This document shows, one piece after another, positions 1 through 64,000 of a stretch of DNA of 64,000 bases; positions within the stretch are counted from its first letter, which is position 1; each line of letters opens with the position of its first letter. The stretch lies in the sequence record OR670491; one strand, given 5' to 3'. This DNA is from Escherichia phage vB_EcoM_JNE01. The position numbers and the translations under genes are program-made. The notes beneath the pieces are model-generated. The model was not told the origin of the DNA. It made no database searches and saw only the letters and a list, made by a program, of their open reading frames with translations.

Positions 1-62
1 TAATTAAAAAGGATACACTACTCTTAAGGGACATTGATTCAAAAAACCGCATTCGTGCTAAT

Positions 63-365
63 ATGTTTATTGCCCAGAATACTGAAGAAGAATTATCAGT
101 AAGTGATAACACCGAAAAGACAGAGACAGGTGCATATACTATTGACACCTTCAGTGAAGAATGGTATTTTCAAAACAGCCTTCTTCATCATTTACGCCCG
201 TATCAGGATACAAAATCGTTATGGGATATCTATCAAGTACTGAAATGTTGGGACGGGGGTTCTATTGATATGTTATCAGAGATGACTTCAAACTATTCCA
301 ACAGCACTATTGACACAGATGTAGTACTGAAAAAACTATGGAGCATGGTTGCTACTATAGATTAA
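63..365 (+). CDS. hypothetical protein (100 aa)
   Basis: Complete ORF in co-directional gene train; terminator hairpin directly downstream. Confidence 0.5.
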   Translation: MFIAQNTEEELSVSDNTEKTETGAYTIDTFSEEWYFQNSLLHHLRPYQDTKSLWDIYQVLKCWDGGSIDMLSEMTSNYSNSTIDTDVVLKKLWSMVATID

Positions 366-375
366 AAAAAAACGA

Positions 376-402
376 GCCGGAGTGTTGACTTCGGCTTTTT
401 TG
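376..402 (+). terminator. rho-independent terminator
   Basis: Stem GCCGGAGT/ACTTCGGC with GTTG loop followed by T-run. Confidence 0.55.
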
Positions 403-433
403 TTTGGTACTATATCTAAAAATAGGAGGATTT

Positions 434-988
434 ATGAGTTCAAGTTGTGACACCTTGTTTGAGCTATGCACCGATTCGCAGTTTGAAGGATGGGTGGATA
501 AAGTTAATGAATTAAGCGAACGTTATGCACGTTTCGTACAACTCGGTGAGTCTCTAAGTAACTTGCCGTTTACTGAGACTGGGGAAAGAGGAAGTTTAAG
601 TTATAAATGTGATGCATTGCGTTTAATTTTATCATATGATGGTTACCCATTTCTAAGATTATATCCACGTTCAAGAAATTCCAATAACTTGAATAATATA
701 ATTACACCACTATTTTTAACTTATAATACTCACAGTACTACACGAATTAAAATCAATAATGATATGCTACCGGACGATATATTAACAGTGTATGACCTCA
801 TGTACAGTCCTGATGAGCATTTTCAGTGCAGTACTCTATATAGTGTTCCTACCTATGAGAACGCTATTAAAACATTGGAGTTGATGCACAGTATTCAAGT
901 CCAAAGTGAACTATCATTAACGATGGAGTATTGTTTCTTCAATCATGATATTCTTAATAATCTAGATACAATTTTATACGGGTACTAA
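434..988 (+). CDS. hypothetical protein (~184 aa)
   Basis: ORF; ATG at 434 preceded by AGGAGG; alternative upstream start 404. Confidence 0.5.
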   Translation: MSSSCDTLFELCTDSQFEGWVDKVNELSERYARFVQLGESLSNLPFTETGERGSLSYKCDALRLILSYDGYPFLRLYPRSRNSNNLNNIITPLFLTYNTHSTTRIKINNDMLPDDILTVYDLMYSPDEHFQCSTLYSVPTYENAIKTLELMHSIQVQSELSLTMEYCFFNHDILNNLDTILYGY

Positions 989-989
989 T

Positions 990-1604
990 ATGCGTAAAGA
1001 ATATGTTCAATCTTTTGCTATGTTGCAGCATTTAGAAGAAATACTACCACAGTGTATCAATTTTCAAAAAAGTATATACAAGAAGTACAGTATTTGTTCT
1101 CATATGACACTCCAACATAAGAAGTCAAATTTCTATACAGTGTATGATGATTATAATATCTTCTTAAAAAAGAACGGGTGTGACCTTCTTCATATTGAAA
1201 AGTGCAGTCCTAACAAAAATGACTACAGTGATGAATATGTGTTTATGCCTGAATATGATGAAGTGTATATTAATCCATGTTCGGATTTCACATTTGTTTT
1301 GCACAGCGATGACGATGACTCTGTTTACGATGTTTATGGCGTGTATAATGCAAAGTCTAAGATCATGTCATATGATGGCATTGACTTTAAAATTAAATCT
1401 AAAGATGATTGCGAAGCAGCACTTGCACAAATATTGACATTAGCTAATGTAACTATCAGTACAGACGAAGTGTGGAGTATGATTTCAGTACTTACTTCTT
1501 TGTACAGAAATAAAGATATACGTAATTTTAATATATCTTTTACTGAAACGTTTGATATTAAAAATAAATTGGTAACTGGAAATGAACTATTCGAATCTAA
1601 TTGA
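990..1604 (+). CDS. hypothetical protein (204 aa)
   Basis: Long ORF, + strand, tightly packed. Confidence 0.5.
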   Translation: MRKEYVQSFAMLQHLEEILPQCINFQKSIYKKYSICSHMTLQHKKSNFYTVYDDYNIFLKKNGCDLLHIEKCSPNKNDYSDEYVFMPEYDEVYINPCSDFTFVLHSDDDDSVYDVYGVYNAKSKIMSYDGIDFKIKSKDDCEAALAQILTLANVTISTDEVWSMISVLTSLYRNKDIRNFNISFTETFDIKNKLVTGNELFESN

Positions 1605-2178
1605 AAATGCAAGAAACCTGAAAGGAATCAAAAACCTTTGGAGTACCTATGAATTTAATTTTCCCAAAAGTTCAGGTCTAGAAAGTTTAAATGTAGATAT
1701 CAAATTCCGTTATAATAATGGCATGACTGGAAAGATTAGGCTACATAAACTGGGTGTTACGTTCTATGATGACTGCGACCACAGTGTAGGTTTGGTAGAG
1801 TTCATTGACAACATGCAACAGGGTGAAAATTATATATGCAGTAGGATTGGTTCTGATGATTCTGAATTTATCATCGGTAATGGTTTACAATTCCATCTCA
1901 CTGAAGACTGGGATGAAGATTATTATGTGTATGATTATGAAAGTAAAAACATTTTTGATGAGAGTGATTCTCTTGTCACAGACCTCAACGAGCGTATCTT
2001 CCAGAAGAGTACTATCCAAGATAATGTGAGAACTCCAGAAGAAATTGTTGACATGTGCAATGCGTATGATACACTTATGGATATTATGAAAACTGATGGT
2101 ATCCAGTACATTTATCTTTGCGATGATGTATACGTGAACCAAATTCTGAAACGACTTGAGACATTTACTAAGAGGTAG
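1582..2178 (+). CDS. hypothetical protein (198 aa)
   Basis: Long ORF overlapping upstream gene end by a few codons. Confidence 0.5.
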   Translation: MNYSNLIENARNLKGIKNLWSTYEFNFPKSSGLESLNVDIKFRYNNGMTGKIRLHKLGVTFYDDCDHSVGLVEFIDNMQQGENYICSRIGSDDSEFIIGNGLQFHLTEDWDEDYYVYDYESKNIFDESDSLVTDLNERIFQKSTIQDNVRTPEEIVDMCNAYDTLMDIMKTDGIQYIYLCDDVYVNQILKRLETFTKR

Positions 2179-2180
2179 TT

Positions 2181-2597
2181 ATGTTACTGTATCATGCCAG
2201 CCCAGTTAAAATTGAAAACTTTTACATTCCATTCGGTGGTTTGCATCTGGGCGGCAAGAACAGTGCACTGGAAGCAGCCCTACGCAAGCTGAGAAGCCCT
2301 CTGAACGTCGTAGACGCTAATACGGTACATCTGCATACCTGTGAGGTTAACGTCGCTAACGTGTATTTCAGTGATGATTTGGGTAGTGATGATTCATGGC
2401 GTGAGCTTATTGAGTACTGCCAAGCTAATGGCTATGATGCAGTACAGTACAAGAATGAGTTCGAGCCTGATGCTGTTCCTAGCTACATGATTTGGGATGT
2501 ATCTAACATTCGCATCGTTGAAGTTGATCCTATGCATATGGATGATGCAGAAATGATTTTGGAGGATTTCTATGCAGAGTATGAAGGACAATCTTGA
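2181..2597 (+). CDS. hypothetical protein (138 aa), compositionally atypical (GC-rich)
   Basis: ORF; visibly higher GC than neighbours (e.g. 2221-2340). Confidence 0.5.
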   Translation: MLLYHASPVKIENFYIPFGGLHLGGKNSALEAALRKLRSPLNVVDANTVHLHTCEVNVANVYFSDDLGSDDSWRELIEYCQANGYDAVQYKNEFEPDAVPSYMIWDVSNIRIVEVDPMHMDDAEMILEDFYAEYEGQS

Positions 2598-3105
2598 GTG
2601 CACTAAGGTAATCTTGAAGATTGCTGAAATTTTCAGTACTTTATTGAGCGATGGAAAGATTACAGATGATCTGGTTCTTCCATACCCGTGGAAATTTTCT
2701 AAATTTTCTATATTTTATAAATTAGAATACAAAGAACATGCAGTACTGGAGTTTAATCCTAAAGCTGATTTCATTGAGAATAGTACACTGTTCGGAAAGA
2801 GTGGGTGCTATACATCGGACTTCAAAAAGATTACTACGCATATTCGTCCTTCTCCAGAAGAAAACGAGTTCCATTCATTTCTGTATCCTGAATTTAAGTT
2901 AACTGAAGAACTACTATTTCAGTACTCATTATTGTTCGAAGATGTACAAGATTTAGAGTTCTATAAAGAGTTAGTAGAAACTTTTAAGAATGTGAACCTT
3001 AAAAAAGATATTCTTATATTCTGGTTCATGGAGTATATTTCGAAGGATTTGCTAGATGAGTTTCTTCTAAATATGACAGCAATTAAGGAGAAGTTATATG
3101 CTTGA
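2572..3105 (+). CDS. hypothetical protein (177 aa)
   Basis: Long ORF. Confidence 0.5.
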   Translation: MQSMKDNLECTKVILKIAEIFSTLLSDGKITDDLVLPYPWKFSKFSIFYKLEYKEHAVLEFNPKADFIENSTLFGKSGCYTSDFKKITTHIRPSPEENEFHSFLYPEFKLTEELLFQYSLLFEDVQDLEFYKELVETFKNVNLKKDILIFWFMEYISKDLLDEFLLNMTAIKEKLYA

Positions 3106-3571
3106 CATTTTAGGTAATATTGATACAGTAAACTATTTCGTACAAGATGCATTGGTTGGGATTACGTCTAAGCCATTGCAGGTTCGCAACAATTTCCATC
3201 AGGGTGATGGATACATTGTGGACATTACTGAACCGAAAAAGAATGTATTCAATGTTAACATTGCAACAACAGGTCGTAACAATATCGCACGAATTATCAT
3301 TGACAAGAATGAAATTGTTCTTCGTTACAATGCTAAGTTCATGATGTTCTTCAAGAGTAAGACTGACATGTTCAGTACTAATCTCTTTGATGAACCATTT
3401 AAATTAGAAGATATCGAAGCAGTATTCTTTACTCAGAGTACGTGCTTTAAGTTCAGAGATGTAGAATTCAGTCCAGATGTAATGACTGAAACTTTACAAA
3501 TGCTAAGGATTATCTATTATGGGTTTAATGAGTTTGCACAAGAACGAAACCAGGTTAACAACTGTAGATGA
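3098..3571 (+). CDS. hypothetical protein (157 aa)
   Basis: Long ORF, start overlaps previous stop. Confidence 0.5.
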   Translation: MLDILGNIDTVNYFVQDALVGITSKPLQVRNNFHQGDGYIVDITEPKKNVFNVNIATTGRNNIARIIIDKNEIVLRYNAKFMMFFKSKTDMFSTNLFDEPFKLEDIEAVFFTQSTCFKFRDVEFSPDVMTETLQMLRIIYYGFNEFAQERNQVNNCR

Positions 3572-3977
3572 AACAATCGAGGCAGTACTGGCGAATCTTA
3601 GCTCCAAAAGGGATTACTGGTACAAAGGTATCCGTCTGTATCGTTTAACTGATCGTCACAATCAGGTTACGAATCAGTACGGTACACAGCAAGTCAAGTT
3701 CACTGCCTCAAAACGTAACACAGGGTTTGAAATTTCATGTGTAGTGTTAAATCTAAGTAAAAAACTTCTTGAATGCAATGAAGATTGTGCTATAATGTAT
3801 GCATCTGGTAACGAAGAGATCAAGATCGATTACAGTACACTAGATGAAATTGACTTCTTTCAGTACGAATGCATTGGCATTCAGACTCTAGGAGTTTCTC
3901 ATGATAAACTGAAGAAACTAATTCATACATTAAAAGGTATAATTGAACATGCAAGTAACTCCGCGTCTAAAGCTTAA
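3519..3977 (+). CDS. hypothetical protein (152 aa)
   Basis: Long ORF. Confidence 0.45.
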   Translation: MGLMSLHKNETRLTTVDETIEAVLANLSSKRDYWYKGIRLYRLTDRHNQVTNQYGTQQVKFTASKRNTGFEISCVVLNLSKKLLECNEDCAIMYASGNEEIKIDYSTLDEIDFFQYECIGIQTLGVSHDKLKKLIHTLKGIIEHASNSASKA

Positions 3978-4452
3978 TTTAGAAAAAATTGCTGATTATC
4001 TTCGTACTAACAATATGGAACATAGTCTTTCGATTACAAGTGACCATATCCAATGTAGTACTAATGATTATACTGTACTGTTCGGGTTTCATAGCCTACG
4101 TTTGTCAGTAGTAAATAATCATGATGATACAGCAATTGTCATTACACCTTGTGATGTACTGAACAATGATGGTGAAGTACTTCACAAGAAACAAACCGTA
4201 TTCCATATCTTCAGGGGTGATGAGCCACAAGCATTGGAATACGATACACTGAACGTTGATAGTGGTGAATTGTTCCAGTTGGGTTTAGTACATGATTGTA
4301 CTTTCATGGATAACCGAGTAATTCTTCCTTTGTTGTTGAATATTCTGGTTAACCTTACAACATCTTCAATCCGACACTTCAACGATTCTATTTTAGTACA
4401 GGCGATGATAAACGTTTCAGAGGCAATCGAGGAATACAAAGTCGCCAGTTAA
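3943..4452 (+). CDS. hypothetical protein (169 aa)
   Basis: Long ORF. Confidence 0.5.
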   Translation: MNMQVTPRLKLNLEKIADYLRTNNMEHSLSITSDHIQCSTNDYTVLFGFHSLRLSVVNNHDDTAIVITPCDVLNNDGEVLHKKQTVFHIFRGDEPQALEYDTLNVDSGELFQLGLVHDCTFMDNRVILPLLLNILVNLTTSSIRHFNDSILVQAMINVSEAIEEYKVAS

Positions 4453-4492
4453 CCAATGCACAGGGAGTGCGATAAAGGATCAAGGATAGATC

Positions 4493-4966
4493 ATGGAGAC
4501 GAAAACTGTTGAGAACGGAAAGATAGATGACATTTTAGAATTGGACGCATTTAAAGTTCATGATATAATGTTCAATGTTAAAGACATTATTCAGTGTCTT
4601 TTCTTATGTAGCAAAACTATGCATGACTACTTTCACAACCCAAATACTAACATCTTTATACTTACTATTAGTACTGAAAACTCTTTCATCATGGGTATGC
4701 CTATGAGTACTAATGAAAAGTACATTGATAGTGTAATCCGTAATAATGAGAACATAACCCCACAATCTGAAGTGCATAAGAAGAAAAATACTTATACCAT
4801 TAAAGATGATAAAATTATGTTATGTTGTACTAAGGGATTTATTTTGGATAATTTTAAAGTGAAAGATAGTTATCATGATTTCAAAATATCTGAAAAGCAA
4901 ACTAATGTAGTTTTATATGCCACCGATATTGAAAGCCTAACAGTTAAAGATCCTGATTTGGAGTAA
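4493..4966 (+). CDS. hypothetical protein (157 aa)
   Basis: Long ORF. Confidence 0.5.
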   Translation: METKTVENGKIDDILELDAFKVHDIMFNVKDIIQCLFLCSKTMHDYFHNPNTNIFILTISTENSFIMGMPMSTNEKYIDSVIRNNENITPQSEVHKKKNTYTIKDDKIMLCCTKGFILDNFKVKDSYHDFKISEKQTNVVLYATDIESLTVKDPDLE

Positions 4967-4968
4967 TT

Positions 4969-5100
4969 ATGGCTAAAAATGTAAACAACTTCGTTCAGAA
5001 ACACATGAATGAGTTTAACAAACCTCAAACCCATGTGGATCGCAAAAAAGCGATGAAGAATGGAAAAACAAAACACAAGTCGAGATATATTCTCGACTAA
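4969..5100 (+). CDS. small basic protein (43 aa)
   Basis: ATG 3 nt after upstream stop; lysine-rich MAKNVNNFVQKH...; not in ORF track (<60 aa). Confidence 0.35.
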   Translation: MAKNVNNFVQKHMNEFNKPQTHVDRKKAMKNGKTKHKSRYILD

Positions 5101-5119
5101 TTTTTTGCCTGGAGAAAGT

Positions 5120-5953
5120 ATGAAAGAATTTGATTACAAAAGTAAGTCAGTACTGGAATACATTGAATTACTAAATTCTAAAAATATTCCATTCGATGAT
5201 ACCAAGCTCCTTGGAAATGGAGATGAAAATTCATATAGTACTGAAAACTATGTAATCATTATTTCAAATGCAGCACCAGATATTGACATTACAGTACATA
5301 AGAAAAATAATGCCGCAGTGTTTATGTATACTCAAGATAGTAAATCAGAGTACTTACATTTCAGGGATATGAATTACTACAAAGAGAATGGTGAATTTAT
5401 ATTAAAATACAATATACTAAAGAATATCGAATTAAAAAAAGCACGATACTTTGATGGTGCTTATGACGTTAAAAGTTCAGATAAGCTTTGTATATTCACC
5501 ATGCATAAAAATATAGAAAAAGACAATGGATGGACTGAATTTGAAACTAAGTTCGATGAACAGAAAGTTTCTAATTTGTCAATACAAGAACGTTATGAAG
5601 GTTCAGATGTAGTGTGCAGTGCTGCTTACTTTCGTGCATTTGATAACACAACGAAACGTATGCAAATGCAAAACATTGACATTACGTTCAATGAAGGGTA
5701 TAGTACTGTTACTATTTCTTCAGGATATCGAAACAAGTTTACATTTGAGGTAGCAGTTCCAGACGGGTCAATTCTACACATATTTGACCCTGAATATATG
5801 TTCCAAGTTGAATTAACACTTGACACAGAGCAGTATGATAAATTACAATTTATTAGAAATTCAATCCAAGAAAAATTGGAATTATACCACTTACTAGGTG
5901 GAAAGAATCACAAAGCAACAATAGCATTACAAAATATCAAAAGTAAAAGGTAG
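5120..5953 (+). CDS. hypothetical protein (~277 aa)
   Basis: ORF; ATG 5120 preceded by GGAGAAAG; track start 5060 overlaps small upstream ORF. Confidence 0.5.
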   Translation: MKEFDYKSKSVLEYIELLNSKNIPFDDTKLLGNGDENSYSTENYVIIISNAAPDIDITVHKKNNAAVFMYTQDSKSEYLHFRDMNYYKENGEFILKYNILKNIELKKARYFDGAYDVKSSDKLCIFTMHKNIEKDNGWTEFETKFDEQKVSNLSIQERYEGSDVVCSAAYFRAFDNTTKRMQMQNIDITFNEGYSTVTISSGYRNKFTFEVAVPDGSILHIFDPEYMFQVELTLDTEQYDKLQFIRNSIQEKLELYHLLGGKNHKATIALQNIKSKR

Positions 5954-5972
5954 TTCAAGGAGAGGATTTAGT

Positions 5973-6266
5973 ATGGATACTAAATTTACAATAAAGTTTC
6001 TAGATGAGCCATGTATTCCATATATTGGTGACAGGTTCAAGCCTTATGGTGCGAAGGAAGTTACGCATCCTGATGGCAAAACAATATATTTGGCCCCAGC
6101 GTCTTATGAGCGAGCAGTTGAAATGCTTATCATGAATTCTAAGTATTGCAAAGACAAATATATTAGTTACTTATACAATGAACATGTGTTAGACTTCAAT
6201 GACGAAAACATGTTTGTACTGGTAGTTTCAGATTTTAGTACTTGGCACGAACATCTGTTGTACTAA
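5973..6266 (+). CDS. hypothetical protein (97 aa)
   Basis: ORF with GGAGAGG upstream. Confidence 0.5.
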   Translation: MDTKFTIKFLDEPCIPYIGDRFKPYGAKEVTHPDGKTIYLAPASYERAVEMLIMNSKYCKDKYISYLYNEHVLDFNDENMFVLVVSDFSTWHEHLLY

Positions 6267-6335
6267 AATAAATTGTGGACATTTAAATTCCTTATGATAT
6301 AATGTTCGCATCTTTTTTGATAAACGGAGATATAC

Positions 6336-6722
6336 ATGAATACAAGTTCAGTTCTAAAAGCGATTGGCGGTGTCCTTCTAATTGAAGTTCTAGGTGAGTC
6401 AAAACTCTGCTGCGTAGAAGACATGAAGAGTACTAAATTCTTCAGTACTGGTCAAATCTTCAATGCGATTCGCGTACTGAATGATAAGACTGTTGAAGAC
6501 TACGGCAAGGTTTGGCCTCAATACCGAAACCAAGATGGTGAAATCAGTACTGATTGGAAAACCTTAGAAGCAGTTCGTGAAAGCTGTAATAGCGATTGGG
6601 AATTCGTTATTGAAGTATGTGACCAACTACAAGAAGACGTTCCTGATGTTATCGAACGTAAAGAAGTACAAGCACAACTTGAAAAGTTCCGTCATGGTAC
6701 ACTACCATACGATCTTATCTAA
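6336..6722 (+). CDS. hypothetical protein (128 aa)
   Basis: ORF preceded by AAACGGAGA. Confidence 0.5.
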   Translation: MNTSSVLKAIGGVLLIEVLGESKLCCVEDMKSTKFFSTGQIFNAIRVLNDKTVEDYGKVWPQYRNQDGEISTDWKTLEAVRESCNSDWEFVIEVCDQLQEDVPDVIERKEVQAQLEKFRHGTLPYDLI

Positions 6723-6774
6723 TCTGCGATTTATCAAAAACATCTAATTAACATTATATAAAAAGGAATTTAAA

Positions 6775-7077
6775 ATGGAAGACAACGGAATGAAATTTGA
6801 CATGTTTGAAGGTGTACCAGAGTACGATTTCACTCGAATTGAAGAAGGTGAACAATCTGAAGTAGTTAGTGTTACACTAAAAGCTGATTCCAAAAAGAAA
6901 CCAGCAGAGCGTCGTGCTCGTTCTCAAGAAGAATATGAAACCTTCATCGAGAGCGTACACTATGAAACGTTCTATACTAAAGATGGTGCACCATATGAAG
7001 TTCGCGTTACAGTACTGAAGCCTGAAGTGAATCCACTTGAGAACCTTAAACCAGTTTACTGTTGGGCTAGTCATTAA
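6775..7077 (+). CDS. hypothetical protein (100 aa)
   Basis: ORF preceded by AAAGGAA; terminator downstream. Confidence 0.5.
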   Translation: MEDNGMKFDMFEGVPEYDFTRIEEGEQSEVVSVTLKADSKKKPAERRARSQEEYETFIESVHYETFYTKDGAPYEVRVTVLKPEVNPLENLKPVYCWASH

Positions 7078-7086
7078 TAGTCAAGA

Positions 7087-7114
7087 GGCTGGGAGATAAT
7101 CCTGGCCTTTTTTA
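7087..7114 (+). terminator. rho-independent terminator (wobble-containing stem)
   Basis: GGCTGGGA...TCCTGGCC hairpin then TTTTTTATT. Confidence 0.45.
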
Positions 7115-7128
7115 TTCAGAGGATTTAA

Positions 7129-8082
7129 ATGAAATTATACCTAATTCCATGTTATGATATTGAAGATTACAATTACGCGGAAGATAGCGAAGGTGGTAAT
7201 CACGCTTCCGATATGAATGTATTCAGCGTAAGTACTCATAAGCATGAACGTTATACTAACTTTAGTACATTTCTTCAATATAATACTTTTGAAAATTTGA
7301 CATTTCGCCAGCGTTACAATGCTTACGAATACCAACTAATTGATATTTCAGATGATCTAACTTTTCAATTCATGCTATTAGGTCTAAAGGATTTCGATTT
7401 CATTGCGTATAATCATAAAACTAAGAAGATCTATGTAGGTAATAATTCATATCGTATTGCAGGATTAGCATCTGATCCTAGTGAAGAAGAACCAGATCAA
7501 GCTAATGCTTCAAGTTCGACTTCATTAGCGGGTCGTCGTCGTGCACAATCAAAACATAATTCTTCGTATGGTGGTCGTAGTAATAGACCATCACAGCGTA
7601 TGTTTACGTTCAATTCACCACAAGAAGAACCAGTACCATACGATGAAGAAGATCAAGAAGAAGTTCAGATTCGTATTGACAGTACTAATGGATACGATGA
7701 AATTAAAAAAGAATTAATGGTTTACATGGAAGATATCTACTACAAGATGTTCACTAAAACTGCCATCCATTTACGTAGTTCAGGTAGACATATCATCGGT
7801 GAACAGTCTAATAGTCTGTTTAGTGATGATGGATATTCGTCTGTGTATGACCCAAATGCAGTGCGTAACGCAAATCCAGTAGGTTACAAACGTACTAATT
7901 CCTCTTATGATGAAGCACTACAATTGACCACTGAAGAGTTTGGTTTTTTGTTTGAATCATACTTGAACGATGATGAATTGTGGATTAATACACAAAAGAA
8001 AATCCATCATAGACACAAAGAATGCATTCGTGCTTATACTTGTGATGCATGGAAAAAGTTCACAGAATGTGAGACAAAATAA
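7129..8082 (+). CDS. hypothetical protein (317 aa), acidic/Ser-rich central region
   Basis: Long ORF. Confidence 0.55.
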   Translation: MKLYLIPCYDIEDYNYAEDSEGGNHASDMNVFSVSTHKHERYTNFSTFLQYNTFENLTFRQRYNAYEYQLIDISDDLTFQFMLLGLKDFDFIAYNHKTKKIYVGNNSYRIAGLASDPSEEEPDQANASSSTSLAGRRRAQSKHNSSYGGRSNRPSQRMFTFNSPQEEPVPYDEEDQEEVQIRIDSTNGYDEIKKELMVYMEDIYYKMFTKTAIHLRSSGRHIIGEQSNSLFSDDGYSSVYDPNAVRNANPVGYKRTNSSYDEALQLTTEEFGFLFESYLNDDELWINTQKKIHHRHKECIRAYTCDAWKKFTECETK

Positions 8083-8102
8083 AAATTAGTGATATAATTT
8101 AA

Positions 8103-8134
8103 GGTGATAGCAGAGTTGTTATCACCTTTTTTTT
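8103..8134 (+). terminator. rho-independent terminator
   Basis: GGTGATA...TATCACC stem followed by 8 T. Confidence 0.7.
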
Positions 8135-8757
8135 AATCCTGAAAGGTTCCATAAGGAAATGATTAAGACCTAATCCACTCGAAAAGTAGAGGGTAGTTGA
8201 GTAGTCCTTTCAGTACGAACAGCAGAAGAAACCCGTTAGATGTTGGCATAGTTTGAACCACTCACGGCAATGCGGCTGTATAAAGAACTCCGATAAGCAC
8301 ACAGAGAGTTCCTAGATAGACATATAAGGATCGCACCTTACGAGATTTGCTAAGGGAGATTTCACTTTGAAACGCGGTCGTAATTTATACAATATAGTTG
8401 CGTCCAAAATTTGTGAAATCAAATACAAGTACTGTTCATATGGTATTTGTATTATGTGTCGGGATGTTTAAGACCGACGACCGTTGCTACAAGAACCGCA
8501 ATAGAGAGAAACAGAGCAACCCGCTTTCGCCCCAGTACTGGGAATTTGTGATATGAATATGTGAAGACCATCAGCGTCAAACTTTTTGTTCTTTCCCCTG
8601 CGGGGGGATGAAATATGTTCAAACAAATCCCGTCAATATTAATTAAACTACTAATAAAGCTGAATTAGACATGCGAAGCGTGTATAATTCTACCGATTTT
8701 TATTGAGTGCTAACGAAATAAAAGTCGTGTACATTCATTGATGTTTCCATAGGAATA
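8135..8757. other. ORF-free, GC-elevated region; candidate structured ncRNA or origin/regulatory region
   Basis: No ORF >=60 aa on either strand across ~620 bp in an otherwise gap-free genome; several local hairpins incl. palindrome CCCAGTACTGGG (8531-8542). Confidence 0.35.
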
Positions 8758-9300
8758 ATGATGTCTTCAAGAAAATCAAGTGTAAGTATTGTGTATAAGT
8801 CAAGTAATTTTTTGGATTGTAATGAACCTCAAGACTTTGAGAGTTTTAGTGGTTTTCAAATTATCAGAGAACGAGGTAAGCTCTCTTATATCAGAGAACT
8901 ACAAGACGGAATTGAGATTACATCTATTAAATTCAGACCTACACAAATACCCACAATCCTCAAAGCACAATATGGTAATTACTTCGAAGAGAGATACAAC
9001 GGGAACACTATTAGTTCTAAGTGTCACTTAATCAACGGAGATTTAGAAGGAGAGTACAGAAAGTATAGCCCCGATGGAACGTGCATTGGCGTTAAATATT
9101 TCTGTTCAGGAGTCGATGTAACCCAGGAGATCATTGACTTTTTGAAATTAAATTGCACAGTACTGACAATACATGAGTATAAGTTCACGGAAGAAGAAGA
9201 GTTTGTACTTATGGTCAGATACGGTTCACATTTTAAGTTTTACTATGAATATAACATTGACAGTAGTACTTTTGATAATATAGTACTTAACTGTCTATAA
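8758..9300 (+). CDS. hypothetical protein (180 aa)
   Basis: Long ORF after non-coding region. Confidence 0.55.
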   Translation: MMSSRKSSVSIVYKSSNFLDCNEPQDFESFSGFQIIRERGKLSYIRELQDGIEITSIKFRPTQIPTILKAQYGNYFEERYNGNTISSKCHLINGDLEGEYRKYSPDGTCIGVKYFCSGVDVTQEIIDFLKLNCTVLTIHEYKFTEEEEFVLMVRYGSHFKFYYEYNIDSSTFDNIVLNCL

Positions 9301-9316
9301 TCAAAGGATTGATAAA

Positions 9317-9844
9317 ATGAGTGAAAAGGATTCTACTCAAACAAATAAACATTCAGTACACTTCAGTACTGGAAAGGATAACTGGACTACACCGAAGGAA
9401 TTATTTGAAGATTTGGATGAAATCTGGGGATTTACATTAGATGCTGCTTGTGTTAAAGAAACAGCACTATGTGAGAAGTACTTCACACCAGAAGATGATG
9501 CACTTTCACAGGATTGGGGTAAGAATATTTGCTGGCTCAACCCACCCTATAGTGATTTGAAAACTTGGTTATCTAAGGCGGTGGATGCATACAATAATGG
9601 TGCAACAGTAATGATACTAGTACCTTCAAGAACTGATACTATTGCATTTCAACAGTACGCAGCTAAGGTATGTGATTGTGTATGTTTCATTAAAGGTAGA
9701 TTGCGTTTTGGTATTCCTGAAGAACCTGAAAAGAAAACTGATTCAGCCCCCTTCCCTAGTTGCTTGATAGTACTGGATAAGTACTTGACTCCCGCTAAAC
9801 TAAATTATCTTAAATCTCTTGGATTGGTGATGAAGAACGTATGA
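9317..9844 (+). CDS. dam: DNA N6-adenine methyltransferase (phage Dam-like)
   Basis: Motifs FTLDAAC...WLNPPYS (NPPY catalytic motif) typical of phage Dam-family MTases. Confidence 0.7.
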   Translation: MSEKDSTQTNKHSVHFSTGKDNWTTPKELFEDLDEIWGFTLDAACVKETALCEKYFTPEDDALSQDWGKNICWLNPPYSDLKTWLSKAVDAYNNGATVMILVPSRTDTIAFQQYAAKVCDCVCFIKGRLRFGIPEEPEKKTDSAPFPSCLIVLDKYLTPAKLNYLKSLGLVMKNV

Positions 9845-10380
9845 AAGAAGCTTGTGTAGTAACATTCGGGAGAGTTAACCCGATACATAAAGGACATGGA
9901 TTAGTGTTTGAAAAGGCACAATCCCTACAAGAACAGTACGATGCGGACTTAAAGATCTTCCTAAGTACCAGTACTGATAATGTTAAAAACCCCTTACCAC
10001 CTGAATTGAAAATGTATTACACAGAGGGATTCTATCCTAATGTGCAAGAAAACATTTGCATTGAGGACAATTTATTTGATATAATGAGAGAGTTAGATGG
10101 GAAGTACATGGATGTGTTGTTCATCTGTGGCTCTGACAGGATTAACTCTTTCCAAAAAACTCTTGACAGCTACAATGGTAAGCTGTATAATTTCTGTAAT
10201 ATTAAGGCAATCCAAGCAGGTATTGACCGTAATGTTAGTAAGTACAGTTCAACACAAATGCGTTCCTTTGCTAAGAATGATGACTTCGAAAGCTTCAGTT
10301 CATTTTTACCAGGGAATGATATCGACTTAAAACAAAAACTCTTTGAAGATGTAGTAAAATACATGAGGAAAGAATTATGA
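9841..10380 (+). CDS. nucleotidyltransferase, NMN/NaMN adenylyltransferase-like
   Basis: GRVNPIHKGH (HxGH-type) and C-terminal SSTQMR (SxTxxR-like) motifs. Confidence 0.5.
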   Translation: MKEACVVTFGRVNPIHKGHGLVFEKAQSLQEQYDADLKIFLSTSTDNVKNPLPPELKMYYTEGFYPNVQENICIEDNLFDIMRELDGKYMDVLFICGSDRINSFQKTLDSYNGKLYNFCNIKAIQAGIDRNVSKYSSTQMRSFAKNDDFESFSSFLPGNDIDLKQKLFEDVVKYMRKEL

Positions 10381-10667
10381 CAGTACTGTTCAAAACAAGC
10401 CCATTACTATGGGAACAAAATGAAGCAGCAGGATATCGTAAAGTTCATGTAGAGTACGAGGGTAACACTATCCTTGCTTTCGTTGCGAATCGTACTTTCG
10501 GTAAATGGACTTCACTGCTTATCCCAATGGGGTACACTTACAATCGTTCTGAAGTAACTGCTATCTCTAAGCTGTACAATAATGCTCCGGTAATTATGGA
10601 TCTACTTAGTAAAGACGATTTGACACATGAAGATGTGATTAAATTTCTGGCAACCCTGAATGCATGA
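10377..10667 (+). CDS. hypothetical protein (96 aa)
   Basis: ORF, ATGA overlap with upstream gene. Confidence 0.5.
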   Translation: MTVLFKTSPLLWEQNEAAGYRKVHVEYEGNTILAFVANRTFGKWTSLLIPMGYTYNRSEVTAISKLYNNAPVIMDLLSKDDLTHEDVIKFLATLNA

Positions 10668-10689
10668 GATTGAACTAACAGGATACTTT

Positions 10690-10938
10690 ATGCAAGAATC
10701 CATGATAGAAACTTTCCACAATTTCGAGGCACTTGAGAGTACTCAAATGTGGCAGGTAAAATCAATTTTTGGCGTTTTCAGTACAGAACACCAAGAACTA
10801 TTGAATAAGTTATCGAGTACTGGTATACTGTGTACAATAAAGATTGGTGTTCATGTCCACAAAGGGTATGTCATTTATTTTGACAAATCCAGATATTTTT
10901 ATATTGTAAAGGAGCAATACATTGACAAATACAAATAG
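10690..10938 (+). CDS. hypothetical protein (~82 aa)
   Basis: ORF; internal ATG 10690 chosen (track start 10660). Confidence 0.45.
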   Translation: MQESMIETFHNFEALESTQMWQVKSIFGVFSTEHQELLNKLSSTGILCTIKIGVHVHKGYVIYFDKSRYFYIVKEQYIDKYK

Positions 10939-11539
10939 TAATACTTATTTCCGCTACCTACGTCTCGGCCTGTCTCTACGTCCAATTCGTGGTAAATGTG
11001 ATTCTTTAGCGGACTTAGATTACGCTTATGCATTGCATTGTGATGGTGTACAATATGTCCTGGGTGACTTCGGTACGTTTGAAGAAACCAATGACAGTAC
11101 TGAACTAAAGACTGGTATTGATAATCTCAATCTCATTACCAACAGTTCACGTCATGATATTGTTCTTGAAATTCAAAACTTCATTGAACAAAATACTGGT
11201 AAGCGTACTTGGTCATATGTCGGTACTGATACCCAACTCTCTGTAGCGTTCGGTAATGACGAGGGTTATGTAGCCCAACTTATTATGGACTTTGAGAACG
11301 AAGAGAAGTTCCTTGAGTTCAAGGATAAGATTATGCAATCCTTGATTCATATGGGTATTCAAGAAGAGAATATGCCAGAGATTAAAGATATTGAAGAGTT
11401 TGTTTTAATCCCATCTGATGAGAAGTATGATGCGATGTTTACCAATCTCAAAGTTCCAGGAGTTATCGTGGAGTTCTTTGATGATGGTGATGACAGCATT
11501 TACATCGACCTAGATGACGATGGTGACGATGACGAATAA
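10922..11539 (+). CDS. hypothetical protein (205 aa), acidic C-terminus
   Basis: Long ORF ending DLDDDGDDDE; terminator downstream. Confidence 0.55.
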   Translation: MTNTNSNTYFRYLRLGLSLRPIRGKCDSLADLDYAYALHCDGVQYVLGDFGTFEETNDSTELKTGIDNLNLITNSSRHDIVLEIQNFIEQNTGKRTWSYVGTDTQLSVAFGNDEGYVAQLIMDFENEEKFLEFKDKIMQSLIHMGIQEENMPEIKDIEEFVLIPSDEKYDAMFTNLKVPGVIVEFFDDGDDSIYIDLDDDGDDDE

Positions 11540-11547
11540 TTTTTATT

Positions 11548-11572
11548 GCCCGATGTATGTCGGGCTTTTTTG
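11548..11572 (+). terminator. rho-independent terminator
   Basis: GCCCGA...TCGGGC stem then TTTTTT. Confidence 0.65.
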
Positions 11573-11585
11573 TAAGGAATGATAT

Positions 11586-11870
11586 ATGAAATCAGAAGAT
11601 ATAGAATTTACATATAGAGTTCTTTATAAAATGTATGCAAATCCAGTTGAAAATGATTTCACTTACTATGAAACACTTAGAACAATATGGATAATTTACT
11701 TACAAAATATTAAAGATTATTTCATAGGAAAACATATAACAATTAATAACATAAAATATAAATGTACTGATGTTACTAGTTATAGTGGGAAACTATCTAT
11801 TGAATTTTATCATCAAAATTCTTTTTATAGAAGATATCTTTCGGAGGTTAATTTGAATGATATTCAGTGA
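11586..11870 (+). CDS. hypothetical protein, tandem paralog family A (1/4)
   Basis: ~90 aa ORF; shares motifs (EFTYRVLY..., Y-x-G-[KR]-[IL]) with 11857, 12110, 13012. Confidence 0.5.
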   Translation: MKSEDIEFTYRVLYKMYANPVENDFTYYETLRTIWIIYLQNIKDYFIGKHITINNIKYKCTDVTSYSGKLSIEFYHQNSFYRRYLSEVNLNDIQ

Positions 11871-12129
11871 TTTACAATTCACGTATAAATGTATATTCGA
11901 TATTAAAGAGTCAGATAAATTACTTGACAATTTGTGGAGAATGTATCTAGAAGAAATACGTGAATATTTTTCGAAAGATGGTGGCTACACTATTCTTTAC
12001 AATAACGTAAAGATGGAGTACCAATACCTCCATAGTTACAATGGTAGAATTGAGGTTAGATTCTTTTCTAGTCAAATTGGTGGAAGGGACTTTATTTTGG
12101 AAGAATTAGATGAATACGAAACAGTATAA
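11857..12129 (+). CDS. hypothetical protein, tandem paralog family A (2/4)
   Basis: Overlapping start with previous gene; similar sequence pattern. Confidence 0.5.
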   Translation: MIFSDLQFTYKCIFDIKESDKLLDNLWRMYLEEIREYFSKDGGYTILYNNVKMEYQYLHSYNGRIEVRFFSSQIGGRDFILEELDEYETV

Positions 12130-12415
12130 AGACTGGCAATTCATATACAGATATTTGTACCGCCAGCACATCGATAGTATAGTTGAGAATGACGCATTTC
12201 GAATATTATGGCGTAGGGAGTTAGAAAAGCTTCGTTCACATTTCGTGGATTCTATATTCACACAAGATGGTCACATTTTCAAATGCGTTAGTGAGTACAA
12301 CATTCACTCATATGATGGTAACGTTGCTATAAGTTTTCATAAAATAACTGACGTTGATGATGGAAGAACATATACATACGAGATGACAAAATTACCGGAG
12401 AATCTTAAAACATGA
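12110..12415 (+). CDS. hypothetical protein, tandem paralog family A (3/4)
   Basis: Overlapping start; similar sequence pattern. Confidence 0.5.
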   Translation: MNTKQYKDWQFIYRYLYRQHIDSIVENDAFRILWRRELEKLRSHFVDSIFTQDGHIFKCVSEYNIHSYDGNVAISFHKITDVDDGRTYTYEMTKLPENLKT

Positions 12416-12612
12416 TACACTGTCCACATTGTAACAGTACTCAAATCGCTCGCTTCCGTCTTGATTCAGACTGGGCTAGTGGTGCTGGTGATTTCTTTCC
12501 CGTCAATGATGATGCGGAATATACTGAAGAACAACATAAAGATTTTGATAAATCATGGCGACCTGATATTGAATGCTTTTACTGCCTAGCGTGTGGTCGT
12601 ATCCATGACTAG
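12412..12612 (+). CDS. zinc-ribbon protein (66 aa)
   Basis: CPHC ... CLAC cysteine pairs. Confidence 0.45.
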   Translation: MIHCPHCNSTQIARFRLDSDWASGAGDFFPVNDDAEYTEEQHKDFDKSWRPDIECFYCLACGRIHD

Positions 12613-12838
12613 AGGTGAATTAGCCAGACGTACATTATCTATGCTTAAAGACTTCAACCACCAAAAAACAACTGAATATTACATTTCAACTTTACTTGAT
12701 TATTACTACCAGAGAAAAGTAATCCTGGGTCGTCATGAATTCACAGTGCTACACATGTACAGCAATGGTTTAGTATCTGTTAAAAATGAAACTTATGGTA
12801 CACAAATTTTAGCATTAAACATTCTTGGAGATATATAA
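12593..12838 (+). CDS. hypothetical protein (81 aa)
   Basis: ORF. Confidence 0.45.
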   Translation: MVVSMTRGELARRTLSMLKDFNHQKTTEYYISTLLDYYYQRKVILGRHEFTVLHMYSNGLVSVKNETYGTQILALNILGDI

Positions 12839-13015
12839 ATGAGTAATAAACTATTCTTTTTCCTATGGAGTCTGTTCTCTCTTACAGTACTGTCAATTGC
12901 AGGTGCTTATTTGTTTTTAAGCATGGATACATGGTATATCAATTTACTATGTCCATTTGTTGCAGTTGGATTTGGATTTACTTTACATAGTGTAATTAAA
13001 GACTTTAAAGAATGA
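12839..13015 (+). CDS. small membrane protein (58 aa, two hydrophobic segments)
   Basis: ATG right after upstream TAA; hydrophobic LFFFLWSLFSLTVLSIAGAYLFL; not in ORF track. Confidence 0.35.
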   Translation: MSNKLFFFLWSLFSLTVLSIAGAYLFLSMDTWYINLLCPFVAVGFGFTLHSVIKDFKE

Positions 13016-13302
13016 ATACAGAATCCAGTACTAAACTGCTACTAAAAGACATAGAATTCACTACAAAGGTTTTATATGAGTACTGGTCAGACAAAATTTT
13101 AGTTCAGTGTAATTCTGCTATGACAGATTTATATTTCAATACAGTTGATATTTTTAGAAATGAATTAATGCACAAACCTGTATTGTACAGGAATGAAGAG
13201 TACCAAATAGCTGCTGTTTCAACCAGTGCAGGAATGCTATTCTTGGATATTGAAAATTATAATTCATTTAGACCTGATGTACATTGGAAAACTTTAAGAT
13301 GA
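13012..13302 (+). CDS. hypothetical protein, paralog family A (4/4)
   Basis: DIEFTTKVLYEY motif as in 11586. Confidence 0.5.
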   Translation: MNTESSTKLLLKDIEFTTKVLYEYWSDKILVQCNSAMTDLYFNTVDIFRNELMHKPVLYRNEEYQIAAVSTSAGMLFLDIENYNSFRPDVHWKTLR

Positions 13303-13553
13303 ATCACAAACTAATTAATAATACAGCTACTATGCTTGCAGATAGTACGTATGAAATGGGGTTTGTCTCTAGGGCAATAGTAAAGCGTGAATTTCGAGAG
13401 AATATTCAGACATTGTATCAAGAAAAATATCCAAATGTTATTGACATATTGTTCACCTTTGATATACGTGTTTGCTTTACTAATTGCAGAAATCACCGTG
13501 AGCACTGCCCTTTGGATAAATTTGATATCTATTTCTCTACACCAGAGGTTTAA
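13299..13553 (+). CDS. hypothetical protein (~84 aa)
   Basis: ORF, ATGA overlap with upstream stop. Confidence 0.45.
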   Translation: MNHKLINNTATMLADSTYEMGFVSRAIVKREFRENIQTLYQEKYPNVIDILFTFDIRVCFTNCRNHREHCPLDKFDIYFSTPEV

Positions 13554-13832
13554 ATGACTCAACTTATTAACTGCAATCTTACCCAGCATACTATGAGTAT
13601 GCTTCATAAAAGCCTCCATGAAGAAAATATGAACATACAGAATGATTTGAGAATGAAGATAAAAAATGATCTCAATCGAATAATCAATATGTATTACAAG
13701 ACTAAACACAGTTCTATAATTAGTACATATTATGATTATGACCGCATTCGTGTTTCATACATCAACCGTAGCGGTAGTTTATGTGAGTCATACCTTGATA
13801 CTGTTATTGTTGAAAATATCCGTACAATTTAG
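13554..13832 (+). CDS. hypothetical protein (92 aa)
   Basis: ORF. Confidence 0.45.
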   Translation: MTQLINCNLTQHTMSMLHKSLHEENMNIQNDLRMKIKNDLNRIINMYYKTKHSSIISTYYDYDRIRVSYINRSGSLCESYLDTVIVENIRTI

Positions 13833-13893
13833 TCTGAACAAAATCTCAAGAAGTGATATAATAGTTGGTATGGAATAATAACTAACACAAGGA

Positions 13894-14631
13894 GTGTGTA
13901 AAGTGCTTGACCGTATCCGTTTTGCGACAGAGATCGCTAATCAAATGAATATTGCAAATTTTCAAATGCTCACATCTGTTATGGCTGAACATGCAACAGC
14001 GTATTCAGTAAGTGGTGTTCAGTGTGGACAAGAAAACCTTTTGGCTGATGTTTACAGTGAAGTCCAAAGTAAACAGTACAGCGTTAAAACATTCAGAGAT
14101 AAGTTTGTTAGTCTCTATATGAATGAAGATATTAAAGAAGACCGTAAATTCACGGACTTTATTATCGAACGAAGAGTGTCGGGAGTATCAAATCCTAATG
14201 CAGATAGTGATTCTGTATTTGCTGAAGTACTGAAAGATATATACGAAAATGAAGCTAAAAGTCTTAATCATTACAATGTACGTGAAACTAACACAGTGCT
14301 CTTGGGATATGATGAAGATGACCAGTACTACTATTTTCGTATGACCGAAGTACCATTTGAGTACCCTACACCACAAAGCACTTCAATTAAAGAGTTCACC
14401 GAGAAAAGTAAAAACTTCAAAATGCACGAAGGAAATCGTTGCAGTGTAGAAGGTTATGATGAAAACGGCACACATGTCTATAGCTGGGTCCACCCTAACT
14501 GTCAGACATATACTCGTTGCTTAAAGAAACGTTATAATCTTGAAGAACATGAATCTTTTTACTTTAAAGTTAAAAAACAAGAATACAATCGCCCTGCTGA
14601 CTCTGAGCTAATGGGAATGATTTACTTCTAA
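13894..14631 (+). CDS. hypothetical protein (~245 aa)
   Basis: ORF; GTG starts at 13894/13903 after AAGGAG; start uncertain. Confidence 0.5.
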   Translation: MCKVLDRIRFATEIANQMNIANFQMLTSVMAEHATAYSVSGVQCGQENLLADVYSEVQSKQYSVKTFRDKFVSLYMNEDIKEDRKFTDFIIERRVSGVSNPNADSDSVFAEVLKDIYENEAKSLNHYNVRETNTVLLGYDEDDQYYYFRMTEVPFEYPTPQSTSIKEFTEKSKNFKMHEGNRCSVEGYDENGTHVYSWVHPNCQTYTRCLKKRYNLEEHESFYFKVKKQEYNRPADSELMGMIYF

Positions 14632-14641
14632 GGACTATAGT

Positions 14642-14914
14642 ATGATAAATGATGAATTGAAGCGTGATTTATGGACGTATGATTATCTGGTTGATTTGGA
14701 TTGTGGTTGGAAATATAACTATGTAACACATGCTATACTATCTGATCACAGTATTAAGATATATAACACGTACCATAAGAAGCCAATTCATCACTATGGA
14801 ATGAATAAGTCTGGAATAATTGATGACATTGAATTTGACGTATTTGGTGTATACATACACGTTTCCTTCCTTGATGGTACACAGGGTTTATACACTATAG
14901 ATGAAATGAATTAA
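14642..14914 (+). CDS. hypothetical protein (90 aa)
   Basis: ORF; strong terminator downstream. Confidence 0.5.
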   Translation: MINDELKRDLWTYDYLVDLDCGWKYNYVTHAILSDHSIKIYNTYHKKPIHHYGMNKSGIIDDIEFDVFGVYIHVSFLDGTQGLYTIDEMN

Positions 14915-14915
14915 T

Positions 14916-14940
14916 GACCAGCACTGTGCTGGTCTTTTTT
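14916..14940 (+). terminator. rho-independent terminator
   Basis: GACCAGCA...TGCTGGTC stem then TTTTTT. Confidence 0.7.
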
Positions 14941-14953
14941 GTAGGAATACATA

Positions 14954-15643
14954 ATGATTAAAGATATAGATAAAGTACTGTTTGTACTAAAAGGTATAGT
15001 CACTTTGTATCGTGATATTACAAATATGCAATCCACCTTTGGATTAAAAGACATGGAAACTGAATATACACATTTGGAATACCTTAAATCGTCCCTATGT
15101 ACCGAGGATTCGGAGTACTCAATTCATCCAGTACTGGTAGAGCCATTTCAGGGTACTGGGTTCGGTATTTTCGATAAGAACATGGAACTAATTTCGATGT
15201 TCAGAGTTATGGACGGTCTTATCAACAGAACAGTACTATACAGTACGTGGGCTAACATAAATCCAAAATATCCAACGATTAAAGCCTTTGATGGTTCCCA
15301 AAAAGAAATAACCGTCGATGTTGATGAGAACATGACAGAGGAAGAACACTTCCAGACTTTAATGTTCAGGCAAATGCCAGAGTATAAACATATGATTGAT
15401 GCAATCAATTATACTAAAGAGATACTTCCTGCACTTGAAGTAAACAAATTCATGCACCCTGTTGATTACAATCACTTGAACTTAGATTTATCTAATACAC
15501 ACTTCTCTGAAAAGGTATTACAGTGTATTCAAAATGATACTAAGTTTGATTTCCTAAAAATACTAAAAGAAAATCCAAGAACAGATTTCTTTAAAGAATA
15601 TAATAATTCGTTCAGTACTGGCGATACTTCATGGTGGAAATAA
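14954..15643 (+). CDS. hypothetical protein (229 aa)
   Basis: Long ORF. Confidence 0.55.
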   Translation: MIKDIDKVLFVLKGIVTLYRDITNMQSTFGLKDMETEYTHLEYLKSSLCTEDSEYSIHPVLVEPFQGTGFGIFDKNMELISMFRVMDGLINRTVLYSTWANINPKYPTIKAFDGSQKEITVDVDENMTEEEHFQTLMFRQMPEYKHMIDAINYTKEILPALEVNKFMHPVDYNHLNLDLSNTHFSEKVLQCIQNDTKFDFLKILKENPRTDFFKEYNNSFSTGDTSWWK

Positions 15644-15906
15644 TGGACATACAATCTCAATTACAATTGTTAACAGTACTTGAAGATGCGGCGTTTCAGG
15701 TTGTATCAGATATAAACAAATTACTCCCACCTGGAACTAAAGTACGTGTTAGAGAGAAGAGTTATAATACTTTCGAAATAGTTGAACAGGAATTAACTGT
15801 AAAAAAAGTAACTTATTATGACTCAACATTATGTATTCAGTGCGAAGATAAAGACGAGATGTTATTGTATTATAATCAACACACAGATATAGAGGTAATA
15901 TCATGA
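15643..15906 (+). CDS. hypothetical protein, dispersed small paralog family B
   Basis: ~85 aa; shares [LV]xD...G[KT]KVR core with 19148, 19398, 22117, 23118; start 15631 or 15643. Confidence 0.45.
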   Translation: MDIQSQLQLLTVLEDAAFQVVSDINKLLPPGTKVRVREKSYNTFEIVEQELTVKKVTYYDSTLCIQCEDKDEMLLYYNQHTDIEVIS

Positions 15907-17045
15907 CACATTTACAAATATACGAAGACCTAATGCACTTGTGCAAAACAAATGAAGCATTTTTTTATGTTGATCATAAAAGTCCGGCTGGTGGTACATA
16001 CCGTGTATTCACCTATCGTCTGGCTTCTTACACAGATTTCAGTCTTCCTAATGCACTGGAAACACGTGGTTCTATGTGGGAGATTGATGAAGATGGTGAA
16101 ATGATTCGTTGTGCTTCGCGTGCAATGAAAAAGTTCTTCAATGCTTACGAGAACCCATTTACAATGTTCAGTCCAGATACAACATGCGATGATATTGCTA
16201 TCGTGATGCCTAAACTGGATGGTTCAATCATCAGTACATTTCGTGATAATGATGGTGAAATCCGTTGTAAATCACATACTTCCTTGTCATCTGACCACGC
16301 AATTAACAGTACTCGACTATTGAACGAGAACCGTAATTTGTATGATTATGTAGACGAAGCTGAACGTTTAGGTTATACTGTGAATCTGGAGTATACAAGT
16401 CCAGAGTACCGAATAGTATTACCATATCAAGTAGAACAGTTATTTGTACTTAATGTTCGTCATCGATTGAGTGGTGAGTTGTTATGCGGTGCTGCATTAC
16501 GTTCGAAGTTCCCTTGTTTAGCACAATACAGTACTAACATGACAGGTAATAACATCTGTTCATCGTTTCCGGTGCGTTCTACCTTCAAAGAAAGTGTAGA
16601 TGAAGTACGTAAAATGGTTGACATTGAAGGATTTGTGTGTATCCTAAATAATGGTACAATGTGCAAATTGAAAACTGATTGGTATTGTTCATTGCATCTT
16701 ACAAAAGACAGTATTCTTATACCGTCACATTTGTACGAAACTGTACTCAATGATGCCAGTGATGACCTGAAACAATTGTTCAGTACTGATGAATATGCAA
16801 TGCAGTTGATATTAAAAATGGAACAGCGTGTCTTTTCATGCTATAATGCTTTACAAGATGAAGTAGAGAGCTTCGTCCAACAATACAAGCACTTGGAGCG
16901 AAAGGAATTCGCAATGAAGGTTCAGGAATGTCTTAAGAATGAACTGAACCGTCAGGGCTTGGCCTTTGCGTTGTACAACGGTAAAGTGGTGAATTATAAA
17001 GAAACTTTATTGAAGTACTACAAAGATGTACTAAAGGATTTTTAG
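15903..17045 (+). CDS. rnlA: RNA ligase 1 (T4 Rnl1-like)
   Basis: N-terminal FFY...SPAGGTYRVFTYRLASYTDF...ALETRG and ligase motif I KLDGS align with T4 Rnl1 as recalled. Confidence 0.85.
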   Translation: MTHLQIYEDLMHLCKTNEAFFYVDHKSPAGGTYRVFTYRLASYTDFSLPNALETRGSMWEIDEDGEMIRCASRAMKKFFNAYENPFTMFSPDTTCDDIAIVMPKLDGSIISTFRDNDGEIRCKSHTSLSSDHAINSTRLLNENRNLYDYVDEAERLGYTVNLEYTSPEYRIVLPYQVEQLFVLNVRHRLSGELLCGAALRSKFPCLAQYSTNMTGNNICSSFPVRSTFKESVDEVRKMVDIEGFVCILNNGTMCKLKTDWYCSLHLTKDSILIPSHLYETVLNDASDDLKQLFSTDEYAMQLILKMEQRVFSCYNALQDEVESFVQQYKHLERKEFAMKVQECLKNELNRQGLAFALYNGKVVNYKETLLKYYKDVLKDF

Positions 17046-17074
17046 TACTAACTAGCCTAGCACAAGGAGAAGTG

Positions 17075-17329
17075 ATGGCTAAACCTAAGTATAAAAATGA
17101 CGGTTCCCTTTCTCCGACCGAGTTCAGGAAAATACAACAAGATATCGATGAATTACAGCACAAACGCTCAAAGAAAGGTGTGAAGATTAGTAAGAAAAGA
17201 ATCGAGAATACTTTTGGGTGTAGTAGTACTGAATACAAGAAGAAGAGGAAACCAAAAGACGTGAAACCGAGAATACATGATGTGTCTCGACATACGTCTA
17301 AACGTGAAAACAAATTCGATCCACTATAA
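17075..17329 (+). CDS. small lysine-rich basic protein
   Basis: ORF after AAGGAG; K/R-rich. Confidence 0.45.
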   Translation: MAKPKYKNDGSLSPTEFRKIQQDIDELQHKRSKKGVKISKKRIENTFGCSSTEYKKKRKPKDVKPRIHDVSRHTSKRENKFDPL

Positions 17330-17338
17330 GGAGTTCAT

Positions 17339-17569
17339 ATGAAAGTTGAAGTTCAGCATAGTATTGTACAAGATATGTCCGTTGTGAAATTTCTATCATT
17401 GAAAGATTATTTCAGATGCATCAAGTTCCTAGAAGAATCGAAACTACAGTGGACACCGTTGAAGTACAGTTCATCCAATGATACAGCCAGTATTCGTTGT
17501 GATGAATCTGTGCTTGTGAAAATCTCTAAGAGATTTGGGGTAGGTAAAGTTAATGAGCACAGTAAGTGA
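17339..17569 (+). CDS. hypothetical protein (76 aa)
   Basis: ORF after AAGGAG. Confidence 0.45.
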   Translation: MKVEVQHSIVQDMSVVKFLSLKDYFRCIKFLEESKLQWTPLKYSSSNDTASIRCDESVLVKISKRFGVGKVNEHSK

Positions 17570-17807
17570 TCTAAAATACTACAACAAAACTGCGGATACG
17601 TTTATTACTCATTTATATGAAGAATTTAGTCGTATCCGCACGGAATATACAGGTAAATGTATTTTTTATTGTTCTTATCATAGTGGCGAAATTGAACGTG
17701 CTTACATTACTAAAGTGAAGTTCAGTGATGACTATCAATTACTCTTTGAATTAGATAATTGTTTCGTTATTGAAGCTAGTTTGATAATGGATGTACTGGA
17801 TAATTGA
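17553..17807 (+). CDS. hypothetical protein (84 aa)
   Basis: ORF. Confidence 0.45.
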   Translation: MSTVSDLKYYNKTADTFITHLYEEFSRIRTEYTGKCIFYCSYHSGEIERAYITKVKFSDDYQLLFELDNCFVIEASLIMDVLDN

Positions 17808-17813
17808 GGACAT

Positions 17814-18128
17814 ATGAATAAAGAACTTGCACATGAAGGTATCGAAAAGTTAAAGTACATTGAAAGGGAACTAATAGAATCCGTCGAATCTTTGATAGAA
17901 GATTACGTTTTCGATTTTAAGAAAACATTGATTGGATGTAAAGTAAAATGCTGGGATCATACAATCAGAGAATGGTTCAGTACTATTATTCTTGATGTTA
18001 AAGTATCTCGTACTGCTATTGGTAACTTAGTAAATGGTGAATGCTTTGTATACACTGAATACAATAACGGAACACGTCACCTTTCAAGAGGATGGCACAG
18101 ACTCGAAGATGTAAAATTTATCGAGTAA
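17814..18128 (+). CDS. hypothetical protein (104 aa)
   Basis: ORF. Confidence 0.45.
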   Translation: MNKELAHEGIEKLKYIERELIESVESLIEDYVFDFKKTLIGCKVKCWDHTIREWFSTIILDVKVSRTAIGNLVNGECFVYTEYNNGTRHLSRGWHRLEDVKFIE

Positions 18129-18140
18129 TAAGGAGTAATA

Positions 18141-19085
18141 ATGCCGACTATTACATTAACAGTTGGTTTGCCAGGATGTGGTAAAACTACATGGGCTGTT
18201 GAAGCAATTCGAAAAGCAAAGTCAAAGACTGTCAATATCAACCGTGATGACATTCGTGAGTCAATGGCTGGTTCACATGATGCATACAAATTCAACGACG
18301 CTAATGAGCAGTACGTAACTACATTACAGTTCAGTGCAGCCGATTTAGCAGCTAAGAATTCGTGGAACATCATCGTTTCTGACACGAACCTTAAACAAGG
18401 TTTTCGTGATAAATGGAAAATGTGGGCTTCAGACAATGGGTACGACTACAAAGAAAAAGACTTCTATCAGGATTTTGAACCTAAAGAAGACCGTGGTGCT
18501 GATGTACATGAATTCTTTAAGATTAAAGAATATGTAAAACTTTGTAAGACTCGTAACCTAAAACGCGAACGTTCAGTACAGGACAGTATCATTGATACTA
18601 TGGCACATACGTACTATTACAGTAAAATGCGTATGTTCAATGCGTATGAGCTTCAGAATTATGACTCATTACCGCATTGTATTATTGTTGATATCGATGG
18701 TACACTAGCTCATAAAGGGGGTCGTAATCCATTCGATGAAAGTACTGTCCTACAGGATACTCCAGACGAGGAAGTAATTCTTTCAGTAATTGCAGAAGCA
18801 CAGTTCTTTAAACGCAAGATTATCGTTATGTCCGGCAGGACTGAAGGGTGCAGAGAAGATACTGAGAAGTGGTTACTGACTTGGGGTGTGCCTTATGATG
18901 AACTATATATGCGAGCAATTGATGATAAACGTCCTGATGATGTAGTTAAGTACGAGTTACTATCTAAACACGTTGCTGGGAAGTACACGGTCAAGAAGGT
19001 TTATGATGACCGTGAGGCAGTAACATTTATGTGGCGTAACCTAGTAGGATTGAAAGTATTCCAAGTCGAACCTGGATTATTTTGA
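18141..19085 (+). CDS. pseT: polynucleotide 5'-kinase/3'-phosphatase (T4 Pnk-like)
   Basis: Walker A GLPGCGKTT, NINRDD, HAD motif IVDIDGTLA; overall pattern like T4 PseT. Confidence 0.85.
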   Translation: MPTITLTVGLPGCGKTTWAVEAIRKAKSKTVNINRDDIRESMAGSHDAYKFNDANEQYVTTLQFSAADLAAKNSWNIIVSDTNLKQGFRDKWKMWASDNGYDYKEKDFYQDFEPKEDRGADVHEFFKIKEYVKLCKTRNLKRERSVQDSIIDTMAHTYYYSKMRMFNAYELQNYDSLPHCIIVDIDGTLAHKGGRNPFDESTVLQDTPDEEVILSVIAEAQFFKRKIIVMSGRTEGCREDTEKWLLTWGVPYDELYMRAIDDKRPDDVVKYELLSKHVAGKYTVKKVYDDREAVTFMWRNLVGLKVFQVEPGLF

Positions 19086-19098
19086 TACAATAAAATAT

Positions 19099-19130
19099 AT
19101 GAGCGGATCATTTGATTCCGCTCATTTTTA
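19099..19130 (+). terminator. rho-independent terminator
   Basis: ATGAGCGGA...TCCGCTCAT stem then TTTT. Confidence 0.65.
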
Positions 19131-19147
19131 TCTAAGGATAAAGTACT

Positions 19148-19405
19148 ATGGATATGTTACAAGTGCAATTAAAACAAAGTACTGACTTGATACTTTCTAT
19201 TATTGAAGATCTAAATCAACAGTACTTAGGAAAACGTGTCATAACTCATACAAAGATTAAAGGGTTTGTTTCGTTAATTTATTTTAATTCATATGAAAAT
19301 AAACTATGCGTTCGAATTAGAACCATAGATGAAGAAACTGGGTATGAGGATGGTGGATTAGCATCTATACCTTTTCAAAATTTAAGGTTATTAGAAGATG
19401 ATTAA
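19148..19405 (+). CDS. hypothetical protein, paralog family B
   Basis: ...EDLNQQYLGKRV...; related to 19398. Confidence 0.5.
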   Translation: MDMLQVQLKQSTDLILSIIEDLNQQYLGKRVITHTKIKGFVSLIYFNSYENKLCVRIRTIDEETGYEDGGLASIPFQNLRLLEDD

Positions 19406-19649
19406 AACAGAATTAGCATTAGTAAAACTGCATGTAGACTACGCAACAGTACTCGTAGAAGATCTATCAAAAAAGTACGTTGGTAAACGTGTGCGTTGCT
19501 ATTATAGTGAATATGATTATAAACATGATTTCCGTGTACAAGAGATTTTTCTGTTCGACGGGGTTATTAATATTCGTGTAATCAATGAACATAACCATAC
19601 CTATACATATGGCCTAAATGCAACTATAGAGGAATTGCCAGATGAATAG
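19398..19649 (+). CDS. hypothetical protein, paralog family B
   Basis: ...EDLSKKYVGKRVR... Confidence 0.5.
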   Translation: MIKTELALVKLHVDYATVLVEDLSKKYVGKRVRCYYSEYDYKHDFRVQEIFLFDGVINIRVINEHNHTYTYGLNATIEELPDE

Positions 19650-19938
19650 TGTTTTGTCAAAATTAAAAGAATTGAATTTCTATACTTACCTGTGGCTTGA
19701 TGAACAGGAACAGGTTGTAAGCAGATCTTATTCCCATATAATGATTGAGTTATCAAAGGATATACTAAAAACAGAAGTAAAAGTATTTTGTCCAGAAGCT
19801 AATATGGGTGGGAAGATTGTTGATTTTACTTTCGCTGGATTTATCAACTATAATTACGAACGTTCACTTGGTATTAAGGTTGAAATTGGGGAAGACGATT
19901 ATTGTACCTTTCAGTTGCCCGATTTGGTGATACAATGA
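19642..19938 (+). CDS. hypothetical protein (98 aa)
   Basis: ORF. Confidence 0.45.
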   Translation: MNSVLSKLKELNFYTYLWLDEQEQVVSRSYSHIMIELSKDILKTEVKVFCPEANMGGKIVDFTFAGFINYNYERSLGIKVEIGEDDYCTFQLPDLVIQ

Positions 19939-20234
19939 ATGAGGAAGATTTAAGAATATTAACCTACTATAGTAATCATTCGATAATTTTATATGAGATG
20001 GTTTATGAATACAAATACAGCGAGTATCCTTTATTTGATTTAGTACTGAATTTTTATAACGAAGTACGTGACAAATATTACGGTAAACCCATTGTAATAT
20101 TAGATGATACATTTTATATAGCAGCAGTGCATGGTTCATTAAATGGTATATTCTTTGATTTGAAATCGGATCTTAAATCAAAACATGTTGATGATAGTTT
20201 GTATATTTCGGAGATACCAAAATGTCAAATTTAA
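19935..20234 (+). CDS. hypothetical protein (~99 aa)
   Basis: ATGA overlap start chosen (track start 19902). Confidence 0.45.
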   Translation: MNEEDLRILTYYSNHSIILYEMVYEYKYSEYPLFDLVLNFYNEVRDKYYGKPIVILDDTFYIAAVHGSLNGIFFDLKSDLKSKHVDDSLYISEIPKCQI

Positions 20235-20548
20235 CAGAAGAAGATTTAAAGTATCTTCTGTACGTAGAAAAATCTACCATATTAATTTCGTCGGTTTGTG
20301 AAGAGTTTGACGATACCAGATGGAAAGGATGTGTGCCAACATACATCTTCGACACTATGGAAATATTGGAAAATAAGTTCTATAATAAATTAGTATATGA
20401 AAAGGAATATCCTAAAGTCAAACTTTATATTAAAGAATGCTTTTTCGCTGGACGCAGTGGTTTTATGTTTGATACAGGACGAAACGAAAAAGAAAAGTAC
20501 ACTTTTACTAGTGTTTATCTTGATGAGATTTTGTTAGCAAAAGATTGA
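20222..20548 (+). CDS. hypothetical protein (108 aa)
   Basis: ORF. Confidence 0.45.
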   Translation: MSNLTEEDLKYLLYVEKSTILISSVCEEFDDTRWKGCVPTYIFDTMEILENKFYNKLVYEKEYPKVKLYIKECFFAGRSGFMFDTGRNEKEKYTFTSVYLDEILLAKD

Positions 20549-20571
20549 CATTGAACTGGAATTGAACTATA

Positions 20572-20886
20572 ATGGACGAACTATTAAAAGAAATACTACA
20601 ATGGGAAAAGGATTTTGTTTTCATCAGTGAACAAAGAAACAATGCACCAAAGAGTGTTCGATCTGCCATTGAGTACTACATTGATGAAATGTGTGAATAC
20701 CTGACTAAAAAGTACTGTCCATTTAGTTCAGGATATTCCACCAACAGTTTTGTAACCAAACGAGATGTAGGTGAAATTCATATTGTAAAACGCATCACAC
20801 CTGGATTTGGTAACTGGTTTGTATTCAATACTGAACAATCTGAATACCTATACATCGAAGATTTAAGAAATATTATCAAAAAATAA
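20572..20886 (+). CDS. hypothetical protein (104 aa)
   Basis: ORF. Confidence 0.45.
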   Translation: MDELLKEILQWEKDFVFISEQRNNAPKSVRSAIEYYIDEMCEYLTKKYCPFSSGYSTNSFVTKRDVGEIHIVKRITPGFGNWFVFNTEQSEYLYIEDLRNIIKK

Positions 20887-20897
20887 GGAGAGTACAT

Positions 20898-21518
20898 ATG
20901 TTAACAACACTAGCAATTATTTGGGTTCTTGGTGTAATCATCACTGCTATGCTTGCATACAATCACAATCGCAATATCATTGGGTATTCTGTACTCGGTG
21001 TAGTACTGTCACCTGTGATTTCAATCGGTGTTCTCCTAATGCTAGGTGAACGCAACCCCAATCTATTCATCAATGACAACCGTGATAAGGTTACACCAGT
21101 ACCAGAAACTGTTATTCCTGAAGAACTAGCACCTGCACCGGAAGTTGTTGAAGTAATAGAAGAAGTCGTGGAACCTGTCAAACCAGTACCGCCAGTATTC
21201 CCTGAAGTGCAGGTTGTTCCTGAAGTTAAAAAGCATAAGTCCAATAAGTCCTCAAAGAAAGCACGATATACTAAAGGCAAGAACAAAGGTAAGAAACCAG
21301 ATACCCAAAGCACTTCCACTTCCACCACAACCACCACCAATACCCCTGATAACGCAGCAGGCATCGCTACAGCAGCCGTAATGACTGCCCTGTACGTTGG
21401 TGACGATTACAGTGATTACACCACTACAACGACGTATAGCTCGTCCTCTGACACTTCTTCATATGACAGTTCCAGTTCATGTGATAGCAGCAGTTCTTCT
21501 TCTGGTAGTTGTGATTAA
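20898..21518 (+). CDS. membrane protein with Pro/Val/Glu-rich linker and Ser/Thr-rich tail
   Basis: Two N-terminal hydrophobic segments; low-complexity PEVVEVIEEVVEPVKPVPP and T/S runs. Confidence 0.5.
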   Translation: MLTTLAIIWVLGVIITAMLAYNHNRNIIGYSVLGVVLSPVISIGVLLMLGERNPNLFINDNRDKVTPVPETVIPEELAPAPEVVEVIEEVVEPVKPVPPVFPEVQVVPEVKKHKSNKSSKKARYTKGKNKGKKPDTQSTSTSTTTTTNTPDNAAGIATAAVMTALYVGDDYSDYTTTTTYSSSSDTSSYDSSSSCDSSSSSSGSCD

Positions 21519-21519
21519 T

Positions 21520-21885
21520 ATGAAAGACCTGAAATACGTTTCAATGTATTACGAGGTACTCACTAATCAAATCCTAGAATACATCGATTCGGTCAGAAAG
21601 GATCTTACGGGTAAAACCGTAAGATTCACCGACGAATACATTGAACAACAGAACAGGGTTGAATCTTATACCTTCATTGATGACGATGGTACAATTTTTG
21701 AAGATGCAGAGGATATCACACATATCAGTACTGATATTAAGATGGAAGTCATTACTATTGTTAGTAAGAACACAACCAGACTATACGCAGTAGTTGAATG
21801 TCTATCATGTCCAGATGACACTGTGTATGATTTTGACCAATACATAGATCTTAAAAATTTAGTACTTATGGGAGTGGAGGAATAA
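21520..21885 (+). CDS. hypothetical protein (~121 aa)
   Basis: ATG just after upstream TAA; track start 21397 is an overlap-frame extension. Confidence 0.5.
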   Translation: MKDLKYVSMYYEVLTNQILEYIDSVRKDLTGKTVRFTDEYIEQQNRVESYTFIDDDGTIFEDAEDITHISTDIKMEVITIVSKNTTRLYAVVECLSCPDDTVYDFDQYIDLKNLVLMGVEE

Positions 21886-21887
21886 TT

Positions 21888-22124
21888 ATGATGACATTTT
21901 TTGGAATTTATGGTTTCGTTGCTATATGTTCATTTGTATGCAACTTTATAGTACTAAATTGGGGTTGTTTCAAAGATGAACTAATCACCATAATTAGTCT
22001 ACAATCCGCAGCACTTATGGCTATTATATGGCCTGTAACATTGGTATATCTTCTTATCTCATTGGTGCGAGATGTAAAAGATAAGTACGTTAAGAACTCT
22101 AAAAAAGGTGAGAAACATGACTAA
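21888..22124 (+). CDS. small membrane protein (78 aa, 2 TM)
   Basis: Hydrophobic segments; GGAGTGGAGG upstream. Confidence 0.5.
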   Translation: MMTFFGIYGFVAICSFVCNFIVLNWGCFKDELITIISLQSAALMAIIWPVTLVYLLISLVRDVKDKYVKNSKKGEKHD

Positions 22125-22374
22125 TGTAGATAAATCTCATATTCGTTATTTGTTTTCTTTAGTTGATGATTTCTTACAAGATATCAAGCCCAAGTACATT
22201 GGGAAAGAAGTCCGTTTGACACATACCAGAGGTTACTATAAACATATCATTGAAGATGTTATTCTTCGTAAGGGTGAGTTGTGCTTTAAAGTTTGCAATT
22301 ACCTTGAAGATGGTACGTATGCTGGTTCTCAAATGGTACATGATGATAAGATTATTTGGATGAATATTGAATGA
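22117..22374 (+). CDS. hypothetical protein, paralog family B
   Basis: ...DDFLQDIKPKYIGKEVR...; ATG 22117 after AAGGTGAG. Confidence 0.5.
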   Translation: MTNVDKSHIRYLFSLVDDFLQDIKPKYIGKEVRLTHTRGYYKHIIEDVILRKGELCFKVCNYLEDGTYAGSQMVHDDKIIWMNIE

Positions 22375-23114
22375 AACATTTTTTAGAAGTAACTGTTCCA
22401 GATGATAAAGAACTATATATTGTAGGCGACATTCATGGTAATGCTAAACTATGGGATATAACTAAAACAGAATTTGGCATTACTTCTGATGATTATGTTT
22501 TTAGCTTAGGTGATCTAATAGACCGAGGAACTCAAAGTGCTAAGTTACTTTTTGAGTTCCTTTTTTCTGATAACCGTTTTATGATTCTCGGCAATCATGA
22601 ACAGCTATGTGTTGATTCAGAAAAGTACAGAGACTGGCATCACTGTTGGTTATCGAATGGTGGAGATAAGTTCATCGAGGAAATCGGTGATACTGGTATT
22701 CAGTTCTTTAGACAGTACTTAAATCAGTTGCCTACAATCATCCAAATCAATCACAGAGGTCTGAAGATTGGACTCGTTCATGCTGGTGTTGATCTGAAGT
22801 ATCAAAACTGGGATCAGTTTATTTCTGGAACAAAGTCGCTTAGTACTGATATAATTGAGTCATTGCTATGGGAACGTAAGACATTTGATTTCTGCAAAGG
22901 AAACAATGTATACAATGCACCACGCATTCAGGGTGTTGACTACGTTCTTAGTGGTCATACTGGTGTGGTTGACCCATTGATTTATGGCAATCGCGTATGG
23001 ATAGACAGTCAATTCATGAGTGGTGATTTAACCGTTGCCACCCCACAAAGTGGCAAGATGCGTTACTTGCGTCGAGAAAAGGACGATTATTCTTTTAATC
23101 GTTTTAAAAGGTAA
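22371..23114 (+). CDS. Ser/Thr protein phosphatase (PPP family, lambda-PPase/ApaH-like)
   Basis: Motifs GDIHG, GDLIDRG, GNHE. Confidence 0.75.
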   Translation: MKHFLEVTVPDDKELYIVGDIHGNAKLWDITKTEFGITSDDYVFSLGDLIDRGTQSAKLLFEFLFSDNRFMILGNHEQLCVDSEKYRDWHHCWLSNGGDKFIEEIGDTGIQFFRQYLNQLPTIIQINHRGLKIGLVHAGVDLKYQNWDQFISGTKSLSTDIIESLLWERKTFDFCKGNNVYNAPRIQGVDYVLSGHTGVVDPLIYGNRVWIDSQFMSGDLTVATPQSGKMRYLRREKDDYSFNRFKR

Positions 23115-23117
23115 ATT

Positions 23118-23381
23118 ATGCACGAAGAGATACAACAAATCATCAAAACTCGCATCAATTTTGAAAGTACAGTTTCGTCGATGGTCCATGATTATCGAAA
23201 CGATGTTCAAGCGTATCTATCTGACAAAGTTGTTGGGAAACGTGTGTGGTTTGAAGACATGTACCCAGAAGGTATTATCACGCGTATTGTAACAATGGGT
23301 ACAAACACTATATACGTAGAAATACAGTACAGTGGAAATAGATTATATCAAACGGATATTAAGTACGTTACGTTTTTATAA
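23118..23381 (+). CDS. hypothetical protein, paralog family B
   Basis: ...YLSDKVVGKRVW... Confidence 0.5.
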   Translation: MHEEIQQIIKTRINFESTVSSMVHDYRNDVQAYLSDKVVGKRVWFEDMYPEGIITRIVTMGTNTIYVEIQYSGNRLYQTDIKYVTFL

Positions 23382-23391
23382 GGAAATAAAA

Positions 23392-23619
23392 ATGAAAGAA
23401 ATTCTGGTCCAAGTAAAGAAATATCAAACTGAAGATGGTAAGATTTTTGATTCAGCCCGTGAAGCAGAACACCATGAACGTATCATTTGTGGGGTAAGAA
23501 AGACATGTCCACATTGTAATGGTACACAGCAAGTTCCTGATGAAGAATTTCGTCGTTTCTATGCGTGTCCAACATGTGATGGTCGCGGATGGGTAGAAAA
23601 ACAAGAGGTATGGAAATGA
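23392..23619 (+). CDS. small zinc-finger protein (DnaJ-type CxxCxGxG repeats)
   Basis: CPHCNGTQ ... CPTCDGRGW. Confidence 0.45.
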   Translation: MKEILVQVKKYQTEDGKIFDSAREAEHHERIICGVRKTCPHCNGTQQVPDEEFRRFYACPTCDGRGWVEKQEVWK

Positions 23620-24029
23620 AATTATATTGCTTAACAAATATGTACTGTCAGGGAACGCAAGCTGGGATTCAGGCATTTCATGCTGGTGTAAGACTAATCA
23701 AAGAGTATGAAGGTTCACACTTCAGTACTATGATTGATGAGTGGTACTATGACCATGAAACGGTTGTAGTACTGAATGCTGGCTCTCACACTGCACTTGA
23801 AAAATACATGCAAGACTTAAAACAGCAAGGGAAGGTTCCATATGCTGAGTTCAAAGAGATCGGCTTAAATGATGCACTAACTAGTATTGCAGTACTATGC
23901 ACATCTGAAATGGTTGAAGACATGGCAGTACTGCGTATGAATCTACCTGCGGGTGAACAGCTAATGGAAGTTAAATATGGCAAGCTATATCCAGTACTGA
24001 AAGCTATTAGTACCATGAGGACATTGTAA
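23616..24029 (+). CDS. hypothetical protein (~137 aa)
   Basis: ATGA overlap start chosen (track start 23589). Confidence 0.45.
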   Translation: MKLYCLTNMYCQGTQAGIQAFHAGVRLIKEYEGSHFSTMIDEWYYDHETVVVLNAGSHTALEKYMQDLKQQGKVPYAEFKEIGLNDALTSIAVLCTSEMVEDMAVLRMNLPAGEQLMEVKYGKLYPVLKAISTMRTL

Positions 24030-25237
24030 TGAAGTTTCCTGAACAACTCTATGTAGCAAGAAAATATGTATCATCCGAGCGTGTAGAAGCAATGGTAACT
24101 GATGCTACAAAAACACACACAAAAGCATTCGAAACTAAAAAAGAACGACTGGATAGTTGGGCTAGTAAAGCAGGTAGCAAAGAACTACCATCTATTTTCA
24201 TCGAAAACAAACCAACTATCGGTTTTAGTATTGTAAAAATGGTTTATTCCTACAACCGCGACACTTTCTTCACAGTTCGACACCCTGAAGGTTTTGAGTT
24301 CTATATTCCTGCAAGCAATATGAATGATCTTATTGCCAACAATGATATCATTAAAGGTGTTTTCCAAGCCCCATTGTACTTCAATGACAAAATGGAACTA
24401 ATCAATGAAAGTACTTCATTATTTGAAAAAATGAAAAAAGAGGAAGAGAAACAAAGTGAACGTAAAGATTTTGTGCAAACTCTTAAAGTAGGTGATGGTT
24501 TTACTTACAAAGATAATGACTATTATTATTGTGGTCGTGTTCACGCAATTTGTATGATGAAGTCAAAAGAATATAGTATTCCAGAAAAGAGTTCTCTGTA
24601 TCATTTAGTTTATAATATTAGTAAGCAGCATTATGTACTGAACACTAAACTGGATAAGTACACCTTAGCTCCTAAAGCATTGCTTAATGCCAAAACTACA
24701 ATTGATAAAGAAATTTCCAAAGCAAATGCCGAAATATATGAATCAAAAGATAAATTGAGTGATCATTTGAGTGATAGTCTCAAGCCTATCATTATGGCAG
24801 AGAAACCATTCAAAAAGACTAGTTTAAAAATCCGTTATGAGAAAATTGATGTAAAAGATATTTTCAACAAGACTAAACGCTTCAATAGTGATTTGATTTA
24901 CAAAGTACACAAAGATGGTCAAGACTATCGTGTGTTTGTTGGGTTAAAGGCTACTGCGTATGATCGCTATTCATATAACAGAAATGATTACAGTTTGATT
25001 TATTACGGGGAATTTGATGTATTTGCTGGTACTGAAGTTGATATTGATGAAAATGGTATCATGACATTAGATGTTGACCTAGATAAACATACATCATTCG
25101 GTTCATGGAATGGTTATCAATCTCCGTTCTATCCCCCTACTAAAAAATATTCATCATCTAACAGTTATGCTGACAGAAAACAAATGGTTCAACTATCAAC
25201 TGACCTTGAATTGTTTGTAAGCCATTACTACCTGTAA
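24029..25237 (+). CDS. hypothetical protein (402 aa)
   Basis: Long ORF. Confidence 0.55.
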   Translation: MKFPEQLYVARKYVSSERVEAMVTDATKTHTKAFETKKERLDSWASKAGSKELPSIFIENKPTIGFSIVKMVYSYNRDTFFTVRHPEGFEFYIPASNMNDLIANNDIIKGVFQAPLYFNDKMELINESTSLFEKMKKEEEKQSERKDFVQTLKVGDGFTYKDNDYYYCGRVHAICMMKSKEYSIPEKSSLYHLVYNISKQHYVLNTKLDKYTLAPKALLNAKTTIDKEISKANAEIYESKDKLSDHLSDSLKPIIMAEKPFKKTSLKIRYEKIDVKDIFNKTKRFNSDLIYKVHKDGQDYRVFVGLKATAYDRYSYNRNDYSLIYYGEFDVFAGTEVDIDENGIMTLDVDLDKHTSFGSWNGYQSPFYPPTKKYSSSNSYADRKQMVQLSTDLELFVSHYYL

Positions 25238-25265
25238 ACGGAATTTATATAAAAAGGATTTTACA

Positions 25266-26684
25266 ATGAGCATTCTATCTATTATCGAAAACATTAAAAG
25301 TGTTAGCAGTACCCTTGGCAAGAAAGCTATCCTGGAAGAGAACAAAGATAATGAAACTCTCAAGAAAGTACTGAAATATACACTAGACCCTAGTATTGTA
25401 AGTGGCTATAAGAAGCTACCAGAAGCCCATGACGCATCTCAACATATGTCATTGGATGAAGCTATAGATAAGCTGGAATGCATCTATAAGCGTGATGTGA
25501 CGGGCCATGCAGGGCGTGATTTCATTGCTTCAGTACTGGGTAGTGTAAGTCCAGATGATGCTGAAGTTATTCGTAAGATGCTTACCAAGAACCTAGATTG
25601 TGGTATTCAAGAGAAGAACTGTAACGATGTATTCGGTAAAGGTTTCATCAAAGATGAACCATATATGCGTTGTTCTTTGCTTGATAAAAAGACTGTTAAG
25701 AACATCAACTTCAAAGGTCATGGTTATGCTGTCTCCGAGGTCAAAATGGATGGCACTTACCTGAACCACGTAGTTATCAATGGTTCTCTTACTTCTTCCT
25801 CCCGTAATGGTAAACTATATGACTTCTTAGGTTGTCGTGATGGTGAGATGGCAGGTCTTGCACATCAAATCCAAATGAATGATGATCGTTTTAGTAGTGG
25901 CGTAGTCTTTATGGGCGAAGGTCTAGTACTTGATAATGACGGTGAAACTATTCTCCCACGCACAACTGGTAATGGTATCATCCAGAAAGCTGGGAAAGAC
26001 AGTATCAACCAAAATGAAGCAATGCGTACTGTATTTGTCCTGTGGGATGTTGTTCCTTATGATGCATTCTGCGACGGTACATGGAACGTAAAACGTAAAG
26101 AACGTCGTGAACTGCTTGAAAATGCAATCAATGCATTGGGTAGTGAATTTGTCCGTATGGTGAAATACCGTAAGGTTAAAAACATCAAAGAAGCATTTGA
26201 GTACAATAACGAACTCATGGAACAGGGTGAAGAAGGTTCAGTACTGAAATGTGAAGATGGTGTCTGGAAATCACATACGTCTCCTAAGCAGTTGAAAGTA
26301 AAACTAAAAATGCAATTGGATTTGCGTATTGTTGGCTTCAACGAAGGTGAAGGTAAACGTAAAGGTTCACTTGGTTCTTTACAACTCGAAAGTGCATGTG
26401 GTACACTAAAAGTAAATGTAGGAACAGGTATCAAAGAGAAAGATGCAGAGTGGACATTCAAAACCATTTGGGAACGAATGCAAGAACTAATTGGTAAAGT
26501 CGTTACCGTTGAGTGTAATGAAATAGTTATTGACAGTAAAACTGGTGAACCATCACTATTTTTACCAGTGTTTATTGAATTTAGATTTGACAAAAACACG
26601 TGTGACGATTATACTCGTATCTTAGAAATTCGTGATAGTGCTGTTGAGGTGTTCTCTAACAGTATCATTGAATCAATAGCTTAA
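25266..26684 (+). CDS. ATP-dependent DNA ligase (T4 gp30-like)
   Basis: N-terminus ...KKAILEENKDNETLKKV... resembles T4 ligase; motif I KMDGTY. Confidence 0.8.
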   Translation: MSILSIIENIKSVSSTLGKKAILEENKDNETLKKVLKYTLDPSIVSGYKKLPEAHDASQHMSLDEAIDKLECIYKRDVTGHAGRDFIASVLGSVSPDDAEVIRKMLTKNLDCGIQEKNCNDVFGKGFIKDEPYMRCSLLDKKTVKNINFKGHGYAVSEVKMDGTYLNHVVINGSLTSSSRNGKLYDFLGCRDGEMAGLAHQIQMNDDRFSSGVVFMGEGLVLDNDGETILPRTTGNGIIQKAGKDSINQNEAMRTVFVLWDVVPYDAFCDGTWNVKRKERRELLENAINALGSEFVRMVKYRKVKNIKEAFEYNNELMEQGEEGSVLKCEDGVWKSHTSPKQLKVKLKMQLDLRIVGFNEGEGKRKGSLGSLQLESACGTLKVNVGTGIKEKDAEWTFKTIWERMQELIGKVVTVECNEIVIDSKTGEPSLFLPVFIEFRFDKNTCDDYTRILEIRDSAVEVFSNSIIESIA

Positions 26685-26702
26685 CCTTATCTGGAGGTAA
26701 TT

Positions 26703-27494
26703 ATGAAATTTGTTGTAACATCTGACGTACACGGTGGAACTAATTACCTCCATAGCGGTGATTACAGTGACGTAGTACTGATCATTGCTGGTGACTTTGA
26801 CGAAGTAAAGCGTAGTCGTTATCGTACCGGAATCGAAGAACTGTGTAAGCAGTTCTATAAGGTAGTACTGGTTCCTGGGAATCACGAATACTACGGTTCC
26901 AATATCCAAAAGACGCATCAAGTACTGTCCACTATGCAGGATGAGATTCCTAATTTCATCTTCCTACAAAACAAGTTCCAGTTCATTGGTGATGTACTGC
27001 TCGTTGGTAGTACTCTGTGGACTGACTTTGATAAAGGTAATTCACTGGTTAAGTTTGATGCTAAGATGAAGATGAATGATTACAAACACATTCGTCATGG
27101 CACTACGTCTGAACCTTGGCGTAAGAAGCTGACCCCTGAAGATACTGAGTTCATGCACCATCAGGATAAACAATTCATCAAGAATGCGATTTGTAGTGCT
27201 CGTTTGATGAGTGGTGATGATATTAAAGTACTGGTAGTTACTCACCACGCACCGAGTTACCAAAGTGTATCTCCACGATATAAGAATGATTCACTGAATG
27301 GCTGTTACTGTTCTGATATGGATCAGTTCATCGAAGATGTAGGAGCAGATGTATGGGTACATGGTCACGTACATAGCAGCTTTGACTACAATATCGGAAA
27401 GACACGTATTATTTGTAACCCAAAAGGTTATGAGTCATTTAGTGGTGCATCTGAGAACTTCGACTACAATCCACAATTTGTATTTGAAATCTAG
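26703..27494 (+). CDS. calcineurin-like metallophosphoesterase
   Basis: Motifs SDVHGG, GDFDE, GNHEY, THHAP, GHVHS. Confidence 0.7.
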   Translation: MKFVVTSDVHGGTNYLHSGDYSDVVLIIAGDFDEVKRSRYRTGIEELCKQFYKVVLVPGNHEYYGSNIQKTHQVLSTMQDEIPNFIFLQNKFQFIGDVLLVGSTLWTDFDKGNSLVKFDAKMKMNDYKHIRHGTTSEPWRKKLTPEDTEFMHHQDKQFIKNAICSARLMSGDDIKVLVVTHHAPSYQSVSPRYKNDSLNGCYCSDMDQFIEDVGADVWVHGHVHSSFDYNIGKTRIICNPKGYESFSGASENFDYNPQFVFEI

Positions 27495-27502
27495 GAGTCA
27501 AA

Positions 27503-27901
27503 ATGTCCATAACTTGCTTTACTTTTTCACCTGATGTCAGCGAGATTGTTCGTGTGTATCAGGTTAATTACCAGGTTAATTACCAGGGACGACCCACTAC
27601 TGATTCGTTTTTGGTAATGTCGGCTAACAAGGTAACTACTTTTTATCGTCATCAAGACCCATTTGTTATAAAAGACCGATATGGTATACGTGGAAATAAA
27701 GAACCGCCTATCAGTACTCATACTGGTATTGTACTGGTATGTGTACCGACTAGAGACTATATGTTCAGTACTGAAACTATTCAACAGCAAACATTAAACA
27801 TGGCAGCTTCACGTTCACGTGGAATGTATATTCGTGTAAATTTAGATGACATTGACCCTGGTTTGCGTTATGATTATATTAATGCGTTAGGGAGATTGTG
27901 A
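27503..27901 (+). CDS. hypothetical protein (132 aa) containing 12-bp tandem repeat
   Basis: ORF; QVNYQVNYQ encoded by duplicated CAGGTTAATTAC. Confidence 0.45.
   Translation: MSITCFTFSPDVSEIVRVYQVNYQVNYQGRPTTDSFLVMSANKVTTFYRHQDPFVIKDRYGIRGNKEPPISTHTGIVLVCVPTRDYMFSTETIQQQTLNMAASRSRGMYIRVNLDDIDPGLRYDYINALGRL
27560..27587 (+). repeat. direct tandem repeat (2 x 12 bp CAGGTTAATTAC + partial)
   Basis: Seen directly in sequence. Confidence 0.8.
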
Positions 27902-28308
27902 TAGTGATTAAATTAGATATGGATATCACACAACTAACACTACGCAAGGATAAGAAGATTTCATATGTTATGATGTTTGATGAAGTCTTTGCTAACAAGT
28001 TGACTGGGTGTGCAATAGAAATTCAAACTTTCTTCATTAATGATGACAGCGTTTATGTTAGTCAAGGTGGTCAGCGTGGATGGTTTGATGAGGTATTCAT
28101 GCAACCATATGATATTCAACCAAGTTATGACTACTACTTTTTAGTACCTGGTGATTATGGAACTGTTATGATTGATGATATCACTGACAGTTGTTATACA
28201 GATTCATTAAAACGCTTGACATTTATGAAGTTTGATCCTACAATGTTTAACAAGTTCACAGTTTACTATCTAGCCGAAGTATTTGATGAAATGATGAAAA
28301 AAGGCTAG
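27898..28308 (+). CDS. hypothetical protein (136 aa)
   Basis: ORF with GTG start after GGGAG. Confidence 0.45.
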   Translation: MIVIKLDMDITQLTLRKDKKISYVMMFDEVFANKLTGCAIEIQTFFINDDSVYVSQGGQRGWFDEVFMQPYDIQPSYDYYFLVPGDYGTVMIDDITDSCYTDSLKRLTFMKFDPTMFNKFTVYYLAEVFDEMMKKG

Positions 28309-28364
28309 ACAAACCAAATCAACGTGATATAATACTCACACATTAACAGCAGAGGAAATTAACA

Positions 28365-29060
28365 ATGGTTGAACAATTTATGTTTGGTGGTTATGCAAAT
28401 GGTGAAGTACGTAACATTTCTATTCCTTATGTTGTAGAAAAAGTTAACGGTTCAGAACGCACATATGACTTGGCATCTCGTATGATGCAAGACCGTATCC
28501 TATTCTTGGATACCGATTTCAACGACCAGATGGCACACATTATCAAACAACAATTGGTATGGCTTGATTCACAAGGTGATTCTCCAATCACTATGTATAT
28601 CTCGTCCCCAGGCGGTTCAGTTCACGCTGGTTTGGGTATTGCTGATGTTGCAAAATCCTGTATCTCTCCAATTCGTACTGTTGTTATGGGTTATGCTGCT
28701 TCTATGGGTTGCTATACTCAATCAGTACTGGGTACTAAGGGTTATCGTCTAGGTGGTAAGCGTTCATTCTTCATGTGTCACCAAGTAAGTTCTGGTACAC
28801 AGGGTTTGATTACTGACCAGAAGATTTCTTTGAGGCATTCTGACTCTCTGAACACGCTTCTAACGAAAGAAATCGCTGAAGCAGTAGGTGTGTCTCATGA
28901 ACAACTTCTGAAAGACGCAGACCGTGATTTGTGGCTAAATGCAGAAGAAGCACTTGAGTACGGCGAACATGGTTTCATTGATGGTATCATCCTTGGGCCA
29001 CGTGATGAAGCTGGTAAGTACCTTGTTAAGCGTCGTGGCGGCGTGGAAGAGTGGGTGTAA
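28365..29060 (+). CDS. clpP: ATP-dependent Clp protease proteolytic subunit (ClpP-like)
   Basis: SPGGSV, catalytic-Ser motif GYAASMG, His motif MCHQVSSG, Asp region RDLWLNAEEALEYG. Confidence 0.8.
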   Translation: MVEQFMFGGYANGEVRNISIPYVVEKVNGSERTYDLASRMMQDRILFLDTDFNDQMAHIIKQQLVWLDSQGDSPITMYISSPGGSVHAGLGIADVAKSCISPIRTVVMGYAASMGCYTQSVLGTKGYRLGGKRSFFMCHQVSSGTQGLITDQKISLRHSDSLNTLLTKEIAEAVGVSHEQLLKDADRDLWLNAEEALEYGEHGFIDGIILGPRDEAGKYLVKRRGGVEEWV

Positions 29061-29073
29061 TTGGTTGAGTATT

Positions 29074-29092
29074 GTGCCTCGAATTGAGGCAC
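29074..29092 (+). terminator. hairpin, possible terminator (weak T-tract)
   Basis: GTGCCTC-GAATT-GAGGCAC. Confidence 0.35.
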
Positions 29093-29122
29093 ATTATTGA
29101 TATTTTATTGAGGTAATTTCAA

Positions 29123-29407
29123 ATGACAAAAGTACTCGTTCGTAATAACAGTACTGAAGAAGTTCAAGTACTCGATGATTCAGAATTCATTGATGTAGCA
29201 CTAACTCAAATGTCCGAAGCTGCATTGTCAGTTAAAGGATGTACACAGTCTGAAGAACTGCTTGATGGTTTAGCTGTAGTTCTTGAACTAATGCAAGAAG
29301 TACTTGCAAAAAATAACATCAATCCAATTAACGTTGTGACACATGCAACCAATCTACGTAATGAGTTTGGTTCATTCAGTGACAAAAAAGCATCCACTAA
29401 AGAATAA
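29123..29407 (+). CDS. hypothetical protein (94 aa)
   Basis: ORF. Confidence 0.5.
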   Translation: MTKVLVRNNSTEEVQVLDDSEFIDVALTQMSEAALSVKGCTQSEELLDGLAVVLELMQEVLAKNNINPINVVTHATNLRNEFGSFSDKKASTKE

Positions 29408-29421
29408 GGAATAATAAGACA

Positions 29422-29865
29422 ATGGCTAATGATCAATACAAAGATGGACTAGAAGCATTCAAAGCAAAAGTAGTTCTAACTAATGAACAACTAAAAATGC
29501 AGCATCCACGATTCCGTCAGGGTTATCGTTCTGCACAAGAAGCAGCGATGAAGAAAAACAATCCAACGTTCCCTACAGCATTGTTTGATATTCCTAAACG
29601 TCCTGAAGTGTTTAAGGTCGAATGGACAGACATTATGGCTGCGACCAAACGACCTCGTTTTGCAAAACTTCATACCGATGAAGGTCGCTGGATGCTCATG
29701 GAAATCATGAAAGCAGTAGAAAAACAAGCCGACAAAATCGTTCGTTATAAAGATGTAGTGAATATGGTAGACAAAGCGTTTAACATTATCCTACAGTACG
29801 GTTACGATGAAGGTGTACTGACCGTAACTGATTGCGAACAGTACGATTTCGTACCAGTACAATAA
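29422..29865 (+). CDS. hypothetical protein (147 aa)
   Basis: ORF. Confidence 0.5.
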   Translation: MANDQYKDGLEAFKAKVVLTNEQLKMQHPRFRQGYRSAQEAAMKKNNPTFPTALFDIPKRPEVFKVEWTDIMAATKRPRFAKLHTDEGRWMLMEIMKAVEKQADKIVRYKDVVNMVDKAFNIILQYGYDEGVLTVTDCEQYDFVPVQ

Positions 29866-30013
29866 TCTTTTAAGGGAGTCTTTATGGCTCCCTATTCTCA
29901 TATGAGGAATATATGGAACTTTTAGTGCGGATATACATAAATCATTGTACAAAAATTGTCACTTTTGGGGTAAATACCGAAGGGTAACAGTTTTATAACA
30001 AGGTAGGTGGCAT

Positions 30014-30529
30014 ATGCAACACAAACTAAGTGAAGATCAAAGTGATGTTTTCTTACACCATATGTTTATAATTGATAAGTTTTTTGAGGGATTAAATGCG
30101 GAAGCAACTGCAATAATTAAGAAGTGGTATAAAGCTTATAAAAGAAATAAGAAATGGTATTGGTTGAATCGTGATATGGATTCTTTTATCCGAAAAATCA
30201 CATACAAAGACACCATAGAATTGAAACGTAGTTCTATGGGTTATAGCTATCTTTCTAAAACTCACGAAGAATCATGGAATATTGGGGTTAAAGTATCCGT
30301 TGTAGTTGATATGACCGGATTACCACAATCTGTTATCCAGGAAGAAACTGAGAAGTTATGGAAGATAGTAGAGTTCATGCACGATAACATTTCATTCGTT
30401 TATAAGAATTTCGATGCTTTTACTGACATAAAAGCGTACAATAGAAGCCCATATGTTCTTAGTGATAAACTTTATCATCACATGGAACTATGTAAGGCTT
30501 ATGTGAAGGAATGGAATCTAGAGGAATAA
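30014..30529 (+). CDS. hypothetical protein (171 aa)
   Basis: ORF after ~150 bp intergenic gap. Confidence 0.5.
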   Translation: MQHKLSEDQSDVFLHHMFIIDKFFEGLNAEATAIIKKWYKAYKRNKKWYWLNRDMDSFIRKITYKDTIELKRSSMGYSYLSKTHEESWNIGVKVSVVVDMTGLPQSVIQEETEKLWKIVEFMHDNISFVYKNFDAFTDIKAYNRSPYVLSDKLYHHMELCKAYVKEWNLEE

Positions 30530-30530
30530 A

Positions 30531-31055
30531 ATGAAATATACAGTACTGTCAGCACAAGACACAGAGATATGGCTTGGTAACGTATTAAAAACACTGATGG
30601 TTATAAAGAAGTTGATTTCATCTATCGGTGCTATTGAGACTAATCTCAAGCAAGATATCTTAAATGACTTCCACCGAAACGCGTACATGAAGTTCTACTC
30701 CAATATGTTCTATGGACTTTATGATTCTGATGATATCTGCATTTTTCCAAGTGGGAAAGCATGGTCATTAAACAGTGCATGTTTCAGTGATCTAAGGTAC
30801 AGTTTAACCCAAGAACAAGTGGATGCAAGAAAATACTTGGAACAAATCATGGATGATGGTACAATTACTTTCGTATCGGAAATCAGTCATTGCTGGAATG
30901 TCTATGCAGACAAACCATTCAATATTTCAGAAGAAGATATCATCAATTACACCCGCATCATGAGAATTCATGAATGTGTTAAAATGGCATTAAAAGATAT
31001 AGGACTATACGATGAAGCATGTAACTTGGATGAAGATAGCAGAAGTAGTAGCTGA
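30531..31055 (+). CDS. hypothetical protein (174 aa)
   Basis: ORF. Confidence 0.5.
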   Translation: MKYTVLSAQDTEIWLGNVLKTLMVIKKLISSIGAIETNLKQDILNDFHRNAYMKFYSNMFYGLYDSDDICIFPSGKAWSLNSACFSDLRYSLTQEQVDARKYLEQIMDDGTITFVSEISHCWNVYADKPFNISEEDIINYTRIMRIHECVKMALKDIGLYDEACNLDEDSRSSS

Positions 31056-31488
31056 GGAAAGTAAGTGTCTTTCCCAGCACGTAGGTTGTGTAATCGTCAA
31101 GAATGACCGAGTGTTAAGTACTGGATACAATGGTACTCCATCTAAGCAGGTAAACTGTTGTGATGCGAATGCAAATTTGGTTCACGATGGTAAGTTTCAA
31201 GATTGGGTATCTGAGGATGCAAAACATGAACACCATGAGTGGAGTAATCTCCATGAGATTCATGCTGAGATGAATGCAATTCTTTACAGTTCTCCTACAG
31301 AACGTCAAGGTGCAACACTTTACAGTACTCTCCAACCGTGTTATACTTGTTCTAAGTTAATCGCTGGAAGTGGTATTAAGCGTGTTATCTATATGAAAAG
31401 CTACCCAAGAACTCCAGCAGAAGCCATCAAAGTACTGGAAGATGCTGGGATTGAAGTTAACTGTATTTTTGACATGGGATTAAAATAA
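31012..31488 (+). CDS. cd: dCMP deaminase
   Basis: ESKC..VGCVIV..TGYNG..VNCCD..HAEMNAIL..PCYTCSKLIAGSGIKRV; zinc-binding HAE/PCxxC deaminase motifs as in T4 Cd. Confidence 0.8.
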   Translation: MKHVTWMKIAEVVAEESKCLSQHVGCVIVKNDRVLSTGYNGTPSKQVNCCDANANLVHDGKFQDWVSEDAKHEHHEWSNLHEIHAEMNAILYSSPTERQGATLYSTLQPCYTCSKLIAGSGIKRVIYMKSYPRTPAEAIKVLEDAGIEVNCIFDMGLK

Positions 31489-31787
31489 TGATTCAAGCTT
31501 TTGTTTTTCTTGGTCTGGGGTCGTTCTTACTAATCGTGTGGGTTATTGTTTGTTCTATCATATCAGTAACTGACAGTCCACATAAGATTAAAAAATATGA
31601 GGTTCGTTATGAACCAAAAAACAATAAGTACTATATCGTTCGAACATTCTGCTACTTAGATAAAGAAGAACGCATTCGTGGACGTTTGAGACTAACGATT
31701 TATTATAAAGATATCTCGAAAGCATCATATGTGTGTGAATTACTGAATAAAGATTACAGTGCGATTTCTGGTAATACTGAACTATAA
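31488..31787 (+). CDS. membrane protein (99 aa, N-terminal TM)
   Basis: Hydrophobic FVFLGLGSFLLIVWVIVCSIISV. Confidence 0.5.
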   Translation: MIQAFVFLGLGSFLLIVWVIVCSIISVTDSPHKIKKYEVRYEPKNNKYYIVRTFCYLDKEERIRGRLRLTIYYKDISKASYVCELLNKDYSAISGNTEL

Positions 31788-31795
31788 AAGAAAAA

Positions 31796-31817
31796 GGAGC
31801 CATAAGGCTCCTTTTTT
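31796..31817 (+). terminator. rho-independent terminator
   Basis: GGAGCC-ATAA-GGCTCC then TTTTTT. Confidence 0.75.
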
Positions 31818-31939
31818 GTTATTTAAAAACTATGAATGTAAATGTTAATAGAATGGTCTATTTGTGAAAAATTGGTACATTAGAAGTACTGTAATGTAGT
31901 TATATCTCACCCTGTTCGTTAAGAGATAATAAATTTAGT

Positions 31940-31968
31940 TTGACTTAAGGGAAACTTCCATGTATCAT
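31940..31968 (+). promoter_or_regulatory. sigma70-like promoter (TTGACT-17-TATCAT)
   Basis: Hexamers with 17-nt spacer seen in sequence. Confidence 0.45.
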
Positions 31969-32022
31969 TACTTCATCGTCTTAGAAACACATGGCGATTG
32001 ATGCACAAGTGAACTATAAGTG

Positions 32023-32051
32023 TTGACTTATGGCAAATCTAGTGATACAAT
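32023..32051 (+). promoter_or_regulatory. sigma70-like promoter (TTGACT-17-TACAAT)
   Basis: Hexamers with 17-nt spacer; ~45 nt upstream of ATG 32093. Confidence 0.5.
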
Positions 32052-32092
32052 GCAAGAAACAACATAAAGAGGGCAAAAAAGTGTATCGATTC

Positions 32093-32692
32093 ATGAAGGA
32101 AGTGTTTCAAGCAGTTATCGTTATGATGCTTATCAATTTCCCATGCAGTGCAGGTGTGGAACGAACAAGTGTCATGCGATATTATGAGGAACCTAATGCT
32201 CTGGTGGTTATATCAGAGTTAACGGATGGTTCTGCTGACCGTATAATCAATTTTTACGATAAGACCCCATTCAAAACATTAATCATTACATCTCCAGGTG
32301 GGAGTGTAGATGCAGGTCTGAAATTGGGTTCTTTAGTGAAAGAAAATGGAATTCAAGTGATTGTTGTAAAGTACTGCAACTCTGCATGTTCCCTCGTGTA
32401 CTTCAGTTCACCGAAGGATAAGAGACTAATGGAAGATGATTCAGTACTTGGACTACATAACGTTTCAATTGAAAGCAAAGGGGGTGATGGTGATAACACT
32501 TATGTGACTATTCGACAGTTGAAGCAGTTCACAGAGGAATTGTCATCTAAAGTAGGTTTTATGTTTACGTTGTACGCCAGTAATGGTATTCCTACAAACG
32601 TACTAATGCGTATCGCAACTGCACGTGGTGATGATGTAATTGTTGTCACTAAAAAAGAATTAGAAGTTTGGGAAGCATCAATCCCTGACTGA
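32093..32692 (+). CDS. secreted ClpP/S49-like serine peptidase (putative)
   Basis: Signal-like N-terminus MKEVFQAVIVMMLINFPCSAG; TSPGGSV; CNSACS and GLHNVS motifs resembling ClpP Ser/His regions. Confidence 0.5.
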   Translation: MKEVFQAVIVMMLINFPCSAGVERTSVMRYYEEPNALVVISELTDGSADRIINFYDKTPFKTLIITSPGGSVDAGLKLGSLVKENGIQVIVVKYCNSACSLVYFSSPKDKRLMEDDSVLGLHNVSIESKGGDGDNTYVTIRQLKQFTEELSSKVGFMFTLYASNGIPTNVLMRIATARGDDVIVVTKKELEVWEASIPD

Positions 32693-32765
32693 TTATAATT
32701 ACAAGAGGATGATATGTGTTGTACTCCCCTTGTAAAAAACATATAAAATACACTGGGATATTAAT

Positions 32766-33026
32766 ATGAGCACATTGCTTGATTGGATTTCAATCCTTTA
32801 TTATTCAATTTTAGTTTTATACAGTTTCACTATTCTACTTTCCGTTGGAATGTATAAAGAATTTCGTAATGGTTTTTTGAATGAAAAAACTAATAAGTTT
32901 GCTTCTAAATTCGAAGCAGTACTTTATTATTGTTTAGCTTCTGGATACATTACCTGTTTAGTACTAATGGGTATTCTTATGTATTTTATGGGAACCATTT
33001 TACAAGTTCTTCCATCTCTAAGTTAA
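32766..33026 (+). CDS. membrane protein (86 aa)
   Basis: Two to three hydrophobic segments. Confidence 0.5.
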   Translation: MSTLLDWISILYYSILVLYSFTILLSVGMYKEFRNGFLNEKTNKFASKFEAVLYYCLASGYITCLVLMGILMYFMGTILQVLPSLS

Positions 33027-33032
33027 GTGAAT

Positions 33033-33058
33033 AAAAAAGGGAGCATAAGCTCCCTTTT
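33033..33058. terminator. bidirectional terminator
   Basis: AAAAAA-GGGAGC-ATAA-GCTCCC-TTTT between convergent genes. Confidence 0.7.
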
Positions 33059-33063
33059 CTAAT

Positions 33064-33972
33064 TTAAGCTGCACTTACAACATAAGTACATTCAGCAGTA
33101 TGTGAACCATCAACTGTAGTTACGATAACACTAGCATTACCTTCACCAACTAATGTCACTAAACCTGCATTTGATACAGTAAGAACTTCATCGTTAGTAC
33201 TTGACCATACAACATCTTTGTTAGCTGCATTTACTGGGAGTACAGTTGCAATTAGTGTTTCGGTTCCACCAATTGGGCCATTACTTGATGTTTTACTTAA
33301 AGTAACACCAGTAACTGGGGTATTGACAACATATGCACAAGATGCTACTTTAGAACCATCAACTGTTGTTGCGTTGACTGTTGCTGAACCGTTACCAACT
33401 AGAGTTACTAATCCAGAATTAGACACGGTGAGTACTGCGTCATTAGTACTTGACCATACAACTGATTTATTTGTTGCATTTTCAGGTAATACAGTTGCAA
33501 CTAGTGTTTCAGAACCACCAATCTGACCATTACTAGAATTTTTATTCAATGAAATACTTTCGACTGGAACAACAACTGCGACATACTTAGTCGCGTACTT
33601 ACCAGTTTGTACTTCATTGCCATTAGTAAGAATTACTTTATGGGTGAAAAATTTATATGCAAAACCGAGTGCTTCCATAGTTGTTGCATCATAAACTTTA
33701 ACAGCGAATTCATCACGACCAAGTGCACTTGCAATTTCTTGGGCAGTGGCTGATAAATCAAGTAGGTTACGATTTTTATCTCGACCAACCATTGATACTC
33801 TTTGATAAACAGTAGTTGAATCACTATCAACTAAGTCAAACATGCGAGTACTACACTCGTTGATAATGTATAGTTCTTTATCAATTTCTTGAGCACTGTG
33901 ATCAGTTGCTGCAAAAACACAGATACCACCAACGTTGAATGGCAATTCACCAAATTTAGCTATAGGCTTCAT
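33064..33972 (-). CDS. Ig-like (Big_2 repeat) domain protein, Hoc/decoration- or tail-like
   Basis: Only reverse-strand gene; two ~85-aa repeats ...GGSETL.ATVLP.NA.NK.VVWSSTND.VLTVSN.GLVTLVG.G.A.V..TTVDGS...; AGGAG RBS. Confidence 0.6.
   Translation of the reverse strand: MKPIAKFGELPFNVGGICVFAATDHSAQEIDKELYIINECSTRMFDLVDSDSTTVYQRVSMVGRDKNRNLLDLSATAQEIASALGRDEFAVKVYDATTMEALGFAYKFFTHKVILTNGNEVQTGKYATKYVAVVVPVESISLNKNSSNGQIGGSETLVATVLPENATNKSVVWSSTNDAVLTVSNSGLVTLVGNGSATVNATTVDGSKVASCAYVVNTPVTGVTLSKTSSNGPIGGTETLIATVLPVNAANKDVVWSSTNDEVLTVSNAGLVTLVGEGNASVIVTTVDGSHTAECTYVVSAA
33100..33620 (-). repeat. tandem duplication (~255 bp period) encoding two Ig-like domains
   Basis: Repeated peptide blocks in both the - frame and the + shadow frame. 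Confidence 0.5.
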
Positions 33973-34003
33973 TTGCTTCTCCTATCAATAGAATTATTTT
34001 AAT

Positions 34004-34011
34004 TATTTATA
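34004..34011 (-). promoter_or_regulatory. T4-type late promoter motif TATAAATA (reverse strand)
   Basis: Exact TATAAATA ~32 nt upstream of the reverse-strand ATG at 33972. Confidence 0.5.
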
Positions 34012-34020
34012 AAATTCAGG

Positions 34021-34049
34021 TTGACAAACATCAACAATCCTAATACAAT
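34021..34049 (+). promoter_or_regulatory. sigma70-like promoter (TTGACA-17-TACAAT)
   Basis: Consensus -35 and near-consensus -10 with 17-nt spacer, ~30 nt upstream of ATG 34081. Confidence 0.6.
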
Positions 34050-34080
34050 AGTACTAAATCCAACCGAATAGGAATAAGAC

Positions 34081-34683
34081 ATGACTTGCATCATCGCTCA
34101 CGCAACACGTACTTCATCGTTTATTGCTGCTGACAAGTTAGGTAGCAATAACTTTACAAAAGCAATCCAATCTGAGCCAAAGATCTTTGAGAAAGAGTTC
34201 GATTCTCGTGTATTGGAAGAAGGGTTTATCCCAACAATTCACAAAGATACCATGACAATCGGATACACTACATCGTTCCGTATGGGACAGTTGTTGGAAC
34301 ATTGTCTTGTTCTACCAGAGAAGCAACCAACCCAATCGTTCAAGGAATATCTAGTACAATCAGTAGTTCCAGCTATCCGCACTTTATTCCGTGAAGAATG
34401 GGGTTCTCGTGCCGATAATCAAGATGTAGGTGGTGGTCAGTTCATCATCCTTCATAAGCACAAGATCTATGAAATTCATGAAGACTTCTGTGTACTTGAA
34501 CCAAAAAACAACATCAGTGCAGTTGGTAGTGGTGCATATCATGCAATTGCAGCAATGGCAGCTTATCTAACAGTTGAAACTGAAACTGAAGTTCCATTGG
34601 TTGACCGTATTGGTTCGATCTTTGATATCGTCAGCGATCATGTTGTTAGCGTGAGTTTTGAGCATGACATTCTAAAATACTAA
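34081..34683 (+). CDS. HslV/proteasome-beta-like Ntn hydrolase (putative)
   Basis: Thr at position 2 (MTCIIA...) and ...ISAVGSGAYHAIAAMAAYL resembling HslV GSGG.YA.AAA.AL region. Confidence 0.45.
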   Translation: MTCIIAHATRTSSFIAADKLGSNNFTKAIQSEPKIFEKEFDSRVLEEGFIPTIHKDTMTIGYTTSFRMGQLLEHCLVLPEKQPTQSFKEYLVQSVVPAIRTLFREEWGSRADNQDVGGGQFIILHKHKIYEIHEDFCVLEPKNNISAVGSGAYHAIAAMAAYLTVETETEVPLVDRIGSIFDIVSDHVVSVSFEHDILKY

Positions 34684-34711
34684 TAGGTGCACTAATATAA
34701 TAAGAGAGTAC

Positions 34712-34906
34712 ATGATGACATGGGATATTCTTGACATTGTTTTGCAGTTCTTGATGATTTTGATTGCAGTTGTTTGGTACAATCACATTGTTCTGTTATA
34801 TAATGAAGTTCGTAGTACTAAAGCAGATAAACATTTGACGTACCACATTTCAATCATCGTAAGTGCTTCAATTGTTCTTCTAACGAACTATTTGTTTGCA
34901 CGTTGA
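34712..34906 (+). CDS. small membrane protein (64 aa)
   Basis: Two hydrophobic segments. Confidence 0.45.
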   Translation: MMTWDILDIVLQFLMILIAVVWYNHIVLLYNEVRSTKADKHLTYHISIIVSASIVLLTNYLFAR

Positions 34907-34917
34907 AAGGTCAACAT

Positions 34918-35670
34918 ATGTCTACACAATCCTTTTTAGAAAAAGCAGGGGAAAAACGTTTACTGATAATCAGCGGGGCTGGGTTATCGGTTGAAAGTGG
35001 GATGGAGCCATTTCGTTTTGATGATGGCTTATGGGATAACTTTCAAATCAATGACGTGTGTAATATTGCACGTCTTAGTTCCAAATATCATATAGTACAT
35101 GCATTCTATAATACTCTAAGAGTAAAATTAGGTTCGTGTGAACCAAATGCAATGCACTATTACATCAAATCATTAGAGGATCAGTACAAAGATAATTTCT
35201 TACACATGACCTCCAATATGGATGATTTGTACACTCGAATCGGTGGAACCGAGTTGAAGCTTCATGGTAATCTACGAGAAGTTATTAAAAACTACTCAAT
35301 CAATAGTGATGACTATGAAGTAATTGACTGTGGTTATGAACCGTTCATTCCAGAGACTGATGTGTTCTCTAAACCAAATGTTGTTATGATTGGTGAATAT
35401 CATCGTTATGTGGATGGGAACCGTCTTCCTATCTACGAAGAACGAAATGAAGTGTTGCGTAGTCTTACTGAAAATGATACAGTAATTGTTATTGGGAGCA
35501 GTGATACAGTACTGGTATGGTCCAGACTAGCTGGGGCGTTACCTTGTTATAGTGTTACTGTTAACGTCAGAAAGAATGACAATGACTTCCTATTCAATGA
35601 ACGTATCATTAAGCCAGCAACTAAAGCAATTCCAGTACTGGAGCCAATCATTAAGGAAAGAATGAAATGA
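34918..35670 (+). CDS. Sir2-family protein (NAD+-dependent deacylase/ADP-ribosyltransferase/NADase-like), no Zn-ribbon module
   Basis: GAGLSVESGMEPFRFDDGLW, TSNMDDLYTRIGG, KLHGNL, VIVIGSSDTVL match sirtuin motifs; ATG 34918 after GAAAGG. Confidence 0.65.
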   Translation: MSTQSFLEKAGEKRLLIISGAGLSVESGMEPFRFDDGLWDNFQINDVCNIARLSSKYHIVHAFYNTLRVKLGSCEPNAMHYYIKSLEDQYKDNFLHMTSNMDDLYTRIGGTELKLHGNLREVIKNYSINSDDYEVIDCGYEPFIPETDVFSKPNVVMIGEYHRYVDGNRLPIYEERNEVLRSLTENDTVIVIGSSDTVLVWSRLAGALPCYSVTVNVRKNDNDFLFNERIIKPATKAIPVLEPIIKERMK

Positions 35671-36224
35671 GTTTGAGAGAAGTACCACTCGGAGAATTTG
35701 GCAAACAAGCAAACTTTGTATTCTGTTACTTCTTTGCACGAAATTGTAATCCATATGAGAATTACGAGTTGAATGATATTCCAGTAGTTAATCTGGTACT
35801 CCTTCAACTCCGTTGGGATGGGTTGATGGGTGGATGTGGAGGAACAGTTGAAGATTCTGATACTTCACTTGAAGCTGCGTTGAAGCGTGAAATCCAAGAA
35901 GAAATGGATTATAATATTTCCATTGAACAGTTGAAACCTCTAAAGACGTTTGAATTGTTCCCTGGTGCTAACACTCATAGCTTCAGTTATGAAGTCACAT
36001 ATGATGAGTTGAAAGCGATTCGTGACGGGTACAGTACTGCTAAACATGCCAGTGCTGAAGTAGCGGGTGTAAATTTATGTCACATTTCTCGATATTCTAA
36101 GGGAAAAAATCGAGAAGCAGGATATAATAATCTCATGACACAAAACTTCATTGGAACAGCTAAGGAAGAATTGCAGTACTTAGTTGAAAATGAAAACTTA
36201 CTTATCAGTTACTTACAAGGGTAG
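35667..36224 (+). CDS. Nudix-like hydrolase (putative, divergent Nudix box)
   Basis: GGCGGTVEDSDTSLEAALKREIQEEMDY resembles GX5EX7REUXEEXGU with altered spacing. Confidence 0.4.
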   Translation: MSLREVPLGEFGKQANFVFCYFFARNCNPYENYELNDIPVVNLVLLQLRWDGLMGGCGGTVEDSDTSLEAALKREIQEEMDYNISIEQLKPLKTFELFPGANTHSFSYEVTYDELKAIRDGYSTAKHASAEVAGVNLCHISRYSKGKNREAGYNNLMTQNFIGTAKEELQYLVENENLLISYLQG

Positions 36225-36230
36225 AACAAA

Positions 36231-36551
36231 ATGTCATATGAAATGTTCCTCGATGATATTCGTAACCCAGGATACTATTATCCAGGTCGTTCGATGGTTG
36301 TATGTCGTGATTTTAAAAGTGCATGTAAACAAGTTGAAAAATTTGGTATTCCATCATTTATTTCATTCGATCACGATTTGGGCGACATGAATTATGATGA
36401 AAAAACTGGGTATTCCTTCGCTAAATGGATTATTGATTATATGTTTGAGCACGAAATCAAAACACCTTTTGCATTTCATGTTCACAGTAGTAATCCAGTT
36501 GGTAAAGTGAATATCGAACATTACCTTAACAATGCATTCGAAAATTTATGA
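36231..36551 (+). CDS. hypothetical protein (106 aa), conserved acidic motifs
   Basis: FLDDIR and SFDHDLG motifs; no family assigned. Confidence 0.45.
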   Translation: MSYEMFLDDIRNPGYYYPGRSMVVCRDFKSACKQVEKFGIPSFISFDHDLGDMNYDEKTGYSFAKWIIDYMFEHEIKTPFAFHVHSSNPVGKVNIEHYLNNAFENL

Positions 36552-36838
36552 AACAGTTAATTATAAGTGCATTAATAACAATAGCGTTATGTACGGTGTG
36601 TATTCTAATTTTGAATTATATTGACCAAAATTCAAAACAGAATGAACACTTTCAGTCCGCTGTAGTAATTTCATTAGGTCAGTGCAGTAAAAGTGCATGT
36701 TCTTTCACTTACAAAACCGAAGATGGTTATGTAATGTCTGGACTGTCAGAAAAACCAGTATCGATTGGTCAGATTGTTTACCAAAAGTGCTGGGAAACTA
36801 AAGTGCGAGGTCATGCTTGTAGTGATTTCGTGCAATAA
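36548..36838 (+). CDS. secreted/membrane Cys-containing protein (96 aa)
   Basis: N-terminal hydrophobic segment. Confidence 0.45.
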   Translation: MKQLIISALITIALCTVCILILNYIDQNSKQNEHFQSAVVISLGQCSKSACSFTYKTEDGYVMSGLSEKPVSIGQIVYQKCWETKVRGHACSDFVQ

Positions 36839-36888
36839 GTAATCTACCAATCGAGTACAAGGATGTACTCATAACTCAAGGATGTTTT

Positions 36889-38328
36889 ATGAAAAAATAT
36901 ACAATTGACACAAACGTACTACTATCTGATCCAAATGCTACCATTGCTTTTGATGGAGCAGCTATCATTCTACCGTTCACAGTACTTGAAGAATTGGATT
37001 CAATCAAAAGTCGTAATGTGGATGTTTCCCGTGATGCTCGTGTTGCAATCCGTAATATTGAAGCAATCCTTTCTGATGCATCACATGAAGAAATTAGTAG
37101 TACTGGTGTTAATATTGCTGATGTTCATACTAATATGAGTCCTGAAAGCAAATTGTTTGTTATTACAAGCGAAGAAGCTGAAGCACTAATTCGCACTGCT
37201 GGTAACGAAGAGAAAGTTCAAACTCTTCTAAAAAGCACAGTACCAGATGATAAAATCATTTTAGTAGCATTAGCAACTGATTCAGTACTGGTTACCCGTG
37301 ATATCAATATGCGTATCAAGGCTCTAAGCTACGGGGTGGAAGTTCAAGATTACCGTCATGATATCGTGATTGGTGATAGTGATTTGATTCACATTGGTCA
37401 ACATCACCTTGACCTACATTTCTGGGATGTGTATAGTAATCTGACTGATGTATCTATTCAGTCTGAACAAGTTGGTCGTCGTTTGTACCACTACATTCCA
37501 AAAAGCTTGATTGAACATATCATGCCACAAAATATTTGCATCGGTGATTACCTATATGATAATGCTGATGTTCTATTTGTGTACGAAGGCCAATCTGCAA
37601 TTGAAGAAGATGATGGTACTTTAACACCAGAAGATATTCTTGTATTCCAAGATATTGGACAATCTGTTGCTCTACGTGCTAAAGTGTGGGATATTAAGGC
37701 TAAGAATATTCAACAAGCACTAGCAATCAACAGTATCCTAGATCCTGATGTTCATCTAACAGTACTGTTGGGTTCCGCAGGTACTGGTAAAACGCTAATT
37801 ACCATTGCGACTGCACTTGAATTGGTTCTTGAGAAGAAGAAATATGACCGTATTATGTTCTCAAAACCACAAGATTCACAATGGGCCGAAATCGGTTTCT
37901 TACCAGGCACTGAAATGGAAAAAATGCTACCACATTGTGGCCCTGCATTGGATGCTTTGGAATTCTTACATAAAGATGATGCATCACCACAAGGTAGTAT
38001 TGAGGAAATAATCAAGCGTAATGTTATTCAGTTCAAAGCATTGAACTTCATTCGCGGTCGTTCATTTACCAACACTATTCTGGTTGTGGATGAGTTTCAG
38101 AACATCACACCTGCTCAGGCTAAGACAATCCTTACCCGTGCTGGCATGAACTGCAAAGTGATTATTCTTGGGAACTTGGCACAGATTGATAGTAAATTCA
38201 TTAGCCCAGTTAACAGCGGCTTAACATATGTTGTTGAGAAATTTAAAAACTGGGATGGTTGTCGAGTAATCGAACTCGAAGGTGTTGTTCGTTCACCACT
38301 GGCAGAATTTGCTGAAGAAAATATGTAA
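36889..38328 (+). CDS. phoH: PhoH-like ATPase with N-terminal PIN domain
   Basis: PIN-like YTIDTNVLLSD...; Walker A LLGSAGTGKTLITIA; Walker B-like ILVVDEFQN. Confidence 0.8.
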   Translation: MKKYTIDTNVLLSDPNATIAFDGAAIILPFTVLEELDSIKSRNVDVSRDARVAIRNIEAILSDASHEEISSTGVNIADVHTNMSPESKLFVITSEEAEALIRTAGNEEKVQTLLKSTVPDDKIILVALATDSVLVTRDINMRIKALSYGVEVQDYRHDIVIGDSDLIHIGQHHLDLHFWDVYSNLTDVSIQSEQVGRRLYHYIPKSLIEHIMPQNICIGDYLYDNADVLFVYEGQSAIEEDDGTLTPEDILVFQDIGQSVALRAKVWDIKAKNIQQALAINSILDPDVHLTVLLGSAGTGKTLITIATALELVLEKKKYDRIMFSKPQDSQWAEIGFLPGTEMEKMLPHCGPALDALEFLHKDDASPQGSIEEIIKRNVIQFKALNFIRGRSFTNTILVVDEFQNITPAQAKTILTRAGMNCKVIILGNLAQIDSKFISPVNSGLTYVVEKFKNWDGCRVIELEGVVRSPLAEFAEENM

Positions 38329-38337
38329 TAATACGTC

Positions 38338-38363
38338 GGAGTGCTTTTTATAGCACTCCTTCT
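38338..38363 (+). terminator. hairpin, probable terminator
   Basis: GGAGTGC...GCACTCC with T-rich loop/tail. Confidence 0.45.
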
Positions 38364-38374
38364 AAGGAATTATA

Positions 38375-39655
38375 GTGATAATAAAACATCTGTATTATAT
38401 TGACTCAAATTTCAGAAAATACGATAAAGTTTCAAAACTTAATCCAAAATACATTACAGATGTTATTTTCCAAGAAAAATACAACATAGATCGAAACAGT
38501 ACTGAAATACTACAGGATGATATATCATCATATACACCAAACGTAACGGGTTTTTATTATATAAAATACCCAACTGGTGTTAGAAAAGTTTATGCTTTAA
38601 AATGTAATGAGTGCTCTAAAAACTCAGTATTACATGGCGAAGGAATATATCTGGTTCACTTGTCACACATCAAAAACGGAATCATTTCGTGTGGGTGTGC
38701 AAAACGCACAAACTGGACACCATATCAATATTACATAAAAATGATATCAGAATGTAAAAATCGTAATTGCATTTTTTTAGGTTACGATAAAAAACACTTA
38801 CGTTTATATTGTCTCGAACATGGTTACTGGAATACCACATCCAAAGCACACTTCTTTAATGGGAAAGGATGTAGTAAATGTGGGGACACCAATTCAAGAG
38901 TGTTGAGAACAAAAGACAGTTATTTTCATATATCTAAATTTAAAATCTTAAATGCGTATAATTATCGACGTTCCGACAAGATTGATAGTAGTGGTCGCTT
39001 GCGTTATTGGGAATATATGTGTAAGAAATGTTCACATGATGAGTATGTTAGGCTCGGTTTGTGTAATGGGATTTTTACATCATTTAATAGTGATTTAGTA
39101 AAGGGTAAGAAATCATGTCGTTGTTCAAGTAACTATAGATGGACAGAAAAACAGCGTGAATATCAAATCACCAAACTCCTAAAATCCAATTTTCCTCACA
39201 TTAGCTTTAAAGGTTGGGTAAATAGTTATAAAAATATCCATAGTAAGGCGATTTTAAATTGTAATATTCATAATAATTATACGCAAAAAGTAAACTACAT
39301 ACTTAATAATAATTGTGGTTGTCCACAATGTGCTGGGATGACACAGACAGAATGTTATATAAATGTAATATATGATGTGTTTCCAATTGCTATAAAATAT
39401 GGAATTTCAACACATACAAAAAACCGCGTTTGTAGTCAAAATAATAAATCACCATTTGACGTTATTAATCATGGAATTTGGGATTTTGAAAATCCATATT
39501 TATGCAAAATGGCAGAAAATGAATGCAAGCGAACGGTAAGTCGTGTTCTATCAGAACGCGAGCTACCTGACGGATTTACTGAAACCGCTGAAGTGAAATA
39601 TATTGATGATATAATTAAAATATATGAAAGCTGGGGTGGTATCAAACGAAAATAG
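38375..39655 (+). CDS. Cys-rich multi-CxxC protein (426 aa), very AT-rich gene
   Basis: Repeated CxxC/CxC motifs (CNEC, CGC, CSKCGD, CKKCSHDE, CRCSS, CGCPQC); lower GC than flanks. Confidence 0.5.
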   Translation: MIIKHLYYIDSNFRKYDKVSKLNPKYITDVIFQEKYNIDRNSTEILQDDISSYTPNVTGFYYIKYPTGVRKVYALKCNECSKNSVLHGEGIYLVHLSHIKNGIISCGCAKRTNWTPYQYYIKMISECKNRNCIFLGYDKKHLRLYCLEHGYWNTTSKAHFFNGKGCSKCGDTNSRVLRTKDSYFHISKFKILNAYNYRRSDKIDSSGRLRYWEYMCKKCSHDEYVRLGLCNGIFTSFNSDLVKGKKSCRCSSNYRWTEKQREYQITKLLKSNFPHISFKGWVNSYKNIHSKAILNCNIHNNYTQKVNYILNNNCGCPQCAGMTQTECYINVIYDVFPIAIKYGISTHTKNRVCSQNNKSPFDVINHGIWDFENPYLCKMAENECKRTVSRVLSERELPDGFTETAEVKYIDDIIKIYESWGGIKRK

Positions 39656-39726
39656 TAGTTTTTTGTAGACAAAACGAAAAATAGTGATATAATAATGTTA
39701 TTAACAACAAAGAAGGAGAATCAATC

Positions 39727-39924
39727 ATGGCTAAACAACCTAAGAAAAAAGAACCTGAAGTTAAAGTTAAGAAAGTTAAAGTTATTCAATCTAAAGAACA
39801 ACGTAATTACGAACTACGTAAAGCAGAAACCCTATCAGGTCTTCAAGCTCTACGTAAACAAGGTGTTCTAACTCGTGCTCAATACCGTGAGATAGTAGCA
39901 CAAAAAGGTTATTGGTCCATTTGA
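39727..39924 (+). CDS. small basic protein (65 aa)
   Basis: K-rich MAKQPKKKEPEVKVKKVKV; AAGGAGAA RBS. Confidence 0.5.
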   Translation: MAKQPKKKEPEVKVKKVKVIQSKEQRNYELRKAETLSGLQALRKQGVLTRAQYREIVAQKGYWSI

Positions 39925-40020
39925 AGCAATAAACTGGAGTTCTTCATAAATACTTTCATAAGAATAATAATACTTTTTATGAAAATTAAAAAGAACTCCA
40001 TGTGTTATTTCAGTTTTTCA

Positions 40021-40046
40021 TCCCTGTCTTTTGGCAGGGATTTTTT
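40021..40046 (+). terminator. rho-independent terminator
   Basis: TCCCTG...CAGGGA stem then TTTTTT. Confidence 0.7.
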
Positions 40047-40065
40047 CTATCCATAGGAAAGTGAG

Positions 40066-40800
40066 ATGAGCATAACTGATATATCCAATAAAGTTATTAA
40101 TGAATTGGTACAGAGAGGTTTTGCATCACCTATGATATATGGTTCGTGGTGCTACTATGAAAAGTACAAATTCGATGACAAGTATCCTAATGACATTGAT
40201 GTGATTAACATAGTACATGAAGAGTCGGAGGAAGGTGAATTTACTTTGGAGTTGAATTGTATTGACATTCCAGTTAATGTCGAATGCATGACTCTTCAGC
40301 ATTTTAGACAAGATTACAAGACTCCACAAATTAAGTACTTGGGTATAGGTCTTGCAGGTTCCAACAATTCATCAATCAATCACATCTTTTTATATCTAGG
40401 TGCAGTTCACAGTTACTATGCTGAACTTCCCAAAAATGTTGTTCGAACTATGTGCAGTTCATCATCGTCTAAGGCATTTAACAAAGGTGTTAAGAAACTG
40501 ACACTTGACGATGACTACGATAAAGATTTGGGTCTAAAAAACATCTGGCATAGCATTCATTTCATTTCTATAGTAGATTCATATTACAAGTCCTACGATG
40601 ATAGTCTTAATGTTGCAGAATATGCGTTGTATACTGAATATAACATGTTGCGTTGTATCCCGATGCGTGATATGATATATAAAATTTACGAGGAAACTGA
40701 AGGTTCTCTTCAGGATAAGGCTCAAGCAGTCATAGACTATGCAAAGCCTTTACGTAACAAATTAATGACAGAATTTCGTGCCTTATACCCAAAGGAGTGA
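40066..40800 (+). CDS. hypothetical protein (244 aa); possible minimal nucleotidyltransferase motif
   Basis: YGSWCYY...DIDV resembles GS...DxD; weak. Confidence 0.4.
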   Translation: MSITDISNKVINELVQRGFASPMIYGSWCYYEKYKFDDKYPNDIDVINIVHEESEEGEFTLELNCIDIPVNVECMTLQHFRQDYKTPQIKYLGIGLAGSNNSSINHIFLYLGAVHSYYAELPKNVVRTMCSSSSSKAFNKGVKKLTLDDDYDKDLGLKNIWHSIHFISIVDSYYKSYDDSLNVAEYALYTEYNMLRCIPMRDMIYKIYEETEGSLQDKAQAVIDYAKPLRNKLMTEFRALYPKE

Positions 40801-40867
40801 TATAATGAAAAAACATACAGGAAAACAGCCGTTCCATTAGGTTAATTTAACTTAAAGGAGACTATAT

Positions 40868-41392
40868 ATGTTTTTTGAACAATCTTTTATTCTGTACTAC
40901 GATTCTGGTAAAGTTGAATACACTGATAACCTTTTTGAAGTTATCAACCGAATGGGTGGAGTTGATAGTTTTCATGCTGCAATGAAATTCAATCTAGGTG
41001 AATTCAACAAACGTAACGGTAAACTGTATAATATCAGTACTGGATTTTTCTTGTGCAATGCTAAAGGCTTGATGATTTCCCCTGATCTGTTATACGATGA
41101 GTATCAGATTGCATGGGATGAATTTTGGAAGAATAAGCGTAAAGCTATTGATGACAAATTCAAACACAACAGGTCTTGGCGTTTTAAACACAGTCAAGTT
41201 CGTTACAAACACCCACATACTCAACAAGAACGTCGCATGGCATGTGCAGTTCAAAAAGATGAGGGTGAACCTAGTATTCGTGGTAAACGCAAAATGCGTT
41301 CTATCCCTTCTTTATGGGATGATAAAAAGACAAGACACAGTACTGGATGGAAAACTAGTACTAAGCGTAAACATCAATACAAAGGGAGCTAA
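40868..41392 (+). CDS. hypothetical protein (174 aa) with highly basic C-terminus
   Basis: ORF; K/R-rich tail. Confidence 0.5.
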   Translation: MFFEQSFILYYDSGKVEYTDNLFEVINRMGGVDSFHAAMKFNLGEFNKRNGKLYNISTGFFLCNAKGLMISPDLLYDEYQIAWDEFWKNKRKAIDDKFKHNRSWRFKHSQVRYKHPHTQQERRMACAVQKDEGEPSIRGKRKMRSIPSLWDDKKTRHSTGWKTSTKRKHQYKGS

Positions 41393-41406
41393 TGCTCCCT
41401 ATTTTT
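41384..41406 (+). terminator. rho-independent terminator overlapping stop codon
   Basis: GGGAGC-TAAT-GCTCCC then T-tract. Confidence 0.55.
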
Positions 41407-41420
41407 ATGGATACAATAAA

Positions 41421-41759
41421 ATGAATACCAATGACCGACACACAATTATAGTAGAACTAGGCTACATTGAAATTGAAAATTGTAGTATTGATAAAATGAT
41501 TGAAGTACTACAAAAGTATCGTTCGGAATATGACGGATACATGTCACTCGTCCCTGAAGGTGGGTATAGTGGTTTTGACGGTTATAAAATCCTTTTATCA
41601 CGAGATGAAACTGATGAAGAAATTATTGCTCGTCATGCAGCAGAAAAGAAACGTAAAGAGGATGCTGAACGTACTGAAATGAATCGTTTAATGCAAAAGA
41701 AATCATTGAATGCTTCTCAAAAAGAAACTCTTATTAAATATATCCAGGAATATATGTAA
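41421..41759 (+). CDS. hypothetical protein (~112 aa)
   Basis: Internal ATG 41421 after terminator; track start 41097 is an overlap-frame artefact. Confidence 0.5.
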   Translation: MNTNDRHTIIVELGYIEIENCSIDKMIEVLQKYRSEYDGYMSLVPEGGYSGFDGYKILLSRDETDEEIIARHAAEKKRKEDAERTEMNRLMQKKSLNASQKETLIKYIQEYM

Positions 41760-42415
41760 TGAAAAATATCACACAAGAGAAGATCCTGTACCTCGCAAAA
41801 TATAATGGTGGTTTTAATATCCAAAGCTGTGAGTACACTGGAAATATGGCTAAAATACTTGACTCTCTATTAAGTCTAGGATTGATTCGTTGGGATACTA
41901 ATGAACTTTGGTATGAATATGCTGGACAGCAATGGGAAAGTGATTATGACCATGCAATCCATTCATATACCATTACTAAAGCAGGTGAAGTTCGTTTAGC
42001 CATTATGCGTTGTGCCTATACCTATAAAAACTTCAAAGGTGAAGAGAAACATATCCGACGTAATCAAGAACTCATTCATCTCATGGGTGAAGCTGGTATC
42101 AAGATGGATGTTTTGTTGAATGAACCACGTTGGGTTAACAATCTCACCAAAGCAGAGTCGAAAGCACTACGATACATTACAGAACAAGAAGTTCAACCTT
42201 CTAAACCGGAAAAAGTACTACAAGGTGATGGTGAGTTAAGTCTTCAAAATGTGTTCGAAAGTACCAGTACTGAAAGTATTTCTGATATATCAGTCCAGAT
42301 GGCAATCAAAGCTATGGAGCTTTTTAAGACCCAATACGAAGGTACAAGTGCAGATGAAGTAGAACGTGAGTTCATTACTCGTGTACAAATTGCGTTACAT
42401 AAAAATAAAAAGTAG
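41759..42415 (+). CDS. hypothetical protein (218 aa)
   Basis: Long ORF. Confidence 0.5.
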   Translation: MKNITQEKILYLAKYNGGFNIQSCEYTGNMAKILDSLLSLGLIRWDTNELWYEYAGQQWESDYDHAIHSYTITKAGEVRLAIMRCAYTYKNFKGEEKHIRRNQELIHLMGEAGIKMDVLLNEPRWVNNLTKAESKALRYITEQEVQPSKPEKVLQGDGELSLQNVFESTSTESISDISVQMAIKAMELFKTQYEGTSADEVEREFITRVQIALHKNKK

Positions 42416-42421
42416 GTTCAT

Positions 42422-42601
42422 ATGAAAATTTTACTTGTACTAATAGCCGTAGTTATGGTATTATCTTGTTCAGTTAGTAATGGTAAGTACATTTACATGT
42501 CTGCGTTCGAGGAAGCACCGACAAACTGTGTACAAACTCATTCAGGTCTTATGCTAGTTAATGGCAGACCTTCAATTGAATACTTATGTATAGGTGATTA
42601 A
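42422..42601 (+). CDS. small putative lipoprotein (59 aa)
   Basis: MKILLVLIAVVMVLSC lipobox-like; not in ORF track. Confidence 0.35.
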   Translation: MKILLVLIAVVMVLSCSVSNGKYIYMSAFEEAPTNCVQTHSGLMLVNGRPSIEYLCIGD

Positions 42602-42604
42602 ATT

Positions 42605-42835
42605 ATGAAATTATTGTGTATTGCTATTGTTTCTTCTATTGTATTTCTAAGTGGGTGTGCACCTAAAGTTAATGAGATGGATGCTGAACTCATCCGTCTT
42701 GGATTGACTAAACTCAATCACGATGGTACACTGTATGCATGTCATGAAATGCGTCACGGTCAAGATCTGAACTTAATGTGCAGAAAGATTGTGAATCGTA
42801 AACGTATTAATACAATCCCAAGGGATGTACAATGA
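42605..42835 (+). CDS. putative lipoprotein (76 aa)
   Basis: MKLLCIAIVSSIVFLSGC lipobox. Confidence 0.5.
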   Translation: MKLLCIAIVSSIVFLSGCAPKVNEMDAELIRLGLTKLNHDGTLYACHEMRHGQDLNLMCRKIVNRKRINTIPRDVQ

Positions 42836-43053
42836 AAGCAAAAGAATTAGCAGAATTACTGTTACAACATCCTGACGCAGAAGTTATTGTTTGTGATGAA
42901 GAAATGTTTTTAGTTAATGCGTCTAAAGTAACGGTTTATGAAAAAGATGAGATGATAAAAGAAGGTGATGGTAGTACCAAATCGGAAGACCTTACTTCTC
43001 TTGGAATCTACGATTATCCAATTTGTAATACACAAGTTATTTTTATTTCATGA
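42832..43053 (+). CDS. hypothetical protein (73 aa)
   Basis: ORF. Confidence 0.45.
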   Translation: MKAKELAELLLQHPDAEVIVCDEEMFLVNASKVTVYEKDEMIKEGDGSTKSEDLTSLGIYDYPICNTQVIFIS

Positions 43054-43060
43054 GGAAACT

Positions 43061-43420
43061 ATGAGTGATTATGTTGGATTCCTATACCGCTTTGGTGTTG
43101 CACAAGAAAAACACATCATCCGTATGCCAGCATATGGTGAGAAAGGATGGTATAAGAGTATTATCAGTGTAGGTGCATTTCGTGACCGTGAAGCAGTATA
43201 CTTCCTTAAGAGTCTCAGTGATGAACCTATTCGCTTCTCACTTCAGCGTTTATCAGAATGGGAGGAAAGTAATAAAATCACAGCAGAATCAATGCAAGCC
43301 GTATGTGGTATTCAAAATTATGTCCATCCATATGACAATCTTCCTTGTACTGTGCATAATTCAGTGTTTGACTTTTATGCAGCAGTAGGGTATGATTATA
43401 AAAAGAAACGTTACATTTGA
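43061..43420 (+). CDS. hypothetical protein (~119 aa)
   Basis: ATG 43061 after GAGGAAA; track start 42965 overlaps upstream gene. Confidence 0.5.
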   Translation: MSDYVGFLYRFGVAQEKHIIRMPAYGEKGWYKSIISVGAFRDREAVYFLKSLSDEPIRFSLQRLSEWEESNKITAESMQAVCGIQNYVHPYDNLPCTVHNSVFDFYAAVGYDYKKKRYI

Positions 43421-43439
43421 ATTTCAATGGGGATTTAAA

Positions 43440-44057
43440 ATGACAGCAGCCGACAAGTACTGGTGGATTTACAACCACGCCTCATTCGTCAACAAAGATT
43501 TAGTATATCCAAAGATTGAGATTGAACCACATAACGTATGCCCTGATACCAATCGCATTGAAGACCATGAATATCTAAATACAAAGGTTCAGTACTGGGT
43601 AGAGTTGATGACCCCTGAATTCGATGAAGATTCACAAAACTGGATTCTTTCACACGATTATCAGTTAGATTGTGGTGGTGATACCTTTGAAGAAGCAATT
43701 GATGCAGTGTACAATAAGGTTTTGGAACGTTACGGTACATACAAACAAGAAGATGCAGATGCGTTATTTGATTCATTGTTTAAAAAATCATCACAACCAA
43801 ATCCAGCATACCAGCAATTTAGCAATCCACATGAACGATTATACAGTGCTACGTTTCTGTTGTTGAATTACGATGACAAGTTCTCGCTGATTGATAGCAT
43901 AGATACTCGTAAAAATACAATAAAGTCCTTGCAGAAGTACATTGCTTCTTGTACAATAGAGCAATCAGAGAAAGCAAAGATTGCATTAGAAGATGAAGAA
44001 TGTTTGCTTTGGTTGCAAGAACTATCACTTAAAACAGGCGTGGATTTATTACTATGA
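43440..44057 (+). CDS. hypothetical protein (~205 aa)
   Basis: ATG 43440 after GGGGA. Confidence 0.5.
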   Translation: MTAADKYWWIYNHASFVNKDLVYPKIEIEPHNVCPDTNRIEDHEYLNTKVQYWVELMTPEFDEDSQNWILSHDYQLDCGGDTFEEAIDAVYNKVLERYGTYKQEDADALFDSLFKKSSQPNPAYQQFSNPHERLYSATFLLLNYDDKFSLIDSIDTRKNTIKSLQKYIASCTIEQSEKAKIALEDEECLLWLQELSLKTGVDLLL

Positions 44058-44422
44058 ACAGTAAACTGGAAAAACTAATTGAAGAACTTCGACGGATGCC
44101 GCCAATTGAGCAAGTTGGCAATTACAAGCGTTATCGCGTTATAGCACGAGCACTGGATAAGAAAGGTCGAGTACTGGCAACTCGTACCAACTCTTATACA
44201 CAAACTCATCCTAAACAGAAAGGGTTTGCGATTCGTGCTGGACGTCCACAAGGTGAGTTTCTTCATGCTGAAATTTCATGTTTACTGGCTGCACGGGCTG
44301 AAGTTCATACTCTGTTGATTGCACGAGTCAGTAAAGATGGCATTCCAGTTCCAGCTAAACCATGCGAGATTTGCACTTTAGCTATCCAAGAATATGGAGT
44401 AAAAGAAATTATTCACACATGA
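44054..44422 (+). CDS. small CDA-fold zinc deaminase-like protein
   Basis: HAEISCLLAA ... PCEICTLAI (H[AC]E / PCxxC). Confidence 0.5.
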   Translation: MNSKLEKLIEELRRMPPIEQVGNYKRYRVIARALDKKGRVLATRTNSYTQTHPKQKGFAIRAGRPQGEFLHAEISCLLAARAEVHTLLIARVSKDGIPVPAKPCEICTLAIQEYGVKEIIHT

Positions 44423-44643
44423 AAACTGAATACTACGATAAACATACTGTATTCTATACTAAATCCACTATACTGTATTATTACATATTTGAACCTAATT
44501 ACTGTTTACAGATAACAACCTACGCAAATGGTAGATTTAAAGATGTAAACTTCCCATTAACCGATTTAGCAAAACATATCAGTACTGAACATTTCATTAA
44601 TTTAGTACAAGTATATTGTAAACCAAACCCTAACAACACTTAA
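44419..44643 (+). CDS. hypothetical protein (~74 aa)
   Basis: ATGA overlap start. Confidence 0.4.
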   Translation: MKTEYYDKHTVFYTKSTILYYYIFEPNYCLQITTYANGRFKDVNFPLTDLAKHISTEHFINLVQVYCKPNPNNT

Positions 44644-44658
44644 ACTAAGGAGTCAATA

Positions 44659-45021
44659 ATGGCTAAAACAATTTCAATGAAAGACGATACCGTTGGTATT
44701 CGCAAAGATGGTTTCTATGGTTTCTCATGGACTACCCTATTCTTCGGTCCAATCCCTGCACTATTCCGTGGTGATTTCCTAACATTCCTTGGTGTAGTAG
44801 CTGTGTACGTAGTTCTTAACGTATTCACTATGGGTATTCTCGGAACCCTAGCTATGGTAGTATGGGCGTTCATGTACAACAAATATTACACCCAAAGCCT
44901 ACTCAAGAAAGGTTTTAAATTCAATGGCAGTGATGAAGACAACAAAGAAGCAGCAATGTATTTGCATGTGGAATTGAACTCTCATAACACGGTTGATAAA
45001 AACAAAGGTCCAGAGGTCTAA
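44659..45021 (+). CDS. membrane protein (120 aa)
   Basis: Hydrophobic segments; AAGGAG RBS. Confidence 0.55.
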   Translation: MAKTISMKDDTVGIRKDGFYGFSWTTLFFGPIPALFRGDFLTFLGVVAVYVVLNVFTMGILGTLAMVVWAFMYNKYYTQSLLKKGFKFNGSDEDNKEAAMYLHVELNSHNTVDKNKGPEV

Positions 45022-45200
45022 TGGAAATCTTTAAAAAAGATTATGATGGGGAAAGTCTTTATGATATGCAGCGTGACGTACACGAAGCGTTTGATTCAAG
45101 ATTTAACCCATTAGCCGACCAGATTCCACAAGATGAATTTGGTTTTCAAGAAGGTACATTCACAGTAACTATTACCTGGACACCGGATGAGAATAATTAA
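45021..45200 (+). CDS. small acidic protein (59 aa)
   Basis: TAATG overlap start; not in ORF track. Confidence 0.35.
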   Translation: MEIFKKDYDGESLYDMQRDVHEAFDSRFNPLADQIPQDEFGFQEGTFTVTITWTPDENN

Positions 45201-45303
45201 ACTTTTGATTGGCTTATTAGCAATGATATTGTTTTTTATATGTTCCGCTCCAATTAATACTATGGTGTTGATTTGGGCAGTTGTAATTTTAGCAGTACTT
45301 TAA
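45187..45303 (+). CDS. small hydrophobic peptide (38 aa)
   Basis: MRIIKLLIGLLAMILFFICSAP...; terminator follows. Confidence 0.3.
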   Translation: MRIIKLLIGLLAMILFFICSAPINTMVLIWAVVILAVL

Positions 45304-45304
45304 A

Positions 45305-45327
45305 AGCACCCTAGTGGTGCTTTTTTC
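45305..45327 (+). terminator. rho-independent terminator
   Basis: AGCACC-CTAGT-GGTGCT then TTTTTT. Confidence 0.7.
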
Positions 45328-45464
45328 ATTTGTACAAATAAAAACCTATCTACCCTTTCATTGATTCAGGTCAAAAGAAACATAGCGTTCTGGAGCTATA
45401 ATGTTGTCTTGTGGAGTTAAATAACTTCACCCCAGATGAATTATAGAATACAAGGAAGAATTAA

Positions 45465-47267
45465 ATGCAACTAGATAAACTTTACACGGACGTGACTAAT
45501 TTCCTCAATCAGAACAATTCTGACCTAACCAACGAAAACGCGAATAAGGATGCTAAATGTGTCAATACCCATAGAGACTTGCTTGCAGGTATTCTTTCTA
45601 AACACTATTCACAAGATGTTATTGCACCCGACCTGATGCAATGGCATAATGATGGATATGGTCATATTCATGATTTGGACTACTATATTAGCCCGTTAAC
45701 TAACTGTTGCTTAGTAAATTACCCTGATATGCTCAAGAACGGTTTTACTATTGGCTGTGCCAAAATTGAAGAACCAAAGAGTTTCAGTGTAGCGTGTACA
45801 GTACTGACACAGATTGTTCAAGCTGTTGCTAGTTCCCAGTACGGTGGTCAATCACTGGCACATATTGATGTTGGTTTAGAACCATACGTCGAAAAGTCAT
45901 GGAATAAGCTATTAGCTAAACAAAAGAAATACAATCTAAGTACTGAATATATTGAAGAAGAATTACGTAAAGAAGTATATGATGGTTGTCAAACTCTCCT
46001 GTACCAGACTAACTCTATGATTAGTACCAATGGTCAGGCTGCATTCATTTCTTTAAGCTTAGGACTGAATACTTCCAAATTTGGCAAACTAATCACTGAA
46101 CAGTACTTAAAAGTACATGAAAATGGTTTAGGTGTTAATAAGATCACTCCGGTGTTCCCTAAAGTGATTTTCTTTTTACAAGATGGCATTAACATGAATC
46201 CAAAGGATATTAGCTACGATATGAAGCAATTGGCTATGCGTTGTGCTTCTAAGCGTATATACCCTGATTTCGTTAGTGTTCCACTAAATCACAAGGTTAC
46301 TGGGGCATCAAGTGCTGTTACTCCTATGGGATGCCGAAGCTTCTTAGGTAAATGGGAAGATGCTAATGGAAACGAACAGTACAATGGTCGCTTCAACTTA
46401 GGTGTAGTGTCTATCAACTTACCGCTAATTGCTCTTGAAAGCACTTCAGATGGTGATTTCTTTGATAAGATAGACGAGCACATGAATATTGCGTACAGAG
46501 CACAGATGAACCGTGTAGAGCGTTTAAAAGGTACTAAGGCTAAACAGAACCCTATCCTGTTCATGGAAGGTGCTCTTGCTCGTCTTGGTGCAGAAGAAAC
46601 TATTGACAAACTCTTCTACGATGGTTATGCTAGTATCAGTATTGGATATGTAGGATTAGTTGAATGTTCAGAGATTTTGACTGGTTCAATCAGTAAAGAG
46701 TTCTGCATGTCAGTACTGAATTATATGAAAGTGAAATGTGATGAATTCAAGAATGAGAGCAATATAGCCTTTAGTCTATATGGAACTCCTGCTGAATCAT
46801 TATGTTACAAGTTTGCTCGTTGTATCGAGGTAAAACACCCATCAGTACTTAAACGTGACTACATTACAAACTCATTCCATCAACCTGTATGGGTTGAGAG
46901 TACTCCATTCGAGAAGTGGGTTTATGAAGAAGGATTTGCATATTTGAGTGCAGGTGGTAACATTAGCTACGTCGAGTCACCAAATCTTTCAAACAACATA
47001 CAAGCACTAGAAACACTAATAAACTACGCATATACTAAGATTCCTTACTTTGGTATCAACCAACCAGTGGATCGTTGTTATGAGTGTAATTTTGAAGGTG
47101 AGTTCAGTGTTGATAAGCACGGGTTCCATTGTCCAGTTTGTGATAACAGAAATGAGAAAACCATCTCTGTAATTCGTCGTGTATCTGGATACTTAGGAAA
47201 TCCGTCTTCCCGTGGTTTTAACAAGGGTAAACAGCAAGAATGTTGTGAGAGAGTACAACACAAATAA
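45465..47267 (+). CDS. nrdD: anaerobic ribonucleoside-triphosphate reductase (class III RNR)
   Basis: C-terminal Zn site CYECNF...CPVCDN and glycyl-radical motif RRVSGYLG; ORF is continuous. Confidence 0.85.
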   Translation: MQLDKLYTDVTNFLNQNNSDLTNENANKDAKCVNTHRDLLAGILSKHYSQDVIAPDLMQWHNDGYGHIHDLDYYISPLTNCCLVNYPDMLKNGFTIGCAKIEEPKSFSVACTVLTQIVQAVASSQYGGQSLAHIDVGLEPYVEKSWNKLLAKQKKYNLSTEYIEEELRKEVYDGCQTLLYQTNSMISTNGQAAFISLSLGLNTSKFGKLITEQYLKVHENGLGVNKITPVFPKVIFFLQDGINMNPKDISYDMKQLAMRCASKRIYPDFVSVPLNHKVTGASSAVTPMGCRSFLGKWEDANGNEQYNGRFNLGVVSINLPLIALESTSDGDFFDKIDEHMNIAYRAQMNRVERLKGTKAKQNPILFMEGALARLGAEETIDKLFYDGYASISIGYVGLVECSEILTGSISKEFCMSVLNYMKVKCDEFKNESNIAFSLYGTPAESLCYKFARCIEVKHPSVLKRDYITNSFHQPVWVESTPFEKWVYEEGFAYLSAGGNISYVESPNLSNNIQALETLINYAYTKIPYFGINQPVDRCYECNFEGEFSVDKHGFHCPVCDNRNEKTISVIRRVSGYLGNPSSRGFNKGKQQECCERVQHK

Positions 47268-47274
47268 GGTACAT

Positions 47275-47604
47275 ATGTGCGATTTAAAACCAATAGTTGT
47301 TAACAAATACAAAGAACAGTATGATGTGTACATTGGTCGTGGGTCGAAATGGGGAAATCCATTCACCCACATTAAAGACAAGGAAACTAAAGCAGAATTC
47401 ATTGTTGCGACCCGCGAAGAGTCAATTGAGAAGTTCAGAGACTATATTCTGGAACGTATCGAAAAGGGTGAAGTTCAAATTGATGAACTCCTTGAACTCG
47501 CTGGGAAACGTCTTGGTTGCTTTTGTAAGCCCAAATCATGTCATGGTGATGTTCTTGTGGAAATAGTGAGTGCTATACTAGATGAACTATCAGACGATAA
47601 TTAA
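47275..47604 (+). CDS. DUF4326-like protein (YIGRGSKWGNPF motif)
   Basis: ATG 47275 after AAGG; motifs YIGRG..WGNPF and LGCFCKPKSCHGDVL; family assignment from memory. Confidence 0.45.
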   Translation: MCDLKPIVVNKYKEQYDVYIGRGSKWGNPFTHIKDKETKAEFIVATREESIEKFRDYILERIEKGEVQIDELLELAGKRLGCFCKPKSCHGDVLVEIVSAILDELSDDN

Positions 47605-48052
47605 AGACGATTTAGTTAACGGGGAGGGAGTACGATGCTCTCTCTTCGTGAGTGGTTGTAGCCACGGATGTGATGGGTGTTTCAATGAAGAAGCATGGGA
47701 TTACAGAAGTGGATCAAAATTCAGTACTGCTGAAGTTGAAGTTATTCTTAAAGAGTTAGATAAGCCATATGTTACCGGATTATCTTTACTTGGGGGAGAT
47801 CCTCTTATGCCAAAGAATATCAGTACTGTTATTGATTTATGTAAAACTGTAAAAGAATTACATCCTACCAAAACAATTTGGTGCTGGAGTGGCTATACTT
47901 TAGAAGAGATTAAACTAAATCATTCTAAGGATATTCTTCAGTACTTAGATGTTTTAGTAGATGGTAAGTTTATTGAATCCGAAAAGAATCTAAGATTACC
48001 TTTTAGGGGTTCTAATAACCAACGTATTCTTCACAAAGACAAAGATTTTTAA
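47582..48052 (+). CDS. nrdG: anaerobic RNR activating protein (radical SAM)
   Basis: GEGVRCSLFVSGCSHGCDGCFN (CxxxCxxC cluster). Confidence 0.8.
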   Translation: MNYQTIIKDDLVNGEGVRCSLFVSGCSHGCDGCFNEEAWDYRSGSKFSTAEVEVILKELDKPYVTGLSLLGGDPLMPKNISTVIDLCKTVKELHPTKTIWCWSGYTLEEIKLNHSKDILQYLDVLVDGKFIESEKNLRLPFRGSNNQRILHKDKDF

Positions 48053-48057
48053 AATGT

Positions 48058-48082
48058 GGCTTCCCTAGTGGAAGCCTTTTTG
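48058..48082 (+). terminator. rho-independent terminator
   Basis: GGCTTCC-CTAGT-GGAAGCC then TTTTT. Confidence 0.7.
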
Positions 48083-48156
48083 CGTTCAAAGGAACTGTAG
48101 GTACGCGAATATGTGCATAAATACATGAACAAATATCTATAATAAAAGGGATATAT

Positions 48157-50856
48157 ATGTCAAAGAAAATATATGGTGGCTTAGATGTCACACATAATGT
48201 TACAGTGAAAGGGAAACGTACTGTTCAAGGTATCAATGATCAAGTTTTTGATTCCAATGGTAACATGGAACTTGATACTTATACTAAAGAAGAAATTCTT
48301 GACGTAATTAGTATGATGCCTTTGTCACATTATGGTACACATAACTATCTACCTGCTGGTGTAAGTGGTGACTTCAACGGAGCATCAGAAAACACATCAC
48401 AGCGTAGAAACAAAATTCTATTAGAAGATGACGGAACATTAGTAATGTTGCGTGCTGGTACAAACGGTAGTGTGGAAGGTCTATTCTACTCTTACCTAGC
48501 GAACGCATTAACTATTGAAGATATGGGTCGTACCGTGAATACTGGTAAGCAGTATCAACCAGGGTTTTTGGGTTCCACAAAAGTTGCTTTCGGTTTATAT
48601 AACACTGATAGTAATATAATGATTGGTCAATATAAAGATACAACTAATAGCACTACTGGTTATTTTGTATCTATTACAAACAATACACTTGATGATACTC
48701 AGCACTCAGGATTTATCATTAATCAGTACACTGACCTTTCACCACAAGGTAACATTGAATATGCAATGATGGCAGAAGATGGTTCAATCTATGTGTTTAG
48801 TTTAGATGTTGCAGATAATAAAATGCACATGATTGTACAGCGTATTGTGTTTAATATTAGTGCTGGTACATACACTACATCACGTATATCTGGATGGACT
48901 ACAAAAACATTCTACAATACAACTATCAGTGCTAATACTAATATAGTATTAACCAACAGAACTTATTCAACTGATATTGTAGATAAACCATATGCTCTTG
49001 TACCAACTAACCTACGTGGTATTGGTATATACATGACTTCATATGATTTATATGTTGCACAACAGCCTGGTACTCAGAACTTCCGTTTCCGTTTAAATGG
49101 GGACTTATGGGCGACAATGGCAGACTATAATACACGTCCACAACATAGTTTTAGTTTCAATTTCAATATGAGTACTAAACAATGTACGTTAGATACTGGC
49201 AATGACATTGGTTCATTCCAAGCACCTATCGTTATTACAAATACTGGGACTCAATTAGTTGCTACTGGTAATGCTCTAAACAAAGATGATTTTTATAACC
49301 ACAGTGGTGCACGTAACATTTATAGTGGATATTACTATTCAGTAGAAGGTGTTGCTTTCTGTACAATATGTCCAAACCTAGCAGAACCATTACACATGGA
49401 AAAAGGTCATTACCCAGCACAATCTGTTTATAGCATGATAAATGTTAGAGCAGTGAGTTGTACAGATTTTCGTGATGGAAGAGTTGGTCCGACATTTGGT
49501 TCAGCAGTAGGGTCATATATCAACGGTGTTGAATTGTTACCTGATAACAGTACTAAACAGTTCTCTCGTGCTTCCGGTACAGGTTCTTACCAACCATCAT
49601 ATGCAGTGCATAAGAGTACTCCTAACTTTACGTTCAAATCACTTTCAATGGGGACTATTCAGGGTTATGAGCCAACAGCAGAACGTGCAAACGTAGCTGA
49701 TACGACCAACAACCGAGTATTCATTAGTTCAATTTCAGGAAGTACAGTTACAACTAATGGTGGTGTACTAATATGTGGTCAACGTTACTCACAGTCGTTA
49801 TCATATGATAAGTACATGAATGGTACTAACGTAATTAGTGTTACTCAATCAGTACTTGACAACTTCAGAACAGCAGAGTATGCTAAAGTTGCTAGTTCAT
49901 GGAACCTATCAAGTGCATCGGGTAAAGACATGTCGTTGTTTGTTCCACAGCAATCTGACATTCCAGCGTTTGTGTTTCTCAGTTCAGTGACGAACAATAA
50001 CCAGAACTATATTCGTGTTGCAGAAGTTAATGTTAATACAAGAGTAGGGAACATTACTAGTATTACATTTAAACGTTTAGTTTATGAAAACGTTCATGGT
50101 GATAACTTCGTTTCGAATACATCAGGTTCATTCTCTTCTTCATCTGTTGGTATGACAATTTATGATGGTGGTTCATTCTATTTCTTAGGTGGTTCTGATC
50201 CATTAACACATAATACTATCGGTAACACAAATACACATATGTTCCGTGCTTATGTTACTAAATCCACTGCAACTATTGATAGCTTCATTATTGCGGGTGG
50301 TCACGCCAGTTATGAACAAGGTGCTCAACCAGCAGCGTTGCCTGGATTGGGTTTTGGTATTTTTGCTGCAATTGACTATTCTAACAAAATGACATTCGTA
50401 CCTTTTGGAACAACTATTGCTGATTATAACGCATGGACACAGAAAGCGACTGCAATAAACTTAGTATCACAAGACGTTGCACAAGGTTTTATCGTGTACT
50501 TCACCGAAGAAACACCAGTAATACTATCAGGTAAATCATTTACTCTACCTATTTCGAATATTGATTTAACAACTGTAAAAGCTAATCCAGCCAATACGAC
50601 GTTTTATCTTTATATTAAAATGGAGCAAGGTAATGTTAAATACCACATAACTACTGAAGTTATTTCAGAAGCTGGTACTTCTGCATATAACGTATTTTGG
50701 ATTGGAACAATTAAAACTAACTCTCTTCAAATTGAAACAGTAAATGTTGAAAAACGTTCTCGTTTGGATATATTTGGTGCATCACTAGAAGCAGCAGGTT
50801 CTTCATTCCCAGTAAGTTATGGTTTACCATCACAAACAGGAACTATCAACTGGTAA
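48157..50856 (+). CDS. putative tail fibre/receptor-binding protein, paralog 1 (899 aa)
   Basis: Large Ser/Thr/Gly/Asn-rich protein; N- and C-terminal blocks shared with 50869 and 51473. Confidence 0.4.
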   Translation: MSKKIYGGLDVTHNVTVKGKRTVQGINDQVFDSNGNMELDTYTKEEILDVISMMPLSHYGTHNYLPAGVSGDFNGASENTSQRRNKILLEDDGTLVMLRAGTNGSVEGLFYSYLANALTIEDMGRTVNTGKQYQPGFLGSTKVAFGLYNTDSNIMIGQYKDTTNSTTGYFVSITNNTLDDTQHSGFIINQYTDLSPQGNIEYAMMAEDGSIYVFSLDVADNKMHMIVQRIVFNISAGTYTTSRISGWTTKTFYNTTISANTNIVLTNRTYSTDIVDKPYALVPTNLRGIGIYMTSYDLYVAQQPGTQNFRFRLNGDLWATMADYNTRPQHSFSFNFNMSTKQCTLDTGNDIGSFQAPIVITNTGTQLVATGNALNKDDFYNHSGARNIYSGYYYSVEGVAFCTICPNLAEPLHMEKGHYPAQSVYSMINVRAVSCTDFRDGRVGPTFGSAVGSYINGVELLPDNSTKQFSRASGTGSYQPSYAVHKSTPNFTFKSLSMGTIQGYEPTAERANVADTTNNRVFISSISGSTVTTNGGVLICGQRYSQSLSYDKYMNGTNVISVTQSVLDNFRTAEYAKVASSWNLSSASGKDMSLFVPQQSDIPAFVFLSSVTNNNQNYIRVAEVNVNTRVGNITSITFKRLVYENVHGDNFVSNTSGSFSSSSVGMTIYDGGSFYFLGGSDPLTHNTIGNTNTHMFRAYVTKSTATIDSFIIAGGHASYEQGAQPAALPGLGFGIFAAIDYSNKMTFVPFGTTIADYNAWTQKATAINLVSQDVAQGFIVYFTEETPVILSGKSFTLPISNIDLTTVKANPANTTFYLYIKMEQGNVKYHITTEVISEAGTSAYNVFWIGTIKTNSLQIETVNVEKRSRLDIFGASLEAAGSSFPVSYGLPSQTGTINW

Positions 50857-50868
50857 GGGATTACAATT

Positions 50869-51456
50869 ATGGCTTATATTATAAGATCAGATATTGAAGC
50901 AATGACAACAATTAAGTCCAGGGGATTAGACACTGGACTTTCATTAACAGACATTGATGACGTATCTTATTCAACTGATGTTAACGGGGAATGTACGTTC
51001 CCTGTATTAACCTCAGATGAAATCGACTACATTATGAATGGTTTACCACTGTCACAGTACGGTGAACTATATGATTCAACCAGTCTAGGTGTTACATTTT
51101 CTGGTTATGATTTGAAATTTGGACGAATTGTTCCGGCGTTTATTGGTGGACATTTATATGATTACCCAGTCAGTACTGTTAAAGCTAAAACAGTAACGTC
51201 AGGTACACACACACAATATGTGTATGCTACGTTAGTACTGGGTGTACCATTATATGAAATTTCAGCGACCGCCATTGCTGAAACACAAATTCAAATGTTC
51301 ATTGGTACAATAACAGTTGGTACAGCAGGAATAACAGCAGCAAACATAGAACGCGTTTCAAGGTTCAGTACATATAGACCTAGTACTACTCAGAAAGGTT
51401 CGTCCTTCCCAGTCAGTACAGGAAATCCGGCACAAACTGGTTCTATAGGCTGGTAA
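50869..51456 (+). CDS. short paralog of the tail-fibre-like family (195 aa)
   Basis: Contains only the shared N-terminal (LPLSQYGE) and C-terminal (RFSTYRPSTTQKGSSFPVSTGNPAQTGSIGW) blocks. Confidence 0.4.
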   Translation: MAYIIRSDIEAMTTIKSRGLDTGLSLTDIDDVSYSTDVNGECTFPVLTSDEIDYIMNGLPLSQYGELYDSTSLGVTFSGYDLKFGRIVPAFIGGHLYDYPVSTVKAKTVTSGTHTQYVYATLVLGVPLYEISATAIAETQIQMFIGTITVGTAGITAANIERVSRFSTYRPSTTQKGSSFPVSTGNPAQTGSIGW

Positions 51457-51472
51457 TTAAAGGGAAATTAAC

Positions 51473-54199
51473 ATGTCATCACAAAGAATTATTGGTAACG
51501 CCAGTATATTAGGCAACTTGGCAATTGCTGGAAAAAATGCAATGCGTACTTTTAATGGAGTCTCACCAGACTCCAATACTGGTATTGTCGATTACCCAAT
51601 ATACAAACGTTCAGAAGTACAGAAAATTCTTGATATGATGCCTATTTCGCGTATAGGGGAGATGGACTATCTCCCTTTGAACGTAAATGGTTCATATGAA
51701 GGTGCAACTTCAAACTCAGCTACATATCGTATTCAGCCAACTATCATTGAAGATGATGGTACTGGTGTAGTAATACGTGCAGGCACAAACGGAAGTAAAA
51801 ATGGTTACTATTACTCGTTTATACGAGATTTAAGAAACATTACTTCTTTTACTCAGGATATGGTTATATCAACTACAACTGAATATAAACCATCTATTCT
51901 AAGTACTGGTGAAAATATTATTCGTTTCATCGGCACAAATGGTTATGAACTTTTAGTTTCATATACCTCCGGCTCTAATTATGTTTTCACATTAACAAAC
52001 GGTACATTCAACGAAGTATCACATATTCATGCTAAGTTAGCTGAATCAAGATTCGGTACTGACAAACCATTATATGCTCATGTGGTTGGTTCGAATATTT
52101 TTGTTTGGTGCAAAGACACCACGGTAGCAAACGGTGGATTAGCATATACATTGTATACAGTTTCCAGAAGTAATATAGTTGATGGTACTATGACTTCTTT
52201 TGCTAAAGTGACTGGTTTTTCTGGTCAAACAGTAAGGAATACAAACTATAGTGCATCAAATAATATTAGAGTTTTTGACCGTTACTGGTCTACAACTACT
52301 GGTACTGATTCACTATATGATATTGTTAGTCCAGTGAACAGTGTTGAATATATTGATTATAATGATTATAATATCCAAGCAAATGCCAGTACTGACAACT
52401 CTAAAATACGAGTTACTTTATACATAACTCCACGTTTCAAGACTCCATTAGCAATTTCAACTGTTCAGCCAACTGGTATTAGTTTTGTTTATAATATTAG
52501 TTCAAAGGTTATGACATTAGATGGGTCAGCAAGAGCACCAGCAACAGCAGCATACACTAATAATAATTTTGTTGTTACCAACCCATTCTCAATTTCAATG
52601 AGTAACTTTACTGGTTCAACTAATAGTTCATCTTCATTAGGTGACTGCGGTTCAATCTGTCAAACATCAGATGGTCTTGTTTTTACATCAAAATCAAGAT
52701 GGATATCAGATGAAACCTATGGTTTACAACTATATAAAGTACAAGGTACTCCATACGATAGTTGGGTCGCTAGTACTCGTAAGTCCAGTGATTTAACTAA
52801 CGTAAATGTTAAACCAACATATGGTTCTGCTGTAGGGGAAAACTTACTTGGTGTTAGATTTATTGATAAAAGAAAAGTACTTCTTGCATGTTCCAGTACT
52901 AGCGATGGTGTTACTTATGGCTATGACAGTACTGTATCCTCTGATATAGGAGACTCTCCAGTATACACATATAATAGTGTTGTAACTGGGTCTACAATTG
53001 AAGGTTTTGCTCCTGAAGCTGGACGTGAATATCATGGAAATAGTTATGATTATACCGCTATGGTTTCTTTGATTGCGGCTGATGGAACAGTAAAAACATA
53101 TGGTTCTTCATTTATAGAAGGAATAGCCAAAGATGCAAATGGATTATTAGATCCAGATACAATGACATTCTCAGGAAAATACACAATGAGTAATACTGCT
53201 TTGATGAATCTCAAACAATCGATCATTGATAGTGCAGATATTACTGGGACCAGTACTTCTAGGATTTGTTTTTATTATGTACCTGATAATACATTCTCAA
53301 GATCTATGGCAGTTGTTTGTACATACAATCCAACTAACAACCAAGGTTATGCTATTTTTGCAGAAGTAAATGCTGTTCTAAGTGGTTCAGAAATTACAAG
53401 TGCATCAGTATATACAACCAGATATGAAGTACTTGGTAGTATATCAGGAATCCAAAGTAATGCTCTAATGAAGCGTTGTACTGGATTAACAGTTGCAAAA
53501 TACTCTGGATTCAATTATCTTGGTATTGATACTATCCATCAGTTCACAGTTCCTGGTGATGTTAGTCAGAAAATGATGATAGCTAAAGTTAAAAATGGTG
53601 ATATCAGTACTAACCGTTATTTTACAACCTATCATGTTAGCAACGGTTCAGCTTTCCAGAGTGGTGCTATCCCTGGTGGTGGATTCGGTTATTATAACTT
53701 CAGTAATTCCGACTTACAGACAAAAGCAGTTCTTTCAGTATTCGGGACAACAGAAGCCCAGATGGATGGTTTGATTGCTGGTACTGGTGCAGTACTGAAC
53801 AATTATGTTGTAGTTTCTCAAGATGTAGCTGCTGGTTTCAACGTGTACTTCACCCGTGAAGTTCCGGTGTTCCTTGCTGGTATGTTCGACCGTCTGGTAG
53901 TTCAGACACTTGACCTAACAACCATCAAGAGTAATCCAGCTAACAGTACTTTCTACATTTACATAGAAATGAACCGAAGTACTGGTAAGGCTTCTTATGT
54001 TGTGAGTACTATACTCCTTGATGAAACGTTGACACGAGCCTTCATAGGAACTATAATTACTGGTGCTACTAACATATCATCAATTGAAACAGAAAAAGTG
54101 ACAAGGTTCTTGACCTATCGCCCAAGTACAACAAAACGTGGTTCTGCAATCCCGTCTAGTACTGGCGTACCGTCAGGCACTGGTACACGTTGGAAATAA
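51473..54199 (+). CDS. putative tail fibre/receptor-binding protein, paralog 2 (908 aa)
   Basis: Shared termini with 48157; divergent centre. Confidence 0.4.
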   Translation: MSSQRIIGNASILGNLAIAGKNAMRTFNGVSPDSNTGIVDYPIYKRSEVQKILDMMPISRIGEMDYLPLNVNGSYEGATSNSATYRIQPTIIEDDGTGVVIRAGTNGSKNGYYYSFIRDLRNITSFTQDMVISTTTEYKPSILSTGENIIRFIGTNGYELLVSYTSGSNYVFTLTNGTFNEVSHIHAKLAESRFGTDKPLYAHVVGSNIFVWCKDTTVANGGLAYTLYTVSRSNIVDGTMTSFAKVTGFSGQTVRNTNYSASNNIRVFDRYWSTTTGTDSLYDIVSPVNSVEYIDYNDYNIQANASTDNSKIRVTLYITPRFKTPLAISTVQPTGISFVYNISSKVMTLDGSARAPATAAYTNNNFVVTNPFSISMSNFTGSTNSSSSLGDCGSICQTSDGLVFTSKSRWISDETYGLQLYKVQGTPYDSWVASTRKSSDLTNVNVKPTYGSAVGENLLGVRFIDKRKVLLACSSTSDGVTYGYDSTVSSDIGDSPVYTYNSVVTGSTIEGFAPEAGREYHGNSYDYTAMVSLIAADGTVKTYGSSFIEGIAKDANGLLDPDTMTFSGKYTMSNTALMNLKQSIIDSADITGTSTSRICFYYVPDNTFSRSMAVVCTYNPTNNQGYAIFAEVNAVLSGSEITSASVYTTRYEVLGSISGIQSNALMKRCTGLTVAKYSGFNYLGIDTIHQFTVPGDVSQKMMIAKVKNGDISTNRYFTTYHVSNGSAFQSGAIPGGGFGYYNFSNSDLQTKAVLSVFGTTEAQMDGLIAGTGAVLNNYVVVSQDVAAGFNVYFTREVPVFLAGMFDRLVVQTLDLTTIKSNPANSTFYIYIEMNRSTGKASYVVSTILLDETLTRAFIGTIITGATNISSIETEKVTRFLTYRPSTTKRGSAIPSSTGVPSGTGTRWK

Positions 54200-54205
54200 A
54201 TTTTA

Positions 54206-54234
54206 AGCTCGTCTATTGACGGGCTTTTCTTTTA
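54206..54234 (+). terminator. rho-independent terminator
   Basis: AGCTCGTC-TATT-GACGGGCT (one wobble) then T-tract. Confidence 0.55.
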
Positions 54235-54269
54235 TGTGTATACTGTATGAAAACTGGGAGGTATTTTGT

Positions 54270-54812
54270 ATGAAATTCTTTAAGAAGAAAGACGATTTAG
54301 ATTGGTGTGCGTATGTCCAAGAACGTAAGATTAATAAATGTATTTTTAAATTAATTACTAAAAGTATCTTACTCAAAGAAAGTATCAAAACGGATCAAGA
54401 CCGTAGAGATTTAATCAATTTAAAGTACAAAGTAAGTTCATTTTTCTTTTACAATCTAATGAAAGAAATTGCCACGAGTACAGATCCTGATCGTTGGGAT
54501 GTTGATGTTGACCGATATTACGGTGGGGACATTAGTTTCACTATTCGTGATAGAAAGAAGAATGTATCCATCAACGCGGATTATGATACTGCTGATAATG
54601 TTCAGTTTGATGATCCCAATTTACGAATTAAAGATGAAGAAGTCAGAGTGAGTATTCGCAAAGATTTTGTTAAAACACATTTAGAAAGTCCAGAGAAATT
54701 CATTATGATTTACTTTGTAATGGAGTACGTTAGTGTTACAGAAAATCTAAAGAATTTAAGAAGACTACAAAATGAGCACGAGCTAAAACTATCAGTCAGA
54801 GATTGGTACTAG
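54270..54812 (+). CDS. hypothetical protein, tandem paralog family C (1/3)
   Basis: MKFFKKKDDLDW...DQDRRDLINLKYKV; GGGAGG RBS. Confidence 0.5.
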   Translation: MKFFKKKDDLDWCAYVQERKINKCIFKLITKSILLKESIKTDQDRRDLINLKYKVSSFFFYNLMKEIATSTDPDRWDVDVDRYYGGDISFTIRDRKKNVSINADYDTADNVQFDDPNLRIKDEEVRVSIRKDFVKTHLESPEKFIMIYFVMEYVSVTENLKNLRRLQNEHELKLSVRDWY

Positions 54813-54820
54813 GAGAGAAC

Positions 54821-55339
54821 ATGTTTTTCAAAAAAGACAAAGTGGAAAAAGAAGAGAAGAATTTAAACTTTCTTAATGACATTATCCAAGTCCTTATGAA
54901 AAGTTATCAACTCAAAGATAAAGTACTGAATGATGACGACCGCCGATTGGTTATCGATATTAAGTACAAATTGAGTAAACATCCTTTACTAACTCTAATC
55001 ACAGAGATTGTTAAAGATCCACACGACAGCCGATGGAGATGGATTGAACAGTGTGCTTCCGTTTATTCCACTACTCGTTATGAATTACTTGACACAGTAA
55101 CTGACGTTCAAGTGGGTGTGCGATGCTTTGATATAAAAAACGCAACACGACACAAAAACATCCGAAGTTCTGTTGATTTTAATAGTGATGTATTAGTAGA
55201 AGACGAATCCATCTTTTTATTCTGTTTCTTGCACGGTTTGAATCAAATGTACACTACGATTTCAGTACTGAACCAGCAGCAGAAAAATCTACAAAAACGT
55301 AATGAAATTAAGGATTTATATCAATGTTCAAAATCTTAA
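54821..55339 (+). CDS. hypothetical protein, tandem paralog family C (2/3)
   Basis: MFFKKDKVEK...DDDRRLVIDIKYKL. Confidence 0.5.
   Translation: MFFKKDKVEKEEKNLNFLNDIIQVLMKSYQLKDKVLNDDDRRLVIDIKYKLSKHPLLTLITEIVKDPHDSRWRWIEQCASVYSTTRYELLDTVTDVQVGVRCFDIKNATRHKNIRSSVDFNSDVLVEDESIFLFCFLHGLNQMYTTISVLNQQQKNLQKRNEIKDLYQCSKS

Positions 55340-64000: not shown

Follow-up and report, generated by a model that had tools for sequence, protein, structure and literature searches.

A small core gene of Rak2-like jumbo phages predicted to encode a stand-alone ADP-ribosyltransferase related to the ART-PolyVal domain

The window analysed here is a stretch of 64,000 nucleotides from Escherichia phage vB_EcoM_JNE01 (sequence record OR670491), to which all positions refer. 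Over its segment 1500-3300 it shares 98.8% identity with Escherichia phage Turkey5 (PQ471516, 351 kb), and the source phage is a Rak2-like jumbo myovirus, kin of the Asteriusvirus phages PBECO4 and 121Q. Coding is strongly one-stranded, with 104 of the 106 heuristic genes on the + strand. The gene of interest, at 2181-2597, yields a protein identical to WOL22591.1, a "hypothetical protein" of the same phage. A first-pass annotation of the letters had read a 138-residue ORF here, beginning MLLYHASP, and this is indeed a real gene, complete with start codon, stop codon and Shine-Dalgarno sequence. The immediate locus is made up as follows:

374-397, + strand: terminator-like hairpin found by consensus scan, 5' of the tight same-strand gene run that includes 2181-2597
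1582-2178, + strand: upstream flanking gene, GC 35.0%
2170-2175, + strand: Shine-Dalgarno-like AAGAGG, read from the sequence, 5 nt before the ATG of 2181-2597
2181-2597, + strand: predicted stand-alone ART-PolyVal-like ADP-ribosyltransferase gene, 138 codons plus stop, ATG start, TGA stop
2561-2566, + strand: GGAGGA, ribosome-binding site of the 2572-3105 gene, lying inside 2181-2597
2572-3105, + strand: downstream gene of 177 amino acids, overlapping the last 26 nt of 2181-2597, GC 32.6%

The stop codon of the upstream gene (2176-2178) falls between AAGAGG and the ATG. Around 2181-2597, from 434 to 4452, runs a long series of tight, often overlapping ORFs of ~150-205 amino acids, all of which match PHROGs of "unknown function"; these ORFs keep their positions in six phages, their sequences having diverged to 30-38% identity or past detection. 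Paralogy among the ~190-residue upstream ORFs comes down to a single weak pair (24% identity, E 4e-6), and the downstream gene at 2572-3105 is a fast-evolving positional ortholog found in all six of the compared phages. The same consensus scan places further terminator-like hairpins at 5078-5098 and 8101-8128, the latter being the strong one; promoter-like sites do not exceed the shuffled expectation (52 found, as against 43 +/- 7). Pfam, PHROG and PADLOC searches assign no family to the genes within 5 kb, which therefore give no pointer to a target, and a recognisable fold was not found for the conserved neighbour at 3098-3571. A search of the window's six-frame ORFs with the profile of the family described below returned a sole match, at 19142-19402 (12.9 bits, E 0.002), an 87-residue ORF with a Y-x-N-x-x-E-like string; the match is probably due to chance, and we reject it as a second copy.

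By tblastn, orthologs of the 2181-2597 protein are found in 73 phage records, all of them jumbo genomes, with hosts in Escherichia, Klebsiella, Salmonella, Erwinia, Cronobacter, Serratia, Yersinia, Pectobacterium, Vibrio and Xanthomonas. A further 13 loci in IMG/VR lie either on contigs of 345-371 kb or on fragments. A close homolog outside the Rak2-like phage clade was not found, and the nearest non-identical relatives are just 77% identical. The gene occupies the same slot in six phages of at least four genera, namely Turkey5, ph0011 (Asteriusvirus), RaK2 (Alcyoneusvirus), GAP32, XbC2 (Mimasvirus) and Salmonella phage 7t3: eight to ten ORFs of ~190 amino acids, then this gene, an ORF of ~180 amino acids and a conserved ORF of ~155 amino acids. 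Nearly the same set of phages and spread of hosts is seen for the conserved gene at 4493-4966 (71 records). That gene (157 amino acids, PHROG 16362) is the more conserved of the two, with 89% identity to ph0011 and 52-62% to the other genera. Two Salmonella phage orthologs of 2181-2597 depart from the pattern: the SD-6_S16 copy lacks residues 17-38, including H22, and has an unrelated C-terminus, which suggests a frameshift, and the SD-15_S21 copy, annotated as 211 amino acids, has a damaged or mis-annotated look.

Comparison with ph0011 shows how differently the genes of this block have fared. The 2181-2597 protein is 76% identical to its ph0011 ortholog, as against 31, 32, 38 and 30% for the four upstream genes and 52, 67, 39, 46 and 89% for those downstream. 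When 1500-3300 is compared by megablast with Asteriusvirus genomes, 2181-2597 is the only part still recognised. The gene is an island of constraint within a fast-evolving block, and the best explanation of its distribution is that it is a vertically inherited core gene of the Rak2-like jumbo phages (Asteriusvirus, Alcyoneusvirus, Mimasvirus and relatives).

What the protein might be is not apparent from direct searches. Pfam, NCBIfam, PADLOC and the PDB, searched by sequence, give no useful match even at E values up to 1-10, and we dismiss as chance GOLD_PATL1_C (E 0.24) and CbrC (E 0.034). The protein falls in PHROG 11632, of "unknown function", and is unmatched by PF18760 (gathering threshold 31.2 bits) even at E<=1. 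A profile match to "RecA" in the PDB (E 1.5e-7) is spurious, arising from fusion chains that string together six RecA copies, in which each repeat contributes ~4 bits and has an individual E of ~400; a wider profile finds only rhodocetin in the PDB, at E 0.12, which we likewise set aside. An AlphaFold2 model built from 14 orthologs is far more informative (pLDDT 89.3, pTM 0.81). Its elements are a strand at residues 2-7, a strand at 21-24, a helix at 26-38, a hairpin at 48-56/61-65, a helix at 70-82, strands at 87-91, 101-104 and 110-119 and a closing helix at 120-135, and structure comparison finds in this predicted model the split β-sheet of the ADP-ribosyltransferase (ART) superfamily. The model's best structural matches come from the RES toxins, which act by breaking down NAD+ or modifying Prs and not on host transcription proteins, and this counts against the reading that we favour below. 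Foldseek against BFVD retrieves, with E values down to 1e-6, ART-PolyVal-like domain proteins, a Roseobacter phage N4-like vRNAP, MuF fusions and polyvalent proteins.

The relationship to ART-PolyVal (PF18760) is supported by profile comparison. An exhaustive search of 1.84 billion representative proteins with the profile of 14 orthologs yields 111 clusters, the majority of them stand-alone proteins of 115-150 amino acids; the remainder include domains within proteins of 1100-3000 amino acids that carry PF18760 at the matched place. The match to one such protein, P0090, has an E value of 4.5e-7 in that search and falls exactly at its PF18760 site. Aligned by hhalign with ten polyvalent-protein domains, nine of which match PF18760, the orthologs give 99.4% probability and an E value of 1e-21 over 123 columns, so that homology to bona fide PF18760 members extends across the whole domain. 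In an alignment of 57 members, PF18760 matches eight, which we take to be the eight added segments of larger proteins, since these segments also match PF18760 in the set of polyvalent-protein domains and the window's own protein does not; for the Rak2-type members we take the match to be absent. From its sequence, then, the protein is a divergent, stand-alone relative of ART-PolyVal that lies below the Pfam threshold. The first-pass annotation had ventured a faint resemblance to ADP-ribosyltransferase or Tpt1-like folds; the Foldseek and profile comparisons that it had proposed support the ART part of this hunch, and the Tpt1-like part falls away for reasons given below. The GenBank records of ph0011 and Muenster already label the orthologs "putative ADP-ribosyl transferase", nearly all others say "hypothetical", and we found no experimental work on the family in the literature searched.

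Across 101 aligned domains, which share as little as 20-35% overall identity with the query, the near-invariant residues are H5, F14, G20, H22, G24, A29, D66, W73, Y90, N92, E95 and S101, all of them intact in the window's copy. They fall largely into four segments:

2190-2201, + strand: strand-1 motif Y4-H5-A6-S7 (Y-H-[small]-[S/T]) in the strand at residues 2-7; H5 present in 96 of 97 domains
2235-2255, + strand: strand-2 motif G19-G20-L21-H22-L23-G24-G25, covering the strand at 21-24 and leading into the helix at 26-38; H22 and G24 each in 100 of 101 domains
2376-2399, + strand: D66-x-G68...W73, an acidic/aromatic pair after strand 4; D66 in 99 and W73 in 98 of 101 domains
2448-2483, + strand: Y90-K-N92-E-F-E95-P-D97...S101, a strand, the putative active-site loop and the start of the next strand; Y90, N92, E95 and S101 each in 101 of 101 domains

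The Y-H-A-S of strand 1 matches the H-G-[ST] motif seen as HGS in PARP and HGT in diphtheria toxin (motif table, PMC7955679), and would thus be the NAD-binding histidine motif of H-Y-[EDQ]-type ARTs. By motif, H22 appears to stand where a Tyr stacks on the nicotinamide in PARP and diphtheria toxin, or a Phe in the GGLFG of the anti-CRISPR protein AcrIF11, whose sequence we confirmed against 6KYF. The strand-2 motif of PARP1 is G-I-Y-F-A, parallel to the G-L-H-L-G of the phage protein. The D66/W73 pair possibly has a substrate-side or structural role.

The putative active-site loop is harder to read. The segment V-Q-Y-K-N92-E-F-E95...S101-Y-M-I aligns by motif with V-E-M-E-D115-E116-H-G-T-T-W-L of AcrIF11, in which D115 is indispensable for activity and no structural element of the family is better conserved than the loop (PMC12421852). 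In the jumbo-phage proteins the usual position of the catalytic acid is held by an invariant Asn, N92, and an invariant Glu, E95, follows three residues on. As the only invariant acid in the segment 2448-2483, E95 is the likely candidate for the catalytic residue, a role that we infer rather than read from a demonstrated equivalence, because the acid position by motif holds N92.

These residues also differ from the active site published for ART-PolyVal, namely His on strand 1, Tyr on strand 2 and Asp on strand 5 (Iyer et al., 2017; PMC5512222). Here H5 lies on strand 1 as expected, strand 2 has H22 rather than Tyr, and the strand-5 region offers N92 and E95; D86 is not conserved, and the invariant D66 sits after strand 4, outside the strand-5 region. 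The aligned PF18760-positive polyvalent domains also show this H/H/N..E set, so that the published H/Y/D triad may refer to another sub-branch. In one polyvalent domain, the best-scoring against PF18760, Glu stands in place of N92. A single polyvalent protein of 2517 amino acids, P0077, carries two PF18760-type flavours, one (residues 775-920) having Y-R-G-T as its strand-1 motif and again Glu in place of N92, the other (1516-1635) showing H/H/N..E, which suggests that PF18760 may contain sub-families with different active sites.

Among characterised or described systems, the ART-PolyVal domains, Tox-ART-HYD2-like ARTs of the polyvalent proteins of phages and conjugative elements (Iyer et al., 2017), are the closest: they are homologous, share the predicted fold and the phage setting, and have in common with the 2181-2597 protein the pattern YH[GAS][ST]...G-x-H-[FL]-G...D-x-G...W...Y-x-N-x-[YF]-E...S-[YF]. 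Apart from the invariant H/H and N...E of the present branch, as opposed to the published H/Y/D, the difference lies in architecture, an ART-PolyVal domain being a module of a giant virion-delivered protein and the 2181-2597 product a stand-alone protein of 138 amino acids. Nor does the latter appear to be packaged: its phAPEC6 ortholog, gp408, is absent from the virion proteome of that one related phage (62 proteins, by mass spectrometry), which argues for an enzyme made after infection, as are ModA, ModB and AcrIF11.

AcrIF11, a mono-ADP-ribosyltransferase anti-CRISPR (PDB 6KYF/8DWQ), is related to the phage protein only marginally in sequence (hhalign 42.8% over 31 N-terminal residues). Its D115/E116 correspond by motif to N92 and the variable residue 93 of the jumbo-phage family, which thus lacks both the clear homology and the catalytic D-E pair of the AcrIF11 family. 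AcrIF11 is an accessory gene, patchily distributed among Pseudomonas elements and directed against the type I-F protein Cas8f, whereas 2181-2597 is a core gene across many host genera, which makes a narrow anti-CRISPR role unlikely. With Alt, ModA and ModB of T4, mono-ARTs by which that phage reprograms the RNA polymerase and translation factors of its host, the likeness is functional analogy only. ModA and ModB are made after infection and Alt is injected; all three are larger, belong to another ART clade with an R-S-E active site and show neither a sequence match nor a specific structural one. The hallmarks of R-S-E enzymes (T4 Alt/ModA/ModB and the C3/VIP2-like toxins), a strand-1 Arg, S-T-S on strand 2 and (Q/E)-x-E, are absent from the 2181-2597 protein.

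Taking sequence and predicted structure together, we consider it probable, with fair confidence, that 2181-2597 encodes a small, single-domain NAD+-dependent ADP-ribosyltransferase belonging to a divergent branch of ART-PolyVal (PF18760, Tox-ART-HYD2-like, H-Y-[EDQ] clade) and inherited vertically as a core gene of Rak2-like phages. In the mechanism that we envisage, H5 of Y-H-A-S on strand 1 and H22 of G-L-H-L-G on strand 2 would hold NAD+ and stack on its nicotinamide, and E95, in the loop after strand 5, would stabilise the oxocarbenium transition state with the help of N92, as D115/E116 do in AcrIF11. The enzyme would not be delivered by the virion; it would be produced after infection, from an operon of small genes on one strand, and would attach one ADP-ribose unit to a target conserved among enterobacterial, Vibrio and Xanthomonas hosts. 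Such breadth is to be expected of the target, given that the gene belongs to the core of phages that infect many host genera. Most plausibly this would be a host transcription or translation protein, as for T4 ModA and ModB, or a widespread defence protein, as for AcrIF11. ART-PolyVal domains have themselves been predicted to modify host proteins (PMC5512222), and jumbo phages that have no RNA polymerase of their own are reported to carry ARTs commonly and to be the richest in them, with host RNA polymerase as the predicted target (PMC7824862).

Four other accounts of the function deserve consideration. The H/H/N..E branch, with its invariant D66, W73 and S101, is common to the stand-alone jumbo-phage proteins and to many polyvalent-protein modules, and it might be a mechanistically distinct kind of ART that acts on a non-classical acceptor (nucleic acid, a nucleotide signal or a small molecule) in a universal takeover or counter-defence step of the Rak2-like jumbo phages; this we think unlikely, though worth keeping in mind. 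A little less credible is an enzyme that degrades NAD+, whether as an NADase or, in the manner of the RES toxin MbcT, as an NAD+ phosphorylase, so as to alter the NAD+ pool or destroy NAD-derived defence signals. The RES toxins that head the structural matches (MbcT, ParT, NatT, Res) use Arg, Glu and Ser residues and are paired with antitoxins; in the 2181-2597 protein the RES signature is absent, strand 1 has His rather than Arg, Pfam RES is unmatched, the sequence homology is to ART-PolyVal and not to RES, and among the neighbours there is neither a recognised antitoxin-like partner nor any antitoxin or defence-system match. Depletion would also starve the phage's own NAD-using enzymes, for example the SIR2 protein of 34918-35667.

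The RNA-repair and NAD-related genes of the window comprise an Rnl1-type RNA ligase (15903-17042), a PNKP (18141-19082), an ATP-dependent DNA ligase (25266-26681), the SIR2 gene just mentioned, a PIN-PhoH gene (36889-38325) and CapR (38741-39652), so that the phage has at least one other NAD+-using enzyme. Further Pfam matches in the window include cREC_REC, RlaP, DUF4326, Nudt16-like/NUDIX, Dam, NrdD/NrdG, dCMP deaminases and Anti-TRAP. An ART directed at nucleic acid and acting as a partner of the RNA-repair genes, whether a Tpt1/KptA-like RNA 2'-phosphotransferase or a DarT-like or CmdT-like modifier of DNA or RNA, is improbable in our judgement. Tpt1/KptA likewise belongs to the ART superfamily and has histidines on strands 1 and 2, but the features that define this H-H-h clade, namely the R-H-R-R catalytic tetrad, two lobes of which the N-terminal one binds RNA, and a match to Pfam PTS_2-RNA, are missing from the 2181-2597 protein. 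More doubtful still is a catalytically dead ART-fold pseudo-enzyme that acts by binding its target. Eight polar or aromatic residues, among them the His of the NAD motif and the acidic residue of the putative active-site loop, are invariant in ~100 sequences at 20-35% overall identity, a pattern typical of an active enzyme, and a similarly non-canonical set, H-F-H-D, does not prevent AcrIF11 from being active (PMC12421852).

There remains the composition of the gene, from which the first-pass annotation had suggested recent horizontal acquisition. With 43.6% GC (GC1 56.8, GC2 31.7, GC3 42.4; window 35.9%), 2181-2597 is richer than both of its neighbours, and this part of the earlier claim stands. 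Within the window it ranks first of 106 genes, narrowly (z 2.3), and in a 417-nt sliding-window scan it falls at the 98.8th percentile, the maximum of 45.8% lying elsewhere, at ~21 kb. The GC-rich features at issue are:

2232-2315, + strand: local GC spike at codons 18-45 of 2181-2597, GC 57%, GC3 61%, coinciding with the most conserved peptide block
20898-21518: second-highest GC among the window genes (43.3%)
28365-29060: ClpP gene, third-highest GC (43.1%)

When the 106 genes are pooled with 151 from Turkey5 (1-45.8 kb and 160-210 kb), 2181-2597 drops to rank 10 of 257 in GC (z 1.84) and rank 19 in GC3 (z 1.53), and for this reason is no outlier; the major capsid gene, at 44.3%, lies above it. 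Its GC is at the upper end of the gene-to-gene variance, yet inside it, a result that the first-pass annotation had itself specified as refuting its claim. The high-GC/GC3 tail also holds 20898-21518 (206 amino acids, no assignment, GC3 excess z 3.3), a calcineurin-like phosphoesterase gene (26703-27494) and ClpP. The conserved gene at 4493-4966 is among the lowest-GC genes of the window (29.7%), so that in this genome there is no simple link between how conserved a gene is and its GC. Mean GC3 is 35.5% over ~114 genes of Turkey5 1-45.8 kb, as against 30% in the window. Turkey5 1-26000 holds ~80 very small ORFs (30-130 amino acids) on one strand with regular gaps of ~60-100 nt, and looks like an early-gene array with individual promoters.

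The excess itself can be divided in two. Some 3.5 GC points come from amino-acid composition, the protein with the window's codon usage having an expected GC of 39.1% against a mean of 35.6%, and some 4.6 points are synonymous (GC3 42.8% observed, 30.0% expected). The synonymous part is concentrated in codons 18-45, which contain the GC-rich string quoted in the first-pass annotation and encode the conserved Gly/Ala/Arg/Leu-rich motif GGLHLGGKNSALEAALRKLRSP. Here the 57% GC compares with 44% expected from the amino acids, and the 61% GC3 with 25-32% in four orthologs, so that 2232-2315 shows a lineage-specific synonymous enrichment over 28 codons. Adaptation to E. coli codon usage is rejected as a cause (the gene ranks 38 of 106 in its fraction of optimal codons and 41 of 106 in C-ending two-fold codons), CTG-Leu being the only enriched codon of the gene (6 of 12). 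An RNA element in the block is likewise rejected, its fold being no stabler than that of shuffles (z +1.29); Rfam has no match within 1-6000. A gene-conversion donor for codons 18-45 was not found among known phages, and the block is 78-82% identical to Asteriusvirus, the same level as the rest of the gene. At synonymous differences from the ph0011 ortholog, the vB_EcoM_JNE01 copy is the GC-richer in 25 and the GC-poorer in 7, a bias due in part to the generally higher GC of the vB_EcoM_JNE01 lineage, in which the local background is 34.6%, compared with 31.3% in ph0011. As part of the best explanation, then, the raised GC is a by-product of the Gly/Ala/Arg/Leu-rich motif and a lineage-specific synonymous shift, and no mark of foreign origin.

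That the gene was recently acquired, its higher GC being the composition of a donor, is very improbable: in its favour are the top rank within the window, a synonymous GC3 excess unlikely under the window's codon usage (simulation P 0.0002) and the 25:7 bias, but these are outweighed by the z of 1.8 in the wider gene sample, by the identical slot in six phages, which already contradicts the proposal, by the 73 records matching another core gene, by a conservation greater than that of its neighbours in the block, by the lack of a close homolog outside the clade or of a donor for the GC-rich block, and by the raised GC of orthologs in three other lineages. These last, in ph0011, RaK2 and 7t3, exceed their surroundings by 8, 10 and 4 GC points, respectively; the GAP32 and XbC2 orthologs do not. 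The presence/absence comparison with related phages that had been proposed alongside the claim of acquisition thus finds a widespread, syntenic gene, contrary to a recent gain.

As a compositional anomaly, 2181-2597 is ordinary; as an uncharacterised core enzyme, it is of modest interest. The Rak2-like jumbo phages (PBECO4, 121Q, RaK2, GAP32 and relatives) are candidates for phage therapy, with more than 80% of their genes lacking an assigned function, and one conserved "hypothetical" gene among these now gains a specific, testable prediction, that of an NAD+-dependent ADP-ribosyltransferase with candidate catalytic residues. The result also ties a stand-alone jumbo-phage gene to ART modules found in injected polyvalent proteins. 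Knowledge of the target would reveal how a phage that has no RNA polymerase of its own takes over, or disarms, hosts as varied as E. coli, Klebsiella, Erwinia, Vibrio and Xanthomonas.

Follow-up and report, generated by a model that had tools for sequence, protein, structure and literature searches.

A large structured noncoding RNA very probably encoded by a stand-alone gene repeated along the genomes of RaK2-like jumbo phages

What occupies several hundred nucleotides between two phage genes when neither strand offers a convincing reading frame? The question is raised by a stretch of Escherichia phage vB_EcoM_JNE01 DNA (sequence record OR670491; 64,000 nucleotides, one strand), hereafter called the window, in which a preliminary description made from the letters alone had singled out the region before the gene at 8758 and had favoured a large structured noncoding RNA (ncRNA) as its content. 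That leading reading is supported by the present analysis: the check for compensatory changes across related phages that the description had proposed was run and passed, with abundant compensatory changes in the alignment. Here we describe the locus, its relatives, the fold that they share, and the explanations that compete for it.

The ORF-free region

From 8083 to 8757 (675 nt), no open reading frame (ORF) of 60 aa or more is present on either strand, in agreement with the preliminary description, and nowhere else in the 64-kb window is a stretch of this kind as long. The longest internal ORF had been given as 42 codons at 8441-8569, which proved incorrect: longer ORFs of 56 aa (8452-8622, minus strand) and 52 aa (8398-8556, TTG start) were found inside the gap, and the ATG ORF at 8441 is internal to the latter and ends at 8556, not at 8569. 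The statement that all other spacers are shorter than 150 bp is only approximately right, since stretches without a 60-aa ORF of 443 nt (45022-45464), 226 nt (31804-32029), 189 nt and 173 nt also exist. The first of these was considered as a second element of interest and set aside as an ordinary stretch containing a 59-aa ORF. An elevated GC content is present but mild, at 39.2% for 8135-8757 and 41% for the RNA body defined below, compared with 35.9% for the window as a whole; about 12% of segments of the same size reach a similar GC richness.

The terminator claimed to precede the gap was recovered by a terminator scan as a hairpin with a T-run at 8101-8134. All of the local stems listed earlier exist, and three of them belong to the conserved fold: GTCGG/CCGAC (8459-8479) as helix Hl, CCCAGTACTGGG (8531-8542) as helix Hp, and GTTGC/GCAAC (8483-8520) as helix Hm, which is real but is a pseudoknot strand pair and not the simple stem-loop that had been assumed. 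The stem CCCCTGCGGGG at 8595-8607 is conserved too. Single-sequence folding of the gap was unremarkable (z = -1.75 for the plus strand and -0.47 for the minus strand), so the case for a structured RNA rests on comparative data and not on local stems. Out of reach of the preliminary description were the multi-copy family, a promoter of the element's own just before the "terminator" hairpin, the pseudoknots, and the exceptional conservation of the element.

Conservation and genomic distribution

The ORF-free element is the best-conserved DNA in its neighbourhood. In about 30 Asteriusvirus genomes the full 675 nt are 87% identical, compared with about 80% for the downstream genes, and the upstream gene had no megablast match at all. 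At about 70% identity, 8161-8656 is found in GAP32, CBB, BF and Yersinia, Salmonella, Erwinia and Xanthomonas jumbo phages, and RaK2 carries a diverged full-length copy in a syntenic gap (E = 1e-36).

Each genome has four to five paralogous copies, all on the same strand, in ORF-free gaps and about 65-85 kb apart; correspondingly, four to five places per record were found in 61-70 records. The four copies of 121Q are on the plus strand throughout, and Yen9-04, BF and GAP32 have five copies each, at ~7-10%, 26-28%, 49%, 73% and 94-95% of the genome (24.5, 93.2, 174.2, 260.3 and 334.7 kb of 354.4 kb in Yen9-04). By our own arithmetic, spacing this even would arise for five random points in about 6 of 10,000 cases, and it is effectively one observation because the genomes are syntenic. 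The copy loci are syntenic across genera. In the window, the element lies between a stop codon, promoter and terminator (8080-8134) and a separate gene (8758), and this layout is repeated in 121Q, G17, Turkey5 and RaK2.

The window itself holds one copy, at 8065-8742 (E = 1e-134, profile HMM), and neither blastn, single-sequence nhmmer nor a 20-sequence profile detected any further copy in it. The core motif was absent from 185,579 bacterial and archaeal genomes, and the element therefore does not belong to a host or prophage. A related-locus search with the 121Q sigma factor and the window's downstream protein returned 121Q alone.

Evidence for a folded plus-strand RNA

A conserved RNA body of about 445 nt (8137-8582, plus strand) is supported by the profile HMM, by two alignments (A1 and A2) comprising 53 distinct copies, and by covariation. 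Across 17 helices, 96.6% of 4028 cells are paired, compared with 38-46% when the partners are slid. Both-sided (compensatory) changes occur in 55 of the 79 pairs, amounting to 681 such cells as opposed to 55-95 when slid, and none of 500 shuffles reached any observed measure. With an additional 8-bp helix at the 5′ end (helix X), the pseudoknot total rises to four, and about 90 base pairs in 18 helices, the four pseudoknots included, are preserved through sequence variation. The top MI pairs coincide with the proposed helices, the highest being 8142/8210. It should be noted that the structure was derived from the very alignment used for counting and that the shuffle control ignores sequence relatedness; the slid-partner control is fairer, and its result is still very clear. 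In a strand test, the fraction of paired cells is 96.7% for the plus strand, compared with 89.3% for the minus strand; the 300 G.U cells, which would be A-C mismatches on the minus strand, indicate that the plus strand is the RNA strand. The covariation maintains Watson-Crick and G.U pairs, a sign that selection acts on a single-stranded transcript of the plus strand.

The marks of a protein-coding gene or pseudogene, i.e. an open frame, codon periodicity and frame-preserving indels, were not met. Variability per codon phase is flat across the 53 copies (0.241, 0.256 and 0.240), indel lengths modulo 3 number 61, 417 and 178 in the aligned copies, stop codons occur in every frame of all 53 copies, and none of the relatives carries an intact ORF at this locus. 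On these grounds (no 3-base periodicity, indels mostly not multiples of three, relatives without an intact ORF), the decayed gene remnant entertained in the preliminary description is rejected.

More broadly, the conserved unit might not be an RNA at all, but a decayed or unusual coding region, or an element acting purely as DNA, for instance a recombination site or an array of protein-binding sites. Small ORFs are annotated over the element in some records (g516 and, with an extended start, g416 in 121Q; four CDS in SHEFM2K), and the repeats m1 and m2 described below evolve in the same letters, as the core sites of a site-specific recombinase do, which concerns the 3′ flank only. The annotated ORFs, however, are on the opposite strand and inconsistent between records, and the flat codon phases, frame-shifting indels and ubiquitous stops, together with G.U cells and Watson-Crick covariation that fit a plus-strand transcript, render this reading extremely improbable.

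The conserved fold

All elements of the fold are on the plus strand. At its 5′ end, helix X (8139-8146, CUGAAAGG, with 8206-8213, CCUUUCAG) encloses hairpin Pa (8147-8158) and hairpin Pb (8170-8196, loop GAAAAGUA); 88% of its cells are paired, compared with 21-50% when slid, and seven of its eight pairs show both-sided changes. Helix X crosses helix Hb (8201-8203/8214-8216), forming pseudoknot 1. Hb is 100% paired, and its middle pair is UA in 24 copies, AU in 16 and CG in 13.

Core 1 (8219-8340), supported by covariation, comprises Hc (8219-8223/8275-8279), Hd (8233-8236/8264-8267), with a variable hairpin inserted in it, He (8270-8272/8321-8323), crossing Hc to form pseudoknot 2, and the hairpins Hf (8285-8290/8306-8311) and Hg (8325-8328/8337-8340). 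Pairing is complete (100%) in Hc, Hd and He, which also carry compensatory changes, and both-sided changes are seen in all six pairs of Hf. The purine-rich joining strands are invariant, those of Core 1 being AGAAGAAAC, AUAAAG and GAUAGA.

Beyond Core 1, the invariant AAGGGAG (8352-8358) precedes helix Hh (8358-8360/8418-8420; GAUUUCAC/GUGAAAUC in the window), which shows both-sided changes in all three pairs and encloses the module UACAAUAUAGUUGCGUCCAAAAUUU. In other paralogues this module is inside helix Hp, indicating a swapped peripheral element that can be found at either of two positions. The 13-bp hairpin Hi/Hj (8422-8434/8441-8453), with both-sided changes in 11 of 13 pairs, follows; its loop (8435-8440) pairs with 8552-8557 as helix Hk, which is pseudoknot 3 (97.6% paired, both-sided changes in five of six pairs). 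Next comes hairpin Hl (8457-8479), 97% paired and with both-sided changes in two of the three counted pairs. Core 2 (8483-8550), with the invariant strands GACCGU and ACCCGC, is built from Hm (GUUGC/GCAAC, 8483-8487/8516-8520), Hn (8497-8501/8546-8550), Ho (8504-8508/8524-8528) and hairpin Hp (8531-8533/8540-8542, 99% paired). Hm crosses both Hn and Ho, forming pseudoknot 4. All three of these helices are 100% paired, and both-sided changes occur in 3 pairs of Hm, 4 of Hn and 4 of Ho.

The strand order of Core 1 (Hc 5′, insert, He 5′, Hc 3′, Hf, He 3′, Hg) raises the question of whether the element is a degenerate or free-standing group I-like ribozyme, for example the relic of a mobile intron. 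We take this order to correspond to P3, P4-P6, P7, P3′, P8, P7′ and P9, and GAUAGA before He 3′ recalls J8/7; in addition, HNH and GIY-YIG endonucleases are numerous in these phages. Hc, He, Hf and Hg are supported by covariation in this P3/P7-P8-P9-like order, but topology alone is unspecific, and the P7-like He is just 3 bp long. What stands in the P4-P6 position is dispensable, varying from ~25 to ~70 nt and shrinking to a CCG-UUCG-CGG hairpin in four copies (L014, L020, L051 and L081). Moreover, the element lies between genes and does not interrupt one, no exons or splice-site pairings are present, the Rfam Intron_gpI model gave no match even at E <= 10, and the synteny of the loci across genera argues that the element has not been recently mobile. 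We accordingly give a group I-like ribozyme very little credence.

Inferred promoter, transcript ends and terminators

A promoter was found on the plus strand at 8071-8098, with a -35-like GAGACA at 8071-8076, TG at 8090-8091 and TATAAT at 8093-8098. It scores 10/12 with the TG present in a promoter scan, and the upstream ORF ends within it (stop codon 8080-8082). The extended -10, TGnTATAAT, is conserved after TGAAAC, TGGAAC or TGGGAC in almost every one of the 53 copies. "Divergent RpoD-like" promoters with a TGAAACG -35 and a classic -10 have been reported for CBB and GAP32, and the CBB paper links this non-canonical -35 class to DNA-synthesis genes (PMC5259590). The promoter before the RNA-gene copies, the window's included, is of the same class, whereas the promoters as published are upstream of protein-coding ORFs, and RNA genes are unmentioned (PMC5259590).

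The start of the RNA is inferred, not measured, to be near 8105, and the RNA would run rightward from its own promoter for at least ~480 nt (~8105-8582), an inference from sequence without transcript data. The 12-bp hairpin followed by T8 at 8101-8134 (plus strand) was identified by the terminator scan as the intrinsic terminator of the upstream gene (7129-8082), and the hairpin is kept despite sequence changes in the orthologues of this copy in 121Q, Yen9-04, GAP32, CBB and metagenomic phages. Since the expected start is inside its 5′ arm, a shortened form of this hairpin would serve the RNA as its 5′ leader. A terminator-like hairpin directly after the window promoter might also abort the promoter's own transcripts. 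At the other end, a covarying intrinsic terminator hairpin follows the fold in most copies and is absent in about 40%, the window copy included, in which only a T-run (8583-8587) follows m1. The predicted RNA of the window copy probably extends through the GC hairpin and m2 to ~8640 or beyond; without a 3′ terminator, its co-transcription with the downstream gene is possible.

The order of promoter, fold, intrinsic terminator and same-strand genes in most copies would suit a cis-acting leader, that is, a very large riboswitch or attenuator, or an antitermination RNA like HK022 put, that governs read-through into the downstream unit. The copies mark transcription-unit boundaries and are oriented like most genes, the core shared by m1 and m2 could alternately pair with the 5′ arm of the small 3′ hairpin (inferred, with no compensatory change), and the window copy, having no terminator, could run into gene 8758. 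Such a leader is nevertheless hard to reconcile with the ~40% of copies without a terminator and with the separate TTGACA-type promoter region that most copies conserve downstream of the element and ahead of the next genes, which makes the downstream genes independent of read-through. Furthermore, the downstream genes vary by locus and have no common function that a ligand would report, the 121Q copy c4 points into two minus-strand genes, and the fold is far above the size of known antitermination RNAs (65-120 nt). Taken together, these data make a cis-acting leader decidedly unlikely, although a cis-regulatory role is not ruled out.

The 3′ flank

Repeat m1 (CCAUCAGCGUCAAAC, 8568-8582) marks the 3′ end of the RNA body and in most copies supplies a small hairpin with its loop and 3′ arm, after which comes the AT-rich intrinsic terminator. 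It is followed, also on the plus strand, by the GC hairpin (8590-8612; CCCCUGCGGGGGG at 8595-8607) with UUC/GAA flanks and then AUGAAA, and by repeat m2 (CAAAUCCCGUCAAUA, 8624-8638), a direct repeat of the m1 core. The GC hairpin is present in all copies with an invariant G-run and is 96% paired (helix 17); its changes are one-sided only (C-to-U, keeping G.U) and thus lend it no compensatory support. A mini-ORF from the AUG after the G-run was rejected, because the spacer to m2 varies by 1-2 nt and the frame is not kept.

The two repeats change in step. Alignment columns 632 and 724 read UU 41 times and CC 11 times with no exception, columns 636 and 727 read CC 48 times and UU 4 times, and columns 641 and 732 read GG 37 times, AA 11 times and GA 4 times. 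The fold gives no explanation for this concerted evolution. When a third segment pairing with m1 and m2 was sought, only the near-invariant GAUGAG (8196-8201) against CUCGUC was found, a pairing without compensatory change and hence unsupported.

These repeats and the G-run also bear on a reading of the loci as RNA-primed origins of replication, in which a structured transcript from a middle-type promoter would form a persistent RNA-DNA hybrid downstream and RNase H would make the leading-strand primer from it. ColE1 RNA II and T4 oriF/oriG are models of such origins; the putative hybrid site here would consist of the G-run, m2 and an AT-rich stretch, and a promoter-to-G-run distance of ~500 nt, as in this element, resembles that of ColE1 RNA II. 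The invariant G-run, the direct repeats and the AT-rich stretch lie just downstream of the fold, the four or five co-oriented copies are evenly spread along the genome, RNase H and a 5′-3′ exonuclease are encoded by 121Q, and the promoter belongs to the -35 class tied to DNA-synthesis genes (PMC5259590). On the other hand, a fold with four pseudoknots supported by covariation, joining strands that never vary and a peripheral module that changes place goes far beyond what any known primer RNA requires, and in most copies an intrinsic terminator separates the fold from the putative hybrid site. No inflection is seen at the four loci in the cumulative GC skew of 121Q, which tracks gene orientation only and is weak evidence for a phage. 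Within a single genome the loci carry different repeat variants, unlike the iterons of a single initiator. A replication origin is neither shown nor excluded, and we regard it as possible but unlikely.

Search for known RNA families

A covariance-model search had been suggested as a way of placing the element in a known family, and no such membership emerged. With Rfam 15 (4227 covariance models, including RNase P, tmRNA, 6S, SRP, group I/II introns, GOLLD, ROOL, OLE, HEARO, raiA and riboswitches), the whole window gave no match at gathering thresholds. In E-value mode, 8000-8850 gave three chance-level matches, none over the fold, and 15 diverse copies gave nothing over the element. ARAGORN detected no tRNA or tmRNA gene in the window.

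The hammerhead-like combination of CAGAUGAG and GAAA was rejected, as GAAAA is in a hairpin loop and not in a junction, and U4 is replaced. Bacterial RNase P RNA was rejected as well: the short motifs GAUGAGNAGUUC, CAGAAGAAACCCG, AAGGGAG and GACCGUUGC...AGAGAGAAAC...ACCCGC, which we take to be RNase P-like, stand in a different, non-permutable order, so that the ordered regions CR-I to CR-V with a long-range P4 helix are lacking, and no covariance model matched. The CCGU of this resemblance pairs locally with ACGG in helix Hd.

GenBank records carry no RNA annotation at these loci, and in the literature we found no paper describing the RNA family, the supplementary motifs of PMC10690425 not being covered by this search. 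The motifs in that 2023 catalogue of viral structured RNAs average ~67 nt (PMC10690425).

Discussion

We conclude that the gap is very probably a stand-alone gene for a structured ncRNA of ~450-500 nt, of a new family in RaK2-like jumbo phages, a conclusion reached without transcript data. The family and its fold match nothing known, and the category of large ornate phage RNAs already has members in GOLLD and ROOL. No function, substrate or partner of the RNA has been identified, and no catalytic activity has been shown; with the function unknown, the newness of its mechanism cannot be stated.

As for how such an RNA might work, our best guess, for which we would claim no more than an even chance, is a trans-acting mechanism. 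The RNA itself would act as a folded RNA, providing a ribonucleoprotein (RNP) or an RNA-only assembly with its catalytic or scaffolding core, and several gene copies would supply the dose needed in infection. Ornate RNAs of similar size, such as RNase P, group I introns, GOLLD and ROOL, work or are thought to work in this way. Even spacing and common orientation hint at a position-dependent (cis) role over a purely trans-acting RNA. Tentatively, and with a good deal less assurance, we suggest that the five evenly spaced, co-oriented loci hold either a new RNA machine (a ribozyme or RNP core) or an RNA-dependent genome landmark (a structured-RNA-primed origin or a recombination-switchable RNA gene), with m1 and m2 marking a second step. 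In that step, either the RNA would be processed by its own active site, or the terminator cassette would undergo site-specific excision.

To our knowledge, very few RNA classes combine such size with so intricate a fold, and almost all of those that are understood are ribozymes or the cores of major machines. Conservation throughout the clade, with diverged copies at fixed, evenly spaced positions, implies an important unrecognised step in the biology of jumbo phages. Because the E. coli phages 121Q, G17, phAPEC6 and PBECO4 have easily grown hosts, the RNA is directly open to experiment. In more than 60 GenBank records, the loci are blank or lie under spurious small ORFs, an annotation that a covariance model would correct.

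Among known systems, ColE1 RNA II and T4 oriF/oriG likewise use a dedicated promoter (middle-type in T4) for a non-coding transcript, and a G-run and AT-rich DNA likewise lie downstream. A length of ~500 nt and a defined fold are shared with ColE1, and the presence of several loci per genome with T4. The RNA described here is far more elaborate than these, is conserved across genera, and in most copies has a terminator before the putative hybrid site. With group I introns it shares purine-rich joining strands and peripheral elements that change position, whereas its second pseudoknotted core (8483-8550) has no counterpart in them.

GOLLD and ROOL are large ornate RNAs that are often found in phages and prophages. 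The window family is like them in being several hundred nucleotides long, stand-alone, phage-borne and of unknown function, with many covarying helices and pseudoknots, but it has no sequence or covariance-model similarity to either. Unlike GOLLD and ROOL, it occurs in lytic jumbo myoviruses of Enterobacterales, has no link to tRNA clusters (the window is without tRNA), and is present as four to five diverged paralogues per genome at syntenic, evenly spaced loci. Cryo-EM structures of GOLLD and ROOL are available (PMC12286853).

In PA5oct, a distantly related jumbo phage, RNA-seq defined the abundant plus-strand, ORF-free transcripts ncRNA001-004 of 236-619 nt, of which ncRNA002 (451 nt) accounts for 1-5% of phage reads (PMC7318152). 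Homology to ncRNA001 and ncRNA002 was rejected, as nhmmer --max with the family profile on PA5oct 7.5-23.5 kb gave only noise (E > 2) and the motifs are absent; neither structure nor a copy family has been reported for these lncRNAs (PMC7318152). The likeness lies in their being large ORF-free ncRNAs of a jumbo phage, which indicates that such phages do make them (PMC7318152).

Conservation of the ORF-free gap

On both strands, no ORF of at least 60 aa was found between the stop codon of the gene at 7129-8082 and the start of the gene at 8758, as the preliminary description had claimed for 8135-8757, and this 675-nt gap (8083-8757) is the longest ORF-free stretch of the 64-kb window. A terminator scan recovered the hairpin and T-run described at its upstream end (8101-8134), and the stem-loops named inside it are present in the sequence. 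The GC elevation attributed to the gap is only slight (39.2% vs 35.9%), about 12% of same-size windows being equally GC-rich. Spacers elsewhere, said to be under 150 bp, mostly are, but a few exceed 150 nt, the biggest being 45022-45464. This segment, located upstream of nrdD, ranks second in length among the window's stretches lacking a 60-aa ORF and is ordinary, with a 59-aa ORF (45022-45201), one small ORF and a terminator-like hairpin (~45300-45326); relatives JP4 and SD-2_S15 carry ~630 additional bases there.

Megablast of 7000-10000 showed 97% identity to Escherichia phage Turkey5 and ~80% identity to 121Q, PBECO4, G17, phAPEC6 and other Asteriusvirus jumbo phages (~350 kb). In the other Asteriusvirus genomes, the match of this 3-kb query starts where the upstream gene ends, such that the non-coding stretch aligns but the upstream gene does not. 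The gap was found in Turkey5, G17, 121Q and SHEFM2K, where it is unannotated or lies under inconsistent small ORFs. In a sensitive search with 8083-8757 alone, ~30 Asteriusvirus records matched over the full length at 87% identity, and 8161-8656 matched at ~70% identity in Cronobacter phage GAP32, Pectobacterium phage CBB, Serratia phage BF, Yersinia phages fHe-Yen9-03/04, Salmonella phages Munch/7t3, Erwinia and Xanthomonas phages and Klebsiella phage fENko-Kae01, with 4-5 places matched per record. A diverged paralogue used as query additionally matched ten Klebsiella phages, among them RaK2, which has a diverged full-length copy (profile E = 1e-36 and 7e-16) at the syntenic position, in the gap flanked by ORF445 and ORF446-dam. 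The RNA core motif was not found in bacteria or archaea (185,579 species, one genome each).

Copy number and genomic arrangement

Four copies are present in the whole genome of 121Q, each on the plus strand in an ORF-free gap: 90,331-90,783, following a sigma-factor gene; 192,755-193,422, orthologous to the window copy; 247,512-248,054; and 326,676-327,001, flanked by two minus-strand genes. Relatives of 121Q likewise have four copies rather than five, while Yen9-04, BF and GAP32 have five each in the same orientation, at ~24-35, 93-99, 174-177, 259-261 and 335-341 kb of ~355 kb. IMG/VR and JGI metagenomes, scanned by pattern, yielded 73 loci, in which a profile search found 74 matches; its single match in the window was 8065-8742. 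After duplicates were dropped, 53 distinct full-length copies formed the alignment set.

None of the 60-70 GenBank records carries an RNA annotation at these loci. CDSs called over them (121Q g516, 247,799-247,954, minus strand; 121Q g416, start 193,357; SHEFM2K M2K_0050-0053) vary by record and are mostly on the opposite strand, and thus these small or extended CDSs are probably spurious gene calls. Coding was also rejected on the alignment: variability is equal across codon phases (0.241, 0.256 and 0.240), indel lengths modulo 3 number 61, 417 and 178, and all 53 copies have only short stop-free stretches. Elsewhere in 121Q, ~2 kb at NC_025447.1 135,194-137,161 (35,194-37,161 of locus L007) has no annotated feature and sits after a run of ~60-aa tandem paralogous ORFs; it gave no match to the RNA-family query.

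In Yen9-04, BF, GAP32 and 121Q the copies are near-regularly spaced, ~65-85 kb apart, and all point the same way. By our own arithmetic, (1-4d/L)^5, internal gaps that are all at least as wide as those of Yen9-04 are expected in ~6/10,000 cases for five random points; because the genomes are syntenic, this figure counts as one observation only. Regular spacing, co-orientation and placement at boundaries between transcription units favour or are compatible with a position-dependent role, either as an RNA-primed replication origin (ColE1 RNA II or T4 oriF-like) or as an antitermination element or leader acting in cis. At the RNA loci of 121Q, however, GC skew has no inflection, which is weak evidence in a phage.

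Covariation and RNA fold

The helix set was one on which an all-column-pair scan, mutual information and RNAalifold agreed, and helices were then counted by pair-counting. The 17 helices comprise 79 pairs, and 96.6% of their 4028 cells are standard pairs, compared to only 38-46% in a slid control, in which the 3' partners were moved by 1-3 columns. Changes on both sides occurred in 55 of the 79 pairs, with 681 double-change cells vs 55-95 in slid controls, and none of 500 shuffles reached the observed pairing measures. Helices Hb, Hc, Hd, He, Hm, Hn, Ho and Hp are 99-100% paired and Hk 97.6%. An additional 8-bp helix, X (8139-8146 with 8206-8213), is 88% paired vs 21-50% when slid, with seven of its eight pairs compensated. 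The fold was counted on the very alignment from which it was derived, and the aligned sequences are not independent but related; of the controls, sliding the partners is the fairer one, and its values still lie far below those observed. Since single-sequence thermodynamics are unremarkable (z = -1.75), the evidence for the fold is comparative.

There are four pseudoknots, each formed by a pairing that crosses another: helix X crosses Hb, He (8270-8272/8321-8323) crosses Hc, nucleotides 8435-8440 in the Hi/Hj hairpin loop pair with 8552-8557, and Hm (8483-8487/8516-8520) crosses Hn and Ho. Invariant joining strands include UGAG, AGAAGAAAC, AUAAAG, GAUAGA, AAGGGAG, GACCGU and ACCCGC. A 25-nt module (UACAAUAUAGAUCCGUCCAAAAUUU, window 8385-8412) lies within Hh in the window copy and some other paralogues, and within Hp in the rest (A1 alignment columns 395-420 vs 565-595); in most copies it includes a GATC site and the palindrome UGUACA. 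This module is a swapped peripheral element; changes of position by peripheral modules are a behaviour of large tertiary-folded RNAs. The 300 G.U cells favour the plus strand, with 96.7% of cells paired when read on that strand and 89.3% on the other, in agreement with the promoter direction.

Promoter, 3' flank and repeats

In both alignments of the 53 copies (A1 and A2), every copy is preceded by TGAAAC/TGGAAC/TGGGAC, ~15 nt and TGnTATAAT; in the window, these correspond to GAGACA (8071-8076), TG (8090-8091) and TATAAT (8093-8098). This promoter belongs to the "divergent RpoD-like" class (-35 TGAAACG) reported for CBB and GAP32 (PMC5259590). In the window copy, only 2 nt separate the -10 box from a 12-bp hairpin and T8 (window 8093-8134), the terminator of the upstream gene, and the distance is a few bases throughout its paralogue group; the arrangement is kept in the window-copy orthologues across several genera. 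This puts the predicted RNA start within a terminator-like hairpin, for which we have no explanation.

The conserved RNA body extends from ~8137 to ~8582 (A1 and A2). It is followed in most copies by an AT-rich hairpin with a covarying stem and a T-run, an intrinsic terminator that neither the window copy nor its orthologues have and that several other paralogues also lack. Further 3', a GC hairpin (CCCCUGCGGGGGG, 8595-8607) is present in all copies, as is a second conserved motif (8624-8638). Beyond these comes AT-rich DNA, after which most copies have AAAATTCTTTGACA, a conserved region that is probably the next promoter. The invariant G-run and AT-rich DNA downstream are again compatible with a position-dependent role, and it is because of such features that the replication-origin and cis-acting leader explanations both remain alive.

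The terminator and GC-hairpin segment is flanked by direct repeats m1 (8568-8582) and m2 (8624-8638). In all 52 copies having both, these evolve in concert, with identical rather than complementary letters: A2 columns 632/724 are UU in 41 and CC in 11 without exception, columns 636/727 are CC in 48 and UU in 4, and columns 641/732 form a third pair changing together. Concerted change is seen even between close orthologues, such as the window copy and that of 121Q. A search for a third segment complementary to m1/m2 found none. The concert is unexplained; alternate pairing with one arm, two sites for a single guide or nuclease, or recombinase core sites are possible.

Together, these data demonstrate that the locus is non-coding, conserved and present in several copies, and that an intricate RNA fold of its plus strand is strongly selected for; the locus has its own promoter signals and usually its own terminator signals. 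A transcript of ~480-540 nt starting near 8105 is inferred.

Comparison with known RNAs

Rfam 15 gave no match in the window at gathering thresholds and nothing over the element at E <= 10 or on 15 diverse copies, and ARAGORN gave no match. No description of the RNA family was found in the literature on jumbo-phage structured RNAs, phAPEC6 and GOLLD/ROOL. The nearest published item is a set of four ORF-free RNAs that RNA-seq defined in PA5oct, a distant relative (PMC7318152). Its ncRNA001 and ncRNA002 (MK797984.1 8,263-8,498 and 21,951-22,401) are unrelated in sequence to the family; ncRNA002 has a GC-rich 5' end and terminates in a terminator-like hairpin. Judged by the databases and literature available, the family is undescribed.

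Core 1 (Hc, Hd, He, Hf and Hg) matches the strand order of a group I core, but the family was not filed as group I because the domain at the P4-P6 position is dispensable, exons are absent and there is no covariance-model match. Short motifs resembling RNase P RNA are in the wrong order, and the P4 arrangement is missing.

The leading interpretation of the preliminary description, a large structured RNA, is supported: RaK2-like jumbo phages have a real family of genes for large structured RNAs, its function being open. Our best guess is that the RNA would act by itself as a folded molecule, a ribozyme or an RNP/RNA-assembly scaffold, and that the several gene copies may supply dosage. To our knowledge, comparable conservation of tertiary structure is otherwise known only from ribozymes or RNP/RNA-assembly scaffolds.

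Follow-up and report, generated by a model that had tools for sequence, protein, structure and literature searches.

The MTase and NTase genes lie in a conserved six-gene unit

The window analysed here is a 64,000-nucleotide stretch of Escherichia phage vB_EcoM_JNE01 (record OR670491), a 121Q/PBECO4-like jumbo coliphage with 98% identity to the complete genome of phage Turkey5. Two neighbouring genes, coding for a Dam-family methyltransferase (MTase) and a nucleotidyltransferase with HIGH-type motifs (NTase), were found in a six-gene unit at 8758-11539, which is enclosed by two terminator-like hairpins (Table 1). The upstream hairpin forms the 5ʹ boundary of the unit, and a hairpin with a T-run was present at the same place in phages CBB, Munch and fHe-Yen9-04.

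Table 1. Features of the six-gene unit, motifs of the two enzymes, and other genes of the window discussed in the text
Feature	Position	Strand	Description
Intrinsic-terminator-like hairpin	8101..8128	+	12-pair stem, then T-run: TTTTTTTT; closes gene 7129-8082
Unit gene 1	8758..9300	+	uncharacterised protein, 180 aa; phrog_16210 (E=7.5e-70)
Dam-family MTase	9317..9844	+	175 aa, ATG start; Pfam PF05869, phrog_111
MTase FTLDAAC	9431-9451		AdoMet-site-like
MTase NPPY	9539-9550		residues 75-78
HIGH-motif NTase	9841..10380	+	179 aa, ATG start; phrog_3041, T4-GC190 family
NTase GRVNPIHKGH	9868-9897		HKGH, residues 16-19, at 9886-9897
NTase KNPLP	9985-9999
NTase GSDR	10129-10140
NTase SSTQMR	10246-10263		residues 136-141
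96-aa protein	10377..10667	+	uncharacterised, conserved block partner; phrog_14956 (E=1.8e-33)
Two further small genes	10660-10938 and 10922-11539	+	uncharacterised; complete the transcription unit
Terminator-like hairpin	11548..11565	+	GCCCGA...TCGGGC, then TTTTTT; closes the six-gene unit
Rnl1	15903-17045		T4-type
Pnkp	18141-19085
DNA ligase	25266-26684		ATP-dependent (PF01068)
Sir2	34903-35670
Nudix	35667-36224		Nudt16-like

The unit was syntenic throughout the Rak2-like jumbo phages. Munch, fHe-Yen9-04, CBB and K64-1 all carried a gene of the same size as the 180-aa gene, always directly 5ʹ of the MTase gene, and also a small gene at the position of the 96-aa gene. The order 180-aa gene, MTase, NTase and 96-aa gene was kept at 33% to 96% protein identity in five genus-level groups. 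Pfam searches with the 180-aa protein and with the 205-aa product of the last gene gave no match. Orthologues of both the MTase and the NTase were found in 34 jumbo-phage records; together with their Pfam and phrog matches, this indicates that neither ORF arose by chance and that both are genuine genes.

The two ORFs, their overlap and their NPPY, HxGH and SxTxxR motifs were confirmed as described in the original prediction. The stop codon of the MTase gene (TGA, 9842-9844) overlaps the start codon of the NTase gene (ATG, 9841-9843) as ATGA, and the NTase stop codon overlaps the start of the next gene in the same way (10377-10380). The translational coupling proposed from this overlap is plausible, but it is generic here: 4-nt overlaps were observed at 13 of the 102 plus-strand gene junctions in the window, and overlaps of any length at 34 of the 102, thus the ATGA is nothing special for this genome. 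At the orthologous junctions the genes overlapped by 4 nt in K64-1 and by 8 nt in Munch, and were separated by gaps of 8 nt in fHe-Yen9-04 and 21 nt in CBB.

Just 5ʹ of the unit, at 8130-8660, we noticed a structured RNA of about 500 nt with strong covariation, present in 4-5 copies per genome. Its structure was visible only through covariation, as the single-sequence folding z-score of the 630-nt gap was only -1.57. A search of the gap and the RNA against Rfam gave no match, and a known riboswitch or leader was therefore rejected as an explanation of the gap. This RNA beside the operon may be a more valuable lead than the two genes.

The upstream gene encodes an orphan Dam-family MTase

The MTase matched the Pfam Dam family PF05869 with E=4.7e-34 and 117.9 bits (cut-off 28.1), residues 18-161 being aligned to positions 7-152 of the 169 positions of the model, and matched phrog_111 with E=1.7e-57. 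Against TIGR01712 it scored 94.5 bits, narrowly below the equivalog cut-off of 97.05. The catalytic motif NPPY was found within WLNPPYS (residues 73-79). The assignment of the gene as an N6-adenine MTase of the Dam family was thus borne out. As an orphan enzyme, it would transfer a methyl group from AdoMet to the N6 of adenine in phage DNA and so blunt restriction.

Relatives of the MTase were found in 1,913 phage records, mostly of genomes of 22-91 kb. The Dam enzymes of T1, HP1 and Stx phages are characterised members of the family and are specific for GATC. The identity of the window MTase was only about 34% to the Stx-phage homologues and about 30-34% to the T1-like ones. No homologue was found in the PDB, so that no structure-based guess at the specificity could be made. 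The original prediction that family membership does not fix the target of this enzyme agrees with these results.

AGTACT was observed 187 times in the window where 21 were expected, which upheld its reported over-representation. The excess was about 8-fold in the window and 8-12-fold in Turkey5, CBB, Munch, fHe-Yen9-04 and K64-1, five sampled lineages that all carry the MTase block. In Turkey5 it extended over all three reading frames and intergenic DNA. GATC showed a depletion of about 2-fold in the phages of E. coli and Salmonella. The AGTACT excess is real, exists at the DNA level and is clade-wide, and AGTACT remains a candidate target of the MTase. By our own estimate, a sequence other than the two named here is the most probable target, at less than even chances; GATC is somewhat less probable, and a GTAC or (C)AGTACT(G)-type target is unlikely, if still a serious candidate. 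The DNA of phage RaK2 was reported to be methylated (PMC3622015); a literature search for AGTACT in jumbo phages found nothing. With the MTase, it could be tested concretely and cheaply if the (C)AGTACT(G) excess of the clade reflects a methylation motif.

The downstream gene encodes a stand-alone NTase of the T4-GC190 family

The NTase matched phrog_3041 over its full length with E=3.7e-55 and shared the motifs of this family, which places it in T4-GC190. Its match to Pfam CTP_transf_like (18.6 bits) stayed below the gathering score of 21. The original prediction of an HxGH/SxTxxR nucleotidyltransferase was supported; the enzyme is an alpha/beta nucleotidyltransferase of the HIGH/ISxTxxR type, and its NMNAT-like motifs are weak. 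Enzymes of the HIGH superfamily attach an NMP to the phosphate group of their phosphorylated acceptor with release of pyrophosphate, and the NTase would do the same, most likely with AMP from ATP.

A sequence search with the NTase against PDB chains gave chance matches only. The AF2 model (pLDDT 76) was compared with known structures by Foldseek, in which PPAT came on top, followed by NadD and FAD synthetase, with TM scores of 0.43-0.65 and 12-19% identity. When the family profile was searched against PDB sequences, the best matches were MJ0951 (4.2e-5), PPAT (5.9e-5), the NadM/NadR-like 9x6f (1.2e-4) and NadD (1.4e-4), effectively a tie between PPAT and the NMNATs. Judged from the profiles and the model, the NTase has a generic HIGH-type nucleotidyltransferase fold and is about equally distant from PPAT and from the NMNATs.

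A word-based search retrieved close orthologues only, and an exhaustive HMMER search was required to find the family, which gave 3,365 cluster representatives at E<=1e-3. Among the best 150 of these representatives, 92 were longer than 400 aa. Members were present in 563 phage records, 460 of which were named Synechococcus, Cyanophage or Prochlorococcus phages. The orthologue in fHe-Yen9-04 was annotated as 'Cyanophage-encoded cytidylyltransferase #T4 GC0190', and some source pipelines named homologues NMN or NaMN adenylyltransferase. The function of the T4-GC190 family has been called unclear in publications (PMC9146016; PMC6918029). Taken at face value both genes of the pair are ordinary, and their GenBank relatives are already annotated as 'DNA methyltransferase' and 'cytidyltransferase'. 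The labels 'PPAT', 'cytidyltransferase' and 'ribonucleotide reductase A' given to the NTase should be regarded as putative too.

The NTase falls below the NMNAT cut-offs, and no partner for phage NAD+ synthesis was found

From the NMNAT-like motifs, it had been proposed that the NTase serves phage-directed NAD+ synthesis against NAD+-depleting defence. The (H/T)xGH and ISxTxxR motifs are represented in the NTase by HKGH and SSTQMR; these motifs are common to the whole HIGH superfamily and thus do not single out an NMNAT. The NTase scored 19.7 bits against NadD (TIGR00482, cut-off 112.45), and the NMNAT models PRK01153, TIGR01527 and TIGR01526 gave no match. It therefore fell short of every curated NMNAT threshold. 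Among 43 family members, weak NCBIfam matches were to NadD in 32, PRK01153 NMNAT in 22, NadR-NMNAT in 18 and CoaD in 12.

The known phage NAD+ pathways all need a partner, Nampt in NARP2 and PnuC with the NadR kinase in NARP3 (bioRxiv 10.1101/2024.02.11.579819; PMC13464706). We searched Turkey5 (1-350,000) and the window by tblastn with Nampt, NatV, the NadR-like CBB_361, PnuC and AAA_28 of CBB and found no homologue; at E<=1 only chance segments of 18-98 residues were returned. The whole annotation of Turkey5 contained no Nampt, NatV, NadR-like or PnuC product and, with regard to NARP1 (Adps and Namat), no Prs- or Nampt-like product. The search for a Nampt/NadV partner suggested in the original prediction thus came out empty in this 98%-identical complete genome, and the partner genes of NARP2 and NARP3 were missing from it.

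CBB has two complete modules, NatV and Nampt (NARP2-like) and a NadR-like protein and PnuC (NARP3-like), in addition to the Dam-NTase pair CBB_72/73. Nampt and the NTase also coexist in Munch, fHe-Yen9-04, pEa_SNUABM_12, Kaldavass and K64-1, about 23-27 kb apart. The GRxNPxHxGH, KNPL and SSTQMR motifs of the NTase resemble GRFQxxHxGH, KNPF and STEMR of NatV. Alignment of the family to CBB NatV by hhalign gave 83% probability over 56 columns, covering motifs 1-2, and BLASTP with the NTase gave E=0.034 over 48 residues for CBB NatV and E=0.002 over 34 residues for the CBB NadR-like protein.

We infer from these comparisons that the NTase probably does not act as the NMNAT in a pathway of NAD+ reconstitution. 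The proposed role in NAD+ synthesis was not supported, and singling out the NTase as an NMNAT was not borne out, PPAT being equally close. We advise against listing the NTase gene among phage NAD+-reconstitution (anti-defence) genes.

Members of the NTase family are often accompanied by DUF6267

In 80 IMG/VR loci of the NTase family, DUF6267 was found in 46 (58%), upstream of the NTase gene in 45 and within 60 nt in 12. A Zeta/AAA_33 P-loop kinase was found in 20 of the 80 (25%), and Dam, Nampt and NatV in none. The DUF6267-NTase pair recurred in independent lineages, including cyanophage P-SSM4, and the same domains were also fused in single proteins. Adjacency to DUF6267 is a feature of the context and does not define membership in T4-GC190; neither tblastn nor HMM searches found a DUF6267 homologue in Turkey5. 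A profile search of DUF6267 against PDB sequences found nothing and no fold was identified, so that the partner gave no positive clue to the function. Literature searches for DUF6267, DUF6321 and DUF5824 also found nothing. With over 3,000 clusters (50% identity), 460 isolate records named as cyanophages and a conserved partner, the family is a well-defined target for biochemistry.

Favoured and alternative explanations of the gene pair

We favour, with slightly better than even confidence, the explanation that the two genes are co-expressed neighbours in a six-gene unit which act in separate pathways, one coding for an orphan Dam MTase and the other for a T4-GC190 NTase with a role other than NAD+ reconstitution. 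The NTase would serve a role that is common to its family and to the usual partners DUF6267 and the Zeta/AAA_33 kinase. Family memberships, fold and synteny were observed directly, as were the lack of NAD-salvage partners and the gene neighbourhoods across the family; the nucleotide and the acceptor of the NTase and its independence from the MTase are inferred. The MTase and NTase are probably not parts of one pathway, while their synteny may be compatible with a functional link. We consider it very unlikely that both enzymes form a single DNA-modification system in which the MTase, the NTase or both mark the over-represented (C)AGTACT(G) palindrome, so that phage DNA is seen as self or protected. 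The conserved adjacency across five genus-level groups, the AGTACT excess in all five and the methylated DNA of RaK2 are consistent with it, as is the GATC depletion, which is unexpected if the phage's own enzyme fully methylated GATC. However, the co-distribution is that of one clade and counts as one evolutionary event, and the adjacency is weak evidence because these genomes are collinear in general. Outside the clade no Dam gene lay beside the NTase gene in the 80 loci, the Dam family is spread over far more phage records than the 563 of the NTase family, and a target of restriction protection does not predict over-representation. In a bolder proposal, the NTase would be a minimal form of the widespread T4-GC190 family, which together with DUF6267 and the Zeta/AAA_33 kinase would carry out an undescribed nucleotide or nucleic-acid modification, and in Rak2-like phages it would stand beside a Dam MTase targeting the CAGTACTG palindrome (8-fold excess), the operon writing a dense self-mark. 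We regard this as quite improbable.

For the NTase itself, it is doubtful but deserves the most weight among the alternatives that the enzyme is a genuine NMN/NaMN adenylyltransferase that maintains or rebuilds NAD+, for example against NAD+-depleting defence, from host NMN. Its HxGH and SxTxxR motifs, the mostly NMNAT-directed NCBIfam matches of the family, the hhalign match to the NMNAT domain of NatV and the profile match to 9x6f point in this direction; the window also encodes the NAD-linked Sir2 and Nudix proteins, some relatives have an NTase domain followed by a P-loop kinase in a loosely NadR-like arrangement, and a lone NMNAT could still draw on NMN made by the host. A need of an NAD-dependent ligase was rejected as a reason for a phage NMNAT, since the phage ligase is ATP-dependent. 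The NAD+ reading is weakened because Turkey5 lacks the partners that every known phage pathway requires, because CBB keeps the NTase as a third enzyme next to two dedicated NMNATs with their partners, and because neither Nampt nor NatV was nearby in the 80 viral loci. Moreover, the carriers are mostly cyanophages, which are absent from the ten commonest organism names among Nampt-bearing phage records, and PPAT matches as well as the NMNATs, whose curated cut-offs were missed by far. It is unlikely, in our judgement, that the family adenylylates the 5ʹ-phosphate ends of nucleic acids or nucleotides to A(5ʹ)pp(5ʹ)N-type products for repair or processing together with a PNK-like kinase and the ligase-like DUF6267, the NTase of this phage acting alongside T4-type Rnl1, Pnkp and the ATP-dependent DNA ligase, whose genes lie 5-16 kb downstream. 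DUF6267, the NTase and the Zeta/AAA_33 kinase are adjacent or fused, the kinase domain of P0038 matches phrog_505 'polynucleotide kinase', the invariant KxDG, EGxV and KxVDR of DUF6267 recall ligase motifs I, IV and V, one fusion includes a 5ʹ(3ʹ)-deoxyribonucleotidase domain, and in T4-like phages the gene lies among the replication genes for gp41, MazG, UvsX and DNA polymerase. But the ligase idea draws on short motifs, the PDB profile search with DUF6267 being empty, Turkey5 lacks DUF6267, and no HIGH-family enzyme is known to act on polynucleotide ends. We find it hardly credible that the NTase works like TagD or HldE and activates sugar or polyol phosphates, yielding CDP-glycerol, ADP-heptose and others, for envelope or glycan chemistry. 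Such a role is implied by the database label 'cytidylyltransferase'. The weak CTP_transf_like matches speak for it, in some marine loci GT2 glycosyltransferases lie nearby together with a second CTP_transf_like gene, an M15 peptidase and a Zeta-toxin-like kinase, and TagD is cited as the nearest annotated function in the cyanophage literature (PMC9146016). However, the label is inherited and putative, the TagD structure 1coz matched only with E=0.29 in the HxGH region, the TagD and HldE models are outside the 25 NCBIfam families matched by most members, and no glycosyltransferase gene is near the NTase gene in this phage.

Comparison with known systems

The MTase shares with the phage Dam family (PF05869/TIGR01712) the full-length Pfam match, the NPPY motif, the small single domain and the orphan state, as no restriction gene adjoins it. 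It differs in its low identity to Stx-phage Dam, in its score under the TIGR01712 cut-off and in lying in a genome where GATC is 2-fold depleted and AGTACT 8-fold over-represented.

With NatV (NARP2, an NMNAT-Nudix protein) and the NadR-like Bas30_86 (NARP3), the NTase has in common the HIGH superfamily, the types of catalytic motif and, in the first 56-65 residues, a weak similarity by profile. It differs from them in lacking a Nudix or kinase domain as well as a Nampt or PnuC partner, and in CBB it coexists with both proteins.

CoaD/PPAT gave the top Foldseek matches (TM 0.53-0.65, normalised to the target) and the sole full-length alignments among the top PDB profile matches (E about 6e-5). 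It is similar in size, a K-x-P motif reminiscent of PPAT follows strand 2 of the NTase, and the Turkey5 orthologue carries PPAT as an automatic label. The identity is, however, 13-19%, and the NTase stands outside any CoA-pathway context. TIGR01510 (CoaD) gave no match to the NTase and was matched by the 12 of 43 family members always far below threshold; with Foldseek matches to PPAT no better than to NadD, the NTase was not assigned to CoaD.

The cyanophage T4-GC190 proteins (phrog_3041/phrog_395; P-SSM4 PSSM4_155, S-SZBM1_140), one of which was detected in virions (PMC9146016), carry a C-terminal extension of about 200 aa, whereas the window NTase is a bare 179-aa catalytic domain. The cyanophage gene directly follows DUF6267, whereas the window gene is without DUF6267 and adjoins the Dam gene. 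In tblastn the two forms were 27-38% identical over 83-98% of the length, and they have the motifs GRxNPP(T/H)xGH, KNPL, GSDR, KYNGxxYNF and SxS/TxxR in common.

Gene pair and operon

Escherichia phage Turkey5 (351 kb) matched the region 8700-10700 at 98.3% identity, and 121Q, PBECO4, G17, phAPEC6, and Sharanji matched it at about 78%; the source of the window is a jumbo coliphage. As originally predicted, two ORFs of 175 aa (methyltransferase, MTase) and 179 aa (nucleotidyltransferase, NTase) share the four bases ATGA, and their motifs NPPY, HKGH, and SSTQMR were all found in place. Judged by their family profile matches, both are genuine genes. They belong to a six-gene unit bracketed by terminator-like hairpins, in the order 180-aa unknown, Dam, NTase, and unknowns of 96, 92, and 205 aa.

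A second ATGA overlap was present at the next junction, between the NTase and the 96-aa ORF (10377). Among 102 plus-strand junctions in the window, 13 had a 4-nt overlap and about a third overlapped in some way. The ATGA overlap, earlier read as translational coupling, is not distinctive. The block of unknown, Dam, NTase, and small ORF was kept in Turkey5, K64-1, Munch, CBB, and fHe-Yen9-04, with protein identity from 96% down to 33%. Because genomes with the block are collinear in general, the MTase/NTase junction varies among them (4-nt or 8-nt overlap, 8-nt or 21-nt gap), and the two families showed no local co-occurrence outside the clade in 80 IMG/VR NTase loci, we regarded the two genes as neighbours transcribed together and did not count them as a demonstrated system.

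Features of the window, Turkey5, and loci (L-numbers) of NTase relatives
Feature	Record	Position	Remark
Terminator-like hairpin	window	8101-8128	5' bracket of six-gene unit
Structured RNA	window	8130-8660	plus strand
Dam-family MTase	window	9317-9844	gene 1
NTase	window	9841-10380	gene 2
Terminator-like hairpin	window	11548-11565	3' bracket of six-gene unit
T4-type RNA ligase 1 (Rnl1)	window	15903-17045	downstream of operon
T4-type polynucleotide kinase-phosphatase (Pnkp)	window	18141-19085	AAA_33 + HAD_PNKP; downstream of operon
ATP-dependent DNA ligase	window	25266-26684	downstream of operon
Sir2-family protein	window	34903-35670
Nudt16-like Nudix hydrolase	window	35667-36224	decapping-type
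RNA paralogue	Turkey5 (PQ471516)	108767-109375
RNA paralogue	Turkey5 (PQ471516)	192062-192576
RNA paralogue	Turkey5 (PQ471516)	304938-305448
DUF6267-NTase	L013	4748-8862
DUF6267-NTase	L017	4771-6861
DUF6267-NTase	L019	4793-6552
DUF6267-NTase	L012	2854-4918

Structured RNA upstream of the operon

The 675-nt gap upstream of the operon contains a structured non-coding RNA of about 500 nt, which is possibly of more importance than the Dam-NTase pair. Nucleotide identity of the gap across jumbo-phage genera was 65-76%, versus 33-50% amino-acid identity of the flanking proteins. The element was found at 270 places in 61 jumbo-phage records, with 4-5 copies per genome. RNAalifold analysis of 12 sequences, orthologues and paralogues together, gave 77 pairs, and compensatory double changes occurred in 41. 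In the alignment, 96.4% of cells were paired and 137 showed double changes, versus 35-48% and 13-24 with slid partners, and none of 500 shuffles reached the observed covariation values. Many G-U pairs assigned the RNA to the plus strand. Rfam 15 contained no matching family. A diverged orthologue occupied the same gap of K64-1, and enterobacterial prophages had diverged copies flanked by the integrase and a CI-like repressor.

Methyltransferase and AGTACT excess

The predicted Dam-like MTase matched Pfam Dam (PF05869, E=4.7e-34) and phrog_111 (E=1.7e-57), and was narrowly under the NCBIfam equivalog cut-off (94.5 versus 97.05 bits). On these profile matches, its membership in the known phage Dam family is secure. 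Relatives were present in 1,913 phage records, the closest outside the jumbo clade being from a staphylococcal phage (44% identity); others were from a lactococcal 936-group phage (40%), Stx phages (34%), and T1-like phages (about 30-34%). No solved structure was found among the homologues. Methylated DNA was reported for RaK2, with the motif not detailed (PMC3622015). The Turkey5 record lists its Dam orthologue only as 'hypothetical'.

The sequence statistics hinted at in the original prediction were borne out: the window had 187 AGTACT sites versus 21 expected, and GATC at 0.44 of expectation. Turkey5 had 989 AGTACT sites versus 118 expected, with 399, 283, and 168 by reading frame versus 81, 41, and 21 predicted by codon usage. 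Its intergenic DNA showed the excess too, at higher density, and the flanks lengthened the motif to CAGTACTG. AGTACT over-representation is a signal at the DNA level. The excess was 8-12-fold in every Rak2-like phage sampled, namely the window, Turkey5 (L003-L009), CBB (L002), Munch (L010), fHe-Yen9-04 (L011), and K64-1 (L144), the last four of which also carry the Dam-NTase block. This correlation within a single clade would fit AGTACT, or just the GTAC core within it, as a candidate MTase target. A literature search found no paper on AGTACT excess.

Turkey5 and the Munch sample likewise had about 0.5 of the expected GATC, CBB had about 0.7, and fHe-Yen9-04 was near expectation. GCGC was absent from the window, from 45 kb of CBB, and from Turkey5 1-350000 (383 expected); CGTACG and GGTACC were likewise absent (window/Turkey5 1-350000). 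In the window, 26 of the 64 six-base palindromes had zero copies, each with at least two G/C pairs.

Nucleotidyltransferase family

Gene 2 matched phrog_3041 'cytidyltransferase' (E=3.7e-55). It scored 18.6 bits with Pfam CTP_transf_like, under the gathering score of 21, and its top NCBIfam match, NadD TIGR00482, reached 19.7 bits versus a cut-off of 112. The AF2 model (pLDDT 76) had a HIGH-superfamily Rossmann-like fold, for which Foldseek ranked PPAT, then NadD and FAD synthetase (TM 0.43-0.65, identity 12-19%). When 43 diverse stand-alone members were built into a profile and run against PDB sequences, the outcome was a near tie among PPAT (5.9e-5, full length), 9x6f (NadM/NadR-type NMNAT; 1.2e-4, N-terminal third only), NadD (1.4e-4), and MJ0951 (4.2e-5, chiefly the C-terminal motif). 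Weak NCBIfam matches over the 43 members (NadD 32, PRK01153 22, NadR-NMNAT 18, CoaD 12, FAD synthetase about 12) tilt to NMNAT models. The description 'NMNAT-like' is thus fair at the superfamily level but does not amount to assignment to a family.

Exhaustive HMMER search found 3,365 cluster representatives. Of the top 150, 92 exceeded 400 aa, and in these the NTase domain was usually N-terminal or nearly so. The family was carried by 563 phage records of isolates, 460 of them cyanophages by name. The alignment showed the motifs FGRxNPP(T/H)xGH, SxSxDxxKNPL, GSDR, KYNGxxYNF, SAGxR, and SxS/TxxR. The fHe-Yen9-04 record calls its orthologue 'Cyanophage-encoded cytidylyltransferase #T4 GC0190'; the P-SSM4 member is T4-GC 190. 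Papers mentioning the family term its function unclear (PMC9146016; PMC6918029), and a member was detected in purified virions (PMC9146016). By its sequence, gene 2 belongs to a phage family that is known but uncharacterised. GenBank relatives name the orthologues 'phosphopantetheine adenylyltransferase', 'cytitidyltransferase' (a misspelling spread through the records), 'ribonucleotide reductase A', or 'hypothetical protein', and none of these four names is evidence-based.

DUF6267 (PF19782; 8,000 or more clusters at 90% identity; invariant motifs KxDG, EGxV, and KxVDR) was directly upstream of the NTase in three unrelated lineages: marine 42-kb contigs (DUF6267, NTase, M15 peptidase, Zeta/AAA_33 kinase), a second lineage with an NTase-DUF6321 fusion, and freshwater T4-like contigs, where the pair follows DNA polymerase, UvsX, gp41, and MazG. 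In P-SSM4, gene 154 immediately upstream is DUF6267 (HMM 9e-30), which is T4-GC 71, adjoining T4-GC 190. Of 80 IMG/VR NTase loci, 46 had DUF6267 (45 upstream, 12 within 60 nt), 20 had the kinase, and none had Dam, Nampt, or NatV. No fold match was obtained for DUF6267.

NAD+ pathways and role of the NTase

The known phage NAD+ pathways NARP1, NARP2, and NARP3, the last described recently and made up of PnuC and a NadR-like enzyme, all require partner genes (10.1101/2024.02.11.579819; PMC13464706). The proposal of phage NAD+ synthesis called for a Nampt/NadV partner, and this failed to appear: none is annotated in Turkey5, and tblastn with CBB Nampt, NatV, NadR-like CBB_361, PnuC, and AAA_28 kinase found no homologue in Turkey5 1-350,000 or the window, where a Sir2 control was recovered at 8e-65. 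The Sir2 and Nudix genes of the window have an ATGA-type overlap; the syntenic CBB region also has NatV and Nampt, both absent from the window's phage lineage.

On balance, gene 2 probably encodes an ATP-dependent nucleotidyltransferase whose phosphorylated acceptor is not NMN for salvage. That it works with DUF6267 and the kinase in end chemistry of nucleic acids or nucleotides is improbable. Some proteins of 600-1,200 aa also join the three domains in one chain, and one NTase fusion partner is a 5'(3')-deoxyribonucleotidase domain; a homologue search found no DUF6267 in Turkey5. Downstream of the operon, Turkey5, like the window, encodes T4-type Rnl1, Pnkp, and an ATP-dependent DNA ligase, a tRNA/RNA-repair set of a type proposed to counter PrrC-type anticodon nucleases (PMC7247149). 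The gene pair is modestly interesting, chiefly as an annotation correction and a defined biochemical target.

A true NMNAT, to which the weak family matches tilt, is unlikely, if less so than end chemistry. Nampt and the NTase are both present in Munch, fHe-Yen9-04, pEa_SNUABM_12, Kaldavass, and K64-1, about 23-27 kb apart. CBB has NatV and Nampt (CBB_113/115) and NadR-like and PnuC genes (CBB_361/362). Beside both NAD+ modules, CBB keeps the Dam-'cytitidyltransferase' pair (CBB_72/73), and this third, divergent enzyme besides two dedicated NMNATs speaks for another function of the NTase.

Follow-up and report, generated by a model that had tools for sequence, protein, structure and literature searches.

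A family of small, strongly diverged paralogous proteins in a compact gene block of Asteriusvirus-type jumbo phages

The overlapping genes described here most likely form a lineage-specific multigene family of Asteriusvirus-type jumbo phages of E. coli and Salmonella. The encoded proteins are small (77–101 aa), for the most part acidic and probably not part of the virion. The DNA analysed, referred to below as the window, is a stretch of 64,000 nucleotides of Escherichia phage vB_EcoM_JNE01 (OR670491). It belongs to an Asteriusvirus-like (121Q/PBECO4-type) E. coli jumbo phage with 98% identity to phage Turkey5. Between 11586 and 13832 the window holds nine genes in a gap-free block, with a terminator-like hairpin upstream. 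The elements considered are:

11548..11565, + strand: terminator-like G+C hairpin, GCCCGATGTATGTCGGGC then TTTTTT, directly upstream of the array
11586..11870, + strand: A1, 94 aa, core member (phrog_21004 E 1.3e-10; other-phage HMM 84.8 bits)
11857..12129, + strand: A2, 90 aa, core member, acidic with pI 4.6 (phrog_21004 E 3.6e-7; 49.9 bits)
12110..12415, + strand: A3, 101 aa, core member (phrog_21004 E 1.8e-3; 39.7 bits)
12412..12612, + strand: Zn-ribbon gene, 66 aa, CxxC...CxxC, not a member of the family (phrog_22354 E 6.5e-44)
12605..12838, + strand: likely fifth member, 77 aa, very divergent, corresponding in position to the gp428-type proteins of 121Q
12839..13015, + strand: TM mini-protein, 58 aa, hydrophobic (GRAVY 1.01), 60–64% identity across phages, not a member of the family
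13012..13302, + strand: A4, 96 aa, probable distant member (other-phage HMM 19.3 bits, E 2e-5; hhalign P 4.5e-5)

The four ORFs that the initial annotation had singled out as tandem paralogs (A1–A4) lie at the positions it gave, all on the + strand, and the same CDSs are present in the Turkey5 annotation. An alignment without significant similarity had been set beforehand as the outcome speaking against paralogy; the similarity found by phmmer and HMM is significant. With all 354 ORFs of the window as the database, phmmer connects A1 with A2 (E 1.7e-7), A1 with A3 (E 2.6e-6) and A2 with A3 (E 3.9e-5), the proteins being 22–31% identical to one another. A1 additionally matches phrog_32291, and its nearest relatives are gp425-type proteins (38–47% identity). 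On the strength of the membership tests by phmmer, HMM and hhalign, A1–A3 are solid paralogs and A4 is a probable but distant one. The N-terminal motif described previously is roughly right, reading DIEFTYRVLY in A1, DLQFTYKCIF in A2, DWQFIYRYLY in A3 and DIEFTTKVLY in A4. The C-terminal Y-x-G-[KR] element, on the other hand, holds for A1 (SYSGK) and A2 (SYNGR) and fails for A3 (SYDGN) and A4 (TSAGM); its G alone is invariant across the four.

The position of A4 requires closer consideration. Membership was assessed with an HMM built from four other phages only, and 2000 shuffles of A4 served as control. A4 reached 19.3 bits, more than any shuffle (12.1 bits for the best of them). When the HMM was made from A1–A3 and run against the 354 ORFs, A4 was the top non-training match (E 8.9e-5), three orders of magnitude ahead of the runner-up (0.15). 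Comparison of the core family with A4 by hhalign gave a probability of 69% (P 4.5e-5) in a colinear alignment of 75 columns out of 96 residues, and in an iterated search A4 enters at iteration 2. It could be argued instead that A4 is not homologous to A1–A3 and resembles them by chance and through a common helix-then-strand pattern, so that the family would have three members here. Pairwise comparison by phmmer gives E 2.4e-4 for A1–A4 among the 354 ORFs, while A2–A4 (E 0.83) and A3–A4 (E 1.2) are not significant alone, and A4 is without a PHROG match. Its AlphaFold model, computed from an alignment lacking A1–A3-type sequences, has the same order of elements and a pLDDT of only 52.6, which makes it unreliable. 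We nevertheless regard non-homology as quite improbable in view of the HMM and hhalign results above and of the similar length, the N-terminal KDIEFT.KVLY motif and the shared gene block. BLASTP of A4 in the four other phages gave no match; it is an extra member located after the TM gene and confined to the window/Turkey5 lineage. A4 is identical in the window and Turkey5, and there is therefore no recent divergence in this member.

A count of four paralogs is probably too low, as a fifth is likely at 12605–12838 (start at the ATG at 12605, as in the P0026 and Turkey5 annotations). Tested directly against the core HMM this protein scores 9.8 bits, which is inside the shuffle range and not significant, and its membership therefore goes through a transitive link by way of gp428-type proteins. 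A gp428 HMM from which it had been left out finds it at E<1e-3, and hhalign aligns the gp428 group with this protein over the full length (59%, P 9.3e-5) and with the core family (84%, P 7.9e-6). More distant relatives may sit at 15.6–23.4 kb:

19935..20234, + strand: possible further relative, 99 aa (phmmer vs A4 E 2.5e-4)
15631–15906, 19148–19405, 19398–19649, 21463–21885, 22117–22374 and 23118–23381: possible relatives added by the iterated search, seven with 19935–20234

The target-decoy iterated profile search converged with 54 real proteins and 0 reversed decoys; at a threshold of at least 8 bits there were 19 real neighbours versus 0 reversed sequences and 1 shuffled sequence. By hhalign, the best probability for other small-protein groups of the window was 7.7%, and the core family against the 19935 group gave 1.1%. 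Profile–profile comparison thus provides no firm superfamily link, and with probabilities this low the seven additional relatives are not established. A bolder reading is that one module consisting of a helix, a G-K strand and an SH3-like sheet has been copied at least 11 times, perhaps more than 15 times, within about 12 kb (11.5–23.4 kb, a non-structural region), likewise in every Asteriusvirus, to form a repertoire of binders, each copy directed against a different host factor or defence system. We consider this unlikely. If it is true, the multigene families of eukaryotic large DNA viruses would be an analogue of the repertoire in the window.

The description of the array as tandem is correct for A1–A3. 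It does not apply to A4, which is separated from them by three genes (the Zn-ribbon gene, 12605–12838 and the TM mini-protein). The overlapping start and stop codons noted in the initial annotation are borne out: A1/A2 overlap by 14 nt, with GGAGG 7–8 nt upstream of the A2 ATG, A2/A3 overlap by 20 nt, and ATGA overlaps are found between A3 and the next gene, between A4 and the gene before it, and between A4 and the gene after it. From this layout we infer translational coupling within the array. The upstream hairpin is at the same position in 121Q, WPEC5, ph0011 and phage A4, with differing stem and loop bases, and the space from it to the start of A1 is too short for a promoter. A promoter scan found sigma-70 promoter-like sites without enrichment (35 versus 42.1 expected). 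The array genes are probably transcribed together by read-through, and their translation is probably coupled. The surrounding genes, all on one strand, include a Dam methylase, a T4-type Rnl1 RNA ligase, a PNKP and a metallophosphatase. In T4, Pnk and Rnl1 counter the host anticodon nuclease PrrC. Such a gene context makes it plausible that the array is in a phage early region, and early or middle expression may be inferred.

The family is restricted in its distribution. Exhaustive profile search among 1.84 billion representative proteins gave about 20 clusters (50% identity), all of them Asteriusvirus-like paralog sequences. The phage records with a match are all Escherichia or Salmonella jumbo phages (34/34), and the array is present in all 34. 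A word-indexed protein search gave 5, 24 and 9 matches, counts that are below the true family size. When more diverse arrays were sought, IMG/VR gave 121Q alone and a metagenome collection gave two 121Q-like contigs. Profile searches of Pfam, NCBIfam, PADLOC and PDB sequences found nothing meaningful for any member. The same protein family as A1–A3 is represented by phrog_21004 and phrog_32291 (function unknown), by 121Q gp422–426, gp428 and gp429 and by phAPEC6 gp383c–389c, all annotated only as hypothetical; the family is unmentioned in the phAPEC6 and fEgEco12 literature, in Hua 2017 and in Iyer 2021. The family itself is undescribed; as a feature it is of an ordinary kind, such as accessory genes of phages typically show, and does not amount to a novel type of system.

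In both the window and 121Q-type phages the array occupies a syntenic slot between gp421-like and gp432-like genes. The order in the window is gp421, three A genes, the Zn-ribbon gene, 428, TM, A4 and gp432, whereas in 121Q-type phages it is gp421, five A genes, the Zn-ribbon gene, 428, 429, TM and gp432. The Zn-ribbon gene, 85–86% identical to those of 121Q, ph0011 and phage A4, is embedded in the array as a positional anchor, with five copies before it in 121Q-type arrays versus three in the window. Copy number is 5+2 in 121Q, WPEC5, ph0011 and phage A4, about 4+1 in SD-6_S16 and 3+1+1 in the window; copies have been lost or fused in some phages.

Variable gene arrays are known from other viruses. 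T4-like phages have plastic and hyperplastic regions of small early genes, which are similar in that small, packed, same-strand and variable ORFs lie between conserved genes, near genes for nucleotide metabolism and RNA repair. Those regions, however, consist of unrelated ORFans, while the array of the window consists of paralogs of one fold. Viral multigene families and gene accordions include the MGFs of ASFV and the amplification of K3L in poxviruses. Tandem duplication, divergence and strain-wise change in copy number are common to these, to the arrays of phages G and 121Q (PMC5646251) and to the array studied here. A recent gene accordion would show copies of high nucleotide identity. For the array studied here such recent amplification is ruled out by the absence of direct DNA repeats, as no repeat families, which might have marked a recent duplication or recombination, were found in 11500–13900, and by the protein identity of only 22–31%. 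Hua et al. 2017 (PMC5646251) describe another array in 121Q, of more than 30 genes; these closely resemble one another, lie in a different part of the genome and are distinct from the array of small proteins.

The AlphaFold model of A1 (pLDDT 89, pTM 0.78) has two helices (3–18, 25–46) and four strands (50–53, 56–66, 69–76, 79–84), with the helices forming an N-terminal hairpin that lies against an SH3-like sheet of the four strands. According to this model the family protein is most likely a compact two-part module of hairpin and sheet. For the whole fold no solved structure matches. Several RaK2 proteins without characterisation are weakly similar in structure, which is compatible with the larger expansion considered above. 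The positions kept across the family carry hydrophobic or aromatic residues. Along the helices they alternate with variable ones, a pattern that a buried core would produce. The median pI is 5.25; with a range of 4.6–9.5 acidity is not uniform.

The paralogs were initially called rapidly diverging, which agrees with the differences in copy number, with low identity across phages and with the substitution pattern. The best matches of family members in other Asteriusviruses have 27–47% identity, and clear one-to-one orthology with 121Q-type members is absent; interleaved and flanking genes, in contrast, reach 62–87%. Compared with Turkey5, the family has a pN/pS of 0.64, against 0.19 in neighbouring genes (Fisher p 0.008, from only about 28 substitutions). 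Since the value for the family is below 1, relaxed constraint and positive selection explain it equally well. Near-identical variants of A1 have 10 variable sites; five of them (residues 36, 37, 40, 41 and 44) fall on a single face of the helix, interspersed with W35 and with Y38, L39, I42 and F46, which the family conserves. This cluster in helix 2 contains three consecutive nucleotide changes (11693–11695) and could therefore be a single recombination patch. The array has probably changed by old duplication, loss, rearrangement and fast amino-acid substitution concentrated at exposed positions, which in A1 are the outer face of helix 2, the helix–helix loop and the C-terminal tail.

As an explanation for the Asteriusvirus family as a whole, we tentatively propose as the most likely role, at somewhat less than an even chance, that the paralogs, as a diversified non-structural set, bind factors of the host or of defence. 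They would be produced ahead of virion assembly as a repertoire of small binding proteins, with the variable surface of each docking on a different host or host-defence macromolecule, and an arms race with E. coli strains would maintain their diversity. Virion mass spectrometry easily misses small proteins. The phAPEC6 homologues gp383c–389c are absent from the virion proteome of that related phage, which comprises 62 proteins (PMC7247149, Table 1). A role in host takeover or anti-defence is consistent with this absence and with the signatures of divergence. Similarity to characterised anti-defence or host-takeover proteins was not found in Pfam, PHROGs with a function, NCBIfam, PADLOC or PDB sequences. 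Acr–Aca anti-defence loci have an adjacent conserved HTH regulator gene; here it is a Zn-ribbon gene, not an HTH gene, that is embedded in the array.

The paralogs might alternatively be weakly constrained old tandem duplicates that are tolerated by the spare capacity of jumbo capsids (the genome-expansion ratchet of Hua et al. 2017) and drift without distinct functions. Hua et al. see tandem duplication as one way in which jumbo genomes grow, and they report for 121Q a further, separate array of over 30 genes (PMC5646251). Drift would also fit a pN/pS that is raised yet below 1, the lost or fused copies of some phages and the disappearance of nucleotide-level repeats from the array. Against it stand the copies, all of which have intact reading frames, keep their core residues and remain confidently foldable in spite of divergence to 15–30% identity, and the presence of the array in 34/34 related phage records. 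The tight overlapping packing and retained Shine-Dalgarno sequences also argue for maintained expression. We judge drift to be unlikely, albeit with an appreciable chance. Somewhat less probable still is a role in the phage's own gene expression, in which the paralogs would be SH3/KOW/Tudor-like adaptors binding RNA polymerase, Rho, ribosomes or nucleic acid and specialised by promoter, transcript or phase of infection. The four C-terminal strands of the A1 model have a weak likeness to SH3-like small beta-barrels (KOW, Tudor, chromo, the N-terminal domain of eIF5A/EF-P), but neither by sequence profile nor by structure was a significant match found to known barrels of the SH3-like, KOW or Tudor type. 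That the paralogs belong to the virion or act as chaperones in its assembly, for instance of paralogous fibre or whisker proteins, is very improbable: proteomics often misses small chaperones and related structural genes do occur in arrays in these phages (PMC7247149), but the 62 virion proteins of phAPEC6 do not include the homologues and the locus lies amid nucleotide-metabolism and RNA-repair genes, not structural modules.

The family is well supported and opens no long-standing question. Phages of this group are under consideration for therapy against APEC, STEC and UPEC strains, and the Zn-ribbon gene together with the gp421 and gp432 anchors would ease the finding of equivalent variable cassettes in new isolates. 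If the paralogs bind host or defence proteins, they would constitute a compact library of small inhibitors, already diversified in nature. For the biology of jumbo phages the family is a concrete case of how a large genome is filled, in that a single small fold was duplicated in tandem long ago and its copies then diverged to an extreme degree.

The four small-protein ORFs A1–A4, described in the initial annotation as overlapping tandem paralogs, are all present and are annotated as CDSs in Escherichia phage Turkey5. They lie among the following genes.

11586-11870, + strand: A1
11857-12129, + strand: A2; 14-nt overlap with A1, GGAGG precedes the A2 ATG
12110-12415, + strand: A3; 20-nt overlap with A2
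12412-12612: zinc-ribbon gene; ATGA overlap with A3
12605-12838: ORF at the position of gp428; 8-nt overlap with the zinc-ribbon gene
12839-13015: TM gene, hydrophobic mini-protein; abuts the 12605 ORF (TAAATG)
13012-13302, + strand: A4; ATGA overlap with the TM gene
13299-13553: small-paralog gene; ATGA overlap with A4
13554-13832: small-paralog gene; abuts the preceding gene (TAAATG)

Since the gene junctions overlap or abut, 11586-13832 is a single gap-free block of nine genes. The overlaps at A1/A2, A2/A3 and the TM gene/A4 are real and the tandem arrangement applies to A1–A3, but three genes intervene before A4. The array retains no repeats at the nucleotide level, so the duplications are old and a recent gene 'accordion' is ruled out. 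The zinc-ribbon protein (66 aa, CxxC...CxxC, phrog_22354) is 85-86% conserved across Asteriusviruses despite its place in the array, whose genes vary more than any others at the locus, and it matches Lar restriction-alleviation and InsA/IS1 zinc-ribbon models below threshold only.

A1–A3 are certainly paralogs by sequence comparison. In phmmer searches against 354 six-frame window ORFs the E values were 1.7e-7 for A1–A2, 2.6e-6 for A1–A3, 3.9e-5 for A2–A3 and 2.4e-4 for A1–A4, while the A2–A4 and A3–A4 pairs were not significant. Among window ORFs, a profile of A1–A3 matched A4 at E 8.9e-5 (next ORF 0.15). In the cleanest test, a profile to which only four other phages contributed (27 proteins) scored A1 at 84.8, A2 at 49.9 and A3 at 39.7 bits; A4 scored 19.3 bits (E 2e-5), and none of 2000 A4 shuffles exceeded 12.1 bits. 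Profile-profile alignment of the core family (gp422-426 type, named after phage 121Q) with A4 is colinear across 75 columns (probability 69%, P 4.5e-5). A4 is thus a probable but much more distant paralog, and the claim of four paralogs is firm for three. The motifs quoted for them are approximately right, but the K/R following glycine occurs in A1 and A2 only; residues invariant in the alignment of A1–A4 are M1, D5, F8, G68 and L90 only.

The family is larger than first described. In the Asteriusvirus phages 121Q, WPEC5, ph0011 and phage A4 (not to be confused with gene A4), five members lie between the genes for the conserved 205-aa gp421-like protein and the 66-aa zinc-ribbon protein, where the window has three. 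Beyond the zinc-ribbon gene come two more divergent members, one of gp428 type and one of gp429 type. ORF 12605-12838 occupies the exact position of gp428, and both a protein cluster (P0026) and the annotation of Turkey5 support an ATG start at 12605. It matches the gp428 group over its full length in hhalign (59%, P 9.3e-5), and that group is itself linked to the core family (84%, P 7.9e-6). When the ORF was compared with the core profile without this intermediate, the match was not significant. By this transitive evidence via the gp428 group, 12605-12838 is likely a fifth member, overlooked in the initial count of four.

An iterated profile search of five syntenic loci, with reversed-sequence decoys mixed in, converged on 54 real proteins and 0 decoys and added the window ORFs 15631, 19148, 19398, 19935, 21463, 22117 and 23118. 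Real neighbours are also strongly over-represented among sub-threshold scores: 19 of them reach at least 8 bits, as against 0 reversed and 1 shuffled sequence. Profile-profile probabilities for the added ORF groups are low, and a wider superfamily taking them in is plausible, not established. Directly after A4, 13299-13553 and 13554-13832 form a second tandem small-paralog pair, 'family B' (phrog_32563; mutual phmmer E about 2e-3). Other Asteriusviruses carry a single copy, of gp431 type, which in two phages also matches the gp428-type HMM (E<1e-3), hinting that family B may belong to the same superfamily as the array family.

The distribution of the family is narrow. When 1.84 billion representative proteins were searched exhaustively with HMMER, no more than 20 sequences reached E<=1e-3, each of them looking like an Asteriusvirus-family paralog, and tblastn against 50,697 phage records found the family in all 34 related records and nowhere else. 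Turkey5 (351 kb) is 98.2% identical to the region over 3 kb, whereas about 34 other jumbo phages of Escherichia and Salmonella, members of the genus Asteriusvirus (121Q/PBECO4/phAPEC6 type), match it in short patches only. Copy number varies: four phages have 5+2, the window has 3+1 plus A4, and Salmonella phage SD-6_S16 has about 4+1. In SD-6_S16, one 96-aa protein (P0021, locus L011 2188-2478) joins gp423-type residues 1-65 to gp424-type sequence; either tandem paralogs have recombined here or the chimera arose in assembly, since the SD-6_S16 genome is rich in fragmented ORFs.

Rapid divergence of the paralogs, as initially proposed, is borne out. Between the window and other Asteriusviruses the scaffold proteins are 73-81% (gp421-like), 85-86% (zinc-ribbon), 60-64% (TM) and 84-87% (gp432-like) identical, whereas family members reach only 27-47% with their best match and lack consistent one-to-one orthology; A4 had no BLASTP match in the other Asteriusviruses compared. 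Against Turkey5, in which A4 is identical, pN/pS is 0.64 for the five family genes pooled, while 20 neighbours give 0.19 (Fisher p 0.008, or 0.024 once the RNA ligase, which is unusually divergent, is left out), an estimate based on about 28 substitutions. Among three near-identical A1 variants, 5 of the 10 variable residues are 36, 37, 40, 41 and 44 (window 11691-11720). Their i, i+1, i+4, i+5, i+8 spacing places them on one face of helix 2, interleaved with W35 and the family-conserved Y38, L39, I42 and F46; the changes include three consecutive nucleotides, 11693-11695. This would be expected either of an exposed surface patch evolving under selection or of a small recombination patch or conversion tract.

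The AlphaFold2 model of A1 (22-sequence alignment; pLDDT 89, pTM 0.78) has long helices at 3-18 and 25-46, then four strands. Across the family, conservation falls on hydrophobic or aromatic residues of the helices and strands and on the beta-turn glycine G68; the loop joining the two helices and the C-terminal tail hold most of the variability and indels. Foldseek against the PDB gave nothing at E<=1e-3; the weak matches to the strand half were SH3-like barrels (eIF5A/EF-P, Tudor, chromo and Rof). In a viral structure library the significant matches are the family's own members, with weak ones to a KOW-domain phage protein and to several proteins of jumbo phage RaK2 that are uncharacterised. 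The best description of the predicted fold is a helical hairpin packed on an SH3-like sheet; no whole-domain counterpart was found among solved structures.

A terminator-like G+C hairpin with a T-run lies at 11548-11565, 20 nt upstream of A1; its position is kept in all five phages compared, and its stem and loop bases differ. The gap to A1 is too short for a promoter, and the region shows no enrichment of sigma-70-like sites. We infer that the nine-gene block is probably transcribed via read-through from upstream, possibly at a lowered level. The literature searched yielded no transcriptome of this phage group. The region has about 35% G+C, and the + strand carries nearly all long ORFs around the array. 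According to 121Q and Turkey5 annotation, the surroundings are a non-structural, nucleic-acid-metabolism part of the genome, with these neighbours.

9317-9844: Dam methyltransferase
15903-17045: T4-type Rnl1 RNA ligase
18141-19085: polynucleotide kinase-phosphatase (PNKP)
22371-23114: metallophosphatase

Rnl1 and PNKP form a T4-like RNA-repair pair. The pS of Rnl1 against Turkey5 is 0.257, 3-10 times that of neighbouring genes (0.01-0.13), which suggests a recombinational mosaic patch inside an otherwise 98-99% identical region. The window aligns position for position with Turkey5 only between about 8 and 19.1 kb; register is lost in 1-8000 and past about 19100, implying insertions or deletions near both boundaries, and an extra small Turkey5 gene near 22.1-22.3 kb is one example of an indel. 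Further along, 20898-21518 encodes a 206-aa protein with a hydrophobic N-terminal segment, a Pro/Val/Glu-rich middle and a long low-complexity Ser/Thr-rich tail ending in Cys/Ser repeats. The 95-aa protein at 23332-23619, with sub-threshold matches to DnaJ CXXCXGXG and Anti-TRAP zinc-finger models, has a 121Q counterpart annotated as a DnaJ-like chaperone and is followed by a PTH2-like peptidyl-tRNA hydrolase (23589-24029).

The array is a real, old, lineage-restricted paralog family with a compact, confidently predicted fold (A1 model), and its divergence and copy-number turnover are far above those of surrounding genes. Reading frames are maintained and core residues conserved; that these are duplicates drifting under weak constraint, which a roomy capsid would tolerate (cf. 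Hua et al. 2017, PMC5646251), is rather unlikely. A role as adaptors for the machinery that transcribes or translates the phage's own genes, to which only the non-significant SH3/KOW/Tudor resemblances point, is distinctly unlikely. Virion or assembly roles are very improbable, as homologues in the related phage phAPEC6 (gp383c-389c) are missing from its published proteome of 62 virion proteins identified by mass spectrometry (PMC7247149). Taken together, these features point to family proteins that may be non-structural intracellular binders, whose variable surfaces would follow changes in their targets; host factors or defence proteins are the most plausible of these. This was the idea of the initial annotation, and we hold it tentatively as quite possible.

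The family is already in databases as hypothetical proteins, with A1–A3 assigned to function-unknown PHROGs; Pfam, NCBIfam, PADLOC and PDB-sequence searches were empty, and the literature searched contained no paper discussing it. By the tests run, it does not belong to a characterised family of anti-defence proteins or of SH3, KOW or Tudor domains. In kind the array is a familiar phenomenon: like T4-type plastic regions it gathers small accessory genes into a plastic cluster flanked by conserved ones, and it is a tandemly expanded viral multigene family. If the binder function and a wider expansion, to at least 11 genes, were confirmed, the array would be of greater interest.
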